This document shows, one piece after another, positions 1 through 64,000 of a DNA stretch of 64,000 nt. The notes below the pieces were generated by a model, which had not been told where the DNA came from, did not search any database, and worked only from the letters and a program-made list of their open reading frames with translations. The stretch spans positions 109,348-173,347 of the forward strand of contig NMRA01000521.1 of NCBI GenBank assembly GCA_002633005.1. Direction: 5' to 3'. Both the position numbers and the translations under genes were made by a program. This stretch comes from Phoronis australis. Its lineage: Eukaryota > Animalia > Phoronida. Numbering within the stretch: the first letter of the stretch is position 1; each line of letters begins with the position of its first letter.

Positions 1-1997
1 TTCTGTTTTAACTTGCTGCTCAATACCATTGAACAAGATTTTAAAGCCCATAGATTACTCGTTATGTCCGAAATCGCGCACATAAAATTTGAACATCCGT
101 CACACCCGCCCACGGAAATGCAGTTTTCAGATAATAAAAATGGGGGCGGGGATGCTAATGTGAGAGTTATTCACATTGAATGCTGCCAAAATTTCTCGAA
201 GAAATCACCATACAATGTACTCGCTGTTTTTTTAACACAGATTTAATCTAAACTCTTTCACACCAATACAGTTTTCAAATGTTCTGCCCCTATTAATATA
301 TTTGCGCGCATGGCTCAAAAAGTACACAGTGAACACTCTCCAAGAATAAATGTGCCACGATTGTTTTGTTTACGTCAAAGGTCAAAGGTAACATTTTGCA
401 TATGGCGGCGATGTGATACGCGTTGTCTTGCCGTAATGATTAAGAAGGCGACTGGTTTGTCTTGTGGAAGAAAAATGGATTAAGTGACTAGCAGTTGACA
501 GATCGTTTTGTTTTTAATTTCAAATTAAAGAAGAATTTAATTCCAAATCATTACGAACAAACCGCAAAACACAAGGTGAACAGTTTGACGTCTGTTTCAG
601 TGGCGGAAAACCACTTTAAATAATGAATTTAGTCTTTTTTCTATTTACATCAGTTAAACTAAGACAGCTATAAAATCAAATGAAGAAGATAGATACGCAC
701 TGGGCTTTCTCGGCATTTGTTGAGAAGTTCTAAGAACGTTGGTGATTCTCCATATACATGTATGTAGAAATCAGCATGTTAAAATTGGGCCACGCTCTAA
801 GATAAATAAAACAACATGTAAATTAAACTACTTTTATGCATGTTTTTGTGTTGTTATCTCATATTTATGAAGAGACCCATTTATTTTGGAAAATTAGAGA
901 AACAAGACATACAGGTATTATTACTTGAGCTTTCAGGGTCGACCAAAAACTAAATCAAATGGGTCATGTTTAGGAAAGTTTTGAGGTAGGCGTTGCATGC
1001 ACATCCAAAGAATCCGATTTGTTTTGATTTTTGAAAACGTTGGAAATGAGAAAATGGATGTACCACTTGTTTAGCTCTCGATTCAGTTTATCTTACGATA
1101 ACGGGTCTTGTCATCTTTGTGCGTTGTTACATGTGTATGTGACAACAGAAAGATTGGCTGCGATTTCGTGTATATCTCTCAAACAAGCCGGTAGTGTAAA
1201 AATCTATTGGTTGACAGCACTTTTGTACCGCATTGTTGGAATATGTATGAAATTTGCTTTCAGAATCTAGCGTTGGCTTATTATGCTTATCGACAGGGAA
1301 GCAGGTTTTTCGGAGTGAAAAGTGTCAAATTCGTCTTTTTGCCAGTTTACTTTCTTAACCTACTTTATTTTTTAGTAATTCTGAAAGGGTCAAACTAAAA
1401 GAGTAAAGTTTGTCTGCTTATCACTGAGGCTTTTTATGGGAAAAGACTTAAAACTTTCCATTTTTTTGCATATAGTTTGTGACAGAACGAACAAAAGGTG
1501 GTAGATCCACTGATTTTTTTTGGTTGGCACACCTCAGTGAGTGCTGGGTAAAGCTCAATAGCTCTCTCGAAGTGATGTCCAAGCGAGGTTCTAGTGTTAC
1601 TAAACCCAACCCTTGTCTGTGCCCCCTACGAGTAGATGTACCAGGATACCAATTCAACCGCCTCTATTAGAAACTAGCTGCTATTTCAGTGGCCAGTGGT
1701 GTTCGACTTGGATGTTAGAAGGGTCATATGAAACGGTTTATAAGAATTTCAAATGGGAGGGGCAGCACTAAAAAAGTGGAGGCTAAAGCCCCCTCAGCCC
1801 CCTTATGGTGCACCGCCAATACAGCACGTGCGGCATAGCACTGAAAAAAGTGGGGGGCGCCGCCCATGTTTCACTCCACCCTATCGGTCTCTACCGATTT
1901 TGTGGTCACGCTTTATCCATGTGTGTGAAGGAAACCACCCAGTCTTAATACCTCTTATCCACTCTGTGGTCACCAACACGGTTTGAGTTGATTCTAG

Positions 1998-2064
1998 GTT
2001 AGCGTCTGTGAAGGAGCTATTCGCTGTGCAAACAGGCTATCCGCTCGCCACTGATAAAATGACG
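1998..2064 (+). CDS. Tentative upstream exon of the DyP-GRE gene (LASVKELFAVQTGYPLATDKMT)
   Basis: attctag|g acceptor, acg|gtagaa donor, open and in phase with the exon at 2165 across a 100-nt intron. Contains an in-frame ATG at 2059; another in-frame Met lies in the next exon (AMSKSQPG). Confidence 0.45.
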
Positions 2065-2164
2065 GTAGAAGAATGGAGGCAACTGTACAGTATCTGATAA
2101 GCGTCACAGCAGTTTCAACGTCTAATCAAAAACTGTAATCGCCTATAAACATTATTTTTGACAG

Positions 2165-5100
2165 GTTCCCAACCAAGATGGTGAGATTCAACCTGGAGAG
2201 GCCATGTCGAAAAGCCAGCCTGGGTTGTTCTTCTATAAGCCTACCTATGGCAAGTTTATCACTGTTGACTTGCGGGGAGACGCTGTCCCAAGGACTGACT
2301 ACAAGAACCATTTCCTGACGTCTGTAAGTTCAACTGACATCCCTACTCTTAAATCTATTTGACATTATTGTCTCACTGTACCCATTCAGTGAGGAGTAAT
2401 GTTGTCTGTTTAAAGTAACTTGTCTCGACAGATTGTGTACGTATGCTGAAAATACATGCACGAACTGGCTACATCTGCAATTATGCGGTGGGTTCTTTGG
2501 GTACCTACTGAATGAGACAAATCACGAAGTGATACAATGGCCTATTTTTAAAAGAGCACTGTCTGTGTGGTGCGGCAGCATGACGATTAACGTCGCGATT
2601 TCGCCTACCAACACACGTAAGTTATGGCGATTTATAGAAACTGGCATGATATCGATAAACGAACATCCAAACCGTTGCAAATGTTAACAAGATTGAGATA
2701 CGGCACAAACAAAACGGACTTCTACAGAAATCAGGTAGAAATTTCGTCACCTACCTCCCTACATGTACGTCGAACCATTGTCAAAGTTTGAAATTGAAGT
2801 TGTTTGATAACTACTGCACCATATATTTATACAAAACGAGCTATCCGTTTACTATAAGATAGAATATATAGCAAGACCACACCATTCAATCAGTGCCTTC
2901 TGTCATACCCGATCCGCAGAAATTACTTAAGCATTTCAGTTTGTCCATATTTCGACAAGGGCTGAATTTACTTGGATTGGGAATTATTACTACGAAATTG
3001 CTTATACAGGTAATTTTAACCAATTCAAAGGCTCTTGAAAAATGCTTAACGGAAAGTAAAACATATACACAAAGCGTCTTTGAGTATGTCATGGCAGTCA
3101 CTGGTTTCTGTAATACACTGATGACACTAACAATACTTCTTGGTTTGTATACCTGTCCAATACATTTATCTTCTCACAGGTGCAGCAAATGGTGGAATAT
3201 AGCCGAAATTTAGATTCCAAGCAGTCTCGAACTAGAATTCTGGTAGGAGTCAATCCCAAATTGTGGGATGAATGGTAAGGACGGGCATAAGAGAAGATAT
3301 ACATTGCATCACAACAAAACACCCGGAATAAAAGAGCGCCTTTAGGTGGCACTCTAGGCTACATTTCGGTGCAATATATACATGTAATTGTTGTTCTCCG
3401 GACACTATTATTGCTACCGGCTAAGATTCTTCAGTGTTTGAAATAATTATTTTGCGTACGTCAAATTCTAACACTTCAAGGAACAAAACTGTTTACTAAT
3501 CGTTTACACAAACCATTCCATTTCACTCTTACCTGCAGGTATTTGCTATATTTCGACATTGTTATCACTCGGTGATTGTCAATATCGTAAATCGAACTAC
3601 ATGTATATCCATACGCTTCGAAGAGAAAGTGAATAGTTACCTTTTTGGGCTTCGCTGTTAGGTTTCCCAACAAAGACTACAATTTGGAACAACGTCCAGA
3701 AAGTTCGTTTTTAGTCGATGGATCCACAAAGTTCAAGAATGGTGGCAACACCGATTTGTTTCTCTATCTCAAGTCTGACTGTCAAGAAGATCTCGAGAAA
3801 CTATCCAAAATGATGCACGACATATACTTGGGGAAGCTTGAGGAGCTCATCTCATATCATGTAAGATTTTTAACTTTCCTGATGGTCCGTTAAACAATTT
3901 TGACTAAGAAATGCTGTAGAATTACATGTAAGCTTAGCGCAAACTTTTGAGGTCTTGTTCCCCCAACGTTTAAGCGAGCCAAAGCCAAACTGTGGCTAAC
4001 CCGTCCTATTCGATTCACAAATTAATGCTCGTGGCTTAGCCGCGATGATGAAGAAAGTACTCGCTAAGTTCTCTTATAATGCATAGACGGCTACTGTTTA
4101 GTTTTTCATTTTAAAAGCAGTCGTATCATGAATGCCAGATTTACGTTGAAATCTAGACACTGACATCTTTGGAATAACAAAATCGACTAATTTCTGAAAA
4201 CAGGTCATGTCGTCAGTGCCAAAAAAGTCTGGAGTTATCGAAGGTAGGTTTCAAGACGGCTTGGAAAACACATTTGATGTCCAGTCATTGGAGCGGTATA
4301 TACTTACAGGACCTCAAACTCAAGCCGGTCGTAATGGAGCCTTGGGTAAGAAAATGTGTTAGAGTCTCTCAGTTTGGAATATTTATCCACCAAACCTCCG
4401 CATGTTGAGTGATCACGTGCCTGGCATTATTAGGTCTATACCGGGGAAAAAGAAATAAAAAGTCACGTTACATTGCTAAACGCTTCCCGGATCCTGTTTT
4501 TTTTTCATTCATGTAATAAGGGACATTTATACACGTGAAACATTTACAAATCCGGATAATATGGTGTTCGCCGACAACTGTAATTGCACCTCTTGTATGT
4601 TCCTGCGTAGTTGAGACTGACTAGTTGCAGAGGTCGATAAAAATTTTCAAAAGGGTTAGTAATGTATAGCGCTACACAAAACCTGGCCTAATTATTAATG
4701 TGTATGATTTTGTTATTCTAATTTTATTTGACGGGGTCCAAAACATCAAAATAATGTCATAGTAAACAATCCCACACTAGTGATACACTTTTCGTGTATA
4801 TCAGGAGTAGATAACATCGCTGTATTCAATTTCTCTTAGACTTTAATGTTGACGAAATGCCAAGTGTTACCTGAAATAGAACGGTTTCAAAACACTACAT
4901 TGGCCTTTATTTAACCGTGGTGGCATCAGAGCACATGAGTGCAACCAAAATGGGCGCATTTTTCTTAAAACTCTTGACCGTCATTCGCGGAAATTGTACC
5001 CTCCACAAACGTGGCCAAGTTAGACGTGCACGTACTGATATCCGAGAACTTGGCTGTCAAAATTTTTTGTGGAACTCCGGTTCATTTTTTTCTAAAAGCC

Positions 5101-6615
5101 AAGTTCTCGGGGAAAGAACGTGACATAAAACCATGAGTTCACATTTGTACACCAGTAGCTTATATAAGGAGAACGAGTATTTACTATTTTAATTGTCTTA
5201 GGCAGTTATTCTACCATGTGACATCGATCAAAATCGGCAACTGAAAACACCCGAGTACTTAATTCGTCGACCGAAAAACATCCAAGTACTTTATTCGTGC
5301 CCAGTACGCCGCCTAGGGCTGAATTTCTGTGCTCATCCAGGTTTTTCATAAGTGAATTGTAATATTAGTTATTTGAGAAGTGAACTGAATAAACTCGACC
5401 TGCTAGTATCTACCATCAACACGTTATCCAGGAGATTTGACGACTATATACATGTAACATGTGTGGTCAACATGAATTTGACTTCGCACAAGAGTGATCG
5501 GACAAGAACATTACCACACAGTTGTGTTAATGAACACAAAACCTAAGTGCGGGGAATCGCTTTTATCTCTCAGTTCATATAGTTTTGTGTTTTATTCTAG
5601 GAGGTACCTATTGCTTCACGCAGAAGTTTCAGTTCTCCTGGAATCTGCTTAATGGAATGCACATGGGCGAAAAAGAAGACATGATTGGACGAAAAGTTAA
5701 TGGTTGCATTATTCCACTGAATGACGAAAGAAGTCACATTAAAAGAGCACGTGTTTTGAACGAGGAAGGGCAAATTTCCCATAAGGTACTGGAACATAAA
5801 TACTTCGCTCGCGAAAGTTATGACGTTACGCATACGGTTATCTTTTATGATTTTCGTTCGTGTCATCATGACCAAGATTGTTACTATATCATGTAGTCAG
5901 TTTGAAAACATTCTACCATTTGGCCAACTTCTTCTCAATATTCCCATTGGAAGTGTAAAATAAAGAAACTCCTCTCAATAACAACACGGATAAACTTTCG
6001 TCCCAAAGTGTTTCCACGAGTGCTGTATCTGATGTACATAAATCGTCATAACCGTTTATAGTAAGAGTTACGTGTACATGAATATGGTTTTAAAACAAAG
6101 GTACCTGTATTTTTGTGCAGCGAAATGACTATATTGCCCATGTGTTCTAAAAGTCTGTGTAAGAAGCAAGTACGCTGAAGATGACATTGTATCTAAGAAG
6201 AAAACTCGTGCAAATTTATCCTGAAGTACATTCACAGGGATTTAATCAATCCTGAAGTACATTCACAGGGATTTAATCAAGAGCTCAGATTCCAGATTAT
6301 TTCTAAATATTTAGTTGTTTGTACTGTTAGCGAATGCTGAATTTATATCCAATAATAATCATGCATATTTCATTCTTTTGTACATTTAAGCTGTATCGTC
6401 AGTCACTGCCCTACGGGATATCTGAAACTGGGCTTTCCAGAGAAGAGGGGGTATACTTTGTTGCATTTTGCAATACGCTCACAGCTATTCAAGATGTTTT
6501 ACGAAATCTTGCTGGGAGTGACCCAAACTTCACCGAAGACAAACTTATATCTAATGTTGATGGACTGGAAGGAAGCTTCTGGTATATGCCGAGTGCAGAA
6601 GAGCTTGACTCAAAC
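2165..6615 (+). other. DyP-type peroxidase domain (first six confident exons of the fusion gene)
   Basis: SQPGLFFYKPTYGKFITVDL; ILVGVNPKLWDEW; DLFLYLKSD; GRFQDGLEN (GxxDG-like, distal Asp codon 4255-4257); GGTYCFTQKFQFSW; EDMIGRK; SHIKRAR (proximal His 5735-5737); LYRQSLPYG (distal Arg 6397-6399); EEGVYFVAFC; GSFWYMPSAEEL. Confidence 0.88.
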
Positions 6616-9600
6616 GTGAGTAACAGCAAACATGGGATTTTTAGTCAAAACTTCAATGGCAGTTAATAATAATTAACAACCCAAAAGGTAATTCCCCCAC
6701 CTGCTTTCAGTGACGTCACTTGTTGATGTTGGTATAGATTTTCCGGGTGGTCGTAGAAAATCCACTGTTCCCAAATTAGAACATAGACGACATTAATAAA
6801 GAACAAGCTGCTTCTCGTCAAGCTTATGGAAACAGATTGAGTCTATGAAGGGGCTATTTACACGACCGTATGTTATCTGAAACCAGATAATCATAAGTTA
6901 GAAGGTGGTGGCAATTGTTCTTCAAAGAGAGCTTCTTGCATAAGTATTTTAACCCTTATTGTTCCTGCTATATCCGGTAGGAGCCTAGCCGCGCTCAAAT
7001 TATTCGTCTAAGATCTTAAGTCACAATTTACAACCGTGGACAATAACACGATACTCAGTTGTGTTGCTGTGTATGGCTTAGATAACAGATAATTTCTGTG
7101 TTTTACCTCACTTAGGTATTTTCTCATATGTATTTCATCCCGTGATGTTGATATTTAATCAAACAAAACATTACGGAGCAAGATCGCGGAAGTTCGAGTC
7201 GAAGCATCCAGGAATTGGGCACCGCAAAACTTATCTTGAACTTCTCGGAAGCATTCGTGTTTTTGTCCGGGATAAATGAGCTTGTTTCACAAATTAATTG
7301 AAAATTCTGTAAATTAACCACCGTATTTCAAAAATACGTTTACAATGAAATTTGGCGAAAGCGTGCCCCTGAGGAACATATTCAGGGAGTTGTAATTTTA
7401 AAGCCTCATGTGTTAGGTATTTCAGTAGTTATGTCAGTTTGCTATTACTCAGATTTGATTGTATTTGTTCAGGTCGGAATACAAGTACATAATATATGTA
7501 ATTGGTTCATCATGCCGATCAACATCCCACATGGAATTAATTCCGCATTCAAATCAGTTTCAGCCCGATAAGGTTCCCGACCTTGACCTTTTGGATCACT
7601 GGAACGTGAAACCAAAAACCAATCCGTACATGTTTTATAACTCGACGGAGTACATGCACCGTATGAGTACGGGGGCGTATGTTGATCAGGAAGATATTCC
7701 TTCTCCCCGGGTTCTCAAGCTCCTCCATAACACGTTTGCGCAGTGGAGAAATAGGTATGTTCTTGAACAACACATTTATCAGGTTTCATGAAATGAAGTC
7801 AAAGTATTTGTGCTCTACATGAGAAGTATCAGGAGTGCATGTAAGGGTTTCTGTGGTTTGTGGTTTGAAGTCCCATCCAAATAGCTCCCTTTATTCACAG
7901 TTTTCTTATAAAAGCTTACATACATCGTTGAAGCCGTCCTTTCAGAATTTACAAGTTTTTCAATGTCTCGGCATACCCAAATCACACCCCGTCAACACAT
8001 TCTTGGAACCAACTACTACAGTATAGATGTAGCACTAGACTGATTACCAAAGGTGCAGGTCATTGTAAAGCGAAATAGCTAAAGCGTTTTCAGTTAATAG
8101 AAATTAAGCTCAGTGCCCATCTTATCACCCCAGTCATTAAAATTCCAGTTTCACCAAATTTTCGAGCAACCCTTCACTCAGTCTCTACAACTTCTATGGT
8201 CCCCTTTAGTAACAAGATGTGTACCAACTTTCACGTTCCTAATGGTTCTTCAAATAGTATGCCCTGTAATTCATTGCAAGTTTATATAATGATACAATAT
8301 ATTTTACTCATTCAGGTACGCAGTAATCAAATTCGCTCGTTGAGTGTAGCAAACTCTTGAATGTGATTGTATTGATACCGTGATCTGAAGACCAAACAAT
8401 TTCCGAAACTCGAATGGAACAAATTCCATAGCACGCTGTGAGTAAACTTCCGAACCAATCTCGAACAATGCTGCATGAGTGGTTAAATTACCCAATGTTA
8501 GTCCGTGCCTAGTTTGATCCCTTAGAATAGGTCCTGGAATGTGTTGTACTCAAGTTTGTAAATATCAGTACATGTACTTCGCTTTTCCTAATGCAGATGG
8601 TACGTGAAGCCCGTTGTACCAGAGTACAGGCATTTAAAGAATTATGTGCACCGTTTTCTCGATGACCCTGACGACTTCTATCAGCTAAGCGTACCCCGCC
8701 GCAAGGGGTACGCGAATAAGATGACTTTGGGAGTTGCTATCACGGAAGAATACTACGGGAAAAAGGCTGACTTGTTTAGGATTTTCCCGGACGAAATAAT
8801 TGTGGGTGTAATGCCTCATTTTAGTCTGGGTCTTGGAAAGGTACGCGTGCACTTTAAACATTTTGAAGATATATGAGAGTTTTTGTAAATGTTTTGTAGC
8901 ATCTGAGCAATAAAACATTAACTTCTAAGCTGCTATAATATAGCGACAAAAATTATTATGAATTGTCGTTTTTGATTTCCTCGATAAAGATTGCTGAATT
9001 GATAGTACCGACGAACGAAATCAGAGTCTTGTCCATATAGTTTAAATGTCAGTCCTCTTGTATACTCCAAGCAAGATTTAGTTAATGGATTTAAACGTGG
9101 GTGGTGTTTTTTCGCGAAGTTGCTTCATAAAAAATATACGTTATCCAAAAATTAAACCTTTTCAGTTTTCGTTTTAACAAGCACACATACCTACCATACA
9201 ATTGATATGCCATGTGAAGAGCCACAATATTTAGAGACATTGCTACATTACAGGTTGTCATGCCTTATCTGAGCGAGATCGAGACGGAGGAGGCCTTCAG
9301 CGTGTATCTAAGTGAAGCAGGAATGATGGGGCACGTTGTACCAGATCACGGCGAACTTGTCACCAAAGGCATTGGGCAACTGATACAAGAGATTAAGCAG
9401 AATGCTCAAGTCGCAACCCTGGACCAGGATCAGAAAGAGTTTTACAACTCCGCATTGTCTTCCCTAGAAGGTGTTCAGATGTATATGACCAATTTCGCAG
9501 ACTTGGCAATGAAAATCTCTTATGAGGATAACCTTCCCAAGAATCAGGTAGCGGTTGTTGTTTGATCAAAAATTTTATAGTTGGTTCTGGTCTGTACTTA

Positions 9601-12600
9601 ACTTAGTTTGATACCATCGCTCCCTGACTAACACCACGATTTGCCAAGTGACCAGTAAAAACAAATAGCGCATCATTTTGCTAGTCTCGGGTGAAATTTA
9701 ACAATTACTGTAAAGTAAAAAACAAGCCATAGTCAACCGTTTCTTTCGCCTTATTTCTTTTTATACAGTTTGCATATGTAATGACGTCATATGCGCATTT
9801 ACTTGTCGAAGGAAACATGTTAGCATAGTCATGAGATTGTTCCCTGTTTCGTTGCCATTTCGATGTACATGACAGGCACTTTAGCCTACTGAAAACCTAC
9901 CTTATCACGTCCACAGCTACCGCAATTCCTTCCCACACAATCAGCTACTAATCATCGCTCAAACCATTGATTTTTGTGAATAACATAGAGTTATCAATGG
10001 TGAATTTCCGAAAGCACCGGCGACTCTGTACACTGAATGCAGATCTTGAACTCAAAACAAAAAAGGACACAATTCCAAGCACCACACATCACATACACTC
10101 GCCACCAAACCGCAACAATGATACTCCAAGGAATGCTAAAAAATGAACATGGCCATCGCTTACCAGCACTTACTAAAGGCAGCTTAAAGAAGTAGATAAT
10201 TAATTTATATCACTTGCCGCTTGGAATGAGTCATTCTAATTTACGGACATGTATTCCAAATATGCACAGATACACACTAATGTACACAGATGATCACGAA
10301 CCTGCCATCCAATTCAATCATCAAGTATCTTTAATTGCGGTTACATGTACAGTAATGCATGCATATTATATACAGGTACGCTGCATCACGTATAATTCTG
10401 CAAAATTCATTTACTTGGTTATGTGCGCTGCATATGGTCAACTGTTGATGACAGACTTGGTTGGAGTGCTTGTTGGCCATCTGGTTGAGTTTTTAAGAGA
10501 CTCCAAACTCCAAAGACACCTAGCAGCATTCAGTTCAAATTAGCGTCGCATGGCATGTATTGGCGATCATGCTCTTCATGGTAAAAGGGTGCCTTTTCTT
10601 GTCATAGTGTGTTTTAAATTCCTCAGATTTGCATCTAAGTTTTGCTAAAAAATTAACCAACGTATTCGCTATCAATACAACAGCTCAAAACCGTTCATTA
10701 TTTTGTAGGTTGACAGCTTGCGACAAATTCACGAGCGTCTAAACAGGTTGTCGGTGAAGCCTCCTGTTACATTTACTGACGCAGTTCAACTCCTGTTCTC
10801 GTTCCACTGTTGTCTTCATAACATTGGCGAGCCTGTTGCTCTTGGAAGACTTGATCAGATTCTGCTACCATTCCTCGATAAGACTAACCCAGGGGTAAGA
10901 AAATAACTGCCATTATAGAACTCTGGCTGCTGTTAATACCACATACATGTATGAGTATTTGTCAGTTGGTTTAAGTAGAAGGGAAAATACCTTCAAGTGT
11001 CAGTAATGCAGCGTGCTTGAAGATTTCGAGAAATGTAGCAATACGTACACTTGCATTTTCTGAGACTTTATTAAAAAGAATGACTTCCTTTGTATAGGAT
11101 GTACCCCCGCAGGACGTGATCGATGCGTTTTGCTTGAAACTTAGTGAGCGCGTGGAAATGAACAGGCATTTTATCAAAGACCTGGTTTACCCGGGGGTTA
11201 CTGCCGTTTTCTACCAGACTACTGGCAACTTTCCCCAAGGAGGAGGTTAGTTTTCTATACGTTCCTAATATTGAATTTACAATTAAAATATATCTATACG
11301 TTGTATCTGTGCCATCGAGTGACAAGTTTTCGAATTCTATTTTATTTCTTAATAAATTCTGCAAAATGTTGCCCTTTGCATTGAAAATGTTTGGCTATCA
11401 AAAGGTGTTGCATATACAGGCTAAAGTTTTACAAAGTTGCAAACCCTGAAAAACTAATCTTTTGGCTCTCGGATGTTTGTGTTCACAAACAACACTCCAC
11501 AACTCAATATCTCTCCAACAATACGACGCTCGATAGCATTGTGGTTTCCTTACAAGTAGTAACTTGATTAAAATAACTTTGGTTTCGTGAATCGATATAA
11601 TGGGTAATATCTTTACTTAATTGTTTATTCAACAAAATTTGTAAGGACGTGCAAACTTTGGTGGCGCTGCAAAAATGATTGCTGCGCGTTGTTGTTTAGG
11701 ACACGTTTTGTTCTAGCATCAACTGTAACAACGCATATTAAGTGGAGGCGCACGTTTTCGAAACTGCTGAACCACTGTACTTTGGACTCGACAACACAGT
11801 TTCAAGCACAATTGCTATTTCGTGCAAGTTGTGAATAGTTATATAAACGAGTAAAACAACCTCTGCTTTTTATCTTTCGCTCACAAGGTACTTTTCTTTC
11901 ATGTGGTAGGAATCAATCAATGGGTACAACAAGTAACTCTCGGCGGATACAAGGCAACTGACGAAGCAAAGCCGTCTCCGGGAATAAACGACCTAACTTT
12001 AATGTTTCTCAAAGCCACTCGCCGTCTTCCGTTGAACGCACCTTGTTTTTCTCTGCGCCTTTATAAAGGTATCGAGGATACAAAACTGGGGCAGGATATC
12101 GTGAAGGAAACTGCAAAGGCTCTTCTCAGTGGTGGAGCTCATCCAATCATATTCAATGATGACCGGCTCGTGTCTGGCTTGCTGACGAGCGGCGTAAAAC
12201 CCTATCAGGTTAGAAAATGGGCCTTACAAACCGAAATGACGGTCCTCCTAACTATTAATTCCTATAACGAATCTTGTGATAAGTTTGTGCTTGCTTTCAA
12301 CAGCTGGCAGCGCTCATGGACAGGTTAGATGCCATCAATATTTATTTTTGTAACCTACTGTGCATTTTGCCAAATTCGGCTCACAAAAGCCACCTGTAGA
12401 CGCTAAAAAGCTCACTATCCACTACAATTAGACGATGTGAATGCCCTCTCATGGAGTTTCGTTGCCAGTGTTATTCATGTCACTGACTGTACGCGGTTCG
12501 GACTCGAAGAGTCATCCTTCCAGTATGATCACTTACATTAACCTTCCAGACCTTAATGTAAAACGATTCTTATCTGTTTTGCGATATTCACTTAGGTTCC

Positions 12601-15421
12601 GCTGTATGCCGCAAGGGATTACGCTTGTGACGGATGCTATGAACCAATGGTTGCAGGGGCCTCAGAATTTGCCTTCATTACTATTCCTTTACTGAACATA
12701 GTGGAAATGGCTATTAACGAAGGCACTCTGTTCAAGATGGCTGGACCTGTGTTCTTACGCGGGAAGAAATCGTCATACAAAACTAAGCCTCCGGAAGAGA
12801 TACAGGATTTCAAAGAACTAATGTCTATCTTTGGACGACATCTCCATCTCCAAATTGTTAACTCGTGTTTGTTTATGCTTCAGAACTACGGAAACATGTG
12901 GAAGGTACAGGAGATGTTATTTACTTAAGTCGGTTAACTTAATGAGCGAAAATGACAGGAGAGCTTTCAGCTCCAGATACACTTTCAAGCGAACTACAAT
13001 TAGTCTAATAATGTCCACAGCAACAAGCTGACAATGTGTCACGTGACGAAAATGTGAAAAATGTATACCATACCTATATATCTAACCGTATTTAGTTCGA
13101 ATGGCGGTTCCATATATTTAGGATGATTCATTCCAAATAGGTAATTAACAGTTTTTCATGAACGTTATGCCGATTGAAAACAGGATCTTACTTTCTCTTG
13201 GACAGCTGAAATTACACTTGCTCATACTCTGTGAACAATTTCCCATTTCCCTCTCTGCACTTGTGAAGCAAATTGTAAACAGCATTATAAACACACAAAT
13301 TTAAATAGTGGCTATATTTCGAGGTCATGAAAGCATGTGAAGCCATTATTTTAAGTTGTTTTCTTGTAATGTCTTTGAAAGTCCTTTAAAGTGCACACTG
13401 GAAGACCGGAAAGTGTACAGACAGCATGAGCGAGTGTATATCAAGCTATCCAACAGAAAATACAGTTGTGTTTTCAATCATATGTACGTCAAAACCAAAA
13501 TATATTTGTCTGTAAAATAAACAAGAATGTTTAATATCTTTTTCTGGATACACACCTATATTTTTTTCTTTAAAGTGGTGCCCTTCTTCACTTTTGTCAA
13601 CCATCATCAAAGGATGCAAAGAAACTGGAAGAGACTTGTCAAACGGAGGTGCACTTTACCATATTCTGGCCATAATGTTCGTGGGTGCCTCGAACGCTAT
13701 TGATTCTCTGTATCGCATTAAAAAAATGGTTTTTGATCCTTGCACAGCTATTACTGATCTCGTAGACCTCGTTAATTGTCTAAAGGTACGTACTGTTCCG
13801 TGTTGTGTGTAACTGTCGGTTGTCAAATGGGACATATTTGTCGGTGTACTAGCCTATGGCTAATGTTTTCTCGTTGTTTGACCAACCGACTATAAATAAA
13901 ATGACCTGAATTGGTCATAGATGTTTAAATTGTTCGATTTCACGCTGTTGGGGTATACCGGAAAACAACCTTAACAAAGCCCCTTTCCCCAGCACAGACT
14001 AGACGTTCATGTATCATGAATAAAACGCATATTCGGGCTGGGATTAACATTTTTCATCTAAAACGGAAGAAACTTGTTAAGTATTGACTTTTTATTTAGT
14101 TGGAAATACAAGTTAATTAAAACAGAAGTGGGCTATTACGTCCAAGCTAGAACCACAGACGGTTTATTCTTTTTAATGTAAGTAAGAATTTGCGTTAAAT
14201 TATCGAGCATACTCGTAGGTTTCATCCGTCTAGTGATATGCAGAGAAGGCTTTCGTGAGAAAAGATCTTAGCAATGTGTTTGTCGATAAAGTACTACATG
14301 ACTGAATCGTTGGTACATGGGCTGCACAGCACTGAAAAATGTGGGAGTATACCCCTTCCCCCAGCCCCCTATGTTGCGCTACGCACGTGGTACAGTAATT
14401 TTTAACTCTGCCAAAATCCGTTAAACCTAAGTGCATGATATACATGTACGTCTTACTAGAACTATTTAGCAGTTTGGTCAAACACTTGTCGAAATTTGGT
14501 AGTTCTTTTAGACGAAAAACATTCATGCATGCGTTGCTATTCACTGAGTCATCGTTGTCTTGTATAATTCGAACACTATCGTATTTAGTTACACAAGGCT
14601 TCTTCGCAGTGGCTAGCAATCATAGTATTTGGTACTGAAAAGAGAAACATAACGATACATGTGTATGTGTTACCGAAAACAGTGATGAACAATGAGCTGA
14701 GGTGTACGGGGATTTCCGAAGGGTAAGCCAATGTGCCAAAACTTTCAGGCGTCTTAGTAACACCAAAAAGACAACCGTGCGTTTATTCGGGGAAGTCTGA
14801 TGTGTAAACGAAAAGTCATATTTTCTTATTTTTACTGAAAACAGGTTTTTTTTTAATTTTTTGTTAGTTCGTCAACACTTTGTTCGTTTTCACGAAAGAT
14901 AAATGCGCCACAAAATTAAACTTATAACTAAAAGTTGACTCTGAATGAGCTTTTAAGAGGAAGTTTTCCAGATGAGCCCTCCACTTTCTGGACACTTGAT
15001 ACCTGAAGTTGTAACCATCGAATAAAAGCTTATCGGCGTTTATTTGTCATAATTTTTCGAATAAACGCCCATGGGCGTTTCATCGGGTGGAGTTATCCAC
15101 GTAAAAAAGGTTTCGTTTTAAACCTGACAAGTTATCCTTGCATATGTATTTAAGTGTGACTGGGGATACGACATGAAGGAGCCTATGCAAGACATTAGAG
15201 CTGGAACAACAAGGTCTGTGGCCCATGGAGAGAAATACAAGAGATATCGACAAGTGGCCATGTCTTTCCCTAGGTTCGGGGAGGGAGTTGAAGATATCGA
15301 TCAGCTGGGACATGAATTGATGAAGATGGTCTACGACGAAGTGAGAAACGTTGTAAACTGCGCACCAGTCAAGGTAACTCTCACCGAGTCCCGTTTAGAT
15401 CAGTACTAGCTGTATGGATAA

Positions 15422-15486
<65 letters not shown>

Positions 15487-17221
15487 TTCATAATCGATAA
15501 AGTCTAGGAAGTCTGATGCAAAAATACACAGAAACATAGATGGCAAAATCACAAACGCAAGACACTATGTACATGAATGTGCGATGCGCAGCCGTAGGCA
15601 ACGTTTATAACGGGAACAGTGGGTGCGGAATTGTTGTTTGCTAACAATTTGCATTGCTTTCCACTAATCAAATTAAATAAGAACCATTTTCGAGAGTCGG
15701 ACGCGAACTAATTTTGGTCGATTACGTGAGCCGACCTGTCGCGCGGTTGGTGCCTTCACACTTGTTGCACCTCTTGGCTAAGGGCATGAACCTGCACCCT
15801 CTTTTGTTACAGACTCGAATGGAAAAACTGCGGCAAGAGTTCAACCTGTCTGGCTTCATCTTCACCCCTGGTACTGGTACGTTCGAAGGTTACGTAGGTG
15901 CAGGTTTGGACAACGGCGCGTCAGCTGATGGACGTCGAAGTGGTCAGCCGATTTGTTCAGATTTCAGTCCAAGCCCTAATCCACAAGACCTTGCGGCAGC
16001 TCCCATCTCGAGATATATATACAAGTAGGTAAAACCTTCTGACTATTGGCCCGTTACTTTTTGTTCATTTGTTGGTGCCACATGCATTGTAGTCAGTGTG
16101 ACGCATATTTCAAATGACTCGCAATAGATAAAAGGAATAGTGCAACTGTCCTTATACGAAATCTTCCGAAAGAAGTGAACGGCTCGAGAGGGCAATGGCA
16201 AACTTCTGCGAGCATGAACAATATGCGGTTGCAAGGTTGGTCTGTCCGCGCGCAAAGTGATATATATCCGCAAAAGGTGAAAACTGGTTCGGGAGGCGAA
16301 ATATGGGTCCTCACCGATGGAACATCGTGTTCTCCTAAAAATGTACCAAAAAGAATTAGAAATGTTTGAATCTGATTATTCTGCTGTTTTTTCCTCGATT
16401 TTGGCAATACATAAAGGAAGCCTCGTCATCTAACCAACTGCGGAAGGTGTTAAACTGCTTATACATGTACATGGCTTTGCAGTGGCTTAAAAAGCTGGAA
16501 CACTGAAGTGATCAACAGAGGATTCAGCAACGGCGCTCCAGTGGATCTGAACATAACAGAAAGAACCTCTCAAAATTTCCTGGAGACGTTCATAAAGGAC
16601 TTTGCTAATGAAAGAAATGGGATTGGTTCCAACCTGCTCACTCGTAAGTGGGTTGACACTTAAATAGGCCAGAGGCTTTCGCACTGTTCTCTCCTCAATT
16701 ATTTTCGGTCCAAAATGATTTACAACAGCTAATCTGGTAATTTCCCGAAATGGTTTTTAAAGCAAATTAGACCTTACTAATCACCGTGTGAGTTCCTACT
16801 CTTCTCCAGTTAACAAAACATCCGAAGCCAATTGTAGTGATTTCTAGCTACGTAATTGCATTGGCATCTCACTATCTCATTATATTTTATACACTATCAG
16901 AATGCTAACTCACACCCGCCTTACCTTCAGGCTTCTGAAGCTGCACTGTCTTTCATTGTTGCAGTATCCTGTCACGATCCAGATACTCTGACTGCCGCAC
17001 GTGACGACCCTGAACGCTACGAACTCGTTCGCTGCAGACAAGGTGGCTGGACAGAGTACTTCTCAATTATGTTCCCTGAGCATCAAAAGCATCACCAGAG
17101 AAGAATCTACTTCGACGGCATCAAACGGGATGTGGGCAAAAGCAGACACCTACGCACAAAGCTGCAGTACAGAGATGACGGGGAGGACGTGGAAGATGAT
17201 ATAGTGGACGCACTATTCTAA
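2165..17221 (+). CDS. Multi-exon gene encoding a DyP-type heme peroxidase / glycyl radical enzyme (PFL-like superfamily) fusion protein, about 1,250 aa; 5' end uncertain
   Basis: Hand-assembled GT-AG exons with matching phases: 2165-2323, 3180-3274, 3662-3860, 4204-4345, 5601-5785, 6391-6615, 7558-7754 (alternative acceptor 7564), 8597-8840, 9254-9547, 10709-10894, 11098-11245, 11910-12208, 12596-12904, 13576-13785, 15155-15373, 15813-16024, 16483-16643, 16965-17221 (TAA). Total 3741 nt = 1247 codons including stop, with no internal stop seen. DyP motifs in the first six exons, GRE motifs in the rest. Confidence 0.9.
6218..6280. repeat. 31-bp direct tandem duplication in an intron
   Basis: atcctgaagtacattcacagggatttaatca occurs twice in succession (6218, 6249). 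Confidence 0.9.
7558..17221 (+). other. Linker plus glycyl radical enzyme domain (PFL-like barrel and Gly-radical C-terminal domain)
   Basis: IFPDEIIVG; GHVVPDHGELVTKG; FYNSALSSLEGV; PPVTFTDAVQ; LGRLDQILLPF; QVTLGG; NDLTLMFLKA; GGAHPIIFND; Cys loop ARDYACDGCYEP (Cys codon 12635-12637); GCKETGRDLSNGGALY; SNAIDSLYRIKKMVFD; PRFGEG; GASADGRRSGQPICSDFSP; DTLTAARDDPERYELVRCRQGGWTEYF (putative radical Gly 17045-17047). Confidence 0.92.
15424..15483. repeat. (TA)n microsatellite in an intron of the DyP-GRE gene
   Basis: About 30 uninterrupted TA units. Confidence 0.97.
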
Positions 17222-19655
17222 TCCCTTGCACGAAAAGCCGATTTCTAAGTTGAAACGGCTTTATTCTGATCTTAGATTTGTATTTTTTCTGTGTAGGATT
17301 CCGTCGTTTACGCTTTAGGATACTTACTAGCGTTAATGTAAACTGGTTTTCTTTGCTTGAATTTTTTGGTGTGACACAGCTTTAAATTCATGTTTAAATA
17401 ATGTATGGAGTTTTCCAATTTCTACTGTGTTTTTTTCGTAGTGCAAATCTGCAAAATGCTCTCAGAAATTATTTTTCCGTGACTACCGACTGAACAAAAG
17501 TATCTCTGGTAAATGTAAGAGTTCATGTGAAAATTACCTCTCAAAGTGGTGACTGAAATCTCTTTGAATACGGGATAATTCCCATGTACGATGCACATGT
17601 ACGCTTTAAAGTTACACGGATTTAGTATTTCTAATTTACTGCTTGCCATAAATTAACATTAGTCCAGTGTTTTTTTGTTTTTTTTTAGCTTCTGAGTATC
17701 TCGATTATTGGCTTCTTCACAAATGTTTACATCATAATTTTTTGTTACGCTATCCTAAATCTGACTAACGGTTAATTCCCCTGCAATATTCTCTAGAATT
17801 CTACTGCGTACAAAATACACCCTCACTTGCCTGACCCAAGCGTCGATCAAACGGGAGACCTAACAAGTCATGAGGGCAAATGGAAAATTGCAGTTAGTCA
17901 CTCCAAAAGCGTTACGAACTCTGATTTTTTTCTCAGGATCAGAAACTTTCGCTCAGTCACAAGTTATTCTTTCAACAGATGGTTAACGTGAAGTGATTTT
18001 TTAGGTTTTGTGACAAACGTACGTAACTTCATGTTGCCAAAATAAGTCACGATTACTGTTTAACTCGGCATTAGTGAGCACTTTACCACCAGGTCGTGAT
18101 TCGAGCGTTGCTCTTCATATGTCGCTCCCGCCGTGGTAAGATGCGTGCAGATGAAATACTCTGAGATACATGTACGCCATGCAATTTTGTTGAAAACCTG
18201 TTGTTTGCGAACCACCACACCACTCGGTTTCGACATATTTTTGCCGTGCCAAACGCCTGGTAGTTCTTTTTGCTTCCGGTAAAAGTACGATTATGAGGGA
18301 ATTGTGACAGTCCGTTGTATTTCATTCATATTTATAAAGTTTTATGAACTCTTCGAAATGAAAACTTTGTCCAAGCATTTAATGGAAGATATATGTTTCA
18401 TGTTTCAATTCTCTGTATGCTTGAATGCGTGCGAAGATGTAATTCAAAACGTGCAACTCAGAACCGTGAAGGACGTCTCTTTCCTATACAGTTGTGTAGA
18501 AAAATAATTTGCGAGTGACTTTGAAATGATGTGTTATTTATGCATCCTGGACACAACGATGGCCGCTTATTTCTAGAGAACTTGGAGTCCGTCAGGGTTT
18601 TATATTTTTATAAAATTAAACAGACCTGAGATCGTGATTACAAGTCAAAAAGTGAAGGATGTGAATGAGGACGAAAACAAGAAATTAAAGGGATATCAAA
18701 CTCAGTTTATGGGATAATAGGAGGTGGTTAAACTCATCAAAACAGGCTTTAGTATCCCTTTAACAGCTCTATGTATGTGGGTCACAGGTGGCTTCAGTGG
18801 CAGGGCTCTGCGCCTGGTTGAATGAAACATGATAATGGTTTGATCTGAATTACGGCTTTTGATCTTGCTTTCTGAAACTTGGCCAAATGTTTTGCGCGCG
18901 TTTTTTTTAAGTGAAAAACTTAGTTTAACAACTAATGCACACAATTAAAAGTACTTGGCTGACGAACTTTTATTTCATGTCAATGTCATTGAGTTCGTAC
19001 ATGGGTTTCTGTATAAATTGATCTTACTCTAATAAACAAATAAACATATTGGGGCATGAAAATCATATTCTGTTCAACCTCCAGCTTTTGGCTAGAAAGT
19101 ATTTAAGTTTATACCTATGCATTCTAGACTAGGCTTTTTGACGGAAACCAAAAAAGAGAGTCGAGAAGGTAATATGCTATCTGAAATCTAATAGATTGTT
19201 GTTTTGAGAAAAGGCGTGAATTTGCGAAACATCACTGAAAGACTTCGTCAAGAGATGTTTACACACATATTAAACGCATACGCACAAACACACGCACACA
19301 CGCAAACACTCACAGTCACACACGAACCATAAACAAAATAAAACCATAAACTCCTGCCTTTGGAATGCCAGAGGTAATCGTGAAGTACTTATTACGAATG
19401 TCAAAATGGTTTCTCATTGAAACGTTTTCAACAATAACGTTATAAAGGTATTTGACTTTACCATAATTGACTGCGGGTTTGTTTAAAAGGTACATATCGT
19501 GCTATTGTCACACTTGTGTATTTTGATACTGAAATGCGCTTCATGTGTAATTTAAAAGTATATAAATTCACGAATTCAAGTAAAATGCATTCAGTCTATA
19601 TCGTCAGTTTGCCTTATGGTGAATCACGCGCTATCACGCACTGGTAAAGGTGCTA

Positions 19656-20119
19656 CTATTGATTGATCGTGTTACCATCTTTCGCACCATTTGTAGCCGG
19701 TAAGACTTCATTTCCTATGCTATACTGCGTGTCGTTACCTGTTTGGTTCACTTTATGATAGCCGTTGGTTTCATCAGCCAACTTTCCACTTTCTGTTTTG
19801 TCTGTTATGCATGCAGTCTGAAGACTCTTGGAATAAGCTAGTTTTATTGAACTTCCAACCGGACCGCTTAATGTCTTGTTAAGGCTCTGATCTATGTGTG
19901 TAGTGATCTTACTCATCAGCGCTTCTTTGGTTTTACTTCTTTCGTCTAACATCAGTTTTAGATCGCCCATTTCGAGCAACAAAAGGTCCATATCTTTCTC
20001 AAGTCGTATTCGCCTTTTCGTGTGCTGACTATGGTTCAAGATACACAATATCAACAATGCCAATGTCATCATTAAGAGCAGTGCTATGATGATAGCTTCG
20101 GTAATGATGCTCCTTTCAT
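19656..20119 (-). CDS. Terminal exon of a single-pass membrane protein (TM helix plus cytoplasmic tail)
   Basis: ttttcag| acceptor at 20120, phase 1. IITEAIIIALLLMMTLALLILCIL is followed by basic HTKRRIR and about 125 aa of tail to the stop. May be the last exon of the SUEL/kringle gene further right. Confidence 0.65.
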
Positions 20120-22799
20120 CTGAAAATGTAAAAGCATACGTACTATTACTTAACAAAACATCATTTCCATGAACGTACATCCCCTGACCGTGATTTTCCA
20201 TTATAGACAATAGCCCTTTTGAATGACATGTCATTTCAGTTTGTATCAAACTGCAAATTCCCAGCTCAAGATACACCTGTAATTGCATGTTCTTGTCAGC
20301 CAACAAAACACGACATGTAATAAGAGGTTCTTCGGTTTATTTTTTCGGTATTCTGAAGAAAGTAATCTCTGTATATTGGTTAAATCACATTACTCTGCGA
20401 TAGAAACTATAGGTTTGGTTAATATTTTAGAGGAAGAGTTTGTTACTGTTTTCAACGCGGCGTAGGATCATGCTAAAATCAGATTATCTAGAACTTAGCG
20501 AGAGACTCAAAATGTAGTGAATGTCCTATTCCGTTCATTTCTCGGAGTGCTAAATATTGGCCAGTACAAGGATACAGGTTTTGACCCAGGGCACCCGGAA
20601 AGACTGACGTCAATGCATGTATGTGCCGCCATTAGAGAGTTTCCACAGAAACAAGAACGGAGGTAGACACACGATATCTGGAACGTTTACATCGTAATAC
20701 AACTGAAAGTTAATGAAATTCAAACAATGTTCAAACAGCTGTTAAAAGGTCATTCTTGAGACGAGGAGTGAAATTTGGAGTTTTAAATTGTGCACATGCT
20801 TTTGGTTACCTTACAAATATCATTTCTATCTGGCGTGCAAAATTGTATTCTGCATATGATGGGGTTTTGAATCTCACAGTAAACATGCACAGTACACAAA
20901 ATTAATGTTCTAATTAAGAAAAAGGTTTACTTGCATTTGATCTTAATGGTACCACACAACAACCTACAAATTGTGTTATAAAGTAGAAATTTTATTGGAA
21001 TTTGATCATGCAGTGTTGTACCTACCGTGAGTGACACCCGTGACGAAGACTCGTGGTGTCACCCCTCACCCACTCAGCCCCAACTTGGTTTAAGAATTTA
21101 GAAAGTCATATGGCGTGAAACACAAAATGCAAAATTTACTGTGGTTCATAATACAAATGCTGCTGGTACATGTACAAGGCTTTAAAGGCATTGTAACACT
21201 AGACCAAGGCTCACTTGTAAGCCTCTGGACCTAGAGACATAGTGCCCGGTTGCATGAAACAGTACGGTCCCAAAAAGTGTCCCCATTAAGTTCACTAATT
21301 CTTTTGCTATTTTTTCGTTCTTCGCTCACAGATGCAATATTGTTTCGGTTAGTTTACCTTTATTATGAGCTCTTCTTTGTCTAAATGATATTTTCTTATA
21401 AGATAACTAAAAACTGAGACGTTTTTTTTCAATAGTACATGTAATTCAACGTAGAGTTCCCTCTCAATTTGTATGAAAGCCAAACATTGTCTTATCTGAT
21501 TCAATGAATCTCAAACAACATCAGATAGGACAGTGTTTTCCCATTCCCAAAAATACGCAGTAGATTTAGGATTCCATCAGGCTTTTTTCCCAAATAAACG
21601 TACTGGGCGTATCTGCGGAAAATTTTCATTATGGACAGGACTCAACTTTGTTAGGCCATCGTGTGTTAAGGACTCGGTGGCGAACAATTCTAACACCAAC
21701 CCGGGAAAATGGTGTGGAATTTGATGGCCCCTACTTTATGTATTATGCTGTCCAAATGAAATTTTCAGCTGACAGTTATTTTTCTTTGGTCTTTCCACTT
21801 CAAAGTTCCTGATTCATGCGTTTTGTAGATTGCAGTTGCTGCTTCATTTCATGCCATTCTTTTCTCACTTGAATGAATTCAGCTTCAAGGTCGAACACTT
21901 TGCTTCCCATAACCTCCATTGTTTCATTTTTGTTTTATGATGCCAAGCAAATCCTATCTCTCGTTTGTAAACACAGCATAGCTGGGAAAGGTCACTACTG
22001 TCGCCATTTTCAGTAGTGGGGCTGTTGGTGTTGATTTTGCATTCTCCGCCTCTGGTTTCAGACATGTTCGGCTTTCTTGGATGATTGAACTTCAGTATCT
22101 TTCGCAGTTGAATGCTAGAGGCGATAGTTTAAAGAGGAAATTGCGTCGGAATTTTGTTCACACACGTCTCTTTTCTGTCAATAAATTGTTCGCTGTAAAC
22201 GCAACGTTCCTTCTTTGGTTTGAATCGCATTGTTTTCTTTTCCTGGTTGTGAAAGTTAAAATACACTTGGAGATCGCCTAGAGGAGATTGTGCTAAGCGG
22301 AGTCAGCGTTTTTCTTCCGCTTTCCTGGAATGCGTTGCTCGAACCACAACCGATTCCATACATGTTGCTGAATTTATTGCACATAACGTTAACTAGTCGT
22401 GTTGTAAAGTGTCTCATTCTGTTTGCAATACATTGTCCGCAGTGAAAGATATTCTGGGTTGTATGTCAGTTTACCTGAAAACTGCACCATTCACAAGAGT
22501 AACACATTACTGGTACACCTGAGTTTTCCTTACACAACACGACATTTAATTGTCCAGAATTTCCACAGAATAAGAACAAGAAAACCACGAAACCGTTTCA
22601 GGGAAGTCATAAAATAACTAAATTTTGTCGTTTGCACCAACTAGACCGGTATCCCAGAGCTTTTTGAGCCTGAAAATATATTAAGCAATTTTGTTTGGTA
22701 CCACTGTGGTCGATGGGTTTCCTCATGCTTGGAAATGACCGTCTGGCAGGTTCGCTCTGGTAGTTGTGGTCAGAGGAGTCAAGAGAAGATCACTCAAAA

Positions 22800-23440
22800 T
22801 TTGAGCTAGATCAACTTTTCTGGTAACCACTTCAAACTGCCTTCGATACCTACTACGTAATCCACGGTATCAACATTGGTCATTGCCAGACAATTTCAGT
22901 GGTGGAGAGTAGCAGCCAGACAGTTATAAACAAGGTAAAAAATTGAGCTCGATCAATCCAGGAGGTAAGCGATAGAAACCAGTTGCAAAACATTCACAAT
23001 GAGCCCTGTTATCACGAATAAACACAGCCACACAAATATAGTGGTGGGTTAGCCCCGCCAGACACGCCAAATACCTGAGTTGAGCTAGATCGAAGTACCC
23101 ACTAGCTGACCGTATGAACCAATTGTACGATGTTCAGCATCACTGCACATAGCACAACAGTAAGATGCCAGACAATTTCAGCGGTGGGGTGTGCCTGCCA
23201 GACGACTAAACAAATGACTAAAATTTGAGGTAAATCAACTCAAGAGGTAACCTCATGAAACCAGTTGCAAAATATTCTACGTAAGCCCATGCATCATGAA
23301 TAAACACTGCGAGACAAGTCACGGGTTAGTCCCGCCACACTCGACCAAATGCATGTATCTGAGTTGGACCAGATTTATCCGCCAGGTAACCGTTTGAAAC
23401 CATTTGCATAATGTCGAGCAACATTCTGCATGCAAAAAAA
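22800..23440. repeat. Degenerate satellite, about 140-bp monomers in an about 282-bp dimer
   Basis: ttgagctagatcaa-like motif recurs near 22801, 22943, 23080, 23225, 23363. tgccagacaatttcag at 22884 and 23166; gaaaccagttgcaaaa repeats at similar spacing. Confidence 0.75.
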
Positions 23441-23546
23441 GGTTCATTTCCGGCCGTGGGGCAGTAGCATGCAGAGATCTGGTTGATGCAGGGGTGACTT
23501 TTTATCGATCGCCTCTCTCTCTCAACTCAAGAATATATATCCTATT

Positions 23547-23735
23547 CAGGCCCGTAGCCAGCACTGAGCGGGGGGGGGGGCTGGTTCGTTCAAATTACAT
23601 GAACGGTGGACCTTAGATATTTTGCCAACGTCGACACTAAAGAATTTTCGGCAAGGCTTTTACTGCAGCTTAATTAGGTGGACGGGAAATCTGTGTACAC
23701 AACGATGACTTTCAGTTCTATGTTCATGAGATGAG
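23547..23735 (+). mobile_element. Non-autonomous DNA transposon (MITE-like) end fragment, copy 1
   Basis: Starts caggcccgtagccagca...gaacggtggacctt...aacgtcgacact...tacacaacgatgact; a diverged copy lies at 63213-63410. Confidence 0.65.
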
Positions 23736-24029
23736 ACGGAATTTGTAATACCAGAATTGACGATTCTCTGACGGTTGCTCGCATAGAACGGGACACAAAT
23801 TAGGATGTGATTTGGTCCAGAAAGAGAACGTTCTCGCATTATCTCCAACCAAAGTTTCGAATATCAGCCATGCTTAAATGACTCATCACACCTCATTCCA
23901 TACTCAGACGGAAACATGAAGATTAGTCGGCGAATGACTTAATTGACAATTTTTTTCTGGCTGCTTTTAGCGTGTTATTTAAGTTGCTTACCTCGCTGGG
24001 AATTAGAACAGCCCACCATTTCGAGGGTT

Positions 24030-24147
24030 TGTTGAGTAGTTAGTTATGTAACTGTTAGGTGGCGCTAGTGGAGGGAGTTGGAATAAAGATGGCTTCCGTC
24101 TAAGACTGTGTTTATTTTATCACATACAAAATCCGTCAACATCAACT
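24030..24147 (+). repeat. 5' LTR
   Basis: tgttgagtag...catcaact, identical to 28651-28768, contains AATAAA. Confidence 0.95.
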
Positions 24148-24165
24148 TGGTGTCAGGAGTGGGAT
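24148..24165 (+). promoter_or_regulatory. Primer-binding site complementary to the tRNA-Leu 3' end
   Basis: TGGTGTCAGGAGTGGGAT directly after the LTR; reverse complement of ...ATCCCACTCCTGACA-CCA of metazoan tRNA-Leu(CAG) as I recall it. Confidence 0.85.
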
Positions 24166-24173
24166 CGCGAAAA

Positions 24174-27100
24174 ATGTCAAAAACTAAACCACCAAAGCTT
24201 GATCTGCAGGCTTGTGATGACAAGCGAGAGTCAGTTGAATTGTGGTTAGAGGTATTTGGAGATTTTTGCACACTGCAGGGTTGGCGGAAATCTGAGTATG
24301 AAGCAGACGACAGGAGACATTGGAAGCCGGAGTGTTATGCCGAGGAAATTTGCGCATTTCGTCTAGCTCTTCCCATGGAAGTGTTGAAAATATTAAAGAC
24401 TACTCTCGTGCCAGCAATGACTGACACTCCGCCTGAGGACGGGTTTGATGACTTGTATAAAGGTTTTCCGTGGACGTGGCAGTCTATGTTACTAAAGCAG
24501 TACAGTACACAGGACACGGTTCTAGCCAATCGAATGAAATTTTTGGAATTGGGAAAACAAAAAAGTGGAGAATCGATTGCGGACTTTGAGTCGAGAATCA
24601 AACATTTAGGATCAAAATGTAAATACAGCACAATGAAAAACCCGGAGCAAGAGTTGTTACGTGACCGTTTTGTGACTGGTATTTTGGATGATCAGTTGAG
24701 GGCAGAACTTTTAAGGCATGTCAAAGAGGACGGTAGTGTTTTTACTTTAGCCGATGTAGTTAGCAAGGCCAAGGCATACGAGGCCGCGAACACTATAAAT
24801 CAAAAGGTCATGGAATCTCAACGTCTCGAGGAGTCGGTAAACCTTACGACACACAAGTCGCGTGCGCCTGATCGCGAGGAGTCAATTGTGACAAGAAATA
24901 AGTCGCGTGCGCCAAAGCAATACAATATATTTTGCGGTTTCTGTGGAGCGAATGAGAAACATACTCGCGTGAACTGTCCTGCTGCACGGCCTGGAGTTAC
25001 ATGCTTAAAGTGCCATGGACCTAATCATTTTGCTAGAGTCTGTCGAAATACTAGAAGCCAGTACAAAGGTCAAGGACAAGGCGGGTCACACTCAAAGCAA
25101 CTGAATATGGTGGAACATGAACATTTGGGGACTGAACAAACTAATAATGCTGAGTATACTTTAGGTTTAACTCATGATGTGAATTTAGTAGCCAATGATG
25201 TGCCTCACAAATTATTCACTAGTTTGTCAATGTCAGTTGATGGTAAAAAGTTCTCTAAAATACCCTTCCAGCTTGATTCGGCCGCAACTTGCAATACGAT
25301 GCCAGTCGAACTTTTCAAACAATTAGGGGATATTAAGAGCTTAACTCCATCTCAAGCACGCCTTCAATCCTATTCTGGCCACACGGTATTGCCTGTTGGG
25401 AAAGCCACTCTGATTTGTGACACGGGTACTAAATTTGATACTTTTGAGGTTGAGGTTGTATCGTCATCTAAAATGGCATTGCTTGGGAACCAAACTGCTC
25501 TTAAAATGCAGCTGATTGATTATGACAAAACTCGAGTCTATGGCCCCAATTTGAAACAGGAAACACCTGATGTAGGTGTGAACACTGTTCTCACTGATCG
25601 CCCTCTCACAAAAGATTTGCTATTTGATAAATATCCAGATAATTTTCGGGGTTTGGGTGATGTAGGTCAACCTGTAAAATTCACGATGGATCCCTCTGTA
25701 ACCCCAGTTCATGCACCCATTCACCGATTACCAGTTGCAAAACGTGAAAGGGTGAAAGCTAAATTAAATGAGATGGTTGCATCTGGCAAACTTGTTAAGG
25801 TCGATGAGCCAACTGATTGGTGCTCTAACATGCACGTTGTAGAGAAGCGCACCGAGTCAGGTGATGTTAAAACAAGATTGTGTCTGGATCCTAGTCAAAC
25901 AATCAATAAGGCTATTGTCATACCCAAGTATACGATTCCAACTATTCATGAGTTACTACCACGCTTATCTCCTAAAGCATACAAGTGTTTTACTATTGTC
26001 GATGCCTTGGATGGTTTTACCCAAGTGCGCCTTGATGACGAGTCAAGCCTGACCACCACAATGCAAACGCCTTGGGGTAGATACAGATGGCTTAGGTTAC
26101 CTTATGGTGCATCTTCTGCCCCGGAGGAATTCCAGAAACGCATCCATGAAGCATTAGATGGTTTACCGGGTGTTGTAAGCATTGCTGATGATATTTTGAT
26201 CTTTGGTCTTGGAGACAGTCCAGCGGAGGCTGAACGTGATCATGACGCAAATGTTGTGAGACTCATGGAAAGAGCCCAGAGCAGATGTTTAAAACTAAAT
26301 CCAAATAAAGTTCAATTTAAACTCAAGTCTATCAATTTCATGGGCCATCAAATTACTGAGTCTGGTGTTAAGGCTGATCCTAACAAGGTTAAAGCCATAA
26401 ATGACATGCCTGCCCCCACTGAAAAAAAGGGTGTAGAACGATTTCTAGGGATGGTCAACTATCTTGGTAGTTTTTGCCCAAACTTGTCATCTGTTGTCAA
26501 GCCACTGTACGATTTGACTAGGAGAGATTCCATGTTTGTTTGGTCTAAGGTTGCACAACAAGCATTTCAAAAAACTAAAAAGATGATCACGAATGCCCCT
26601 TGTTTGGCTTATTTTGATTACACTAAACCGATTGTCCTTCAGGTGGATGCTTCAGACTCTGGTTTAGGTGGTGCCCTCCTTCAGCCTGCGACTTGTGGTA
26701 AGTTGCAGCCTGTTGCGTTTGTCTCGTGCACTTTGCGCCCCAATGAACTAATGTGGGCCCAAATTGAAAAGGAAGCACTTGCAATTTGTTCTGCTTGTGA
26801 GAAATGGGACCTTTGGATATACGGGAAACAAGTAACTGTACACACGGATCACCAGCCCCTAGAAACAATATTTAAGAAGCCCCTTGCGAAAGCCCCCCGT
26901 AGGTTGCAAAAAATAATGTTGCGATTGCAGAGATACAATCTGACAGTGATTTATAAGAAAGGTACTTCACTACTTATTGCGGATACTTTGTCTAGAGCCC
27001 CTCTTCTAGCTCTTAACGAGGCTAAGCCTAACAGTTTTGAACTATTTCGAGTAGATAAAGTTCTTTGTGACTCTGAACATAATCCCCAGCTGTCATCGAG

Positions 27101-28484
27101 TACCATGAAAGAGTTACAACAAAGAACAGCCTCTGATTCCTTGCTGACAGAATTGTGTTCTGTTATTCAACATGGTTGGCCAAATTCTAAATCAAAACTA
27201 CCCATGCAACTTGCTCCTTTTTGGTCAATAAGAGACGAGATGTCTGTCCAGGACGGTATAGTTTATCGGGGCTTACAGGCTGTTGTACCTGCTTCGCTTC
27301 GGCGGGACATGCTGAAGCGTATACATTCCTCTCATGCTGGTGCTGAAAGTTGCATAAGGTTGTGCAAGGATATTATTTACTGGCCGGGTATGAGGGCTGA
27401 TATCACAGATTATTGTTCTGCTTGTGGTAAATGTGCACAATTTGCTTCAGAGAACCCAAAGCAGCCTATGTTGACACAACCGATACCACAGTATCCATGG
27501 CAATTCGTTAGCCAAGATTTATGTGAGTACAACTCGAAAGCGTACCTAGTAACGGTTGACCATTTTTCTGATTTTATTGAAATTGACCTGTTGCCAAATA
27601 CATTGTCTATGACAGTAATTGAAAAAACGAAGGCTCACTTTGCACGTCACGGGATACCCGAAGTACTATTGACTGACAATGCGCCACAGTATATCAGTCG
27701 TGAATTTTCGTCGTTTTGCTCAATGTATTCCATTGAACATAAAACTTCGTCTCCCTACTGGCCCCAGGGTAATGGAAAAGCGGAGTCGGCAGTGAAGGTG
27801 TTTAAATCCCTTGTTAAAAAATGTGATGATGTCACTTTAGGGTTGTTGTACTATCGTAATACTCCTCAGCAGGGTCACACGTTGAGTCCAGCACAGCGGT
27901 GTATGGGTCGCCGAACGAGAAGTACTCTTCCGACTCCTAGGTCACTGTTAACTCCAGCGTATTCTCCGTTAGTTTCGTCTGAGATTGAGCAGAAACGGCA
28001 AAGGGCTGCGTTAAACTATAATAAGGATATCAGATGTGATGTACCTGATATACGTTCAGGTGATTTTGTTTATGTTAAACCTTCTCCGCATAATAAATCT
28101 GGTCCCTGGGCTTATGGGCAGGTTGCAGGTAATGATTCTCCGCGTTCATATGTTGTTAACACACCTCGCGGCCAGGTTCGTAGAAATAGAGCCCAAGTGA
28201 GACTTGCTGCGCCTCCATCAAATCCTGTAGTTCAGGGATACCAAGACTCTGAGTTTGAGAGCATGCACAAGCAGGTGTATAACCCACCCCTGCTTCCGGT
28301 GGTGACACCTATGCCTATTAATATTCAAAATAATTTGCCTACGGTGGCGTCAGACCTCTCTAAGAATCATTCTACCAACGAAAATGGCCCACCAACACCA
28401 CCCATCGTTGCAAGTAGTGATAGGTCCTATTATGTCACCCGTTCCGGCCGTCAAGTGAAAACTCCTAAACGGTTTCTAGAATAA
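24174..28484 (+). CDS. Gag-Pol polyprotein (Gag with two Zn knuckles, protease, RT, RNase H, integrase), about 1436 aa
   Basis: ATG 24174 after the PBS; LRDRFVTGI; CGFCG..H....C and CLKCHGPNHFARVC; protease QLDSAATCN; RT RLPYGASSAPEEFQ, IADDILIFG; RNase H VDASDSGLG, TDHQPL; integrase HSSHAG..CGKC, TDNAPQY, GKAESAVK; C-terminal TRSGRQVKTPKRF. Confidence 0.96.
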   Translation: MSKTKPPKLDLQACDDKRESVELWLEVFGDFCTLQGWRKSEYEADDRRHWKPECYAEEICAFRLALPMEVLKILKTTLVPAMTDTPPEDGFDDLYKGFPWTWQSMLLKQYSTQDTVLANRMKFLELGKQKSGESIADFESRIKHLGSKCKYSTMKNPEQELLRDRFVTGILDDQLRAELLRHVKEDGSVFTLADVVSKAKAYEAANTINQKVMESQRLEESVNLTTHKSRAPDREESIVTRNKSRAPKQYNIFCGFCGANEKHTRVNCPAARPGVTCLKCHGPNHFARVCRNTRSQYKGQGQGGSHSKQLNMVEHEHLGTEQTNNAEYTLGLTHDVNLVANDVPHKLFTSLSMSVDGKKFSKIPFQLDSAATCNTMPVELFKQLGDIKSLTPSQARLQSYSGHTVLPVGKATLICDTGTKFDTFEVEVVSSSKMALLGNQTALKMQLIDYDKTRVYGPNLKQETPDVGVNTVLTDRPLTKDLLFDKYPDNFRGLGDVGQPVKFTMDPSVTPVHAPIHRLPVAKRERVKAKLNEMVASGKLVKVDEPTDWCSNMHVVEKRTESGDVKTRLCLDPSQTINKAIVIPKYTIPTIHELLPRLSPKAYKCFTIVDALDGFTQVRLDDESSLTTTMQTPWGRYRWLRLPYGASSAPEEFQKRIHEALDGLPGVVSIADDILIFGLGDSPAEAERDHDANVVRLMERAQSRCLKLNPNKVQFKLKSINFMGHQITESGVKADPNKVKAINDMPAPTEKKGVERFLGMVNYLGSFCPNLSSVVKPLYDLTRRDSMFVWSKVAQQAFQKTKKMITNAPCLAYFDYTKPIVLQVDASDSGLGGALLQPATCGKLQPVAFVSCTLRPNELMWAQIEKEALAICSACEKWDLWIYGKQVTVHTDHQPLETIFKKPLAKAPRRLQKIMLRLQRYNLTVIYKKGTSLLIADTLSRAPLLALNEAKPNSFELFRVDKVLCDSEHNPQLSSSTMKELQQRTASDSLLTELCSVIQHGWPNSKSKLPMQLAPFWSIRDEMSVQDGIVYRGLQAVVPASLRRDMLKRIHSSHAGAESCIRLCKDIIYWPGMRADITDYCSACGKCAQFASENPKQPMLTQPIPQYPWQFVSQDLCEYNSKAYLVTVDHFSDFIEIDLLPNTLSMTVIEKTKAHFARHGIPEVLLTDNAPQYISREFSSFCSMYSIEHKTSSPYWPQGNGKAESAVKVFKSLVKKCDDVTLGLLYYRNTPQQGHTLSPAQRCMGRRTRSTLPTPRSLLTPAYSPLVSSEIEQKRQRAALNYNKDIRCDVPDIRSGDFVYVKPSPHNKSGPWAYGQVAGNDSPRSYVVNTPRGQVRRNRAQVRLAAPPSNPVVQGYQDSEFESMHKQVYNPPLLPVVTPMPINIQNNLPTVASDLSKNHSTNENGPPTPPIVASSDRSYYVTRSGRQVKTPKRFLE

Positions 28485-28650
28485 GTGTTTTAGACATAGT
28501 AACATCATTACACTCAGGGGTTGTAGGATGCTTGTTTGCTGTAAGCAAGCATTGATGTACTTTAGTATTAACCTTTGTTTTCTATAAGCTTTATCATTTT
28601 TTTTCTGTTAACGTTTTTGAGTCTTTAAAAAAAAAACTAGACGGGGAAGG

Positions 28651-28768
28651 TGTTGAGTAGTTAGTTATGTAACTGTTAGGTGGCGCTAGTGGAGGGAGTT
28701 GGAATAAAGATGGCTTCCGTCTAAGACTGTGTTTATTTTATCACATACAAAATCCGTCAACATCAACT
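28651..28768 (+). repeat. 3' LTR
   Basis: Identical to the 5' LTR, preceded by the polypurine tract. Confidence 0.95.
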
Positions 28769-30240
28769 GGTTCACTACTCGAGGGTTCATTATTCCGAAG
28801 ATTCACTGACTCCGATGATTCACTGCTCCAAAAACATCCAAACTTTCAAACTCACATGTTTTTTTAACCTTTTACATGCAAATATAAACGATATTTTGGT
28901 TGTTAGATACACCTATACCGAAAACAACGCCCAGGCACTAAACGCTTTGTTTGGATTTCATGTCAGTGACCATCGTCTCCAGCTGGCAAGCACAACTTAG
29001 CAAACGGTGGTCAGATTTCGCCGTGCATGAGAAATTGCCCGTATATCTTAAATTGACACGACAAAATGCCGGAAAATGTTGCATGACATACATGTAAACC
29101 TCTACAGCTTTCTATACCTGAGCTAAGGAGATTTGTGTGCATAAAATCGCGCTAGATAATGACCGATGACGAAAAGTCAGGATAGTCAGTTTCATGAACA
29201 CCCAGTTGGACTTGTAGACAAAGGTCGATTTTGGTGTAGTTGAGCATACCAATTCCCCTTTGCCGCCTTGGGCAGGCCCAAGAAGTCACAATTTTAAAAC
29301 TGTCAGAATTTGGGTCAACCCTGCAGACAGTTTGCCCAATTTTTTCTAACAATTTCTGTGTCTGTCAATTTTGATCTGTACTAGAGCGTGTTGTCCAAAG
29401 CCGATGGCGTGATTCTTAGTGGGTAGTGATGAAAGGACATGTACTGTACGTGTACAATAGGTTAGCAGGTCATTTCCGTATGCCAGAGACAACAACGTGC
29501 TCATCAGGTAACGGATTGCAAGAATCTGCATACTCCTATTGGACGAGAATTGAGTGGCACAACATCAGAACTTAGTATTTGCATCATTTTATGACATTTT
29601 GTTTAATTTGTGGCAATCTAACTCAGGCGAACTCGCATTCGGTTGGCGTTGCAGGCCTCAAGCCACTTAAAGACTGGCGGGTTTGACACAGTTTGAGTGG
29701 ACGACATGTATTCTGAGTCTCGCATGCTATCGGATCACATACTTGATTCACTTTGCATTCTGAAGCGTTTTCCCATCACATATTGATTTGGATGTTGCAC
29801 AACAATGAATAAAGCTTTCAAGAATTTTGAAACGAAATATTAAATAGGTGGTTCGCTCAGCAGCCATGGCGTACATGTACATGTACATGCATGTAGGTTC
29901 ACAAACAATGAGTCTGTGCATTGTCGGAAAATTTGGCGTTATATTTGATTTCATTGACACATTGTAAGGAAACAAAGCTTGCGTGTTCATGAGAGCTTTA
30001 CCTAATGCGCAATTTTCACTATCTGAGGATATCTACATGTATGCTGTTGCATGACCAATTCACATCTTTCGAAAACAACGCACTACATTAAGCATTTCAT
30101 CACGTATATCAAATTATGTGGGACACCCATGTAATATGTATGACCTGAGAACAATCAATGTATTTTTCCATCAACAGACAATTAAGTGTATGTGTCATTA
30201 TTCACCTCAAACAGCTGAAATCAGGTTTCCATTTCCTTAC

Positions 30241-30540
30241 CGTTCTCAGTGTGTTTGCAGTACTCAATCTTGCATGATTCGAGTTTCTTCTCTTTGGCCA
30301 CATAACAAACTGGACGTGGAAGTAAACCGTAAGGATTTCGGCAGAAATTCTTCATTTCTTTGAGATTTTTCGCTGGAAACATCTGCGGAGTGATTGTGAA
30401 TGAACCCCATCTGCCGTAAGGTGCGGGCTCCGTTATATCACTCCAGTATGCGCAAGTCTTATTTGTTCTGGTAATCGCGCGCGTGCCTGTGTATGCAGCG
30501 CCTCTAGAGTCAATCGAGCATTCAAGACCTAGTTCCGTGG
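30241..30540 (-). CDS. Kringle-domain exon
   Basis: ECSIDSRGAAYTGTRAITRTNKTCAYWS...NFCRNPYGLLPRPVCYV...ESCKIEYC; tttttcag| acceptor and |gtaagg donor; 300 nt, symmetric phase 1-1. Confidence 0.88.
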
Positions 30541-32013
30541 CTGAAAAATACAACGATTCTCGAAAGTGTGGGCTTTAAGGTCACACCTTACAAGAAGGAA
30601 CAAAGTTGTGAGTCGTTATAGTCTTCTGGAATTTTGTTTGCTTAAACATTTTAGACGAACACTTAAGTGAAGACTCTCTCTTTTTCTGAAGCAAAGAACA
30701 TTTACATTCCCATGTTTAGACGTCGTCCATTCAAAATTGAACCTTAGTAAATACTTTCACTAGGCCCTTTCATTTGTATCCAGAATTTCACTTAGATTAT
30801 GGCACAAGCGGTGAAACAAGTTGTTGGTGTTGTGTTACAGAAATATTGGTATCTGACATAAATGGTGCTCCTGCCTGACAGCAAAGCGATACATGCAACA
30901 GAAAGAAGAGCATTAGTGGAGCTCCGTAACGCTGACCGGTTATTGATGGTTTCAAAAAGAAAAGATCGCCCAGCACTAAAGAACAATTCATACCTGTTTG
31001 GAATTTCCTGTTTGGACAACTCAAAAATCTGACGAGCTGTTAAAATAGCCAGCTACATGTATCAGGGGTACATTGTTTTCATAATATTGCCATTATGAAC
31101 GTAGAATCACACTGTACCCTTGACTTGGTCGTTGGGATTATTTTATTTTGAATTCAATCATGGATTTGCCTACTTACCAGTTTTGCAGGCACCCAGGGGG
31201 CTCAGGGGTTCCAACGAGCCCACCCCCATTTGGCGAAGTGTTCAAAAAGGTACGCCTCAGACGAAATGTCCGAGAAAACGAGTCGAAAGTCGTTTATAAA
31301 GACGCGAATCAGCACATTTCATGGCTCTGAACGTAGTACTCATTCTGTTTTTTTTCAGTCCCCCGTTTTTTTTCTTTGTTTGTAAAAGGTCCATATTTCC
31401 AATTTTTAATTGAAACGTTGCAAACTGCTAAAACACCAGCAACGCCTAGACTACCTTCTGACACAGCGCCACCTATATTGAAAAGTTGCCCTGTAGAAAC
31501 ATGATGAACGACACACGCAATTACGTGTGTGGCATCAAAAATGTAACAATTGTTGAAAACGTGAGCAAGATTTAATTTTCGAAAACTAATTTAATTGAAA
31601 AATGGTGCCTTTATGAATCTGTGTTCAAATCCAAAAGAATTCCACACAAGTCACGTCTCGAAAATTAACCTTACTCAGTAAACAATAAATTGTGGTTTAT
31701 CCTGGCACTAACCCGCACCTGGTTTTGTTGTTATTTTCACAGTTGTGCACACCAGTTTATCACTAACATTCGCCAATTTATAAGGATTGGTACTTCGATC
31801 GTTTGTTGAAAACCGGAAAAAGAGAAGAGTCTCATGCTGTCGTTGCTGGACAACTCGTGTTGCACAGTCATGTTTCAAAAATGTTAGATGTTTGTACCAT
31901 TTTGTATAGAACTTACACTAAAACTAGTTGTTATTGCATTGGTCTAGTAAGGTCAGTTGCAATTTTTTGATTTGTCCCCGGCACATAGGTCTTGCAAATC
32001 AGTTTTACTGTAC

Positions 32014-32346
32014 CTGAGATACAGAAATAGCGAATTCTTAGATATTTCTTCATCTGCTGATTGACGCATTCCTCTAATGCTGTATCTTGTCGAAGGTCAG
32101 CAATCAACTCTTCATCGTATGTCAGTTGCACGCTACATGAGTGCTTGTAGGCACACTGGAGATGCTGAGAAACGAATATTTGCAGATTCTTTATCTCTTT
32201 CCCGCAATCCTGTCTATTCAGACTATTGCATGAACTAGAGACATGCAAGCTTACAGAAGCTATAGCGATGACGTCATCGCCACATGACATAGTCTTAGGC
32301 TTTTGGAATTCACACACGCTCATGACTTTCAACCCATTGTTGTCGT
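32014..32346 (-). CDS. Exon encoding a divergent SUEL/galactose-binding lectin-like domain
   Basis: VCE..PKTMSCGDDVIAI...C...C...CAYKHSCSV...C...KKYLRIRYFC (8-Cys pattern with terminal KYLxxxYxC); atttcag| acceptor and |gtacag donor; 333 nt, phase 1-1. Confidence 0.7.
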
Positions 32347-32711
32347 CTGAAATGTAAAGATCCTTTACTTTCGCCCAGGTATGTTGCCAAAAACACTCGG
32401 CCTAATTATGTATAATGCATTAATACTAAGCGAACAGTGTCATTGTCCGTCATTAATGACTATTGCAATAACTGACTTCAATCGTGTCTAAACTTAAATT
32501 GAAGCACGAGAGTATAAGCCAGTGAAAACCTCTGTCGTCAAGTGTCTGAAATGAAATAACCATTGAGTCATTGCCGCTCAAAAGTTCGAAGCATTCAAAA
32601 ACTCATCACAAAGTCCTCTGAGTAGACGGGGAGTTACCTTTCACACGAATTGGATTGAGGTGTTTGACGCCCACATCATAGGCCTACCTCAGCGGGATTC
32701 ACTTTGTGTAC

Positions 32712-32790
32712 CCAGGAAAAGTTCTAACTGTGCAATGGATAAGCATCTCACGGAAGATACCAACGCAATAATAGAACATGATTGAAGCAT
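32712..32790 (-). CDS. Possible first (signal-peptide) exon of the SUEL/kringle gene
   Basis: ATG at 32790, MLQSCSIIALVSSVRCLSIAQLELFL, phase-1 donor g|gtacac. The donor is weak. Confidence 0.3.
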
Positions 32791-35299
32791 ATTTTGACAA
32801 ATTAACAAAACAGGGTGTGGTATCTTGTACTTAAACGATTTCATCGATCTTCATATGACCACAGTTATAGATACCTAGATATACCATTCATGTCGAAAAG
32901 ATGATCAACTATGTTCTGGCGACGTCACCCAACTCTAGGTCTGCTACACGTATAGTGCTCAAATGGGGTACGTGGCCTCGCGCCATTCTGTCTATTTTAT
33001 ATACCTGCCAAGGGATTCTTACAACCCCCGTCCTGTAATAATGCCTTACATATGTGTTTGTATTATGACTAGTTATTTTTTTCCGTTTCAAATGATTCGC
33101 CACTATAGCACCACAACGAGTCCTGTATTTCGAGCTTTCATTGTCAGACCCATTTTCCGATTTTTAATTTGGGCATTGACGTCATAACCATCTTCCTATG
33201 TTGACGAGGATTAAAAATGTAATTGGTCCTGTCGCAGACTGCGGTAATACATGTAAAACGCTTTTAAATGGACATTTTTTGCAAGAGCAGAGATCAGCCT
33301 CAGCCCTAACTCGAACCGTGGAACTACAGGGTGGCTGTCTAACGCTCGGCAGGTGGAGCTACATCTCACTCGATAAATACAGAGTATTATAGTGTATTTA
33401 ACTGTTGAAGTCGCCAGCCTTGATTCCAGCGAATGTCCAGCAGAAAATGGTGAGAAATATCCATTTGTAACAAAATCACATTGACTCGACGGATTTTGTT
33501 TATCATAGCTCTCCTAAACGGTAATACAATGTACGTTCAAAAAGTTTATCTCATCCAACTGTAATTCCAAAATTACGTTTTTTATCATAAAATCGATTGA
33601 CCAATTAAAATGCTTAAAATCACCAATTTCATATAAAAAATTGTAAAGCAGCTCTACCAGTCAAACAGTTGTCAAGTAAGAACACACACAAGGTCTGCAT
33701 GACGATATGTCAATTAGCTGACATCGAGTTAGTAGGATTTATTGTTCGATACATTGTACGCGAAATTGGAATAACTCTAGTCATCTTAAGCTGCTTATAG
33801 CGTGAAAAGTCGTCATCTATTGCTGTTTACGTTTTCCTGTGCTTCATGGTATAGTAAGGTACGGCTGTGCGTTGCGTTTGTGGTGGCTGCGACAACTTAG
33901 TATTTGACTACGGTGTGGCTTTTTCACTTTTTTTGCGGGACATCGGAGAAGCTTGAACATGACGTAGGTTTGTACAATGGGCTCTCGTGTTGGTGTCTCT
34001 TGTTGGTGGTCACGACACACTGACGCTGAGCACGTTCATACGTCACACTCATGTCCATGAAGCTCAGAAATTTTCAGTTAAATTCTCATTTCTTCTATTT
34101 TATCGTTTTTCGGAATGCTATCTCGATTGTGATCTGCAGTGCTACAAACCAAGGTCTAATGACGCTGAAGTTGAAGTATAATTTGTGAAAACAGGGTAAA
34201 TGGTGGTGTTAAACACTTGAAGCCTCTCACCTGTTGCTAATGCTCTAGCTACAGTAAGCCAAAGGAGACACGACACTTCTAGAATATTCAAAATGTTCAC
34301 ATGTAGATGTCAATTAGAACTTAATATTTTATCAAATCAACAATGTTACTCAGCGTTCTACAATATACTCAGCGCAGAACAAATCTGCAACCCTAAATAA
34401 CTGCAGTTGTCCATCAAGAAGTAAACATGTGGAGAAAGGACACGCGGTAACACTTTTAAACTGACAACATTTAAGAAAGTAAATTGAAATATTACGTGCC
34501 AAGCTTTAATCTGTTAATCACATACGGGCACATCTTTGGGACCGGATATCAGAGTTACTCTTCCAAACCTTAACGCTTCATTTCACCATCATGCACTCAG
34601 CTGGAAAACGTGTCTGACTTAAACACTTTAATGTGTTATTTGCGTAGGCCAATTGTCACAATGACGTCATGCAAAAGTGGCCACTGGATTGTAAGAACAC
34701 TATATAACGTGACGACATTCTGGGCTTGCATTTGTCATGTCAAGTCCTTCGAAATATTTGTCGCGAACACTAAACACCTTCTCATTTGAAATGAGCTTTT
34801 CTTAAATTAATGAGTTTCGAAAAAAGGAATTAAATTTAATAATTACTAAGGTATTGCCTAGACATTACCACACTTGCAAATTCATTAATTGGTCTATCGT
34901 ATATACTGTATACATATACAGGTATATGACATACCACTCAAAAGAATGACGTCGGTGGTATAGATCAATAAAAGGCCAGCAGGGGTGTGAGGGTACTGTG
35001 GGAGAATGGCACTCTAGTGTCAAATAATGTTAGAGAACAAGGCGGTCATCTCATCAGGGCCGTCATACACCGGAAGCTGTTTAACCTTCCGTCGGAGCGC
35101 TGCAGTTGCACGCAGCAATGCGCATACAAGCCTTCAACACTGTTCAGGTTCCGAATAACCTGCTTTTTTAGCTTAGCTGTGGATTTTCACTAAGCATGTT
35201 ACATAGGTATCGCATAATTGAATTTTACCAAGCTTGAACCAATGAGTTAATCATCAGCACTGTGTTTGTGCACTTATCCAGTGTATGGAGTGAAATTAA

Positions 35300-36968
35300 A
35301 GGAGCATGCCACCCAAAAAAAATCTAATTTGTATCAATTTAGATCGAGTAGTTCTACTCCATAACGACACGTACGGTTGCGTTACCTGACACCTGACGAC
35401 AGACGGAATTGTTGAAATTATCCAATGACGTCATCGGTTTCACACGCAGTCTGTTCAGCAGTTCACAACATGGGTTACTGATGTCAGCTTATCGCTTGAA
35501 GTCATCGTTTAACACCAATAAATCATCTTCGATGTTAAAGCCTTAAAAATACACCGAGTTCTGATAAAAACGTGTTGTTTTATTTCGCTCTTACGGATTT
35601 ATTGGTATTTGGACACACCGTAGCCTACAAAGTTCGGCAGGCCAATAAGGTCCGTAGCAGGAGTTTGGGGTCTGTTCGGAGATAATTTCGAAGTATTTTC
35701 CGTGAGATACAGACAGGAGAACCTAGATCTGTGTTGTTTAGACTTGTGATTTTTTGAGTTTTAAACACAAAACGCTTGTTATCCTGGCCAGTATCTCGGA
35801 GCCCGATCAGGCCCGTCGCGGCCGGCCGGATTGACTCGGGCCGCCGGCCAGTGGCTCGGAAACTGATCAGACATCACGCACATAAACCAGCCACAGTTCA
35901 GTGGAAATTAAATTTCCAGTCAAGAAAATACTATACTAGTGAGCCAAAGTAATGTGCACGTGATTATGTTGGTGAATTAGCCACGAAACTGCAAATCTAC
36001 TTACTCGTCGGGGGCCGCGAATTCAGGATCCGCTTTGGCCACAGCACCGTCAGGGCAGAAGTCGTACATTGATAATCATTATTTGAGTAATGTAAATGTA
36101 AATAAAGATTCCACTAAAACACCTGGCCGTGGGATGGAAATCGAGTTGTTTCACAACAGTTTCTGTCAGCAAACACTAAATTAGCACGAGCTCACACGGC
36201 CTACTCGTCGTTTTATTGCAATTCAAAAGCCGGTAACGCAGTGATTTATTCGTTGCTGGCTTCTCAAATCATTTGCACTCCGACGAACACTCCAAAGGCA
36301 TTACAAATTGCATCTAATGAGACAGACTTTGTTTCAGTTTTACATAAGTATTGGTTAGGGTGAGAATAATTCACTTTGAAACAGAACGCTCAGTAATAAA
36401 CGCCAACATGGCAACTCGATATCCCGACTTAGGACGAGCTAGAGCTCATCAGTCCTGACTTCGCAGGTGGATCGTTAAGTTTTACAGGCTATCAATTCGA
36501 AAAGGAATACAGTGATGAAGAAATACTAGAGAGGCGCGGTGAACAAGCTCAGACAACAGAACGTATGCAGTTATTTGGTAAGCCGGCATTCGTCAGGCAC
36601 TGTCGACGTCTGCAGGTCACAGACACGGAGATGTTTCACGACCTCATACTTGCTCTTTACAGCGTACATTTCATTCTTCACTACCATGAGCCACTTCCTA
36701 AGCATTTCGGACTCTCGAGGAAGTAAAAAAAACGATATACCCGCTTTCCTCGCAGCTGCTTAGTTCGGACAAGCGGGAACGATGCACCGCAACATAGCGG
36801 CATTCACTCTGCATATGAACCACTGACGTCGCTAGCGTCGTATCTCACCTTCCTCAAAGGTTAACGCGACACCTCTTGGCAAGGTAAGGTCGACTGTATG
36901 CGAGGCGATGTGGATATAGATCGATTAAGACGGCAAAAAAGACTAATTAAATCGGGTGGCATTCTCCT
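35300..36968 (+). mobile_element. Non-autonomous Kolobok-like DNA transposon
   Basis: TTAA|aggagcatgccaccc ... gggtggcattctcct|TTAA: terminal inverted repeats with TTAA target duplication. Internal relic GYQFEKEYSDEEILER (about 36488-36535) resembles the YxFEPEYSDEE start of KolX/P2X7-tail-like proteins. Confidence 0.75.
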
Positions 36969-38849
36969 TTAAATGACGACTGACACTGTGCGTTACAGCA
37001 ATGAACCGGCACAAGTGGATTTCCGTGCTCATTTGACCACAGTAGCACCGGCTGGTGGCTAGTTGGGCTTAAATATTGGTCCTTTTCTGTAACAGTGAGG
37101 TAAGTACGTTTCTGGACAGTATCTTTTCAAGGACTTGAAATTTGACCCAGATTTACATTGTATGTGACAGCAATTCACGGTAACCATTTGATTTTCGAGC
37201 GGATTTGGCTATTACAATATTCCATGGGGAAAATTATGTCCGCTTGTCCGGTTCGATATGTTAATCGTTCATTTCGGCTTTTCATGAATTTCTACGTTCA
37301 TGTATGGTGGCTGTAGGTCATCCACGTACGGTGTGTGCCACTATCAATCTAGGAAGAGCGTTTTCGTATGATAATCAAAGAACCAATCGAAGCGTCTCAA
37401 GTAATGCTATGTGACGATAATCCGTCTGCACCAATCAAGTTTCAGCCAGATTGGACCACTGCAGCACACTATAGTGGCCATTTTGCCCCAACAAGAGTTT
37501 TTCAGTATTTTTGTGATATGCGTTTCCCGATCATATTTAGGTTACTACCAATAGACAGGTGTCTTTGAAACTTGAGAGCAAATTGACAAATCTCTAAGTA
37601 ACTTCATTAACGCCAGTGCAGCGACACCAGAAACCTTTCGCTGTGATATTACCACTTAAGCACACCCTAGTGGTCATTTTATTCTCAAAAAGGACTTCTT
37701 GGGGGTAGTGCGTAATCGTTATCGATGGACTACAATAAAATTTGACGAAACGGTATTTCAGGGGCGGCGCACTTATTTCAGCGCTTCGCTGCTCATGGTC
37801 TATGGGCGGTGCACCACAGGCGGGCTGGGGGGAGTTGCTATACTACCATCCTCCCTACTTTTTCAGTGCTTCGCTGCCCATGAAGTTGAAAACCAATGCG
37901 TCGGCACCAGTCGATTTCTGGGGGATTGAAAAATTTCAGCACCCATTAGTGGTCATGTTCCACCTTAAGAGCGGCGTTTTTTTTTTAACTTACTGTTTAT
38001 AAAAAGCACTTCGGGGAAAAGAGCGTTTCAAGGTTATGGCTAAAGAACTATTTGAAAAAGATCAACGTAGCTTGACACTCAGGTACGTTTTGGAGTGGGC
38101 CAGCACTAGTCAATTTTAGAAGGATTCAGCCATTGCAACACGTTATAGAAGCTACATGTATATCGATCTCAGCGGTTGTTCTTTTCATAAAATTTGAGGT
38201 TTAGTGGAAGATCATTTCCAAATGATCAAGAGAACATACATTTGTATCTCCAAGAATCGTGCCACAGATGTACATATGTATGTGACAGCACTTCACCCAC
38301 GGTTGGCTTTCCTAGTCGCCCAATCGCAAATACAAAATCCTTTGTTTTACCATGTAGATTATAGACAACACATTCACAGCTACGACATTTTCTTGTGACT
38401 GTACTATCCTAGAGGAGGCGCCACTCTTCTAAATTATCTGTTTCTTTTTCCGGTTAGTGTATTGTGACGGGAAATTTTTGCATCTATTTTACTGTATAAT
38501 ACAACGAAAAACAAATAATTTCGGCATTAAAACGCTGTTCAAAGTCTTCCAATACTAGAACTGTTGGTATCGTGAGTACTTTTAGCAATGCTACTACCAC
38601 CCGACTACACAGCAGCCGACCACGATTAGCAGACGACGTACTTGCCGGAAATAACTCTATAATTTGGCCAAATGTCGCTTGTGAATAATGACGTAACAGC
38701 TTGTGCGTAAGAGCACAGATTTCCTCCATTGAAAGTACATGTATACGGAGTTGGCGGTCCATGTATTATAGTCTATGGTTTTACAAAGATTGGGATCATT
38801 ACACTACAGAACATTCCAAAAAAATTAATGAAAGTCTGTTTTTTTCATA

Positions 38850-40260
38850 CTTTTATTTTGCTTTGGCACGATAATTACATGTCCCATAAAACAATGCAGT
38901 ATAGATCGTTTACAAAGAATAACATTAAAGCATTAGTCAACAAGTACCGTATTTCCTTCAGGATGTAATTTAATAAAGTTAATGAACAACTGGAAATTAA
39001 GATTTGATTTTTTTTAACAAACTTTTGGCTAAATATATAATTTTTTGCTAGCATGATCAACAGATTAATGTTACAATACTCCGACTGAATGTTTCCAAAA
39101 TACCAAAAAAACACTGCTATCTTGTCCACATGAAAATTTACATGAAATGTTTTTTTAACCACTCAGCAAACAGAAGCCAGAAACCGGAGACAAGACGACA
39201 TACCCAAAAGAGATGGAGAAAGGTTTCACCGTGTTCACCACAGAATGAGCATTGATACCTTGTTTTTATTTTAATTTTATGTAAATAATTAGTAGTTGGT
39301 AATATTCTTTGAATTAAGTGGTAGTGGAATCAACGCAAATTCGTTTCTTTTGTACAATTGAAAGGGAGTTTATTTACTTTTCTCCACCGTGTATCAGAGT
39401 CACTAAAATTTACATTATGTATAACACCGCTTATATCTATCTCAGATGACCACTTGTTTTTATATTTACAAGCTGTATGAAGTGACTGTACTAAGATGTC
39501 ATAAATATTTACCCCTTGTGATTTATTATGTAAAATTTCATAAATATAACTTGGAAAAGTTGCACTTCTTAATCCATAGAATTCTAGTATTGGAGGTTGA
39601 AAGTTGTAACCATTACAAAGTTGTTCGTATGACATAAAAGAACCTTGAGCATTAAACAAATCACACACACGATAGACTCCTCTTTCATACCAAGACTTGT
39701 AGAAAATAGATTTTCTACCAACTTTAATCTTTGAATTATACCACGGGGGAGAGTAAATAATATTTTAATTTTTGTCACACATTTGAAACAGGAGCACAAC
39801 ATCGCTTAAATCTTCCTTCCAGAACAATTGTCGGTTCCTTCACCTATTTTTTAAAGAAAGCGTCTCCCATTTTGAAAAAAGCTATCAACTTTACAACCCA
39901 AACCTGGCTCTGCAAGGTCACGTATGGTATGTGAGGCGAATAGTTTACGAAGCCACGATATTTTCAAACACTTAATAAAAAAACTAACATGAACCATTTT
40001 TAAACCACCATGATCCTGATTTTGTACAAATTCATTTCGCCTAACTCTGTCATTCTTCCCATTCCATATGAAGCCAAAGAAAACTCGCTCTAATTCTTGA
40101 ATCATGTCAATGGAGGGGCTAGGGAGGTATTGAAGCAAATGAACAATCTTGGGCAATAAATGTGTCTTAACCACGGTTATTTTACATAAAACATTAAGAA
40201 TTCTTCTTTAGCAAGAGCTCACTATTATCTTATCTGCTACGTTTAATCTTGTGTCATAGT
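38850..40260 (-). mobile_element. Decayed L1/Tx1-type LINE, 3' part of ORF2
   Basis: VKTHLLPKIVHLLQYLPSP..FFGFIWNGKNDRVRR..GGLKMVH..KCLKISWL; LFNAQGSFMSYEQL; zf-RVT-like CSFCGEHGETFLHLFWVC near 39190-39250; frameshifts and stops. Confidence 0.85.
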
Positions 40261-40364
40261 AACACTGAATATTGAAAATAGTTCATTTTCGCTCTAAAAC
40301 TGCGTTGCAAATGCTCTCCGCGGCATCAATCGGTTGTACCTATACCATGCAAGTACGACATATT

Positions 40365-40622
40365 TAACAGTTAAACCTGGGTCTGACCAAGTCTAAAGTT
40401 AAATATGGTTTAAGATCTTAATACAGGTCTAAAGAATATAGACCTCGTTGGTGAAATGAAAACTGACTTAGACCAGGTCTAAACTGGATTTAATCCAGGT
40501 TCTATTAGACCACTGGTCTAAAAGTGAAACCACCTTTATGAAATGCAGATTATCTTTAAACCTGGTCTAAGTCCAGTTTAAACCAGGTTTAACTTTAAAC
40601 CTCCTTTATGAAATCGGCTGCC
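40365..40622. mobile_element. Palindrome-rich MITE fragment (Harbinger-like end)
   Basis: Repeated taaacctggtctaa / ttagaccaggtctaaa inverted motifs, ending ctttatgaaatcggc. Confidence 0.5.
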
Positions 40623-41009
40623 GGTGTTCAATGGGTATAAGACCCGTGCAATGAAACAACGCCAATTTAACAGCAAATGATATCATGGTACTTGCATTAC
40701 AAAGGCTAGAAGCAAAATATTCAAAAAAAAAAAACAAGAAGACCTGGAAAAAAGGAAAGAAAAACAAAACGAAAAGAAATTAGGCATCCGATAAAGAACA
40801 TGTTATTATATATCTTCACCTTTAAAAATTATAAAAATCAGAGGAGGACAACAGGGACTCATAACTAATAACTGGAGAGATTGGGCACAGAAAAAACAGG
40901 ACCAAATACCGAAACTTTTAATCAAAAGACCTTAGCGGCGAACACTTATCTATGAACAGCAGTTGGTTCGGTGCTCTGCACGCCATCTTTCTCGAGTTCT
41001 TGATCGCCA

Positions 41010-41700
41010 CTATTCACTGAAGGTGGGAATCTCATTCATATTGTCAACTGCATAGCTTTTGCCGTCAATCACCAAGCGATCTCTATTCAGCCATACTTTG
41101 TTTACATGCGGGCACCGTCTCGCAGACTTAAGAAAAGGTATCAGGCGCTTTCGATTGACAATAGTCTCATGTGGGAAGTCCTCATTCACAAAAAATTTCG
41201 AACCTTGAAACTTTCTCTTTTCCATCCACACTTGCTGTCGTTGTTTATAGAACGAAAACTTATCAATGAGGATACCTTTATCGCCAATCGGGTGCAGTCT
41301 TTCAAAGGAGATGTTGTCGAGGCCCATATTTCGCTTTAGCACTATAGATAAACTGTTGTCACACGACATATTTCAAATATCCGTTTTCTTTCTCCAACAC
41401 AGCAATTTTCTCTATACACTGTTTGGAATTTGCTAAGGCTTCTTCCGCAGTGTTAAAGGCTAAGTTTAACGATTCTTTTATGTGACCGAGCTCGTTCATA
41501 ATCTCCGTATTAGACCTTTTAACTCACTTTTTAATGATGAAAACCACTCGGGTTCATTCTCTGGCACTTATTTGCCGTCTTTTGGCGCAGGAGATGATGT
41601 GTTTCTTTTCGGACGTCCCATTTCAAGCAACAAGGTGAAGATAACTTTGAAAATTTACAGAGCAACAAAACGCAGGTTTTGTGAAGGCGCCATTTTAGCG
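41010..41700 (-). mobile_element. L1/Tx1-type ORF1 relic
   Basis: ISFERLHPIG..ILIDKFSFYKQRQQV..FFVNEDFPHETIVNRKRLIPFLKSAR..LNRDRLVIDGKSY, typical of L1-clade ORF1 C-terminal regions; same strand as the ORF2 relic at 38850-40260. Confidence 0.8.
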
Positions 41701-42255
41701 GAAGTCAAGATTAATGAAAGTTGTTCGAAGGAAAGTTTTTGGCGATAATACTTTTAAACTTACTCCGTTTGTACTAAATAAACATATTCCCATATTCCCA
41801 TTCCTCCTCTTGTTTTACTCTGCAACATAGCTCGTGGCGTACCCCGGGCAAAATAGATTACGATAAATAAACATTCCACCCTTAACACTATGCCCCGTGT
41901 AAGAAGCAACTCTGGAACAAAGGAATACAAACAATTCCCACACATAGGCGGCGCAACCTCAGCCGAGCCAGGTCAAAATTGTCATTCTATGTCTAGAATT
42001 CAATGGCCAATTAACAAATCTTCAGAATTTTTTTGCCAAATCTGTTTTTAATAATAGCAGTGTCATGTATATGTACACAGTTACAGAGACAAAAAACGAT
42101 TGGAGTAACCTGTTCTATAACAACAAGTTTTTGGTTGTTCTACAAAAACTTCTACAAAAAGTTTGTAGTTCGGCGACGCAAGGTCAACTTAACCTACTAA
42201 AAGGATGTGGAACGCAATTTCCATTTGCGATAAAAGCAACTTTAAAACTTCTCTC

Positions 42256-42794
42256 TTATAGCTTTGTTTCAGTGCAATCGCTGGTTTTGTGAGTAGTTTC
42301 ACTGCTTTTCTCTTCGATATTTTTTAGAATATTTCCGCTGTTGTCATCCTGTACAAGAACCAATTGGGGAGGCAATTTGTCTGAAATTACACTATCGGCT
42401 TCACCAAGTGACCGGCTCTTGTAAAAAGTCTCCTCAAAATTGCACTCAGAATCGATTGAGAGCACCTGAGAAAGCATCCGCCTCAGTCGATCGGACATAA
42501 TTGAGGTTGTGTCGTCTTCAAAGAGCTTAGTTTTCTTGAACTCTTCGCACTGTTGGCCATCTATTTGATTCACACAGTTTACATCTGCGATTCCCGTTCC
42601 TAAACTGTTTTTACTGCCGCCTGTCTTGCCTTGTAACATTTCCAGCTGTAGGGGAAACTGTTTGTTATTGATTCTTCCAAGTCCGTTTCCTCCTTTGTCC
42701 TTTATTGTTTTCCTTCGACAGGGTCCCAGACAGCAGATAAGAATGAAACAGAAAACCACAATTGGTGTCGCGACTACAAGAGGCTCGAGTTCAC
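42256..42794 (-). CDS. Terminal exon of a second single-pass membrane protein
   Basis: aatttcag| acceptor at 42795, phase 1; PLVVATPIVVFCFILICCLGPC followed by RRK and about 150 aa of tail to TAA. Upstream exons not identified. Confidence 0.65.
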
Positions 42795-43288
42795 CTGAAA
42801 TTGAACGAGGAAAATTTAGACGTTTGCTGTAAAGTTCAGAATTAACCTCCGACGTACTCAAACTTTATTATCGGATAGGGACGAATTTGTTAAAACGTCC
42901 ATTGCCATTATCTTGTTTGTAAAGATCCTCAGGGAGCTCAAAACCGCGGAGTAGGTCTGAAATTTGGATTTAGCAAGAATGAAATGGTCTGAGAAATTAA
43001 GCTTCTTTGAATTCCACAAAACATGTACAAGCCAATATTTAACACGTGCTTTCTTTTAAAAACCAACATTGATTTAGAACACTAGCATTTATGAAATTTG
43101 TGTTAATTTGGTAATTGGCTACATAGGTGCGTAACTGACAGTTTTAGCTTCAGATGACATTTCAGGTTTCGCTTTTACCTAAAATTTAATGAATTTCATA
43201 AGGTGAAATAACTAATTGTCTGTTCATCACAAGCCCAGCGCAAAAAGACAAGACCAGTGTTATGACAGTAACTTACCGGAACCAAAAC

Positions 43289-43341
43289 TTGATTTTTGAT
43301 AGAAAGTACGGTTTTAAACCGTACTTTCTATCAAAAATCAA
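43289..43341. repeat. Perfect inverted repeat, 26-bp arms with 1-nt spacer
   Basis: ttgatttttgatagaaagtacggttt-t-aaaccgtactttctatcaaaaatcaa. Confidence 0.95.
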
Positions 43342-44495
43342 CGGTATTAAAATACCGTTTTAGCAACTGAAACTTCAAGGCGGTTTCGTATGAAGTTTGT
43401 CTCCCATTCCTTTTGTAGAGTGTGCATGCACCTAAACTGCAGGCAACCCGTAGCACCTCGGTTGGCTGGTTAGGGGCTACAATAATTTCCACCGCTTTAT
43501 GTACACATTTCGTCCCGTGTATTTTAAACAGGCGGTAAGCCACACCCGGCCACCGATTAGGAGTTTTCACCTCGTCAAAAATAAATTCCACACTATAAGC
43601 TATCACTTAAAAAAGCGTTTACTTTCTTAAGTGGTCTTTTCTACTTCTACACATATCTTCGATGAAGCTTAGTTACGAGAATTAAGGTGACTTTGGCGAT
43701 GAATTCCAACTCCACTGTCTAGGTCACCGTTAGCTTTTTCACCACGCGCGCGATAACCACATTGCATTTCTACTGAGTGACATGAATTAGGCAAAGGCTA
43801 GCGCGAGACTGAGCGAAGCGCGTGACGATGGCGCATGACACTTGCAAAATAGCATGGGAAGGTATCAGGTGAAATTTGTAAGATTTGTGTCCATTGACCT
43901 TTTTATTCGTCAATATGCGTGCTTTCATGTAACTTCCTCAAAATTGCACCGGTTAGAGAAACTCGAGCAAACCGCGACAGATTTTCATCGATTTGTTCAA
44001 ATTATCTTGACTGAATCGTCTCCAGACTTATGGTATGTGTTCATTATAGCTCCATTTGCATATACGCGTGTTTCATTTGATTTTATTTCCTGCATTTTGA
44101 ACTTCGTAACTTCTTGTGGGGATGTACTATTGCCCCTGTACGCCTGCGGCATCCAGGGCGATGTTATTGTCTACTAAACTGAAACTATCAAAAAGCGCAG
44201 AATTACACGTAGCTCTAGAATATTGGGTGCTTTGACGGTGAAAGGTGGATTACGGTCAGTTTAACTCATTGACTACCTGCATGTATTCAAACTCCGATAT
44301 ATGTCTAAGGGCATTTTATTGTGAGAATGTCGGGATGTCTTGATCAACCACATTCAACTCGGACACTGACCTCGTACATGTATATTCTTTTAGACAGGAC
44401 TGGCATCTTTTCAAGTTTCGATAGGGTCAAAATAACTATTCATACGGACTCCTTTGAGAAATATATGATTGTTATCTTCTAAAATTAGCGAAGGA

Positions 44496-44804
44496 CAGTG
44501 GCGGATCTAGGATACCATAAGGGGGGCCAAACATGCTGCATCGGGAAATTGGGCAAATTGCGATTGTATGTACACAGGCGGCCCGAAAACTCCGGAGGCT
44601 GCGGGGGCCGGGGGATGTGGACCTGCTGTTCAGAAAATCTATCGGTGGACTAAAAAAAAAAACGGGAACACGATACCGCCGCGATCTGAGGTCGCTACTG
44701 GTCCTGGTTCCTGAGCTCAATATTTCCTCACGCTTCACGCTGTTGCCGTTTTATTTTGCTTGCGGCAGCTAAAGAGGGGGGGAGGCGGCCTAAATCCGCC
44801 AATA
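44496..44804. mobile_element. GC-rich MITE
   Basis: cagtggcggatcta ... taaatccgccaata imperfect TIRs with G-runs; aagga on both flanks. Confidence 0.6.
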
Positions 44805-47739
44805 AAGGACCTCTTTTGAACGTGAAGAAACATTTGTTTACAATATTCTAACCGGAAAATTAATAGCACAGCTGCATGTAGACGAAAATTGATTCAGCAT
44901 TTTTTCCCGAGTCATACAATCGGTATCATAATAATCCTTCTTGTGATACAATTCTATATACACCTCCACCATCTAAAGTCACGGACATTTAAACAGAGCG
45001 TCATGCAGTTTTAAGACGGATAATTGTTGGAGCGAATGGTTATGCCAAGTGTCTTTGAAACGTTTCCGGGTGGATTACAGATCAACATGACAACCATATA
45101 CAAAATTTATATATATTTTTGTCTCTCCATTGTTATGGAGTTTAAACACTCACGTTTGTGCTCACCGTAGTTGTTTGTCTCCCATTCAGATTGAAACATC
45201 ATTTTCAATGCGCGGTTTACGTCATATTACACAATAGTTTTGTGACTTCATTAAAAGAAAAAATACCCACTTACGTCGGTATAGAAACAAGCAAGTGAAA
45301 AATTACTTATACCAAAATACTTACTTGATTTTTGTGAAAATGTTCTTAATTCCGGTTGAGTCCAGTCACTTTAGTTCCCTACCCTAAGCCTGGTTTACCG
45401 ATTTCTCTCTATACTTACTCCTGAAACCCTCCAAGGTACCATTGGTAGACTATTCGTTCTCAGATGGTTAACAACATGAAGCAGCTTTGCGGTATAGACA
45501 GCAGTTGGTCGAGTGGGTAGATCGTATGGGCTCCCAAACTTAAAGCCCACTTAAAAAGGTAACGCCTGATGGGATGTCTGGGAGTTTTAAGTTATGTGCT
45601 GCATGTGAAGATGACGAATGACATTTACTTAAATCTCTTCAAGGAGAAAAATTCCTAAGCCGTGAAATTTCTTACACATTTACTACTTGGAAGCGGGAAC
45701 TTCATATACCCTTCAGATACCTTGATTTGCAAAAAAAAATCAGGCTAGTCGACATTCACTTTTCACATGATTTCAATAATGTGGATAGTTTTGTCAGTCT
45801 TCAGGAATGCACTGTGTGTATTCCTTCCGTAGACACCGAAATTGCACACGGCCAGGGTAGATCTGCTCGTCACCTCGCCGAGAACTTATATCAACATGTA
45901 AAGCGGACGGGGTGCCTTCAAAATCTGGGAATCGACCGACACTTACCTTGTCGTTTAAGTGAAAACCAATGCAATAAACGTCATTTTCTTGCGTAACATT
46001 CCGCCTTTTCTAACAGTGAAAAGTATGTAGTCGTTTTGAAAACAGTACGATCGTGTCACGCGCACGCGCCATTTCCTAAATTCTTGAGACAAATTCACAG
46101 CAGCAAAATTTGTTCTGAAATTCGGTTTTTCGGTATCGAAATTCTAAAAACTTATAATGAAGTGAAACCAGTTCCAATAATTTGTTGTGAAGTGTACCAA
46201 GCTCGTTAAAGAACAACAGCTTATTGAACAATCGGCGAAAAAAGAAACTGGCCAATAGCTAGGTGACGCAATATTTCATGGCGCCCAAAGCCGACACAGA
46301 AAATCGCTCCACTACTTTAGCAGCAGAATAACGGTAGAACGCCATTTTTCCAACACCGTTAAATAATTTAGTTTACTCAAGGAAGAGTGCAGTTTTTAAT
46401 GATACTAATTTTGTGTCAGATTTTATCTTACCACTTTTTTACCCACATCGGTGCAAAGTTGTTTATTTAGTATATACAGCTTTGTACCAAGGTTAGTGAA
46501 AGTGATGACTTGGTAAAAACTGCTGTTTTTTTCTTCTTTCAAGTAGCCGGCTGCTTTTTTGGTAGTCGTAAAAGATGAAAAATAATTTGGAATCGTTTTC
46601 AGTAGACTTTGAAGAAGAATGTTTCTACATCATGTGTAACACACTGCTGGAGCTGACTCAGCCTGGTTTTTAAAGCAAAAAACAGCAAATCCGATGGATA
46701 TTTCGGATAGAATTTGGCGTACTTAGTTTATTACATTTTTGCAAAATTCATAGCGTCCTGATTTGTTTCTGAAAAATTGTATCAAATTATTTGCACCACA
46801 CTCATTTGCAGAATGTTCTTTTTGCGTGAAATTCTTTGGAACTTTTGAGAGATTTTAGTCTTTTTTCTCCTCATCTAGGCCTATTCGCCGGTAGAAAATT
46901 CTGAAACATGCAATTACCAACTGCAAACAGAGTTATTACAAAAACGTTTTTGTTAAAGTGGCCATGGACAATTACTGTATGATGAGGTTCGCGAGAATAT
47001 GTTCATATTGCCATTTGTAAATTCATCTTCTTATGTTACATATACATGTACATGATTGTACTTTTGGTGTGAGACACTGTGCGAAGTCAATAATAACCAA
47101 GAGAACACACTCTGAGAAGCACGTGACCCTCATGCCGGGAAGGTTTGTTTTCTGACTTGTACGGACTCTCCCACCTAACAATGACCAAATTCATATAGTT
47201 TGAAGACAGAACCAACAGTAATCCATCTCACATGATTAGGAATAACGACCAGACCCCGACGAGTGGCTGAAAAAGAACACCAAGCCGAAACCGACAATGG
47301 ACGCCATATTGACAGGGAACGGACAGAATGTCGCCAAGAACACTCGGTCATTGAAAGATGAACTAAAACAGGCACTCATGGACTCACATATTCAGTCAGT
47401 GTTTACAAACATGATAAAGCCCTTAATTGAAGCTGGTTTGTCTGAAATAAAGCACTTGAGTTTCAATACTGTTGTGAACGTAGGTAGGTATTTGTTGCCT
47501 TGTCTCGATATCGTCTGTCCTTGTTCGTCTGAGTTTTATGGTTGACTGGAAGTAGTTCATAGATTGTATCACGTGACTGGGGTACTGTTGGACCTGGACC
47601 TTCTCTTGCGTGCGTCCTTCCTGCGAGAAGGACGTCTTCTCAGCGTGTGTGTATCAAAGTCAGAAGACAAGTAAAGGAATGGACAAGGACCAGTAGCACC
47701 GTCGAACATTAATAGCCACAATCACAACAATAGGATCAA

Positions 47740-50700
47740 AAGATGGCTGAAATGGACAAAAATAACAACACTTGAAAATCAACTGGACAAGCTGAAGCAA
47801 GAAAGTGGCTCTCAACATACACAGGTTGGAATCTGATTTGGATGAGCTTGAGCAGTACAGCCGCCGAAACTGCGGAATAACAGAATCTGACAAGGAGTGC
47901 ACAGACGACATTGTTATTGGTCTAGAAAAAGGATTGGTGTTACCGACGAGAAATCTGACATACGTCGCAGCCATCGCCTAGGTAAAAAATCTGAGGTATA
48001 AATTTACGAATTACAATGCAAGAGCCGAATTCATGAGAAGTAAAAGGAAATTGAGAACTGCAGCCGGCAAGATCTACGAAAATGAGACAGCTGAATTTCC
48101 TTTTTCCATTAAGTTAATTGAGTTTTACGGTAATTCCAATGTTTCACATTGCCCAGTGAACTTTTAACTGTCTTTGTACTCCATGCGCAATTGCCAAACT
48201 ACAATTGTAGCGTACCATAATTGTCAGGTACTTGGGACCCTGTTGAGAGACCTCGGTACGAACGTACTTCCCGTATTTCCGGTATCCATTAGTGTGTATC
48301 TATTTAGCGTATTTTTCTTCTAGTTTTAATATAGTTTTAGCCGTTGTGCCCAACATATAATCTTCACAGCTAACATATAACTGCTACTCAGGTTATGTCA
48401 AAGTTCGTGACAACCGTGTCACATAGTTTTATTGATGGGGCTGTGCTCTATTTTGTTCTATTTTGTTCTAAGCGTCATAGCTTCATACTGAGCAATCTAT
48501 CTAGGGGGGGGGGCTATTTATGAGAGGGCTCTGTATTGCGTGTAGGCACGGAGTGAAGGCAAGCTTATTATTTATGTGTATGATCTGTTTGCTTAGTGTG
48601 GGTCTCCTGACTAGTCCCAGACGCATACTATAGAGCCAAGTCACTTTCTTGAAATGTAGTTATCCTTAAATTTCGTTCTACTTGTTTTTTGTACGAGAAC
48701 CGTATGGACAATTTTTCTAAATGTTTTCATTGTAGTGTCATTATCAAAAATAGTGGTAGAATAAGCCTTACCATGAGGAGCAGTATTCATTGGTTTTCTA
48801 TCATTGATGCTGTACCCTCTGAAATCTATGATGGGCATGTGGATGTGTTTGTATTGTTTTTGTTTTATTTTGAGTGTATATGGTGTGAATGGGTCAGGAT
48901 TGTACCGCTATTATTTGATTGTTATTTGATATATGCGCATAACCATTATAATGATGACAGGTGAACGTAAAGTAACCTTATTGAACTGCAGACGGCTGGG
49001 TCTTCACGAAAGATGAAAAGATGTTCTCAATTATTTAGGAGAAAAACAGTACTCCATTTATTGCCTACAGGACAGACACGCTTTACTAAGATAGGAGAAA
49101 ACAATATGAGATCAATGTTGGAGATATGAAAACAATATTAGATCAATGTTGGAGATATGAAAACAATATTAGATCAATGTTGGAGATACGAATGCTTTTT
49201 CACTTCAAATACTTTAGATTCCCGTGGAGTAGCGATCCTCTTTAAGAACAGTTTTGAGCATAAATTACATAACATTAGGCAAGACTACAGTGGTAATGAA
49301 CTAATTTTGGATATTACTTTTAATGAAACAAGAATAACGTTAATTAGTACGTATTGTCCAATTAGGGACTCGCCGTCTTTTTTGAAAGAATAGAACAAGA
49401 CATTCAAGATATAGGAAATTGCTCGTTTATTTGGGCAGGCGATTTTAAACTTGCTCTCGTACAGTCTAAGGTCAGGGATTAAGTCGATGGAGCTTTGTAC
49501 AGAATTGTCTATTGCTGATGCGTGGCGGGAACTGAACCTCAATACTAAAGAATACGCTTGGGCAGCTGGAATGAAACGATCCAGACTAGATTTTTTTCTA
49601 ATTTCTGAAAACCTTTTAGCCGATATTGAAGACTCCATAGTGGAAGTCGGTTACCGGTCCAATCATTCAATGGTAACGATTGTTTTAAAAGCGATGGTTC
49701 CAGGTGGAGGAAATCATTTTAGAAGTTTAATATCTCTTTCCTAAGAAGCTCTGTGTATATTGCTGCATTCAAGGATACTATTAAATTAGTTTAACAACAG
49801 TACATGTATACGACAGACAATATTCAGACAGTTGATATTACAGGTAATTCAGATTTACAATTGTCTATGAATGATCAACTTTTTCTTGAAACATTGTTGA
49901 TGGAGATTCGCGGCAAAACAATTTCCTTTGCTACTTACTTAAAAAGAAAAAAGTGATAGAGCTAAACAGCAACATATTGAAGAAATAAGGTTGTTGGAAA
50001 AATGTGTAAGCCTTGATAGGGAACTACTGGAACAAAAAATAATCGACTTGCCGAGCTAAGGCAAAAGGTTAAAAGGTCTTATGACTAAGTCGAGAGCAAA
50101 ATAGATGGAAGAGGGTGAAAAACTTTCCAGATATTTTCTTCACTTAGAAAATAGGCATTACACAAGTAAGTTTTTGGGGAAATCTGACAATACTAAAACC
50201 AATAACGAAGAAGTTATTCAGGAAACCAAAACTTTTTACGAAAATCTATACAAATATAGACATTCTAACAATAATGCTTTAGAAAATCTTCTTGATAAGG
50301 TTTGTGTCTCCAAACTGAATGAAACAGAAAAAGAAAAATTAGAAGGTATTCTTACATATGAAGAAGACACACAATGCTTGAAAAATTTAAAAACAACAGC
50401 AACTGATATTGCACATTTCGTTGTTTGCTCACTTAATACTAGTTTTGCAGTTGGCCAGTTATCATCAACGCAGAAAGAGGGACTGATTACCTGCATCCCT
50501 AAGGGAGCAGATAAAAGTAAATATTTGAAAAACTGGACACCCATATCCTCTCTCAATGTGAAATATAAATTGGCTTCTTCGGCTGTGGCTGAACGGTAGA
50601 AATCCGTTTTGGGAAAACTAATCAGTAAGATTTCGTTTCTGGAAGAAATATGAACGAAAATATCCGCGTTATGTGATTTAATGTTTTATGCCCAGGCAGC

Positions 50701-51225
50701 TAACAAACCTGGGTTGGTTTTACTCATTGATTTTGAGAAAGCGTTTGATTAATTTTCGTGGAATTTTATTCAAAAACTATGTCTTTCCTTAATTTTGGTT
50801 GGTCTATTAGATTGTGGGTGAAAGTCTTTTACAAAATTATTTAGTCCTGTGTTGTCATAAATGGTCACCCATCTTCCTGGTTTAATATTCCGTGTGGCTG
50901 CAGACAAGGTGAACCTTTGTCTACCTACATTTTCATATTTTTCGCGGAAATTTTGGCCTATTCAATCAAGAAATTATAATAAAAATGTTGCTGGTGTAGT
51001 TGCAGGAAATAAGGAATATTTGAATTCACAATATGTTAACGACACATCAATTACGCTGGATGGGTCCAATTTGTCATTGACTAGCACATTGAATATAATA
51101 CATTTGTTTGCTAGTGTCTCTGGTCTCCAAGTGAATGTACATGTAGGCCATAGTCCACTCGACTCTAGAAAGCCTAGAAAATCACTTCCGCGGACACTTT
51201 TTGGGGGCAAGATAATATTGGTGTT
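47740..51225 (+). mobile_element. Decayed L1/Tx1-type LINE: ORF1 relic and ORF2 (AP endonuclease plus RT)
   Basis: ORF1 LDELEQYSRRN (about 47838-47870); endonuclease IYCLQD, SRGVAILFKN, SRLDFFLISE, GYRSNHSMV; EEGEKLSRYFLHLE; GLITCIPKG..LKNWTPISSLNVKYKL; IDFEKAFD; SQYVNDTS. Many stops and frameshifts; 30-bp tandem triplication near 49100-49190. Confidence 0.88.
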
Positions 51226-51227
51226 TT

Positions 51228-53450
51228 AAGGTCATTAAGGAGTATACTTTAAGAATCTAAAAAGTTCCCCAAGGTTTGACATGTACGTTTTCGAGAAATT
51301 TGACCTTAAAAGTCTGCCTTTCTGCAAAATTTGACACAGAAAACCAATCTTCAAAAAACAACAACACTAGACAAAAACTGAATGATAATATCATTTGAAG
51401 TTAATGAATAAAGAAAGTGATAAATATTATGACATTAGGCGGACAATTGCTCAAAAAAGAGAAAAAGTAAAATTTTAGCAGCGCCTCCTGTTGGCCAGAA
51501 AACATACTGCTATATTCCTAACTCCTACAAAAAGAACTATACTGTTAACCATTTGGAATTTGATAAAGATTTGACATCACAACCTACGTGTGAACACCAT
51601 AAATTTCCAATACTTCTGCAACAAAATTTCTTTCATAAATTTCATTAAATGTCATAATTATTTAACATTATCCCACATTGCAGTTCACTGTCAAATGTCA
51701 CAGGGAACGACACACTGAGCATTGTCAGTCATGAGCATGATAAAATGTTGTCCATATTTTCCACAAGGTTGAAAATTTAAAGTTCTTCAACAACATAGCA
51801 TACACTTATTATGTTTCTTCATCCACTCCATCATCATTTATATCATCATTATTGTCATCAAAAGTTGTTTTTGACTGACTGAGACGCCGTATTCACACAG
51901 TCTGGACAGTCTCAAAACTTAGAGCTTGGCATGCCTGACTTCAAACAAGAGCACATTTTTTACTACAACCACTTTTTTTACACCTGCCATTAACATTTTT
52001 CATGGCATTTTCTAGGGCTAAAGGCAGAGTCATCCAGTGGAGCATCAGACTACCCCGGTCCAAGAGCCACCCATTAGCAACTGGAGATGGTGCAATGACA
52101 TGCTGTTGCAAGGCTCGTCTGTGAATGGCACACTGGTAGTTTGCTCTTTTAGTATGTAACAGCAAACAATCATGATGAGGAGGCAGATCAGAGATTTCAA
52201 CCTGAATATGTGGTAGTGTGCTTTGATAACTGTTGGTGACTCGCCGTACAGCTTGCATACAAACGGTTCAATGTCTTCGAGTTAACCAGGAAATACAAAT
52301 TTTGAGCCTAACTATAATGGCAAAGACAAAGTTAAAAAAATATCTCTCCAAGCCTGCACCCTACCCAAAATAAAAAAAAGTTTTGACAACCTGAATACCA
52401 TTTTATCTAAACACCTTGTTACAGTAATCCTATTTAACTGAAATAGATAACCAAAATACTTTTCACTTTAGCACACAGTATGGCCAACAACTGAAATTCC
52501 ATTTTGTTTAGTGCTCAGCAAAATAAGCTTTAAGAGAAATGAGCATCATTACTAGCATTGATTCCCCTGGGGAGCTGCCATCAAACAATTTAAAACATAG
52601 AAACATTTTTATCATCCTTACATGTACATGTAGTTCAGCCTTTGAAAAATAGAGGAATGGTCATGTTGGCAATAGTCTTTTGAAAAGCGTCTTCTTTACC
52701 GTAGAGCTAAAATTTCATTTGACGCTTCCTGTTTCAAATAACACATAATTGGAAGAGTAAAAATGTTCCTTTGCTAAAAACTCCAATTCAAGAATCTTCA
52801 AAATGTGAGATACTCGGAAATCTGAGCAACATTTCATTTTTCAAGATAATTAAATTACAGAACACAGGCAATATTTCCATTTTATATTTCTCAAATTCCA
52901 ATCACTGCTCATGACTCTACATAAAATGATCTCAAATTAGGCTGAGAAGTTCATAAAAAGCAGTCACACTGTGCTGTCTGATCACTCACGTGTAGGTAAA
53001 AACTACTGCCAGTACATTTGAGATTGAGACCACTATTACCACAAATTTATCAAGCAAAATAATTTTTGTTCTGTGACCTAAACTAAAGATTATTTACCAT
53101 GAATGACACCTTTTCAAATTAAGAATAGGTAGGCGTATTTACAATTGAATGTTTGGAACTGGGAAAGGTTTTCAACTTTTATTTTGCTTGTGAAGTTCCC
53201 CTGTGACGAAATTTGATTTGTGGCAAATGGTTGATTGTGGTGACAAGACATATAAGGTATATTTCTTTGATCACTGTTAAATGCAACTGACAGTTACAAT
53301 CTCCTTAATTTTCTGGTGTGCTCAACATGATATCCATCTTCAGCTTGGTCTATTTCTTTTTTAAGAGCTCTTTCAATTGTTGTTACATCCGTAAAGTGTC
53401 TGTAACACTGCTTGTGATAGAAGCATGCCCACACCAAGCCTAAAAATGGG
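51228..53450 (-). mobile_element. Decayed DNA transposon, probably Academ-like (XPG/Cys8-type transposase C-terminus)
   Basis: ORF 51941-52258: DLPPHHDCLLLHTKRANYQCAIHRRALQQ..PSPVANGW followed by a Cys-rich tail (CKKSGCSKKC...). Interrupts the + strand LINE. Superfamily assignment is from memory of the motif; boundaries are approximate. Confidence 0.55.
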
Positions 53451-54129
53451 GGGCTCGAGTGTTTGAGAATGTGGACATTTATTAAGATTTACGGGGTACT
53501 TCAGAGCTACGAATTGTGCGTTTGTCGAATTTTAGTAGTTCCTACCATTTTAGTGACGGCTAAATCACAATCAAGGTCCGTATTCGAGAGTTGACTGTGT
53601 TACGGTCTAAAATAATTTTATTGGTCACTTAGCAAATGCCAACTGAATCTCATTATGCAAAGTTATTTAGTTGTGCAAATTAAAAAAGAATCATCAAAAT
53701 CGGACGTTTGAGAAATTTATGCATGAATTTCATGCATTTTTAGCGTTACGAGTGGCCATTTTAAAAATAGCAATTTTCAACTGTCAAGAGTAGAAAAAAA
53801 TTACTTTATCAAGTAAGCAATTGCTTAGATATGACTGGGGATAACTTAAGTCACTTTCAAATTAGAGTCAATTAGATGAAGTTGTTCTTAATCATTGAGA
53901 AATGGTAGGGTTCATAATAAAACAGGCACTCGTTACGAAATTTGTAAATTCTGTTTCTAACCCTCACCTACTGTAAAAAAGGTTAAAAACTAGAGTTCAC
54001 ACTCTGTAACGAAAAGAACTGCAAAATATGTCAGCCTAGGCAACACAGCAAATTATTCAATATCTAAACAAACCAAAAGTTTGGATATTGAATTGGTTCT
54101 GCTATATTGAAAATGGGCAAAAAGGCAAA

Positions 54130-55690
54130 CAAAATGTAGTATACGTACCCCCATGCGGAATTCAGTAACACAAATGGTCATTGCAAATGAAATTGTTGCC
54201 TTTTAAATAACAACATTGTGCTTATTATCACCAAAGAAAAATAAATGTCCATACAACATGTGATGCAGAAACAGTGATGTAGTGTACGTACCCCCATGTT
54301 TGAAAATACAATGAAATTAAATACCACTTGGCAAGTGAGCAACATTGGTCATTCAGAGTTTCCTTCCTTAAAAACGTTAGGTTAAAAGGGTGTTTATTGC
54401 AAATACATTTGTTTTGAGTGAAAGGTGAGCAATTGTGTAGTGTACCTGTACGTACCCCCATATTTTAATTTGTGTCTAGTTTCAAAGTATGACAGATATG
54501 CACATGAATACTGTGCTTTTTATTTTTCTCTTTGAATTGGTAAATCAATTAACTCTCAGTAGATTCTTACTATTTAGTTACAAACCTGACATGCCATTGA
54601 AATGTAGTGTACGTACCCCTGTGTAGTGTATGGACCCCCATGTGAACAAATACCACGAAACAAAAATATTACACGGTAAGTAAGTAACACTTGTCATAGA
54701 CAGCTTCCTCCATTAAATATGCTAGATTAAAAGGGTGTTAATTACAAATACATTTGTTTTGTGTGAAATACTAGCATTTGTGTAGTGTACGTACCCCTAT
54801 ATTTTAAAATATGCCTGTTTTCAAAGAATGAGACAGATATGTACATGACTGCATGCTGTACTTTTAATTTGTTCTCTTTGACTATTGGTAAGTGAACTAA
54901 CTCTCAGTAGATTTAAATTATTTTTTTCAACCTTAAAAGTCAGTGAAATTTAGTGTACGTGCCCCTGTGTAGTGTACGTTCCTTCAACCTCTGTGCTAAA
55001 AGTACTGCTCACAAGAATTTTTACACACTGCTGTTCACATGAACAATACCGGTACTGATATTTCCATAATAATGAATACAGTCTGACAAAAATGGACATT
55101 ATCAAATTTGTGGACAATAAAATGCCACGCAGGACTTGGATAGGACTGAAAATCCTAGAAGTCACGTCATGTGACAACTAATGTTGCAGAGGCAGGTTCT
55201 CTATCTCTCAAGACAACTTTAACTTGCAACAAAACAACAAGTAGAGGCAGCACAAAACTCGAGACCATCCCATACATTTGTAACTTAGTCACAATTCGAC
55301 GTTGATTGCCTGTGCGTAGTGTACGTACCCTCCAACCAATAACATTTTTTACTGTTTTCAAGTGGAACACTGGGCCTAGCATTGCTTTAACTATTTTGAC
55401 CAACTGGTGAATGTATTGAAAACTAGGCAAATAGCACCAATAAACTTTCTTGCCATTTTCTTTTTGTAAGAATCATATTGCAAGAGAATAAGTTCTCATT
55501 ACACTGTGTTAAGATACGCAATGTATCCTCATCTAGAACAACTTGATCAGCACGGTAATAACTTTTCTAATTTTAGCATGTGATAGTTCTTCAATTCAAT
55601 CAAAAACTTATTAAATTAATAGCTACCTTATGAATTTTTGCATGGTAGAAGTGGGCTGTGACCACAAGTTGTAGTGTACGTACCCTTTTG
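54130..55690. repeat. Array of about 10 tgtagtgtacgtaccc motifs including an about 345-bp tandem duplication
   Basis: Motif variants near 54136, 54278, 54436, 54603, 54622, 54781, 54951, 54968, 55316, 55670; about 54280-54620 resembles about 54625-54965. Confidence 0.8.
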
Positions 55691-56809
55691 TACAATTGCA
55701 GTACATTAGGCCATAAAATTTTATTCGGTGGTTCTTGTGCAAATAATATTTTAGATTACAAACCTGGAATGATGGTACTTTAAAATAATCCAGTTTTTAC
55801 AGTTATATGACAAACCTTCATTTTTCACCAAAAGTGGCCACCGAATATAGACCTTGATAGTGATTTGGCCGTGAACGTTTTTTCTACTTTTTCGGGGTTT
55901 TTGTTCCTCCACTTCCCAAATGGGGGTCTCTTTCAAGCCCCCGAGCCCCCCACCCCTGGGAGCGCGCATGAAAAGAGCTCTGTTTTTTTCACAAAAACTT
56001 AAAAACTTATCAACAATGATACTTCTCTTCCACTCAATGTTGATACGTTTGTTTGCAGTAGCCTTAGACCAGGTAATATTTGAAAATTCCAGCTCAGAAA
56101 TTTGAGCAGAAGCTGACACATGAATGCAACAAGGGACAGACATCTTGTCAGTCTATTGTGAAGTCGCACACACGTTCAAAATTCATGGTTTCAGCAGAGT
56201 CTTAGCTGTCCCAAAACTGTTCTTTGCGAAACACAAAATGATTCAGAAATGTGCCAAGAATTGTTTCAGTACAATGACACTCGTGGCCACTTGATTTGGC
56301 TTTCCTCAATTCCTAACTGCTGCCTGCTGGTTTTTAGCCTTGGCCCTTGGTAATTGTCTATGACTTGCACACCCATCTAAGAATTAATACTATCCAATGT
56401 AGTCAGCAGCAGTAAACAAGCTAGCTAAGCCAGCAGGATAACATCAGCTGACTGTCCTCTGAAGAATGTTTTCATGTCAAGCAGACGACTTTTGAAGGGG
56501 AAAGGTATGGACACAATATTTTCCTGGCATTTGATTGGCTGTTTGGATCATTTTGCACTGACACCTGGTGGTTAACATAATAGTTGAGGTTATATTTTTC
56601 TAACTTTTCAATAAAAATTCCTACTAAACGTGCAAGTGTATTCTTGGGAACGTTTATGAAATTGACTTTTGAACATCTGTAGATGGGTTTGATGCAAAGT
56701 TCCCGTTGCCCCCAGAAAGTAGCCACGGAGGTGAAAGATAGGAGAGCTGGGACTATGGTCAAATGTGGGTAAAACAAAAGCCACATGGTTTGGAAGTAAA
56801 ACTGGTAGT

Positions 56810-57551
56810 GATGATGTGATTCCTACAAAAGAAAGTCTGTCTTGGACAAAAAATCTTTGTATATTTAGGGACGGATTTTGACACTCAATTGGATAGTATG
56901 ACGCACAAGAACTTCACGGCAAAAATAACTAATAAGTCTTTATTAAAAACGCATTGCCTTATGAAATTACAAAGGATCCCAACATTAGATGGTTCGAATT
57001 TAGAATACTACACAGGATTATTGCAACAAATATCTTTTTAGTCAAAATCCGTGTTCGGGTTTCTAATTGATGTTCCTTTTGTAATAAAGCTCCAGAGACG
57101 CTGTCACATCTTTTTTTGGAGTGTCGCCTTGTACAAGATTTCTGGAAGAAATTCGGAAAGCTAATGCAAAAGTGTCGCATTCAGCTTCCCAACAGTCTCT
57201 CTTACGAACGTTCTATTCTTGGACTTTATGAGACGCACGATTTTCTATTTAACATTTTGCTTCTAATAGCCAAACAGCACATTTAAAAGGAGAGATGTCA
57301 CAAAAATATACCTAATTTTCACAGGTTTGTTACATATACTTATGAGTGCTATAATGCTGAAAATGAATTGCATATAAAAACTTTGTTTTTGACAGCTTTT
57401 CTGCGAAATGGGAAAATTTAGAAGTTGTTTAATTTATACGAGGTACGAGAATGGTCTCTCCTGATGTGTGCATGCGTGAATGAATAGACGTACTTATTTG
57501 TTTGATTGTTTTTTGTACTTGTTTATAAGTGATAATAAATACCTAAAAAAA
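56810..57551 (+). mobile_element. 3' end of an L1/Tx1-type LINE
   Basis: TKDPNIRWFEFRILHRIIATNIFLVKI..CSFCNKAPETLSHLFLECRLVQDFWK (zf-RVT-like, with an in-frame stop), then AATAAA and a short A-run at about 57535-57551. Confidence 0.85.
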
Positions 57552-58282
57552 GAGTACACACTCTACCTCTTGGGGCAATTATACGTCAACAATACTGTGT
57601 ATTTCCTATCATGGTGAGCAAAATAATCCAGGAACTTTGCAGTTGCACTTAAAATGGGGTGAAGATGACACGCGTGGTGAAGTTAACAGAAAAAATGAAT
57701 TTTACTCAATGTGGTCGTACTACGGCCATGAGCACCTGATGGAATAAAACGCCGCCTGTACAGTGTAGCTGAGGGCGTTAGTTGTTCTTTTTGTCGACTG
57801 CTTAATGTTTGGCACCGACGTTTCTCAGGTGAGTAACATCATCTCATTTCAAACCCGCTGAAACGCATAATTTTTAGAGTTAGTTACTTTCATGTTGTAA
57901 CCATGGTTACGAATGGAGTGAGCAAGGCTGGTTATGCGCAGCAGCTGCAGTAGCCATCACTGATCACATCAATTATGAAACTTATCTTCTCTGAAAAACA
58001 GCATTGCGATTATTCTAAATTTTCGTAGTCGTGGTAAAATTGGCATACTTCGCAGGTGAAGTCAGCATAGGCTGTCACCTTTACCCAACGCTATGCCAAC
58101 TTCACCCCCTTCCTCCCTTCCGAATATGTACTCTGTGGCTAACTAAAACCATTTTAACCACTTTCAGGATGCCTACATGTATATAAGGATAAACGCCTTT
58201 TTCACGTACTCGCCAGAAGATCTAAAAATGTAGTGGAAACAGCTCTCCGGGTTTTTAGGTAACTAACAGGATCGTTCTAAAA

Positions 58283-58381
58283 CTCCCTCGACCCCCACAC
58301 CCCTCGAGCCACGAACCCCTCAGCCCTCGACCCCCTTGACCCACGACCCCTTCGACCAACGACCTCCTCGACCCACGACCT
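58283..58381. repeat. C-rich minisatellite (ccctcgaccc/cacgacc units)
   Basis: Degenerate 7-9 bp units in tandem. Confidence 0.8.
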
Positions 58382-59100
58382 GTGGCAATAGAGGTATTTG
58401 TGCGCTTTTTACATATTTCATAATCTTATTACGTCGCCGAATGACATACGTAAACGCCAGTCTGTCCTGGCTCAAGTCTGATGATTAAAAACATAAAGTG
58501 ACGTTGGAACGTGGTCTTGAATAGCGTTGTCACAGAAACACATGTAGTTCCACGAGCGGCTACCAGTGGCCCAGTTCTACTAAACTTAGGGAGAGAGTGC
58601 GTTAACGTGAATGTACACGATTTCATATTTTTATTATTTGCTTTATGTTGTATACTCCTTTACAACATATTCCAACTAACATTGAAATACTTTTAGTTAA
58701 TAGTTTTGGTGAATTGAATTTTGAAGAAAAAACAACGATTTTTTTGGTTTCCCGCACGTCATTTCATCAGTAAAAGATGTTAATCAGTTGACAGCATACA
58801 TAAGCAATCCCGGATAGTAGGCCTACATCTAGTTATTTTGGAAGATACGAAGTCTTAAGGAGCGACTTAAAGACGAGGAATGGATATGGGAGCTAAGATG
58901 ACATGCAGGCATTAGATGAAACAAGTAATGAGCCAGACCTTGCAGTGTCGGTAGCCTTTTAGTGTTTGGAGCCGTGCGAACTCGACCCTCCCGCACCGAC
59001 GTCCTCGGCGAATGAAGCCGAGACAGAGCCTACTCAGGCTGCGGTCAGTCCTGATTTCAGAGCTGTCATTTATGAGTGGCAATTCTAGATTTTTATATTT

Positions 59101-59719
59101 ATGAGAATGCCACCCGATTTAATTAGTTTTTGCTACACTCGCATACAGTCGATCTCACCTCGCCGAAAGGTGTCACGTTAACCTGTGAGGAAGGTGAGTA
59201 CACGACGCCGCGATGTCAGTGGTTCTTTAGCCGAGTGTGTGCCGCTATGGGGTGGCGTATCGTTCCAGCTTGTGCGAGACATGAAGCTGCGAGGAAAGCG
59301 AGTACATCGTTTTTCATTACCTCGAGAACCTGAAATGCTTCGGAAGTGATTCCCGGGAGTAAAGAACAAAAAGTACGCCGTTAATACTATGAGGCCGTGA
59401 AATATCTCCGTGTTTGCCCGGCATTGTTTTGTTTCAAAATGAGTTACAGTCACCCTAACCGAAGTTTATATCAACTGAAACAAAGTGCCAAAGTCTGTCT
59501 CAGCAGATGCTACTTGTAATGCCTTAAGATTGTTTGTGAGTGCAAATGTTTTGAAAAATCAACAATGAATAAAGCACACTGCTCTACCGGCTTCGGATGA
59601 TAAAACTAAATTGAACGCCGCCGTCTGAGTGCTTTCTAATACAGTGTTGTCTGACAGAAAACTGCTGTAAAACTACAACTCAATTTTATTTACTACGGCA
59701 AGATGTTAGAGGAATTTTT

Positions 59720-59796
<77 letters not shown>

Positions 59797-60537
59797 GATA
59801 TTCCATTATTCAAATTATTGTATTGTACACAACTTCCCTTCACGGTTCTGTGCCAAGGGGAACTTTGCCTAGAGGATCCCGACGAGAGAGTAGATTTTCA
59901 ATTTCACGGCGAACTCAAAAAAATTCACATGAACATTATTTCTTTGGTTCACTAATCTAGTCTTTTCGTGACTGGAGGTTCAATTTTCCACTTCTGCAGG
60001 CGACTAACCCGGATGATTTATGTTCGTAATGTCTGTAGTCCGGCGTGTCTGATCGAGTTCCGAGCCACCGGGTTATAACGAGCGTTTTGTGTTTAGAACA
60101 GAGAAAATTCGCAAGTCTAAAATTACAACTCACGGCTATGCTCTCCTGCTGGTATTTCACGGAAGAATAATTCTAATTTATCGCCGAAAAGACTCCAAAC
60201 CTAAGTAAGTTAACCTACCGCACTTTGTAGGTTACGGTACGTTCAAAATTTCGGTAAATCCGTAATAGCGAAATGAAAGCGACTCATTCGTTTAAAAACT
60301 CAATGTATTTGTAAAGAGTTTATATCGAATATTGGTGTAAAACGATGAATTCAAGTGATAAGGTGAGACCAGTAAGTACCTTGTGAACTGCTGAGCTTAC
60401 TGTGTAAGAATCTGTGACGTCATTGGTTAATTTCAGCACCTCTGTCTGCCGTCTGGTGTCAGGTAAAAGAACTGAAGTTGCTGTTATCGAGTGAAACTGC
60501 TCGATCTAAAGTTGTTTTTGGTGTCATTTTCTTTTAA
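59101..60537 (-). mobile_element. Second, diverged Kolobok-like copy, inverted relative to 35300-36968
   Basis: 59104-59230 is the reverse complement of about 36820-36966 (gagaatgccacccgatttaattag...); 60415-60515 is the reverse complement of about 35335-35435 (tgacgtcattgg..gtgtcaggtaa..ctcgatctaaa). Confidence 0.78.
59724..59788. repeat. (CA)n microsatellite
   Basis: About 32 CA units inside the second Kolobok-like copy. Confidence 0.97.
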
Positions 60538-62099
60538 TCACGATTTGATTTCCTAACCACTTCAGTGTCGAGTGATTGTGTATGTCTCGAACTGAAAACC
60601 TACAGTACAATCGAAGTTTTTACCCTGACTTTTAAAGCTAGCGAAGATTGATTTCACTTCTTTTAATACCGAATTCGTTTGTTATCCGATTATTGTTATG
60701 CTTACTGGAATTTACTTCTTTTAAATATTCTGTCTCGTCTACTTCAAAATTATTAAAGCTTTTTACCGTTTTGATTCATCAATTATTTCGGTAGTGAGCC
60801 TGATTCCAGCCTCTGTGCCGGCTGCAGTCATGAGCTCAAACTATTTGCGAGTCATCTACATTCCATTTTCTACAGTTGGGCATTGACGTATATATAAATA
60901 CATGTAGCTTGCATTCTCTCACTAATGAGAACTTTGCTACGGCAATCAAATTCGTAATATCAGTCACAGTTTGAACATACATAGGCTGATAATACATGTA
61001 TTTCCTGACAGCCACGTTCCCAGCAATGGTACGACACGCTATAAAGACTCATTAAATCCTCGTTTCTGCGACGGGTAGAAGCACGATTCTTCTAAATAGG
61101 CTGAGCACAGCGTGGTCCTGAACTGGTTGCGTGCTTGACCGTGTTCTGCTACACACGTGTCACACGCCATTTATGGGCGACTTTAGGTGTGCTTTGGAAA
61201 CAAAAACTTTAAAATTGTCTGTCCGTTGGTGCATCCTCCGCTCACGCTCATGAAACTCGTCTCCGGCAACACGCCAAGCAACAACAAATGACGGAGAGAG
61301 GACCTCCATCGTTGAGATCACACAAATACTTTTTTGTGTTTAATTCTTGATTAAAAGTGCACAAGTTGAATGAGAAATATTCCAAATATAATTCCAAAAT
61401 TATTGGTAGACGATTTCCAGAATTTACGACCATGGTGTGAAGGTTTAAGCCTTCTACTTATTTCTAACAGCCACTGACATCGCATGAATCATCTACATGT
61501 ACTTATACGCAGTGAGTAATAATTAACATAACCAACACTCTAACACAATTTACTGGACAGAATTAGAACATATCAACGAAATTCTTACCACTTTCACCTA
61601 AGCTTTGCTCGGCGGCCGCCATTTTGATACTGTTGTCCTAAGTTTCTCAGTGAGCAAGTGGACGGCGACCAAAAATTGATTATACACTGTAGGATTCTTG
61701 GAGAGTTTCGTCTTAATATACATGTCTTTATGTAACTAATTCATAAATTTATTTATTCGAAAAAATTAACTCTTTTCCTTCTTAAGTGGCATAGTAGCTA
61801 ACGTAGGCGCCAATTGTACTCTTTCCGCACACATCCGTCTGGCGAGGTCAAACCTACTCCTATTTCAGTCTTGCGTTTTTTAAATATTACAGTTCTCCTA
61901 CTCGTCATAAGTTATACTTCTCTGCATACTGTATTCGTACTTCTCCTGAACGCCAATTTATCCCGATTTCATACCTTCTATTGTTGGCCTCTCGCTTTGC
62001 CACTACTCGGCCGTCGTAGTACATTACGTGTTTCTACCGAACAAACGAACCACCTAGCACCTCCACCGCCTTTAGGACAAACTCAATAAGGAGTGCAAG

Positions 62100-63210
62100 C
62101 TCAGTTGCATGGCCTGCCCCTTTCCAGCGCACCCCAACTACTACCTACGTACCTCCTTACTCGCTTTCATTCCTAAATACGCTGGAGAATTTCTACTGAC
62201 CACCCACCTAACCTACCCAGAAAGAGTAGCGTCAGCGAAGGTATTCGGCCAGAAAATTGCACGTTCCGTAAGCTACACCTGCTTTGACCAAGTTATAGAC
62301 ACAATAAACCGTTTTGGGCAAGGTCCTTTAGAAGACAAAAATGGACATGAAGTCAGCCTTTCACTTATTACCAATACACCCAATCGAAATCCATCACCTG
62401 GGCTATCAAAACCAAGCGTATTTCTTCATTGAAAAATGCCTGCCATTTGCTACATCGATATTACCTTACATACATGTACATGTGTAACTCTTCGAGACCT
62501 TCGCTACGGCTTTGCACTGGGCAGTTCATGCTCAGCACTCAAGCACCAATCTCAGCCAACACTCATCAAAAGGACGATCAGGTTCTGCAATCATTCCTTT
62601 CGACAGTGATATCAACTGGTCCCCTATTGACCTCCTCAAGTCCAACATCTGGCCATGTATATTTCGTGCAGGTCCCTCAGTGGCTTCGCGGCCCCGAAAG
62701 TCGAGTCTTACATGTCCCAGTGTATACTTCAAATGCCACCCAGACGCCACGTGTAACTTCCTAGTCAGGCACGACCTTGGAAGGATTGCGGCGCAGTGCT
62801 CAAATGACCAACACCACGCGACTATTGGGCCAGTTGGTTACCAACATCCATGTGGTTTGCTAGTCTACATACGAGGTTCAGTTGCTCAAGACCGCATACG
62901 GTTTAATAGCATTATTCGGGTTATTCAGAATATCATAATTGGTGGGTACCAACAGCCGAGGACTTCGGGCAGAGGACGTTAAGATTGCCAGCGACATGGT
63001 AGCAGTCAAACTATTGTTTCCAAGACAGACCAACGGGGTAAATCATGAACTCTCGTAATTCATCGCCTCACCCATCAACTTCTAATACGCCCTGTATACT
63101 ACATAACTCGTTTTAGTGGAACCCTCTCCCTCAGTTCCGTTCCTTTTTGGCGGGAAACCTGTCACGTGCTACCAGTTTAGTGCTGTCATCCAGAAATTCT
63201 TGAACACACT
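62100..63210 (+). mobile_element. Decayed DIRS/Ngaro-type tyrosine-recombinase retrotransposon fragment
   Basis: HLTYP..SVSYTCFDQVIDTINRFGQG, then after a frameshift KMDMKSAFHLLPIHP..LG..FFIEKCLPF (DIRS-type RT); IVSKTDQRGK (about 63013-63042) and GKPVTCYQFSAVIQKFL (tyrosine recombinase). Confidence 0.75.
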
Positions 63211-63212
63211 TA

Positions 63213-63410
63213 CAGGCCCGTAGCCAGCATTGCGCAGGGGGTGGTTCGAATTTCTTGAACGGTGGACCTTTGATACTTTGCCGCAACGTCGACACTTTGG
63301 AGTTTTCATTAAGGTCCTCCGTTGGCGCAGCTTAATCAAGGGGAAGGGAAATTTCATGGGTAAGGGAAATTTGTATACACAACGATGACTCTCAGTTAAA
63401 TGTACATGAC
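63213..63410 (+). mobile_element. MITE-like fragment, copy 2 of the 23547 family
   Basis: Same caggcccgtagccagca start and internal blocks as 23547-23735. Confidence 0.65.
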
Positions 63411-63599
63411 GAATCTATCCCTGCTGAAAATTCAAGCCAAAACCCAATTAGAATTGTTAACTGAAGCGCAAGTTTCAATTACCCCATTCCCTGCCAACAC
63501 AATAGAGAGCCAGTTGGCTGGCCTGCCTCAGTTAAGATGGCATCATAAAATTCTCCAACTGAATAGGACTACTTGTGACCTTTTTGACCTGGATTTTCA

Positions 63600-64000
63600 T
63601 ATGGAGGAACCAGAAACCTGTTAGTGTCAGGTCCATTTTTCTAGATATAGCTTCTGCTTTCGACTGTGTCCCTCACGACCTTCTACTTCACAAACTTCGA
63701 TCCTATGGCATTACTGGTAATCTTTTAAACATGATCACCTCATATCTCTCCGAAAGAACATACAGTGTTCGTGTCGATGGCGTACTTTCAATTTTATCCC
63801 ATCCTGGATTTGTAAACGCAGGTGTACCGCAGGGTAGCGTATTGGGCCCTCTTCTCTTCTTGGTTTATATTAATGACCTTCCTGATAACCTGTCATGTAG
63901 CACATACCTTTATGCAGATGACACGGCGCTTTTTTACCCCTTCGCAGGGAGCAGCCCTGAATGTTCTTTGCAGCTTCAACACGACTTAAATAAACTAAGC
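63600..64000 (+). mobile_element. CR1/L2-group LINE reverse transcriptase, truncated by the window end
   Basis: [63 protein letters not shown]. Confidence 0.92.

Follow-up and report, generated by a model that had tools for sequence, protein, structure and literature searches.

The window analysed here, a stretch of 64,000 nucleotides of Phoronis australis DNA, contains an intron-rich gene of the DyP-PFL fusion family (DyP subclass P2), which is on record but has yet to be characterised. Its product carries, in one chain, a DyP peroxidase followed by a PFL-like glycyl-radical (GRE) barrel and, as far as its sequence allows us to judge, is likely a peroxide-primed, activase-free radical lyase. 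We give an even chance to the full proposal, namely that it is a single-chain DyP/GRE-type enzyme from a gene family long present in animals, and that its heme domain uses peroxide to make the protein radical and so stands in for the radical-SAM activase. The fusion family itself was already known; the breadth of its animal clade and the scarcity of the activase appear to be new, and the proposed mechanism is the main new result. Those glycyl radical enzymes that have been characterised need an iron-sulfur radical-SAM activase, and oxygen destroys them; to our knowledge they do not figure among the enzymes of animals. A family in which the radical Gly and the Cys are kept, a peroxidase is fused and the activase is mostly missing offers a direct test of another start for GRE chemistry. 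A peroxide start, if true, could make this chemistry usable in air. The family is also an overlooked metabolic enzyme of corals, mussels, farmed prawns and early deuterostomes.

The gene spans positions 1998-17221 on the plus strand and comprises 19 exons (Table 1). All 18 introns are GT-AG, in agreement with the earlier note, which had counted at least 17. The joined exons form a single open frame of 1268 codons with a stop codon at 17219-17221. For the start there are several candidates: Met at 2059, Met at 2204, or an exon upstream of the window. Among the 17 exons scanned against Pfam, Dyp_perox_C was detected in exons 6-7 and PFL-like matches exceeded the cut-off in exons 10, 11, 13, 14 and 15. 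The Pfam Gly_radical model gave no match on exons 18-19, and weak matches below the cut-off in P0124 and P0250. Simple hydropathy and a check of the terminus revealed neither a signal peptide nor a transmembrane helix, and no obvious PTS1.

Table 1. Exons of the DyP-GRE fusion gene (window positions) and the residues and motifs that they encode.
Feature	Position	Strand	Content
Exon 1	1998..2064	+	Opens at acceptor; Met 2059 possible start; least certain exon; no RNA joint for intron 1 among the rows listed
Exon 2	2165..2323	+	DyP domain begins; QPGL motif; Met at 2204
Exon 3	3180..3274	+	DyP N-terminal half; RNA loose ends
Exon 4	3662..3860	+	DyP N-terminal half
Exon 5	4204..4345	+	Distal Asp191 (4255-4257) within FxDGxxN
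Exon 6	5601..5785	+	Proximal heme His266 (5735-5737)
Exon 7	6391..6615	+	Distal Arg285 (6397-6399); DyP domain ends
Exon 8	7558..7754	+	Linker; conserved aromatics Tyr384, invariant Trp420
Exon 9	8597..8840	+	Invariant Trp424; GRE-like part begins
Exon 10	9254..9547	+	PFL-like
Exon 11	10709..10894	+	PFL-like; GRLDQ
Exon 12	11098..11245	+	Exon model
Exon 13	11910..12208	+	PFL-like; NQW, invariant Trp718
Exon 14	12596..12904	+	Cys loop DGCYEP: Cys827 (12635-12637), Glu829 (12641-12643)
Exon 15	13576..13785	+	PFL-like
Exon 16	15155..15373	+	Weak PFL-like match
Exon 17	15813..16024	+	GTFEG, ASADGRR
Exon 18	16483..16643	+	Glycyl-radical-domain region
Exon 19	16965..17221	+	Gly loop RxRxGGW: Gly1211 (17045-17047), Trp1212; stop codon

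Raw DNA and RNA reads of the same species were mapped over window positions 1-20000. The DNA contigs of run X1 had a depth of 39.5-50.4 over the gene and its flanks, and one of them, which starts at 17188 and continues beyond 20000, shows 0 differences; it spans the 17-20 kb stretch where the earlier note had proposed a check of coverage. The stranded RNA was spliced at the predicted sites, with most reads coming from a paralogue. Among the rows listed, RNA backed at least 12 of the 18 introns (7 as joints and 5 as loose ends, mostly by paralogue reads); introns 1, 13, 14, 16, 17 and 18 were not among these rows. The window copy contributed a minority of the family RNA reads at diagnostic sites (for example 5/29 and 2/49 in X5, and 0/27 in X6). 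It differs from the paralogue by 37 silent and 20 replacement codon differences, giving a rough omega of 0.15. The earlier note was right to see a gene under selection. The flank contains a kringle domain (PF00051, 30224-30574, minus strand, E=6e-13), a Ty3/gypsy-type pol, pieces of LINE RT and, weakly, THAP. The metazoan-type flank described earlier was recovered as to the kringle and the transposons, but its putative SUEL-like exon (31934-32401) had no supporting match in Pfam or PDB. Although the reads cover only positions 1-20000 of the window, a contaminant, an assembly chimera or a non-animal source is hardly credible in view of the 18 spliceosomal introns, the stranded spliced RNA, the flat DNA depth, the animal-type flank and the grouping of the protein with named animal proteins.

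The window protein can be aligned from end to end with single-chain fusions of bacteria (44.6% over 1232 columns) and animals (46.4% to the amphioxus homologue), a match that chance would not produce. In the tree, the fusion family, including the window, bacterial and fungal copies, forms a clade (100/99) against 10 outgroup rows. The earlier picture of two separately domesticated enzymes gives way to one known fusion family. The DyP catalytic triad (distal Asp191, proximal His266 and distal Arg285) is intact in the window protein. Cys827, Glu829, Trp420, Trp424 and Trp718 are invariant in 101 of 101 family rows, His266 is kept in 99, Gly1211 in 96 and Arg285 in 93, and many positions lining the barrel are near invariant across the family. 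The closest relatives (P0007, P0129, P0182 and P0164) have similar loops and no DyP domain by Pfam, and a second, apparently independent DyP-GRE fusion, represented by P0154 and P0178, speaks for the proposed mechanism. Searches of the ESM Atlas gave no match for exon 14, and a query with P0030 returned only the fusion family, from few taxa.

No solved structure of a DyP-GRE fusion was found by sequence or fold search. The AlphaFold model of the relative P0046 covers the whole two-domain chain (pLDDT 93.9, pTM 0.94). Its residues 10-312 resemble DyPs with their dimeric ferredoxin-like fold (Z 32.6, rmsd 2.1, 291 aligned), and its residues 352-1199 align at about 710 positions with eliminase GREs (Z about 34, rmsd 2.5). 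The model of P0046 thus has the ten-stranded GRE barrel with a Cys loop and a C-terminal Gly loop; the window protein has Cys827 and Gly1211.

The activase was surveyed in 30 bacterial genomes with the fusion, picked from 54 fusion loci, their completeness not being stated. Matches over the cut-off numbered 0 for TIGR02494, 3 for PflA, 0 for NrdG, 7 for NrdG2 and 0 for YjjW; their union gives a GRE activase in 8 of the 30 genomes and none in 22, including four of the five titled complete or closed. All three PflA genes adjoin a separate true PFL gene. Weak radical-SAM matches below the cut-off remain in most of the 30 genomes. No activase was found adjoining the fusion gene at the 54 loci (41 of them with at least 4 kb on each side), and the CxxxCx[aromatic]C motif occurred in 5 of 1592 ORFs, two of which, when scanned, were a UPF0004-type radical SAM and DUF1272. 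In most of these bacterial carriers, then, a cognate radical-SAM activase over the cut-off was not found. The loci also showed no conserved metabolic operon around the gene; in 4 of them the fusion has a GMC oxidoreductase nearby, which might supply H2O2. Carriers presumably include many aerobes, and we know of no GRE activase in animals.

In the mechanism that we propose, H2O2 or a peracid would convert the heme to compound I, and the hole would travel via the conserved Trp/Tyr residues to Gly1211 and Cys827. The resulting thiyl radical would abstract H from a small hydroxylated substrate, with Glu829 acting as the base; this thiyl/base chemistry is modelled on the eliminases glycerol dehydratase, propanediol dehydratase and CutC. 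For animals as a whole, from corals to amphioxus, the chance falls a little short of even that a glycyl/thiyl radical enzyme older than the cnidarian-bilaterian split activates itself in them: its built-in heme peroxidase would make the radical from peroxide, and it would work in air with no need of a radical-SAM activase. Against the peroxide reading, glycyl radicals are cleaved by O2, so that an aerobic enzyme would need a short-lived or shielded radical. The putative PFL activase of Chaetomium (PMC5041501), the weak radical-SAM matches in most carrier genomes, the closest relatives with their similar loops but no DyP domain, and the small share of RNA reads from the window copy also count against it.

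The protein may instead be a conventional GRE, activated at low O2 by a borrowed or unrecognised radical-SAM activase, with the DyP only shielding it from H2O2. This was proposed in PMC9719856; both that paper and PMC5041501 assume such an activase for the fusion, and the latter reports a putative PFL activase in Chaetomium. The canonical placing of the Gly and Cys loops, the weak radical-SAM matches in many carrier genomes and the existence of unfused relatives point the same way. We nevertheless regard it as rather unlikely, given the 22 of 30 genomes without an activase over the cut-off, the pairing of the three PflA genes with their own PFL, and the lack of any activase beside the fusion at the 54 loci. 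We rate no higher the view that the enzyme detoxifies peroxide or is otherwise oxidative, its barrel binding a substrate or holding a Cys/Gly radical sink with no lyase chemistry. The intact DyP triad and the absence of a conserved metabolic operon at bacterial loci are consistent with it, as is the induction of the Chaetomium fusion gene 3-fold by H2O2 and 18.5-fold by peroxyacetic acid (PMC5041501), which also speaks for the peroxide-primed mechanism. The eliminase-type Cys-x-Glu in 101 of 101 rows and the near-invariant barrel lining, however, fit a specific substrate reaction. That induction is the sole expression datum found in print, and most of the bacterial carriers tested lack the anaerobic activase; the hypoxia or sediment role suggested in the earlier note and its label "anaerobic-type" are for these reasons unsupported. 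The active site of a true pyruvate formate-lyase is an adjacent Cys-Cys pair. A true PFL serving anaerobic fermentation in a sediment dweller, as the PFL-like Pfam name might suggest, was rejected on the DGCYEP loop, with its Cys-x-Glu in every row, and is highly improbable also because eliminases are the closest structural counterparts, the PF02901 score is 290-390 bits where true PFLs reach about 700, and reef corals and a sea star are among the carriers.

Full-length homologues were found in corals, Hydractinia, prawns, amphioxus and a sea star, and a partial one in a mussel. An exon-only search gave 7 matches among 32 candidates and no animal proteins, the animal homologues having been found by other searches. 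Homologues occur in five named animal phyla, so the gene is not special to the Phoronis lineage, and a lineage-specific transfer was rejected. The family is mostly bacterial, with at least two other eukaryote groups placed among bacteria, and the fungal copies were acquired by transfer from bacteria. The animal copies fall together in a single clade (100/98 when two long amoebal branches, the Archamoebae, are left out), apart from the fungal and choanoflagellate copies. Animal monophyly was recovered in 46% of bootstrap trees with the long Archamoebae branches included, and in 64% with the GRE part alone. Neither a bacterial donor clade for the animal copies nor the root of the family was resolved in the tree. 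The family would already have existed before cnidarians and bilaterians parted; many lineages would since have lost it, or it escapes detection in them, and there has been local duplication. The old transfer or rare retention suggested in the earlier note stands as to an old gene, patchily kept, but transfer was shown for fungal copies and not for animal ones.

Transfer into early animals is about as probable as inheritance from an ancestor shared with Amoebozoa. We lean slightly towards transfer from a microbe, either once into the animal stem or twice, with related donors (for the group of the sea star, amphioxus and the window, and for that of the cnidarians and protostomes), in keeping with the bacterial bulk of the family and its other eukaryote groups among bacteria. 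A bilaterian clade is rejected (p=4.5e-4), so that the animal gene tree departs from the species tree; however, the two-group split can also be explained by old paralogy and differential loss, and no donor clade was identified. Vertical descent from a common ancestor of animals and Amoebozoa, in which loss would have been massive and the fungal and choanoflagellate copies separate bacterial gains, seems somewhat less probable than even. Phalansterium is sister to animals (97/96), a tree with animals and three Amoebozoa as one clade exceeds the free tree by 5.7 log-likelihood units (p-AU 0.68), and the family root leaves room for it; but these are only three amoebozoans, all long branches, and very many losses would be required. 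The rejection of clades of animals with the choanoflagellate (p=6e-10) and with fungi (p=3.4e-6) also counts against it. A holozoan and a single opisthokont origin are rejected. The family offers a clean case in the transfer-versus-loss debate.

The fusion has been described as DyP subclass P2, or DyP-B-PFL, by Yoshida and Sugano 2022 (PMC9719856) and Zamocky et al. 2016 (PMC5041501). The window protein shares with it the N-terminal class P DyP, the C-terminal PFL-like part, a length of about 1200 aa and 37-46% identity over the full length. In the text of these papers the subclass is uncharacterised and is described for bacteria and ascomycetes; the two amphioxus entries C3Z553 and C3Z8Z6 are in the 2016 supplement, with no discussion found. 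In a search thin on subscription journals, no paper was found on the animal family, its breadth, its activation or the missing activase, nor, for TACATGTA, any paper on animals. The usual animal DyPs belong to subclass P1 and are unfused (PMC9719856). Class P DyPs (DtpB 8pws, YfeX 5gt2 and Dictyostelium DyPA 7o9j) have the same fold (Z about 32.5), distal Asp/Arg and proximal His, but are stand-alone enzymes of 300 aa. With the GRE eliminases 1r8w (glycerol dehydratase), 5i2g (propanediol dehydratase), 5fau (CutC) and 8id0 (PflD), the P0046 model shares the barrel and the C-terminal radical domain (Z about 34), and the family shares the Cys-x-Glu loop and a Gly loop in register. It differs from them in an identity of only 22-26%, in the fused heme domain, in having no activase gene alongside, and in a Gly loop that reads RxRxGGW instead of RVxG[YW]. 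The microbial-like deuterostome genes of Simakov et al. 2015 (PMC4729200), in whose text and two supplements the fusion family terms were not found, are likewise intron-rich animal genes that resemble microbial enzymes, with transfer and loss debated; unlike them, the fusion family is not confined to deuterostomes.

The gene in the window is real and is part of a known fusion family. By three-frame reading and splice-site chaining, 19 exons were placed on the plus strand (1998 to 17221), and joined they form a single open frame of 1268 codons. The earlier note had claimed at least 17 canonical GT-AG introns; we counted 18, of 100-1369 bases each and with GT..AG ends throughout, and the GC content was 46% in coding versus 37.6% in intron sequence. 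When 17 of the 19 exons were scanned with Pfam, the Dyp C-terminal domain was found in exons 6-7 and the PFL-like domain in exons 10, 11, 13, 14, 15 and, weakly, 16. The start codon may be Met at 2059 or Met at 2204, or may lie in an exon upstream of the window. Over its entire length the gene model can be aligned with bacterial and ascomycete proteins that combine DyP and PFL-like domains in a single chain. The proximity to a kringle exon and metazoan-type transposons, also claimed before, was borne out: besides the kringle exon, the flank has a Ty3/gypsy-type element and LINE pieces, together with a weak match to THAP. The terminal repeats of the Ty3/gypsy-type element are 100% identical to each other and the insertion is therefore recent; it would occupy an intron of the convergent gene. 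The sequence TACATGTA, which is enriched in several marine invertebrates, occurs 31 times in the window versus about 1.9 expected by base composition; a literature search found no report of this enrichment.

Features flanking the fusion gene (window positions)
Feature	Position	Strand	Remarks
Convergent gene, probably one unit	19659-32401	-	Parts listed separately
Exon of convergent gene	19659-20336	-	Expressed; membrane-like helix
Kringle exon of convergent gene	30224-30574	-	
Cys-rich exon of convergent gene	31934-32401	-	
Ty3/gypsy-type element	24030-28768	+	Intact 1465-codon frame; 118-nt terminal repeats
Weak THAP match, broken LINE-type pieces	36574-36759, 39141-41523, 49415-51226, 63563-64000		zf-RVT and RVT_1 confirmed for two
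202-codon frame, membrane-like stretch	42259-42864	-	Without Pfam match; possibly last exon of another receptor gene

Four DNA runs of the same species contain 71-90% of the sampled window words, and since they represent one sample, possibly the source of the assembly, they are not independent of it. Contigs from DNA run X1 span the gene and its flanks (depth 39.5-50.4, 0-1 differences); one of them starts at 17188, inside the last exon, and extends beyond 20000. In three RNA runs with the same species label, the exons carry stranded reads and clean introns carry zero. In the displayed rows, RNA joints were seen for introns 5-11 and loose ends matched introns 2, 3, 4, 12 and 15, the other six introns being absent from these rows. 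A contig from DNA run X2 differs from exons 2 and 4 at 21 and 24 positions, with 1397 other bases between them, and is a second gene copy with the same introns. This paralogue, from the same DNA sample, is about 14-17% different in the DyP exons and closer in the GRE exons (window 2174-3832 and other exons), and is the source of most family RNA reads. Because the majority of RNA reads mismatch the window sequence, the RNA mainly confirms the shared exon structure via the paralogue; window-type reads at three sites were 5/29, 3/42 and 2/49 in RNA run X5, and 0/27, 0/32 and 0/16 in X6. The dN/dS check proposed earlier gave a rough omega of 0.15 between window and paralogue (37 silent and 20 replacing codons, from 62 of the listed differences, in the best-supported read rows). 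Antisense spliced RNA was also observed on the minus strand, with a joint at 4435/5917 (9 reads in X5, 5 in X6) that has CT..AC ends and jumps exon 6 (window 4436-5916).

Homologues are present in other animals: the matches listed, named as in the source databases, include Patiria miniata (seven proteins, one cluster), Branchiostoma species, the corals Porites and Montipora, Hydractinia, the prawns Macrobrachium and Palaemon together with Halocaridina, and Mytilus coruscus (partial), as well as the protists Phalansterium, Pelomyxa, Mastigamoeba and the choanoflagellate Diaphanoeca; the top identity to the window protein among them is 46%. The N-termini of five sea star and amphioxus members (P0124, P0208, P0209, P0212, P0213) carry basic motifs resembling nuclear localisation signals, which are absent from coral and prawn members and from the window model.

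In a FastTree analysis of 101 rows, animals formed one clade (99) and fungal copies were sister to betaproteobacterial copies (100). An IQ-TREE mixture model on 37 hand-picked rows grouped animals (98), window+Patiria+Branchiostoma (96) and cnidarians+protostomes (100), with Phalansterium as sister (94). Going by the tree, the host would probably be a deuterostome. Under LG+G4 with bootstrap, the long Archamoebae branch entered the animal group and an animal-only clade appeared in 46% of trees; removal of the two Archamoebae rows gave 100/98 for animals and 97/96 for animals+Phalansterium, and the window's subgroup fell to 77/92. Each domain alone grouped the animals, the GRE-part tree placing Archamoebae inside. 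With outgroups added, animals were one clade in 64% of trees and the family base was left without resolution. AU tests, on groups chosen after the trees had been inspected, rejected animals+choanoflagellate, Bilateria and animals+fungi, and did not reject animals+three Amoebozoa. The animal gene tree departs from the species tree. These sequence comparisons would place the gene at least in the cnidarian-bilaterian ancestor, or point to two entries into animals from related donors. The transfer reading of the earlier note is partly borne out: the gene is old and of microbial type, but it is not specific to this lineage, given the homologues in other animals, and a transfer is no more than a candidate origin, as the trees show no bacterial donor of the animal copies; nor is the gene tied to hypoxia, to which the note had thought it might relate.

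Conservation is high at the predicted active sites of both domains. In the heme domain, position 191 is Asp or Glu in 92 of 101 family rows, His266 is present in 99 and Arg285 in 93; in the GRE part, Cys827 and Glu829 are invariant and Gly1211 is found in 96. Cys-x-Glu is a mark of eliminase-type GREs, not of PFL. Trp420, Trp424 and Trp718 are present in all 101 rows, and the 124 near-invariant positions across 140 rows include 8 Trp and 2 Tyr. The structure was modelled for a relative that groups with bacterial members, P0046 (pLDDT 93.9, pTM 0.94), in which residues 10-312 match class P DyPs and 352-1199 match eliminase GREs; judging by the model, the two domains probably sit in a fixed position relative to each other.

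No radical-SAM motif frame was found within the window, and no activase-like gene beside the fusion in 54 bacterial loci (from the best 80 of 198 confirmed stretches). Five activase models were searched against 30 genomes from these loci, selected in favour of isolates and long contigs and without stated completeness, and gave over-cut-off matches in 8 (PflA 3, NrdG2 7), each of the three PflA genes adjoining a true PFL; 4 of 5 records titled complete had none. Applied to 14 control genomes, these models exceeded the cut-off in 1-3. Recurrent neighbours of the bacterial fusion were phosphoesterases (10 loci: L008, L010, L012, L013, L016, L031, L035, L036, L038, L052), GMC oxidoreductases (4), DNase II (4) and multicopper oxidases (3); the phosphoesterase, DNase II and GMC oxidoreductase genes are possible clues to substrate or peroxide. 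Two further proteins, P0154 and P0178, are DyP-GRE fusions with a different DyP type (PF21105) that branch among unfused GREs, and this fusion likely arose independently.

The activase missing from most of the bacterial carriers searched, the conserved heme and Gly/Cys residues, the rigid fusion and the second, apparently independent fusion argue for an activase-free mechanism, to which we give an even chance. Peroxide would oxidise the heme and conserved aromatic residues would relay the hole to the loops that carry Gly and Cys, after which a small hydroxylated substrate would undergo radical elimination. Glycyl radicals are O2-labile and unfused relatives of the family exist, both of which count against this reading. 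Peroxide induction of the Chaetomium DyP-PFL gene favours the activase-free mechanism, whereas a putative Chaetomium activase opposes it (both in the available part of PMC5041501). A shielded conventional GRE nevertheless seems unlikely to us, as activases are mostly missing from the bacterial carriers, and we are similarly doubtful of a detoxifying or oxidative enzyme. The fusion family hints at a radical enzyme that would need no activase, a possibility that can be tested.

With respect to known systems, the product belongs to DyP subclass P2 as described in the accessible part of PMC9719856, where Table 1 leaves out 11 of the 51 metazoan sequences, among which there may be P2 members. The accessible text and two supplements of PMC4729200 contain no mention of the fusion family. 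Animal members are already on record, without discussion in the available text of PMC5041501, whose supplement includes two Branchiostoma floridae proteins (1220 and 1214 aa); one of the two, C3Z8Z6, falls in the cluster of the amphioxus or sea star member P0212. The breadth of the family in animals appears to have gone unrecognised so far. HMMER lines up the family GGW with the RVAGW motif that an archaeal GRE carries. The Chaetomium DyP-PFL, as described in the available part of PMC5041501, belongs to the same fusion family as the window gene.

Follow-up and report, generated by a model that had tools for sequence, protein, structure and literature searches.

A G-G-W glycyl-radical loop, probably inherited from activase-paired enzymes, in an expressed peroxidase-GRE fusion gene of Phoronis australis

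The stretch of DNA analysed here, which we refer to as the window, is 64 kb (64,000 nucleotides) long, comes from Phoronis australis and carries a predicted gene in which a DyP heme peroxidase is fused to a glycyl radical enzyme (GRE). The gene lies at 2165..17221 on the plus strand and is predicted to have 18 coding exons encoding 1231 amino acids from an ATG at 2204, which is an assumed start, as an upstream exon is possible. Exons 1 to 6 are at 2165-2323, 3180-3274, 3662-3860, 4204-4345, 5601-5785 and 6391-6615, exons 7 to 12 at 7564-7754, 8597-8840, 9254-9547, 10709-10894, 11098-11245 and 11910-12208, and exons 13 to 18 at 12596-12904, 13576-13785, 15155-15373, 15813-16024, 16483-16643 and 16965-17221 (all +). 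All 17 predicted introns are GT-AG, the exons join into a single open frame, and exon homology backs the 18-exon prediction. The predicted protein is 46.6% identical, over 1205 columns, to its best homologue in amphioxus (Branchiostoma), and trees join it to amphioxus and crustacean proteins (SH-aLRT 99) and to a protein whose cluster includes a Hydractinia entry (SH-aLRT 97). The window itself looks eukaryotic, with 39.6% GC, introns and a retrotransposon-type ORF. Elsewhere in it, an unbroken ORF of 1458 aa at 24108-28484 (+) reads, from its motifs, like what we take to be a Ty3/gypsy-type retrotransposon polyprotein, and a 164-aa frame at 50105-50596 (+) is presumably, again from its motif, a LINE ORF2 fragment. 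Two frames of about 200 aa, at 19656-20336 (-) and 42259-42864 (-), each have a hydrophobic membrane-like stretch and are probably exons of other genes, and a (TA)n microsatellite lies at about 15423-15482, in the intron after exon 15.

Expression was followed in three raw-read RNA runs with the same species label; a fourth RNA run of that species, consisting of contigs, gave no match to the gene. Stranded reads cover the last three exons and leave the introns between them uncovered, so both final introns are spliced in RNA, while the splices of exons 1-15, including that from DyP to GRE, are predicted. The joint 16643>16965 opens the last exon (16965..17221, +), which carries the glycyl-radical loop and of which 16965 is the first base; it is crossed by 1 read of X1 and 9 of X2, and in a second variant by 25, 27 and 2 reads. 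A longer 'ORF' from 16856 was rejected as coding, since it runs across the intron that ends at this GT..AG joint. Most reads over 15813-17221 come from the second variant, an expressed copy that shares the splice points and is about 90-95% identical; it is either a paralogue located beyond the window or a diverged allele. Among 40 differences listed between the two (10 more exist), 27 codons are silent against 9 that are non-silent, and the three differences that fall within the loop are all silent.

The DyP domain is encoded by exons 1-6 (2204..6615, +; about residues 1-320), with PF20628 over its cut-off on exon 6 and all six exon frames matching the family DyP profile. The residues that define a DyP, namely a distal Asp (GxxDG), a distal Arg and a proximal His, are all present: Asp156 in GRFQDG (4255..4257, +; Asp in 79, Glu in 26 and His in 1 of 106 family rows), Arg250 (6397..6399, +; Arg in 105/106) and the proximal heme ligand His231 (5735..5737, +; His in 106/106). 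The PFL2-type GRE barrel follows in exons 7-18 (7564..17221, +), with PF02901 on exons 9, 10, 12, 13, 14 and 15. Its Cys loop C-D-G-C-Y-E (12626..12643, +) provides the catalytic-position Cys790 (12635-12637) and Glu792 of the CxE motif, and Cys is found at position 790 in 105/105 homologues. Near the start of the barrel, Trp383 (7744..7746, +) is invariant in 106/106 fused and 36/36 unfused DyP-linked members; it is unaligned in the activase-paired group described below, to which the N-terminal alignment is weak.

The fold evidence from modelling comes from a fused homologue, P0062. The two-domain AF2 model of P0062 (pLDDT 94, pTM 0.94) contains a DyP and a complete GRE barrel: residues 11-312 superimpose on DtpB (Z 31.8, rmsd 2.4), giving a DyP fold, and the model superimposes on 9rco (Z 34.9, rmsd 2.8, 715 aligned), giving a 10-stranded barrel. 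Against glycerol and propanediol dehydratases as a group, the AF2 model of a fungal homologue gives Z 34.7-34.9 and rmsd 2.7-2.9 over 713-716 residues. The family resembles the PFL2-type GRE 1,2-eliminases (B12-independent glycerol dehydratase, 1r8w; propanediol dehydratase, 5i2a and 9rco; choline TMA-lyase CutC, 5fau) in its 10-stranded barrel, CxE Cys loop and C-terminal Gly loop in register. However, it is only 19-26% identical to them, has RxGGW in place of RV[AS]GY, has a peroxidase partner, no cognate activase found and mostly aerobic hosts. Pyruvate formate-lyase proper was rejected, as the window has C-D-G-C-Y-E and RQGGW and not adjacent Cys-Cys and RVSGY; TIGR01255 gave no match for homologues P0062 and P0069, and the family misses all NCBIfam equivalog cut-offs.

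With a DyP followed by a PFL-like domain in one predicted chain, the window protein belongs to DyP subclass P2, the DyP B-PFL fusion already in print (Yoshida and Sugano, 2022, PMC9719856; Chaetomium dyprx, PMC5041501). It shares with that subclass an N-terminal class-P-type DyP joined to a PFL-like domain with the heme residues kept, and is 41-47% identical to bacterial and animal P2 members among its 25 best matches. Fifteen fused DyPs, fungal ones included, form one group (support 100/99) against a reference set that differs from the subclass authors' own. What sets the window gene apart from those in print is that it is expressed, that its model contains 17 introns, and that its product falls among amphioxus, crustacean and hydrozoan-cluster proteins (SH-aLRT 97-99). 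The texts of the two papers discuss fungi and bacteria, assume an activase, give no biochemistry and leave the Gly loop out of their discussion (PMC9719856; PMC5041501). A literature search, to which subscription journals were mostly outside scope, found no paper on the loop of the fusion, its activation, its operon form or its animal members, although figures or supplements of PMC9719856 and PMC5041501 may list the last of these. New here are an animal-type gene that is expressed and the evolutionary sequence set out below.

On the plus strand this site of the last exon reads DTLTAARDDPERYELVRCRQGGWTEYF. The Gly loop R-C-R-Q-G-G-W lies at 17030..17050 (+), as placed by sequence, gene model, profile-to-structure alignment and family alignment, with codons for Arg (17030-32), Cys (17033-35), Arg (17036-38), Gln (17039-41), Gly (17042-44), the radical-position Gly1174 (17045-17047) and Trp1175 (17048-17050). 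In a profile search the loop frame matches the family profile at E 2e-23, so the loop is not a chance occurrence, and since RmGGW aligns onto RVAGY of the solved GREs 5i2a and 9f3w, the register is right. The first-pass annotation of this DNA had read the same peptide at the same codons and had assigned the radical Gly as we do, and in these respects it was borne out: RCRQGGW is the true glycyl-radical loop position of a spliced, expressed DyP-GRE fusion gene. The consensus it had quoted as established, with Ser or Ala before the radical Gly and Tyr after it, was too narrow, as the published fingerprint RVxG[FWY] permits Trp and leaves x free (PMC13450708; PMC11528403). Against the fingerprint as worded there, the sole real departure of the window loop is Gln for Val at position -2. 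The longer form RVxG[FWY]x6-8[FL]x4Qx2[IV]x2R is broken twice in the window, where V is Gln and [IV] is His, with R, G, W, Q and the final R retained; the fingerprint Val is also missing in activase-paired relatives.

Across the family, R[MQTV]GGW is found in 121/122 fusion-family proteins, the exception stopping before the loop. The radical-position Gly, whose conservation among fusion homologues the annotation had staked its reading on, is kept in 106/106 fused and 36/36 unfused members, and Trp follows it in 142/142 DyP-linked rows. Position -2 is Met in 72, Gln in 17 and Thr in 16 of the 106 fused rows. The Cys before the Arg, which had also been taken as a meaningful change, is a rare variant (2/106, with Val in 96/106). 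As a control we used 114 ordinary Gly loops, of which 110 came from 101 sampled Desulfobacterota genomes and 4 from carrier genomes, so that one phylum plus 4 loci is represented: RxGGW occurs in 0/114, Trp at +1 in none and Gly at -1 in 6, and position -2 is always Val, Ile or Thr. A further position, Gly+3, distinguishes members of the main DyP-linked clade from RMGGW enzymes that are paired with an activase; it is Glu1177 in the window (17054..17056, +) and Glu in 106/106 fused and 36/36 unfused members, as against Ala in 120/120 listed RMGGW-clade homologues, the contrast resting on these 120 because the DNA pattern used for metagenomes itself forced Ala or Gly at +3. Asn or Asp stands here in a few divergent fusions, and the third DyP fusion described below has Ser. 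Some relatives in the GGW lineage fall outside the published fingerprint at +1, namely P0273 (RLGGL), P0286 (RVGGS), P0288 (RMGGL), P0302 (RVGGD) and P0313 (RLGGS).

The scan for the family yielded 181 loci, of which the best 80 by rank against an unfused query were examined, 44 of them fused and 36 unfused. The unfused enzymes have RMGGW[TS]E in 36/36 cases, and the next gene is a DyP at 35/35 unfused loci with readable downstream DNA. The expectation that RxGGW tracks with the DyP fusion held in one sense, a DyP being present at every readable family locus, and failed in another, as the 36 unfused members and the activase-paired clade also carry G-G-W; RxGGW does not mark the fusion as such. 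Operon and fused DyPs are 23-30% identical, both with the proximal His and the distal Asp and Arg, and a single clade of the two is rejected (AU p 0.008; 11 free DyPs served as the reference). Another one-clade test, whose constraint put rows without known context outside the group, was left out of account. When all cluster representatives were searched with a profile, a third DyP type emerged, fused to a sister-clade GRE (P0272, P0281; loop xCRVGGWNS). The GRE lineage thus has two, and probably three, different DyP partners, which could reflect a single pairing followed by replacements. The GRE-linked DyP is the only DyP of the genome in 22/30 genomes.

Several features of these loci are recorded for their own sake. 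The operon DyPs of L001-L036 form a distinct clade (100/100) directly after the unfused GRE, and those of L018, L019, L021, L022, L024, L027 and L028 have a C-terminal extension of about 200 aa; a Hymenobacter plasmid (L349) has a split copy with DyP, PLD, HAD and VOC genes. Other eukaryote fusions among P0258, P0261, P0262 and P0265 comprise a gene model from a mussel, a C2-domain protein of a choanoflagellate, which falls outside the animal-copy group, and proteins of two anaerobic amoebae with the loop RLRHGGWSDYY. Bacterial neighbours among the best 80 of 181 loci include a phospholipase D-like protein at 25/80 (10/10 scanned match PLDc_2) and a phosphoesterase at 15/80 (9/9 scanned match PF04185), with HAD-like, glyoxalase, nuclease, trypsin/EAD1 and deaminase genes besides. 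At L001, L002, L003, L021 and L036 the neighbours are of conflict or defence-island type (trypsin-PLD fusions, EAD1-trypsin, a non-specific endonuclease), among them an ATPase resembling PtuA (639 bits); neither the GRE nor the DyP was matched by PADLOC.

No activase-profile match was found at any of these 80 family loci (best 80 of 181), 60 of which are at least 15 kb long, or in the 64 kb window, which is the whole of the host sequence scanned. Among 50 carrier genomes, many of them incomplete MAGs, 47 are without a strong match to TIGR02494 and 33 without any at 1e-5; matches above 120 bits occur in 3/50 and represent four genes, each adjoining an ordinary RV[AS]GY GRE. In five further genomes a true activase was found in one, beside another GRE. 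Neither NrdG nor the AmmeMemo radical SAM can be a general stand-in, NrdG passing its cut-off in 0/50 carrier genomes and AmmeMemo, which accounts for most of the weak matches, occurring in 12/50; a radical SAM near L033 was also rejected, being of the SPASM peptide maturase type. Anaerobes among the carriers include a Desulfobacca MAG, with an activase elsewhere in the genome, and proteins of Pelomyxa and Mastigamoeba.

The loop itself tells a different story when its relatives are considered. A metagenome scan for Gly-Trp loops, with the pattern forcing Ala or Gly at +3 and covering 80 of at least 120 stretches, yielded 62 loci with R[VI]WGW and 18 with RVRMGGW, the same core as in the fusion family. 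An activase adjoins 14/18 RVRMGGW loci, the other four being three short contigs and one 9-kb locus, and a DyP is found at 0/18; the activases scanned all pass the TIGR02494 cut-off (6/6, 296-322 bits vs 174). The R[VI]WGW loci have an activase in 38/62, and in 17/21 of those of 8 kb or more, with DyP in 0/62. This R[VI]WGW family (L195-L274) is large, with Trp either side of the radical Gly and an adjacent activase, and we know of no function for it. The RMGGW clade comprises 678 proteins at E 1e-60 or better, with LRVRMGGWCAYF in 120/120 of its listed best homologues, and shares the DGC[W/Y]E Cys loop with the window family. These uncharacterised anaerobe GREs (RMGGW, RVGGW, RVWGW) are the nearest tree relatives of the window family and resemble it in their G-G-W or G-W loop, but they differ in having an adjacent activase, no DyP and sugar-catabolic neighbours. 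The nearest sister-clade member, G333, represented by one locus, has RVGGW, an adjoining activase and a genome without DyP; the residue at +1 varies in the sister clade (W, F, S), and the search for loci of this clade gave 1 in 401 Bacteroidota genomes, with 122 genomes of the same family adding none, and 0 in 401 Desulfobacterota.

In quick trees rooted on PFL and assessed by SH-aLRT only, the DyP-linked clade (SH-aLRT 100) is nested in the GGW group (99-100), RVWGW branches off further out (98-99), and the branch leading into the DyP-linked clade is long (0.47-0.82). The order suggested starts with Trp at +1, after which G-G-W arose and the Val was lost, an activase being present at both stages; the DyP-linked clade came last. 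Together with the activase-paired RVRMGGW enzymes, this order indicates that the loop changes preceded the DyP pairing and that, as far as sequence comparison can tell, the loop was passed down from GREs whose genes still have a radical-SAM activase next to them. According to a recent review, the Gly-loop sequence governs activase specificity (PMC13450708 section 2.5), which predicts a different cognate activase, and that is what the G-G-W relatives have. As activase-paired enzymes have the same loop, the loop alone cannot discriminate between activation routes; Trp after Gly does not mark activase independence, as RVWGW and RVRMGGW enzymes have it with an activase, and Glu1177, Trp383 and His231 would be better targets than Trp1175 alone for telling the routes apart. 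The proposal of the first-pass annotation that the loop was remodelled for a new route does not hold up, because RxGGW is carried by a large group of activase-paired GREs (14/18 loci, a 678-protein clade), so that the finding it had named as contrary largely applies, although RxGGW is seen in none of the 114 ordinary loops. Its wider idea of a different activation route is plausible for the branch on gene content, without the loop having been rebuilt for that route; the activase-free idea for the DyP-linked branch still stands on gene content and DyP pairing, not on the loop.

We lean, by a modest measure, towards a reading in which the loop is inherited and the radical chemistry of the activase-free branch is set off by an oxidising equivalent from the heme peroxidase. 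In such a mechanism the DyP heme would be oxidised by H2O2 to compound I, the resulting hole would travel via conserved aromatics, with Trp383 and Trp1175 as candidates, to the buried Cys790/Gly1174, and the Cys radical would drive a CxE-type 1,2-elimination on a small hydroxylated substrate. The CxE motif and the fold point to 1,2-elimination, and the recurrent bacterial neighbours weakly hint at phospholipid head groups, one of which might be the substrate, or at a role in stress or conflict. G-G-W would be at most a precondition for the peroxidase pairing, not a product of it. Peroxide-driven activation is modelled here on the relay of class Ia ribonucleotide reductase, in which Y730/Y731 sit where the Gly loop lies. 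By analogy only, that enzyme has an oxidant in a partner domain that makes a barrel Cys radical via aromatics, and it offers a precedent for a relay that runs over a long distance through aromatic residues to a Cys in a 10-stranded barrel (PMC11067019); it differs in its di-iron/tyrosyl source, which is not heme, and there is no sequence membership. Against the peroxide reading, the loop is unchanged from the activase-paired form, so that an activase could still act on it, there are anaerobes among the carriers, and the +1 residue is variable in the sister clade. Oxidising Cys or Gly from a Trp radical is also uphill. The radical Gly lies about 20 A below the surface in the GREs covered by the review, according to which O2 destroys the stored Gly radical (PMC13450708).

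A second explanation, which we regard as unlikely, is that the barrel works without a Gly radical, binding substrate or sensing oxidation via Cys790 while the heme domain does the chemistry and the loop serves for packing. It may be consistent with the absence of an activase, the long branch into the clade and the behaviour of PF01228, on which the Gly-radical domain of the family scores at most 31 bits or gives no match, the window exon giving none; however, the Cys, the CxE Glu, both Gly and the loop Arg are essentially invariant across bacteria, fungi and animals, and the full GRE fold is retained. It is improbable, in our view, that the DyP only protects from H2O2, with the Gly radical put in place by a radical-SAM activase from another part of the genome, as PMC9719856 proposes; a putative activase is also named in PMC5041501. 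The identity of the loop with the activase-paired form, the activases in 3/50 carrier genomes and in G051 and the induction of the Chaetomium gene by peroxides (PMC5041501) would fit such a role, but the genome counts given above (47 of 50 without a strong activase match, 33 without any) speak against it, the existing activases adjoin their own ordinary GREs, the weak matches are mostly AmmeMemo, and a peroxidase does not remove O2, the cleaver of the Gly radical. That replacement of the activase caused the loop to be rebuilt as RxGGW, and its Trp to be newly recruited as a redox relay, is very improbable: RxGGW in 121/122 family proteins, the invariant Trp and the loop-dependent specificity of activases would agree with it, but its timing is largely refuted by the trees and by the RVRMGGW and RVWGW enzymes that keep an activase.

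The feature is therefore real, the loop-specific inference fails, and the surrounding system remains worth testing, with the activase-paired RVRMGGW enzymes as a natural control for the role of the loop. More tentatively, and as a possibility that may well prove wrong, animals (amphioxus, crustaceans, a hydrozoan, a mussel and this organism) may express a GRE-fold enzyme switched on by its own heme and H2O2, without SAM or an iron-sulfur activase; the anaerobe-evolved G-G-W would then be a pre-adaptation for up to three peroxidase pairings, and Trp1175 the last relay to the catalytic Cys. According to a 2026 review, in the main text of which neither 'peroxidase' nor 'DyP' appears, all characterised GREs are strictly anaerobic and radical-SAM activated (PMC13450708). 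A heme- and peroxide-activated GRE-fold enzyme expressed in an animal would, if true, break both rules, and would represent an air-tolerant way to run GRE chemistry.
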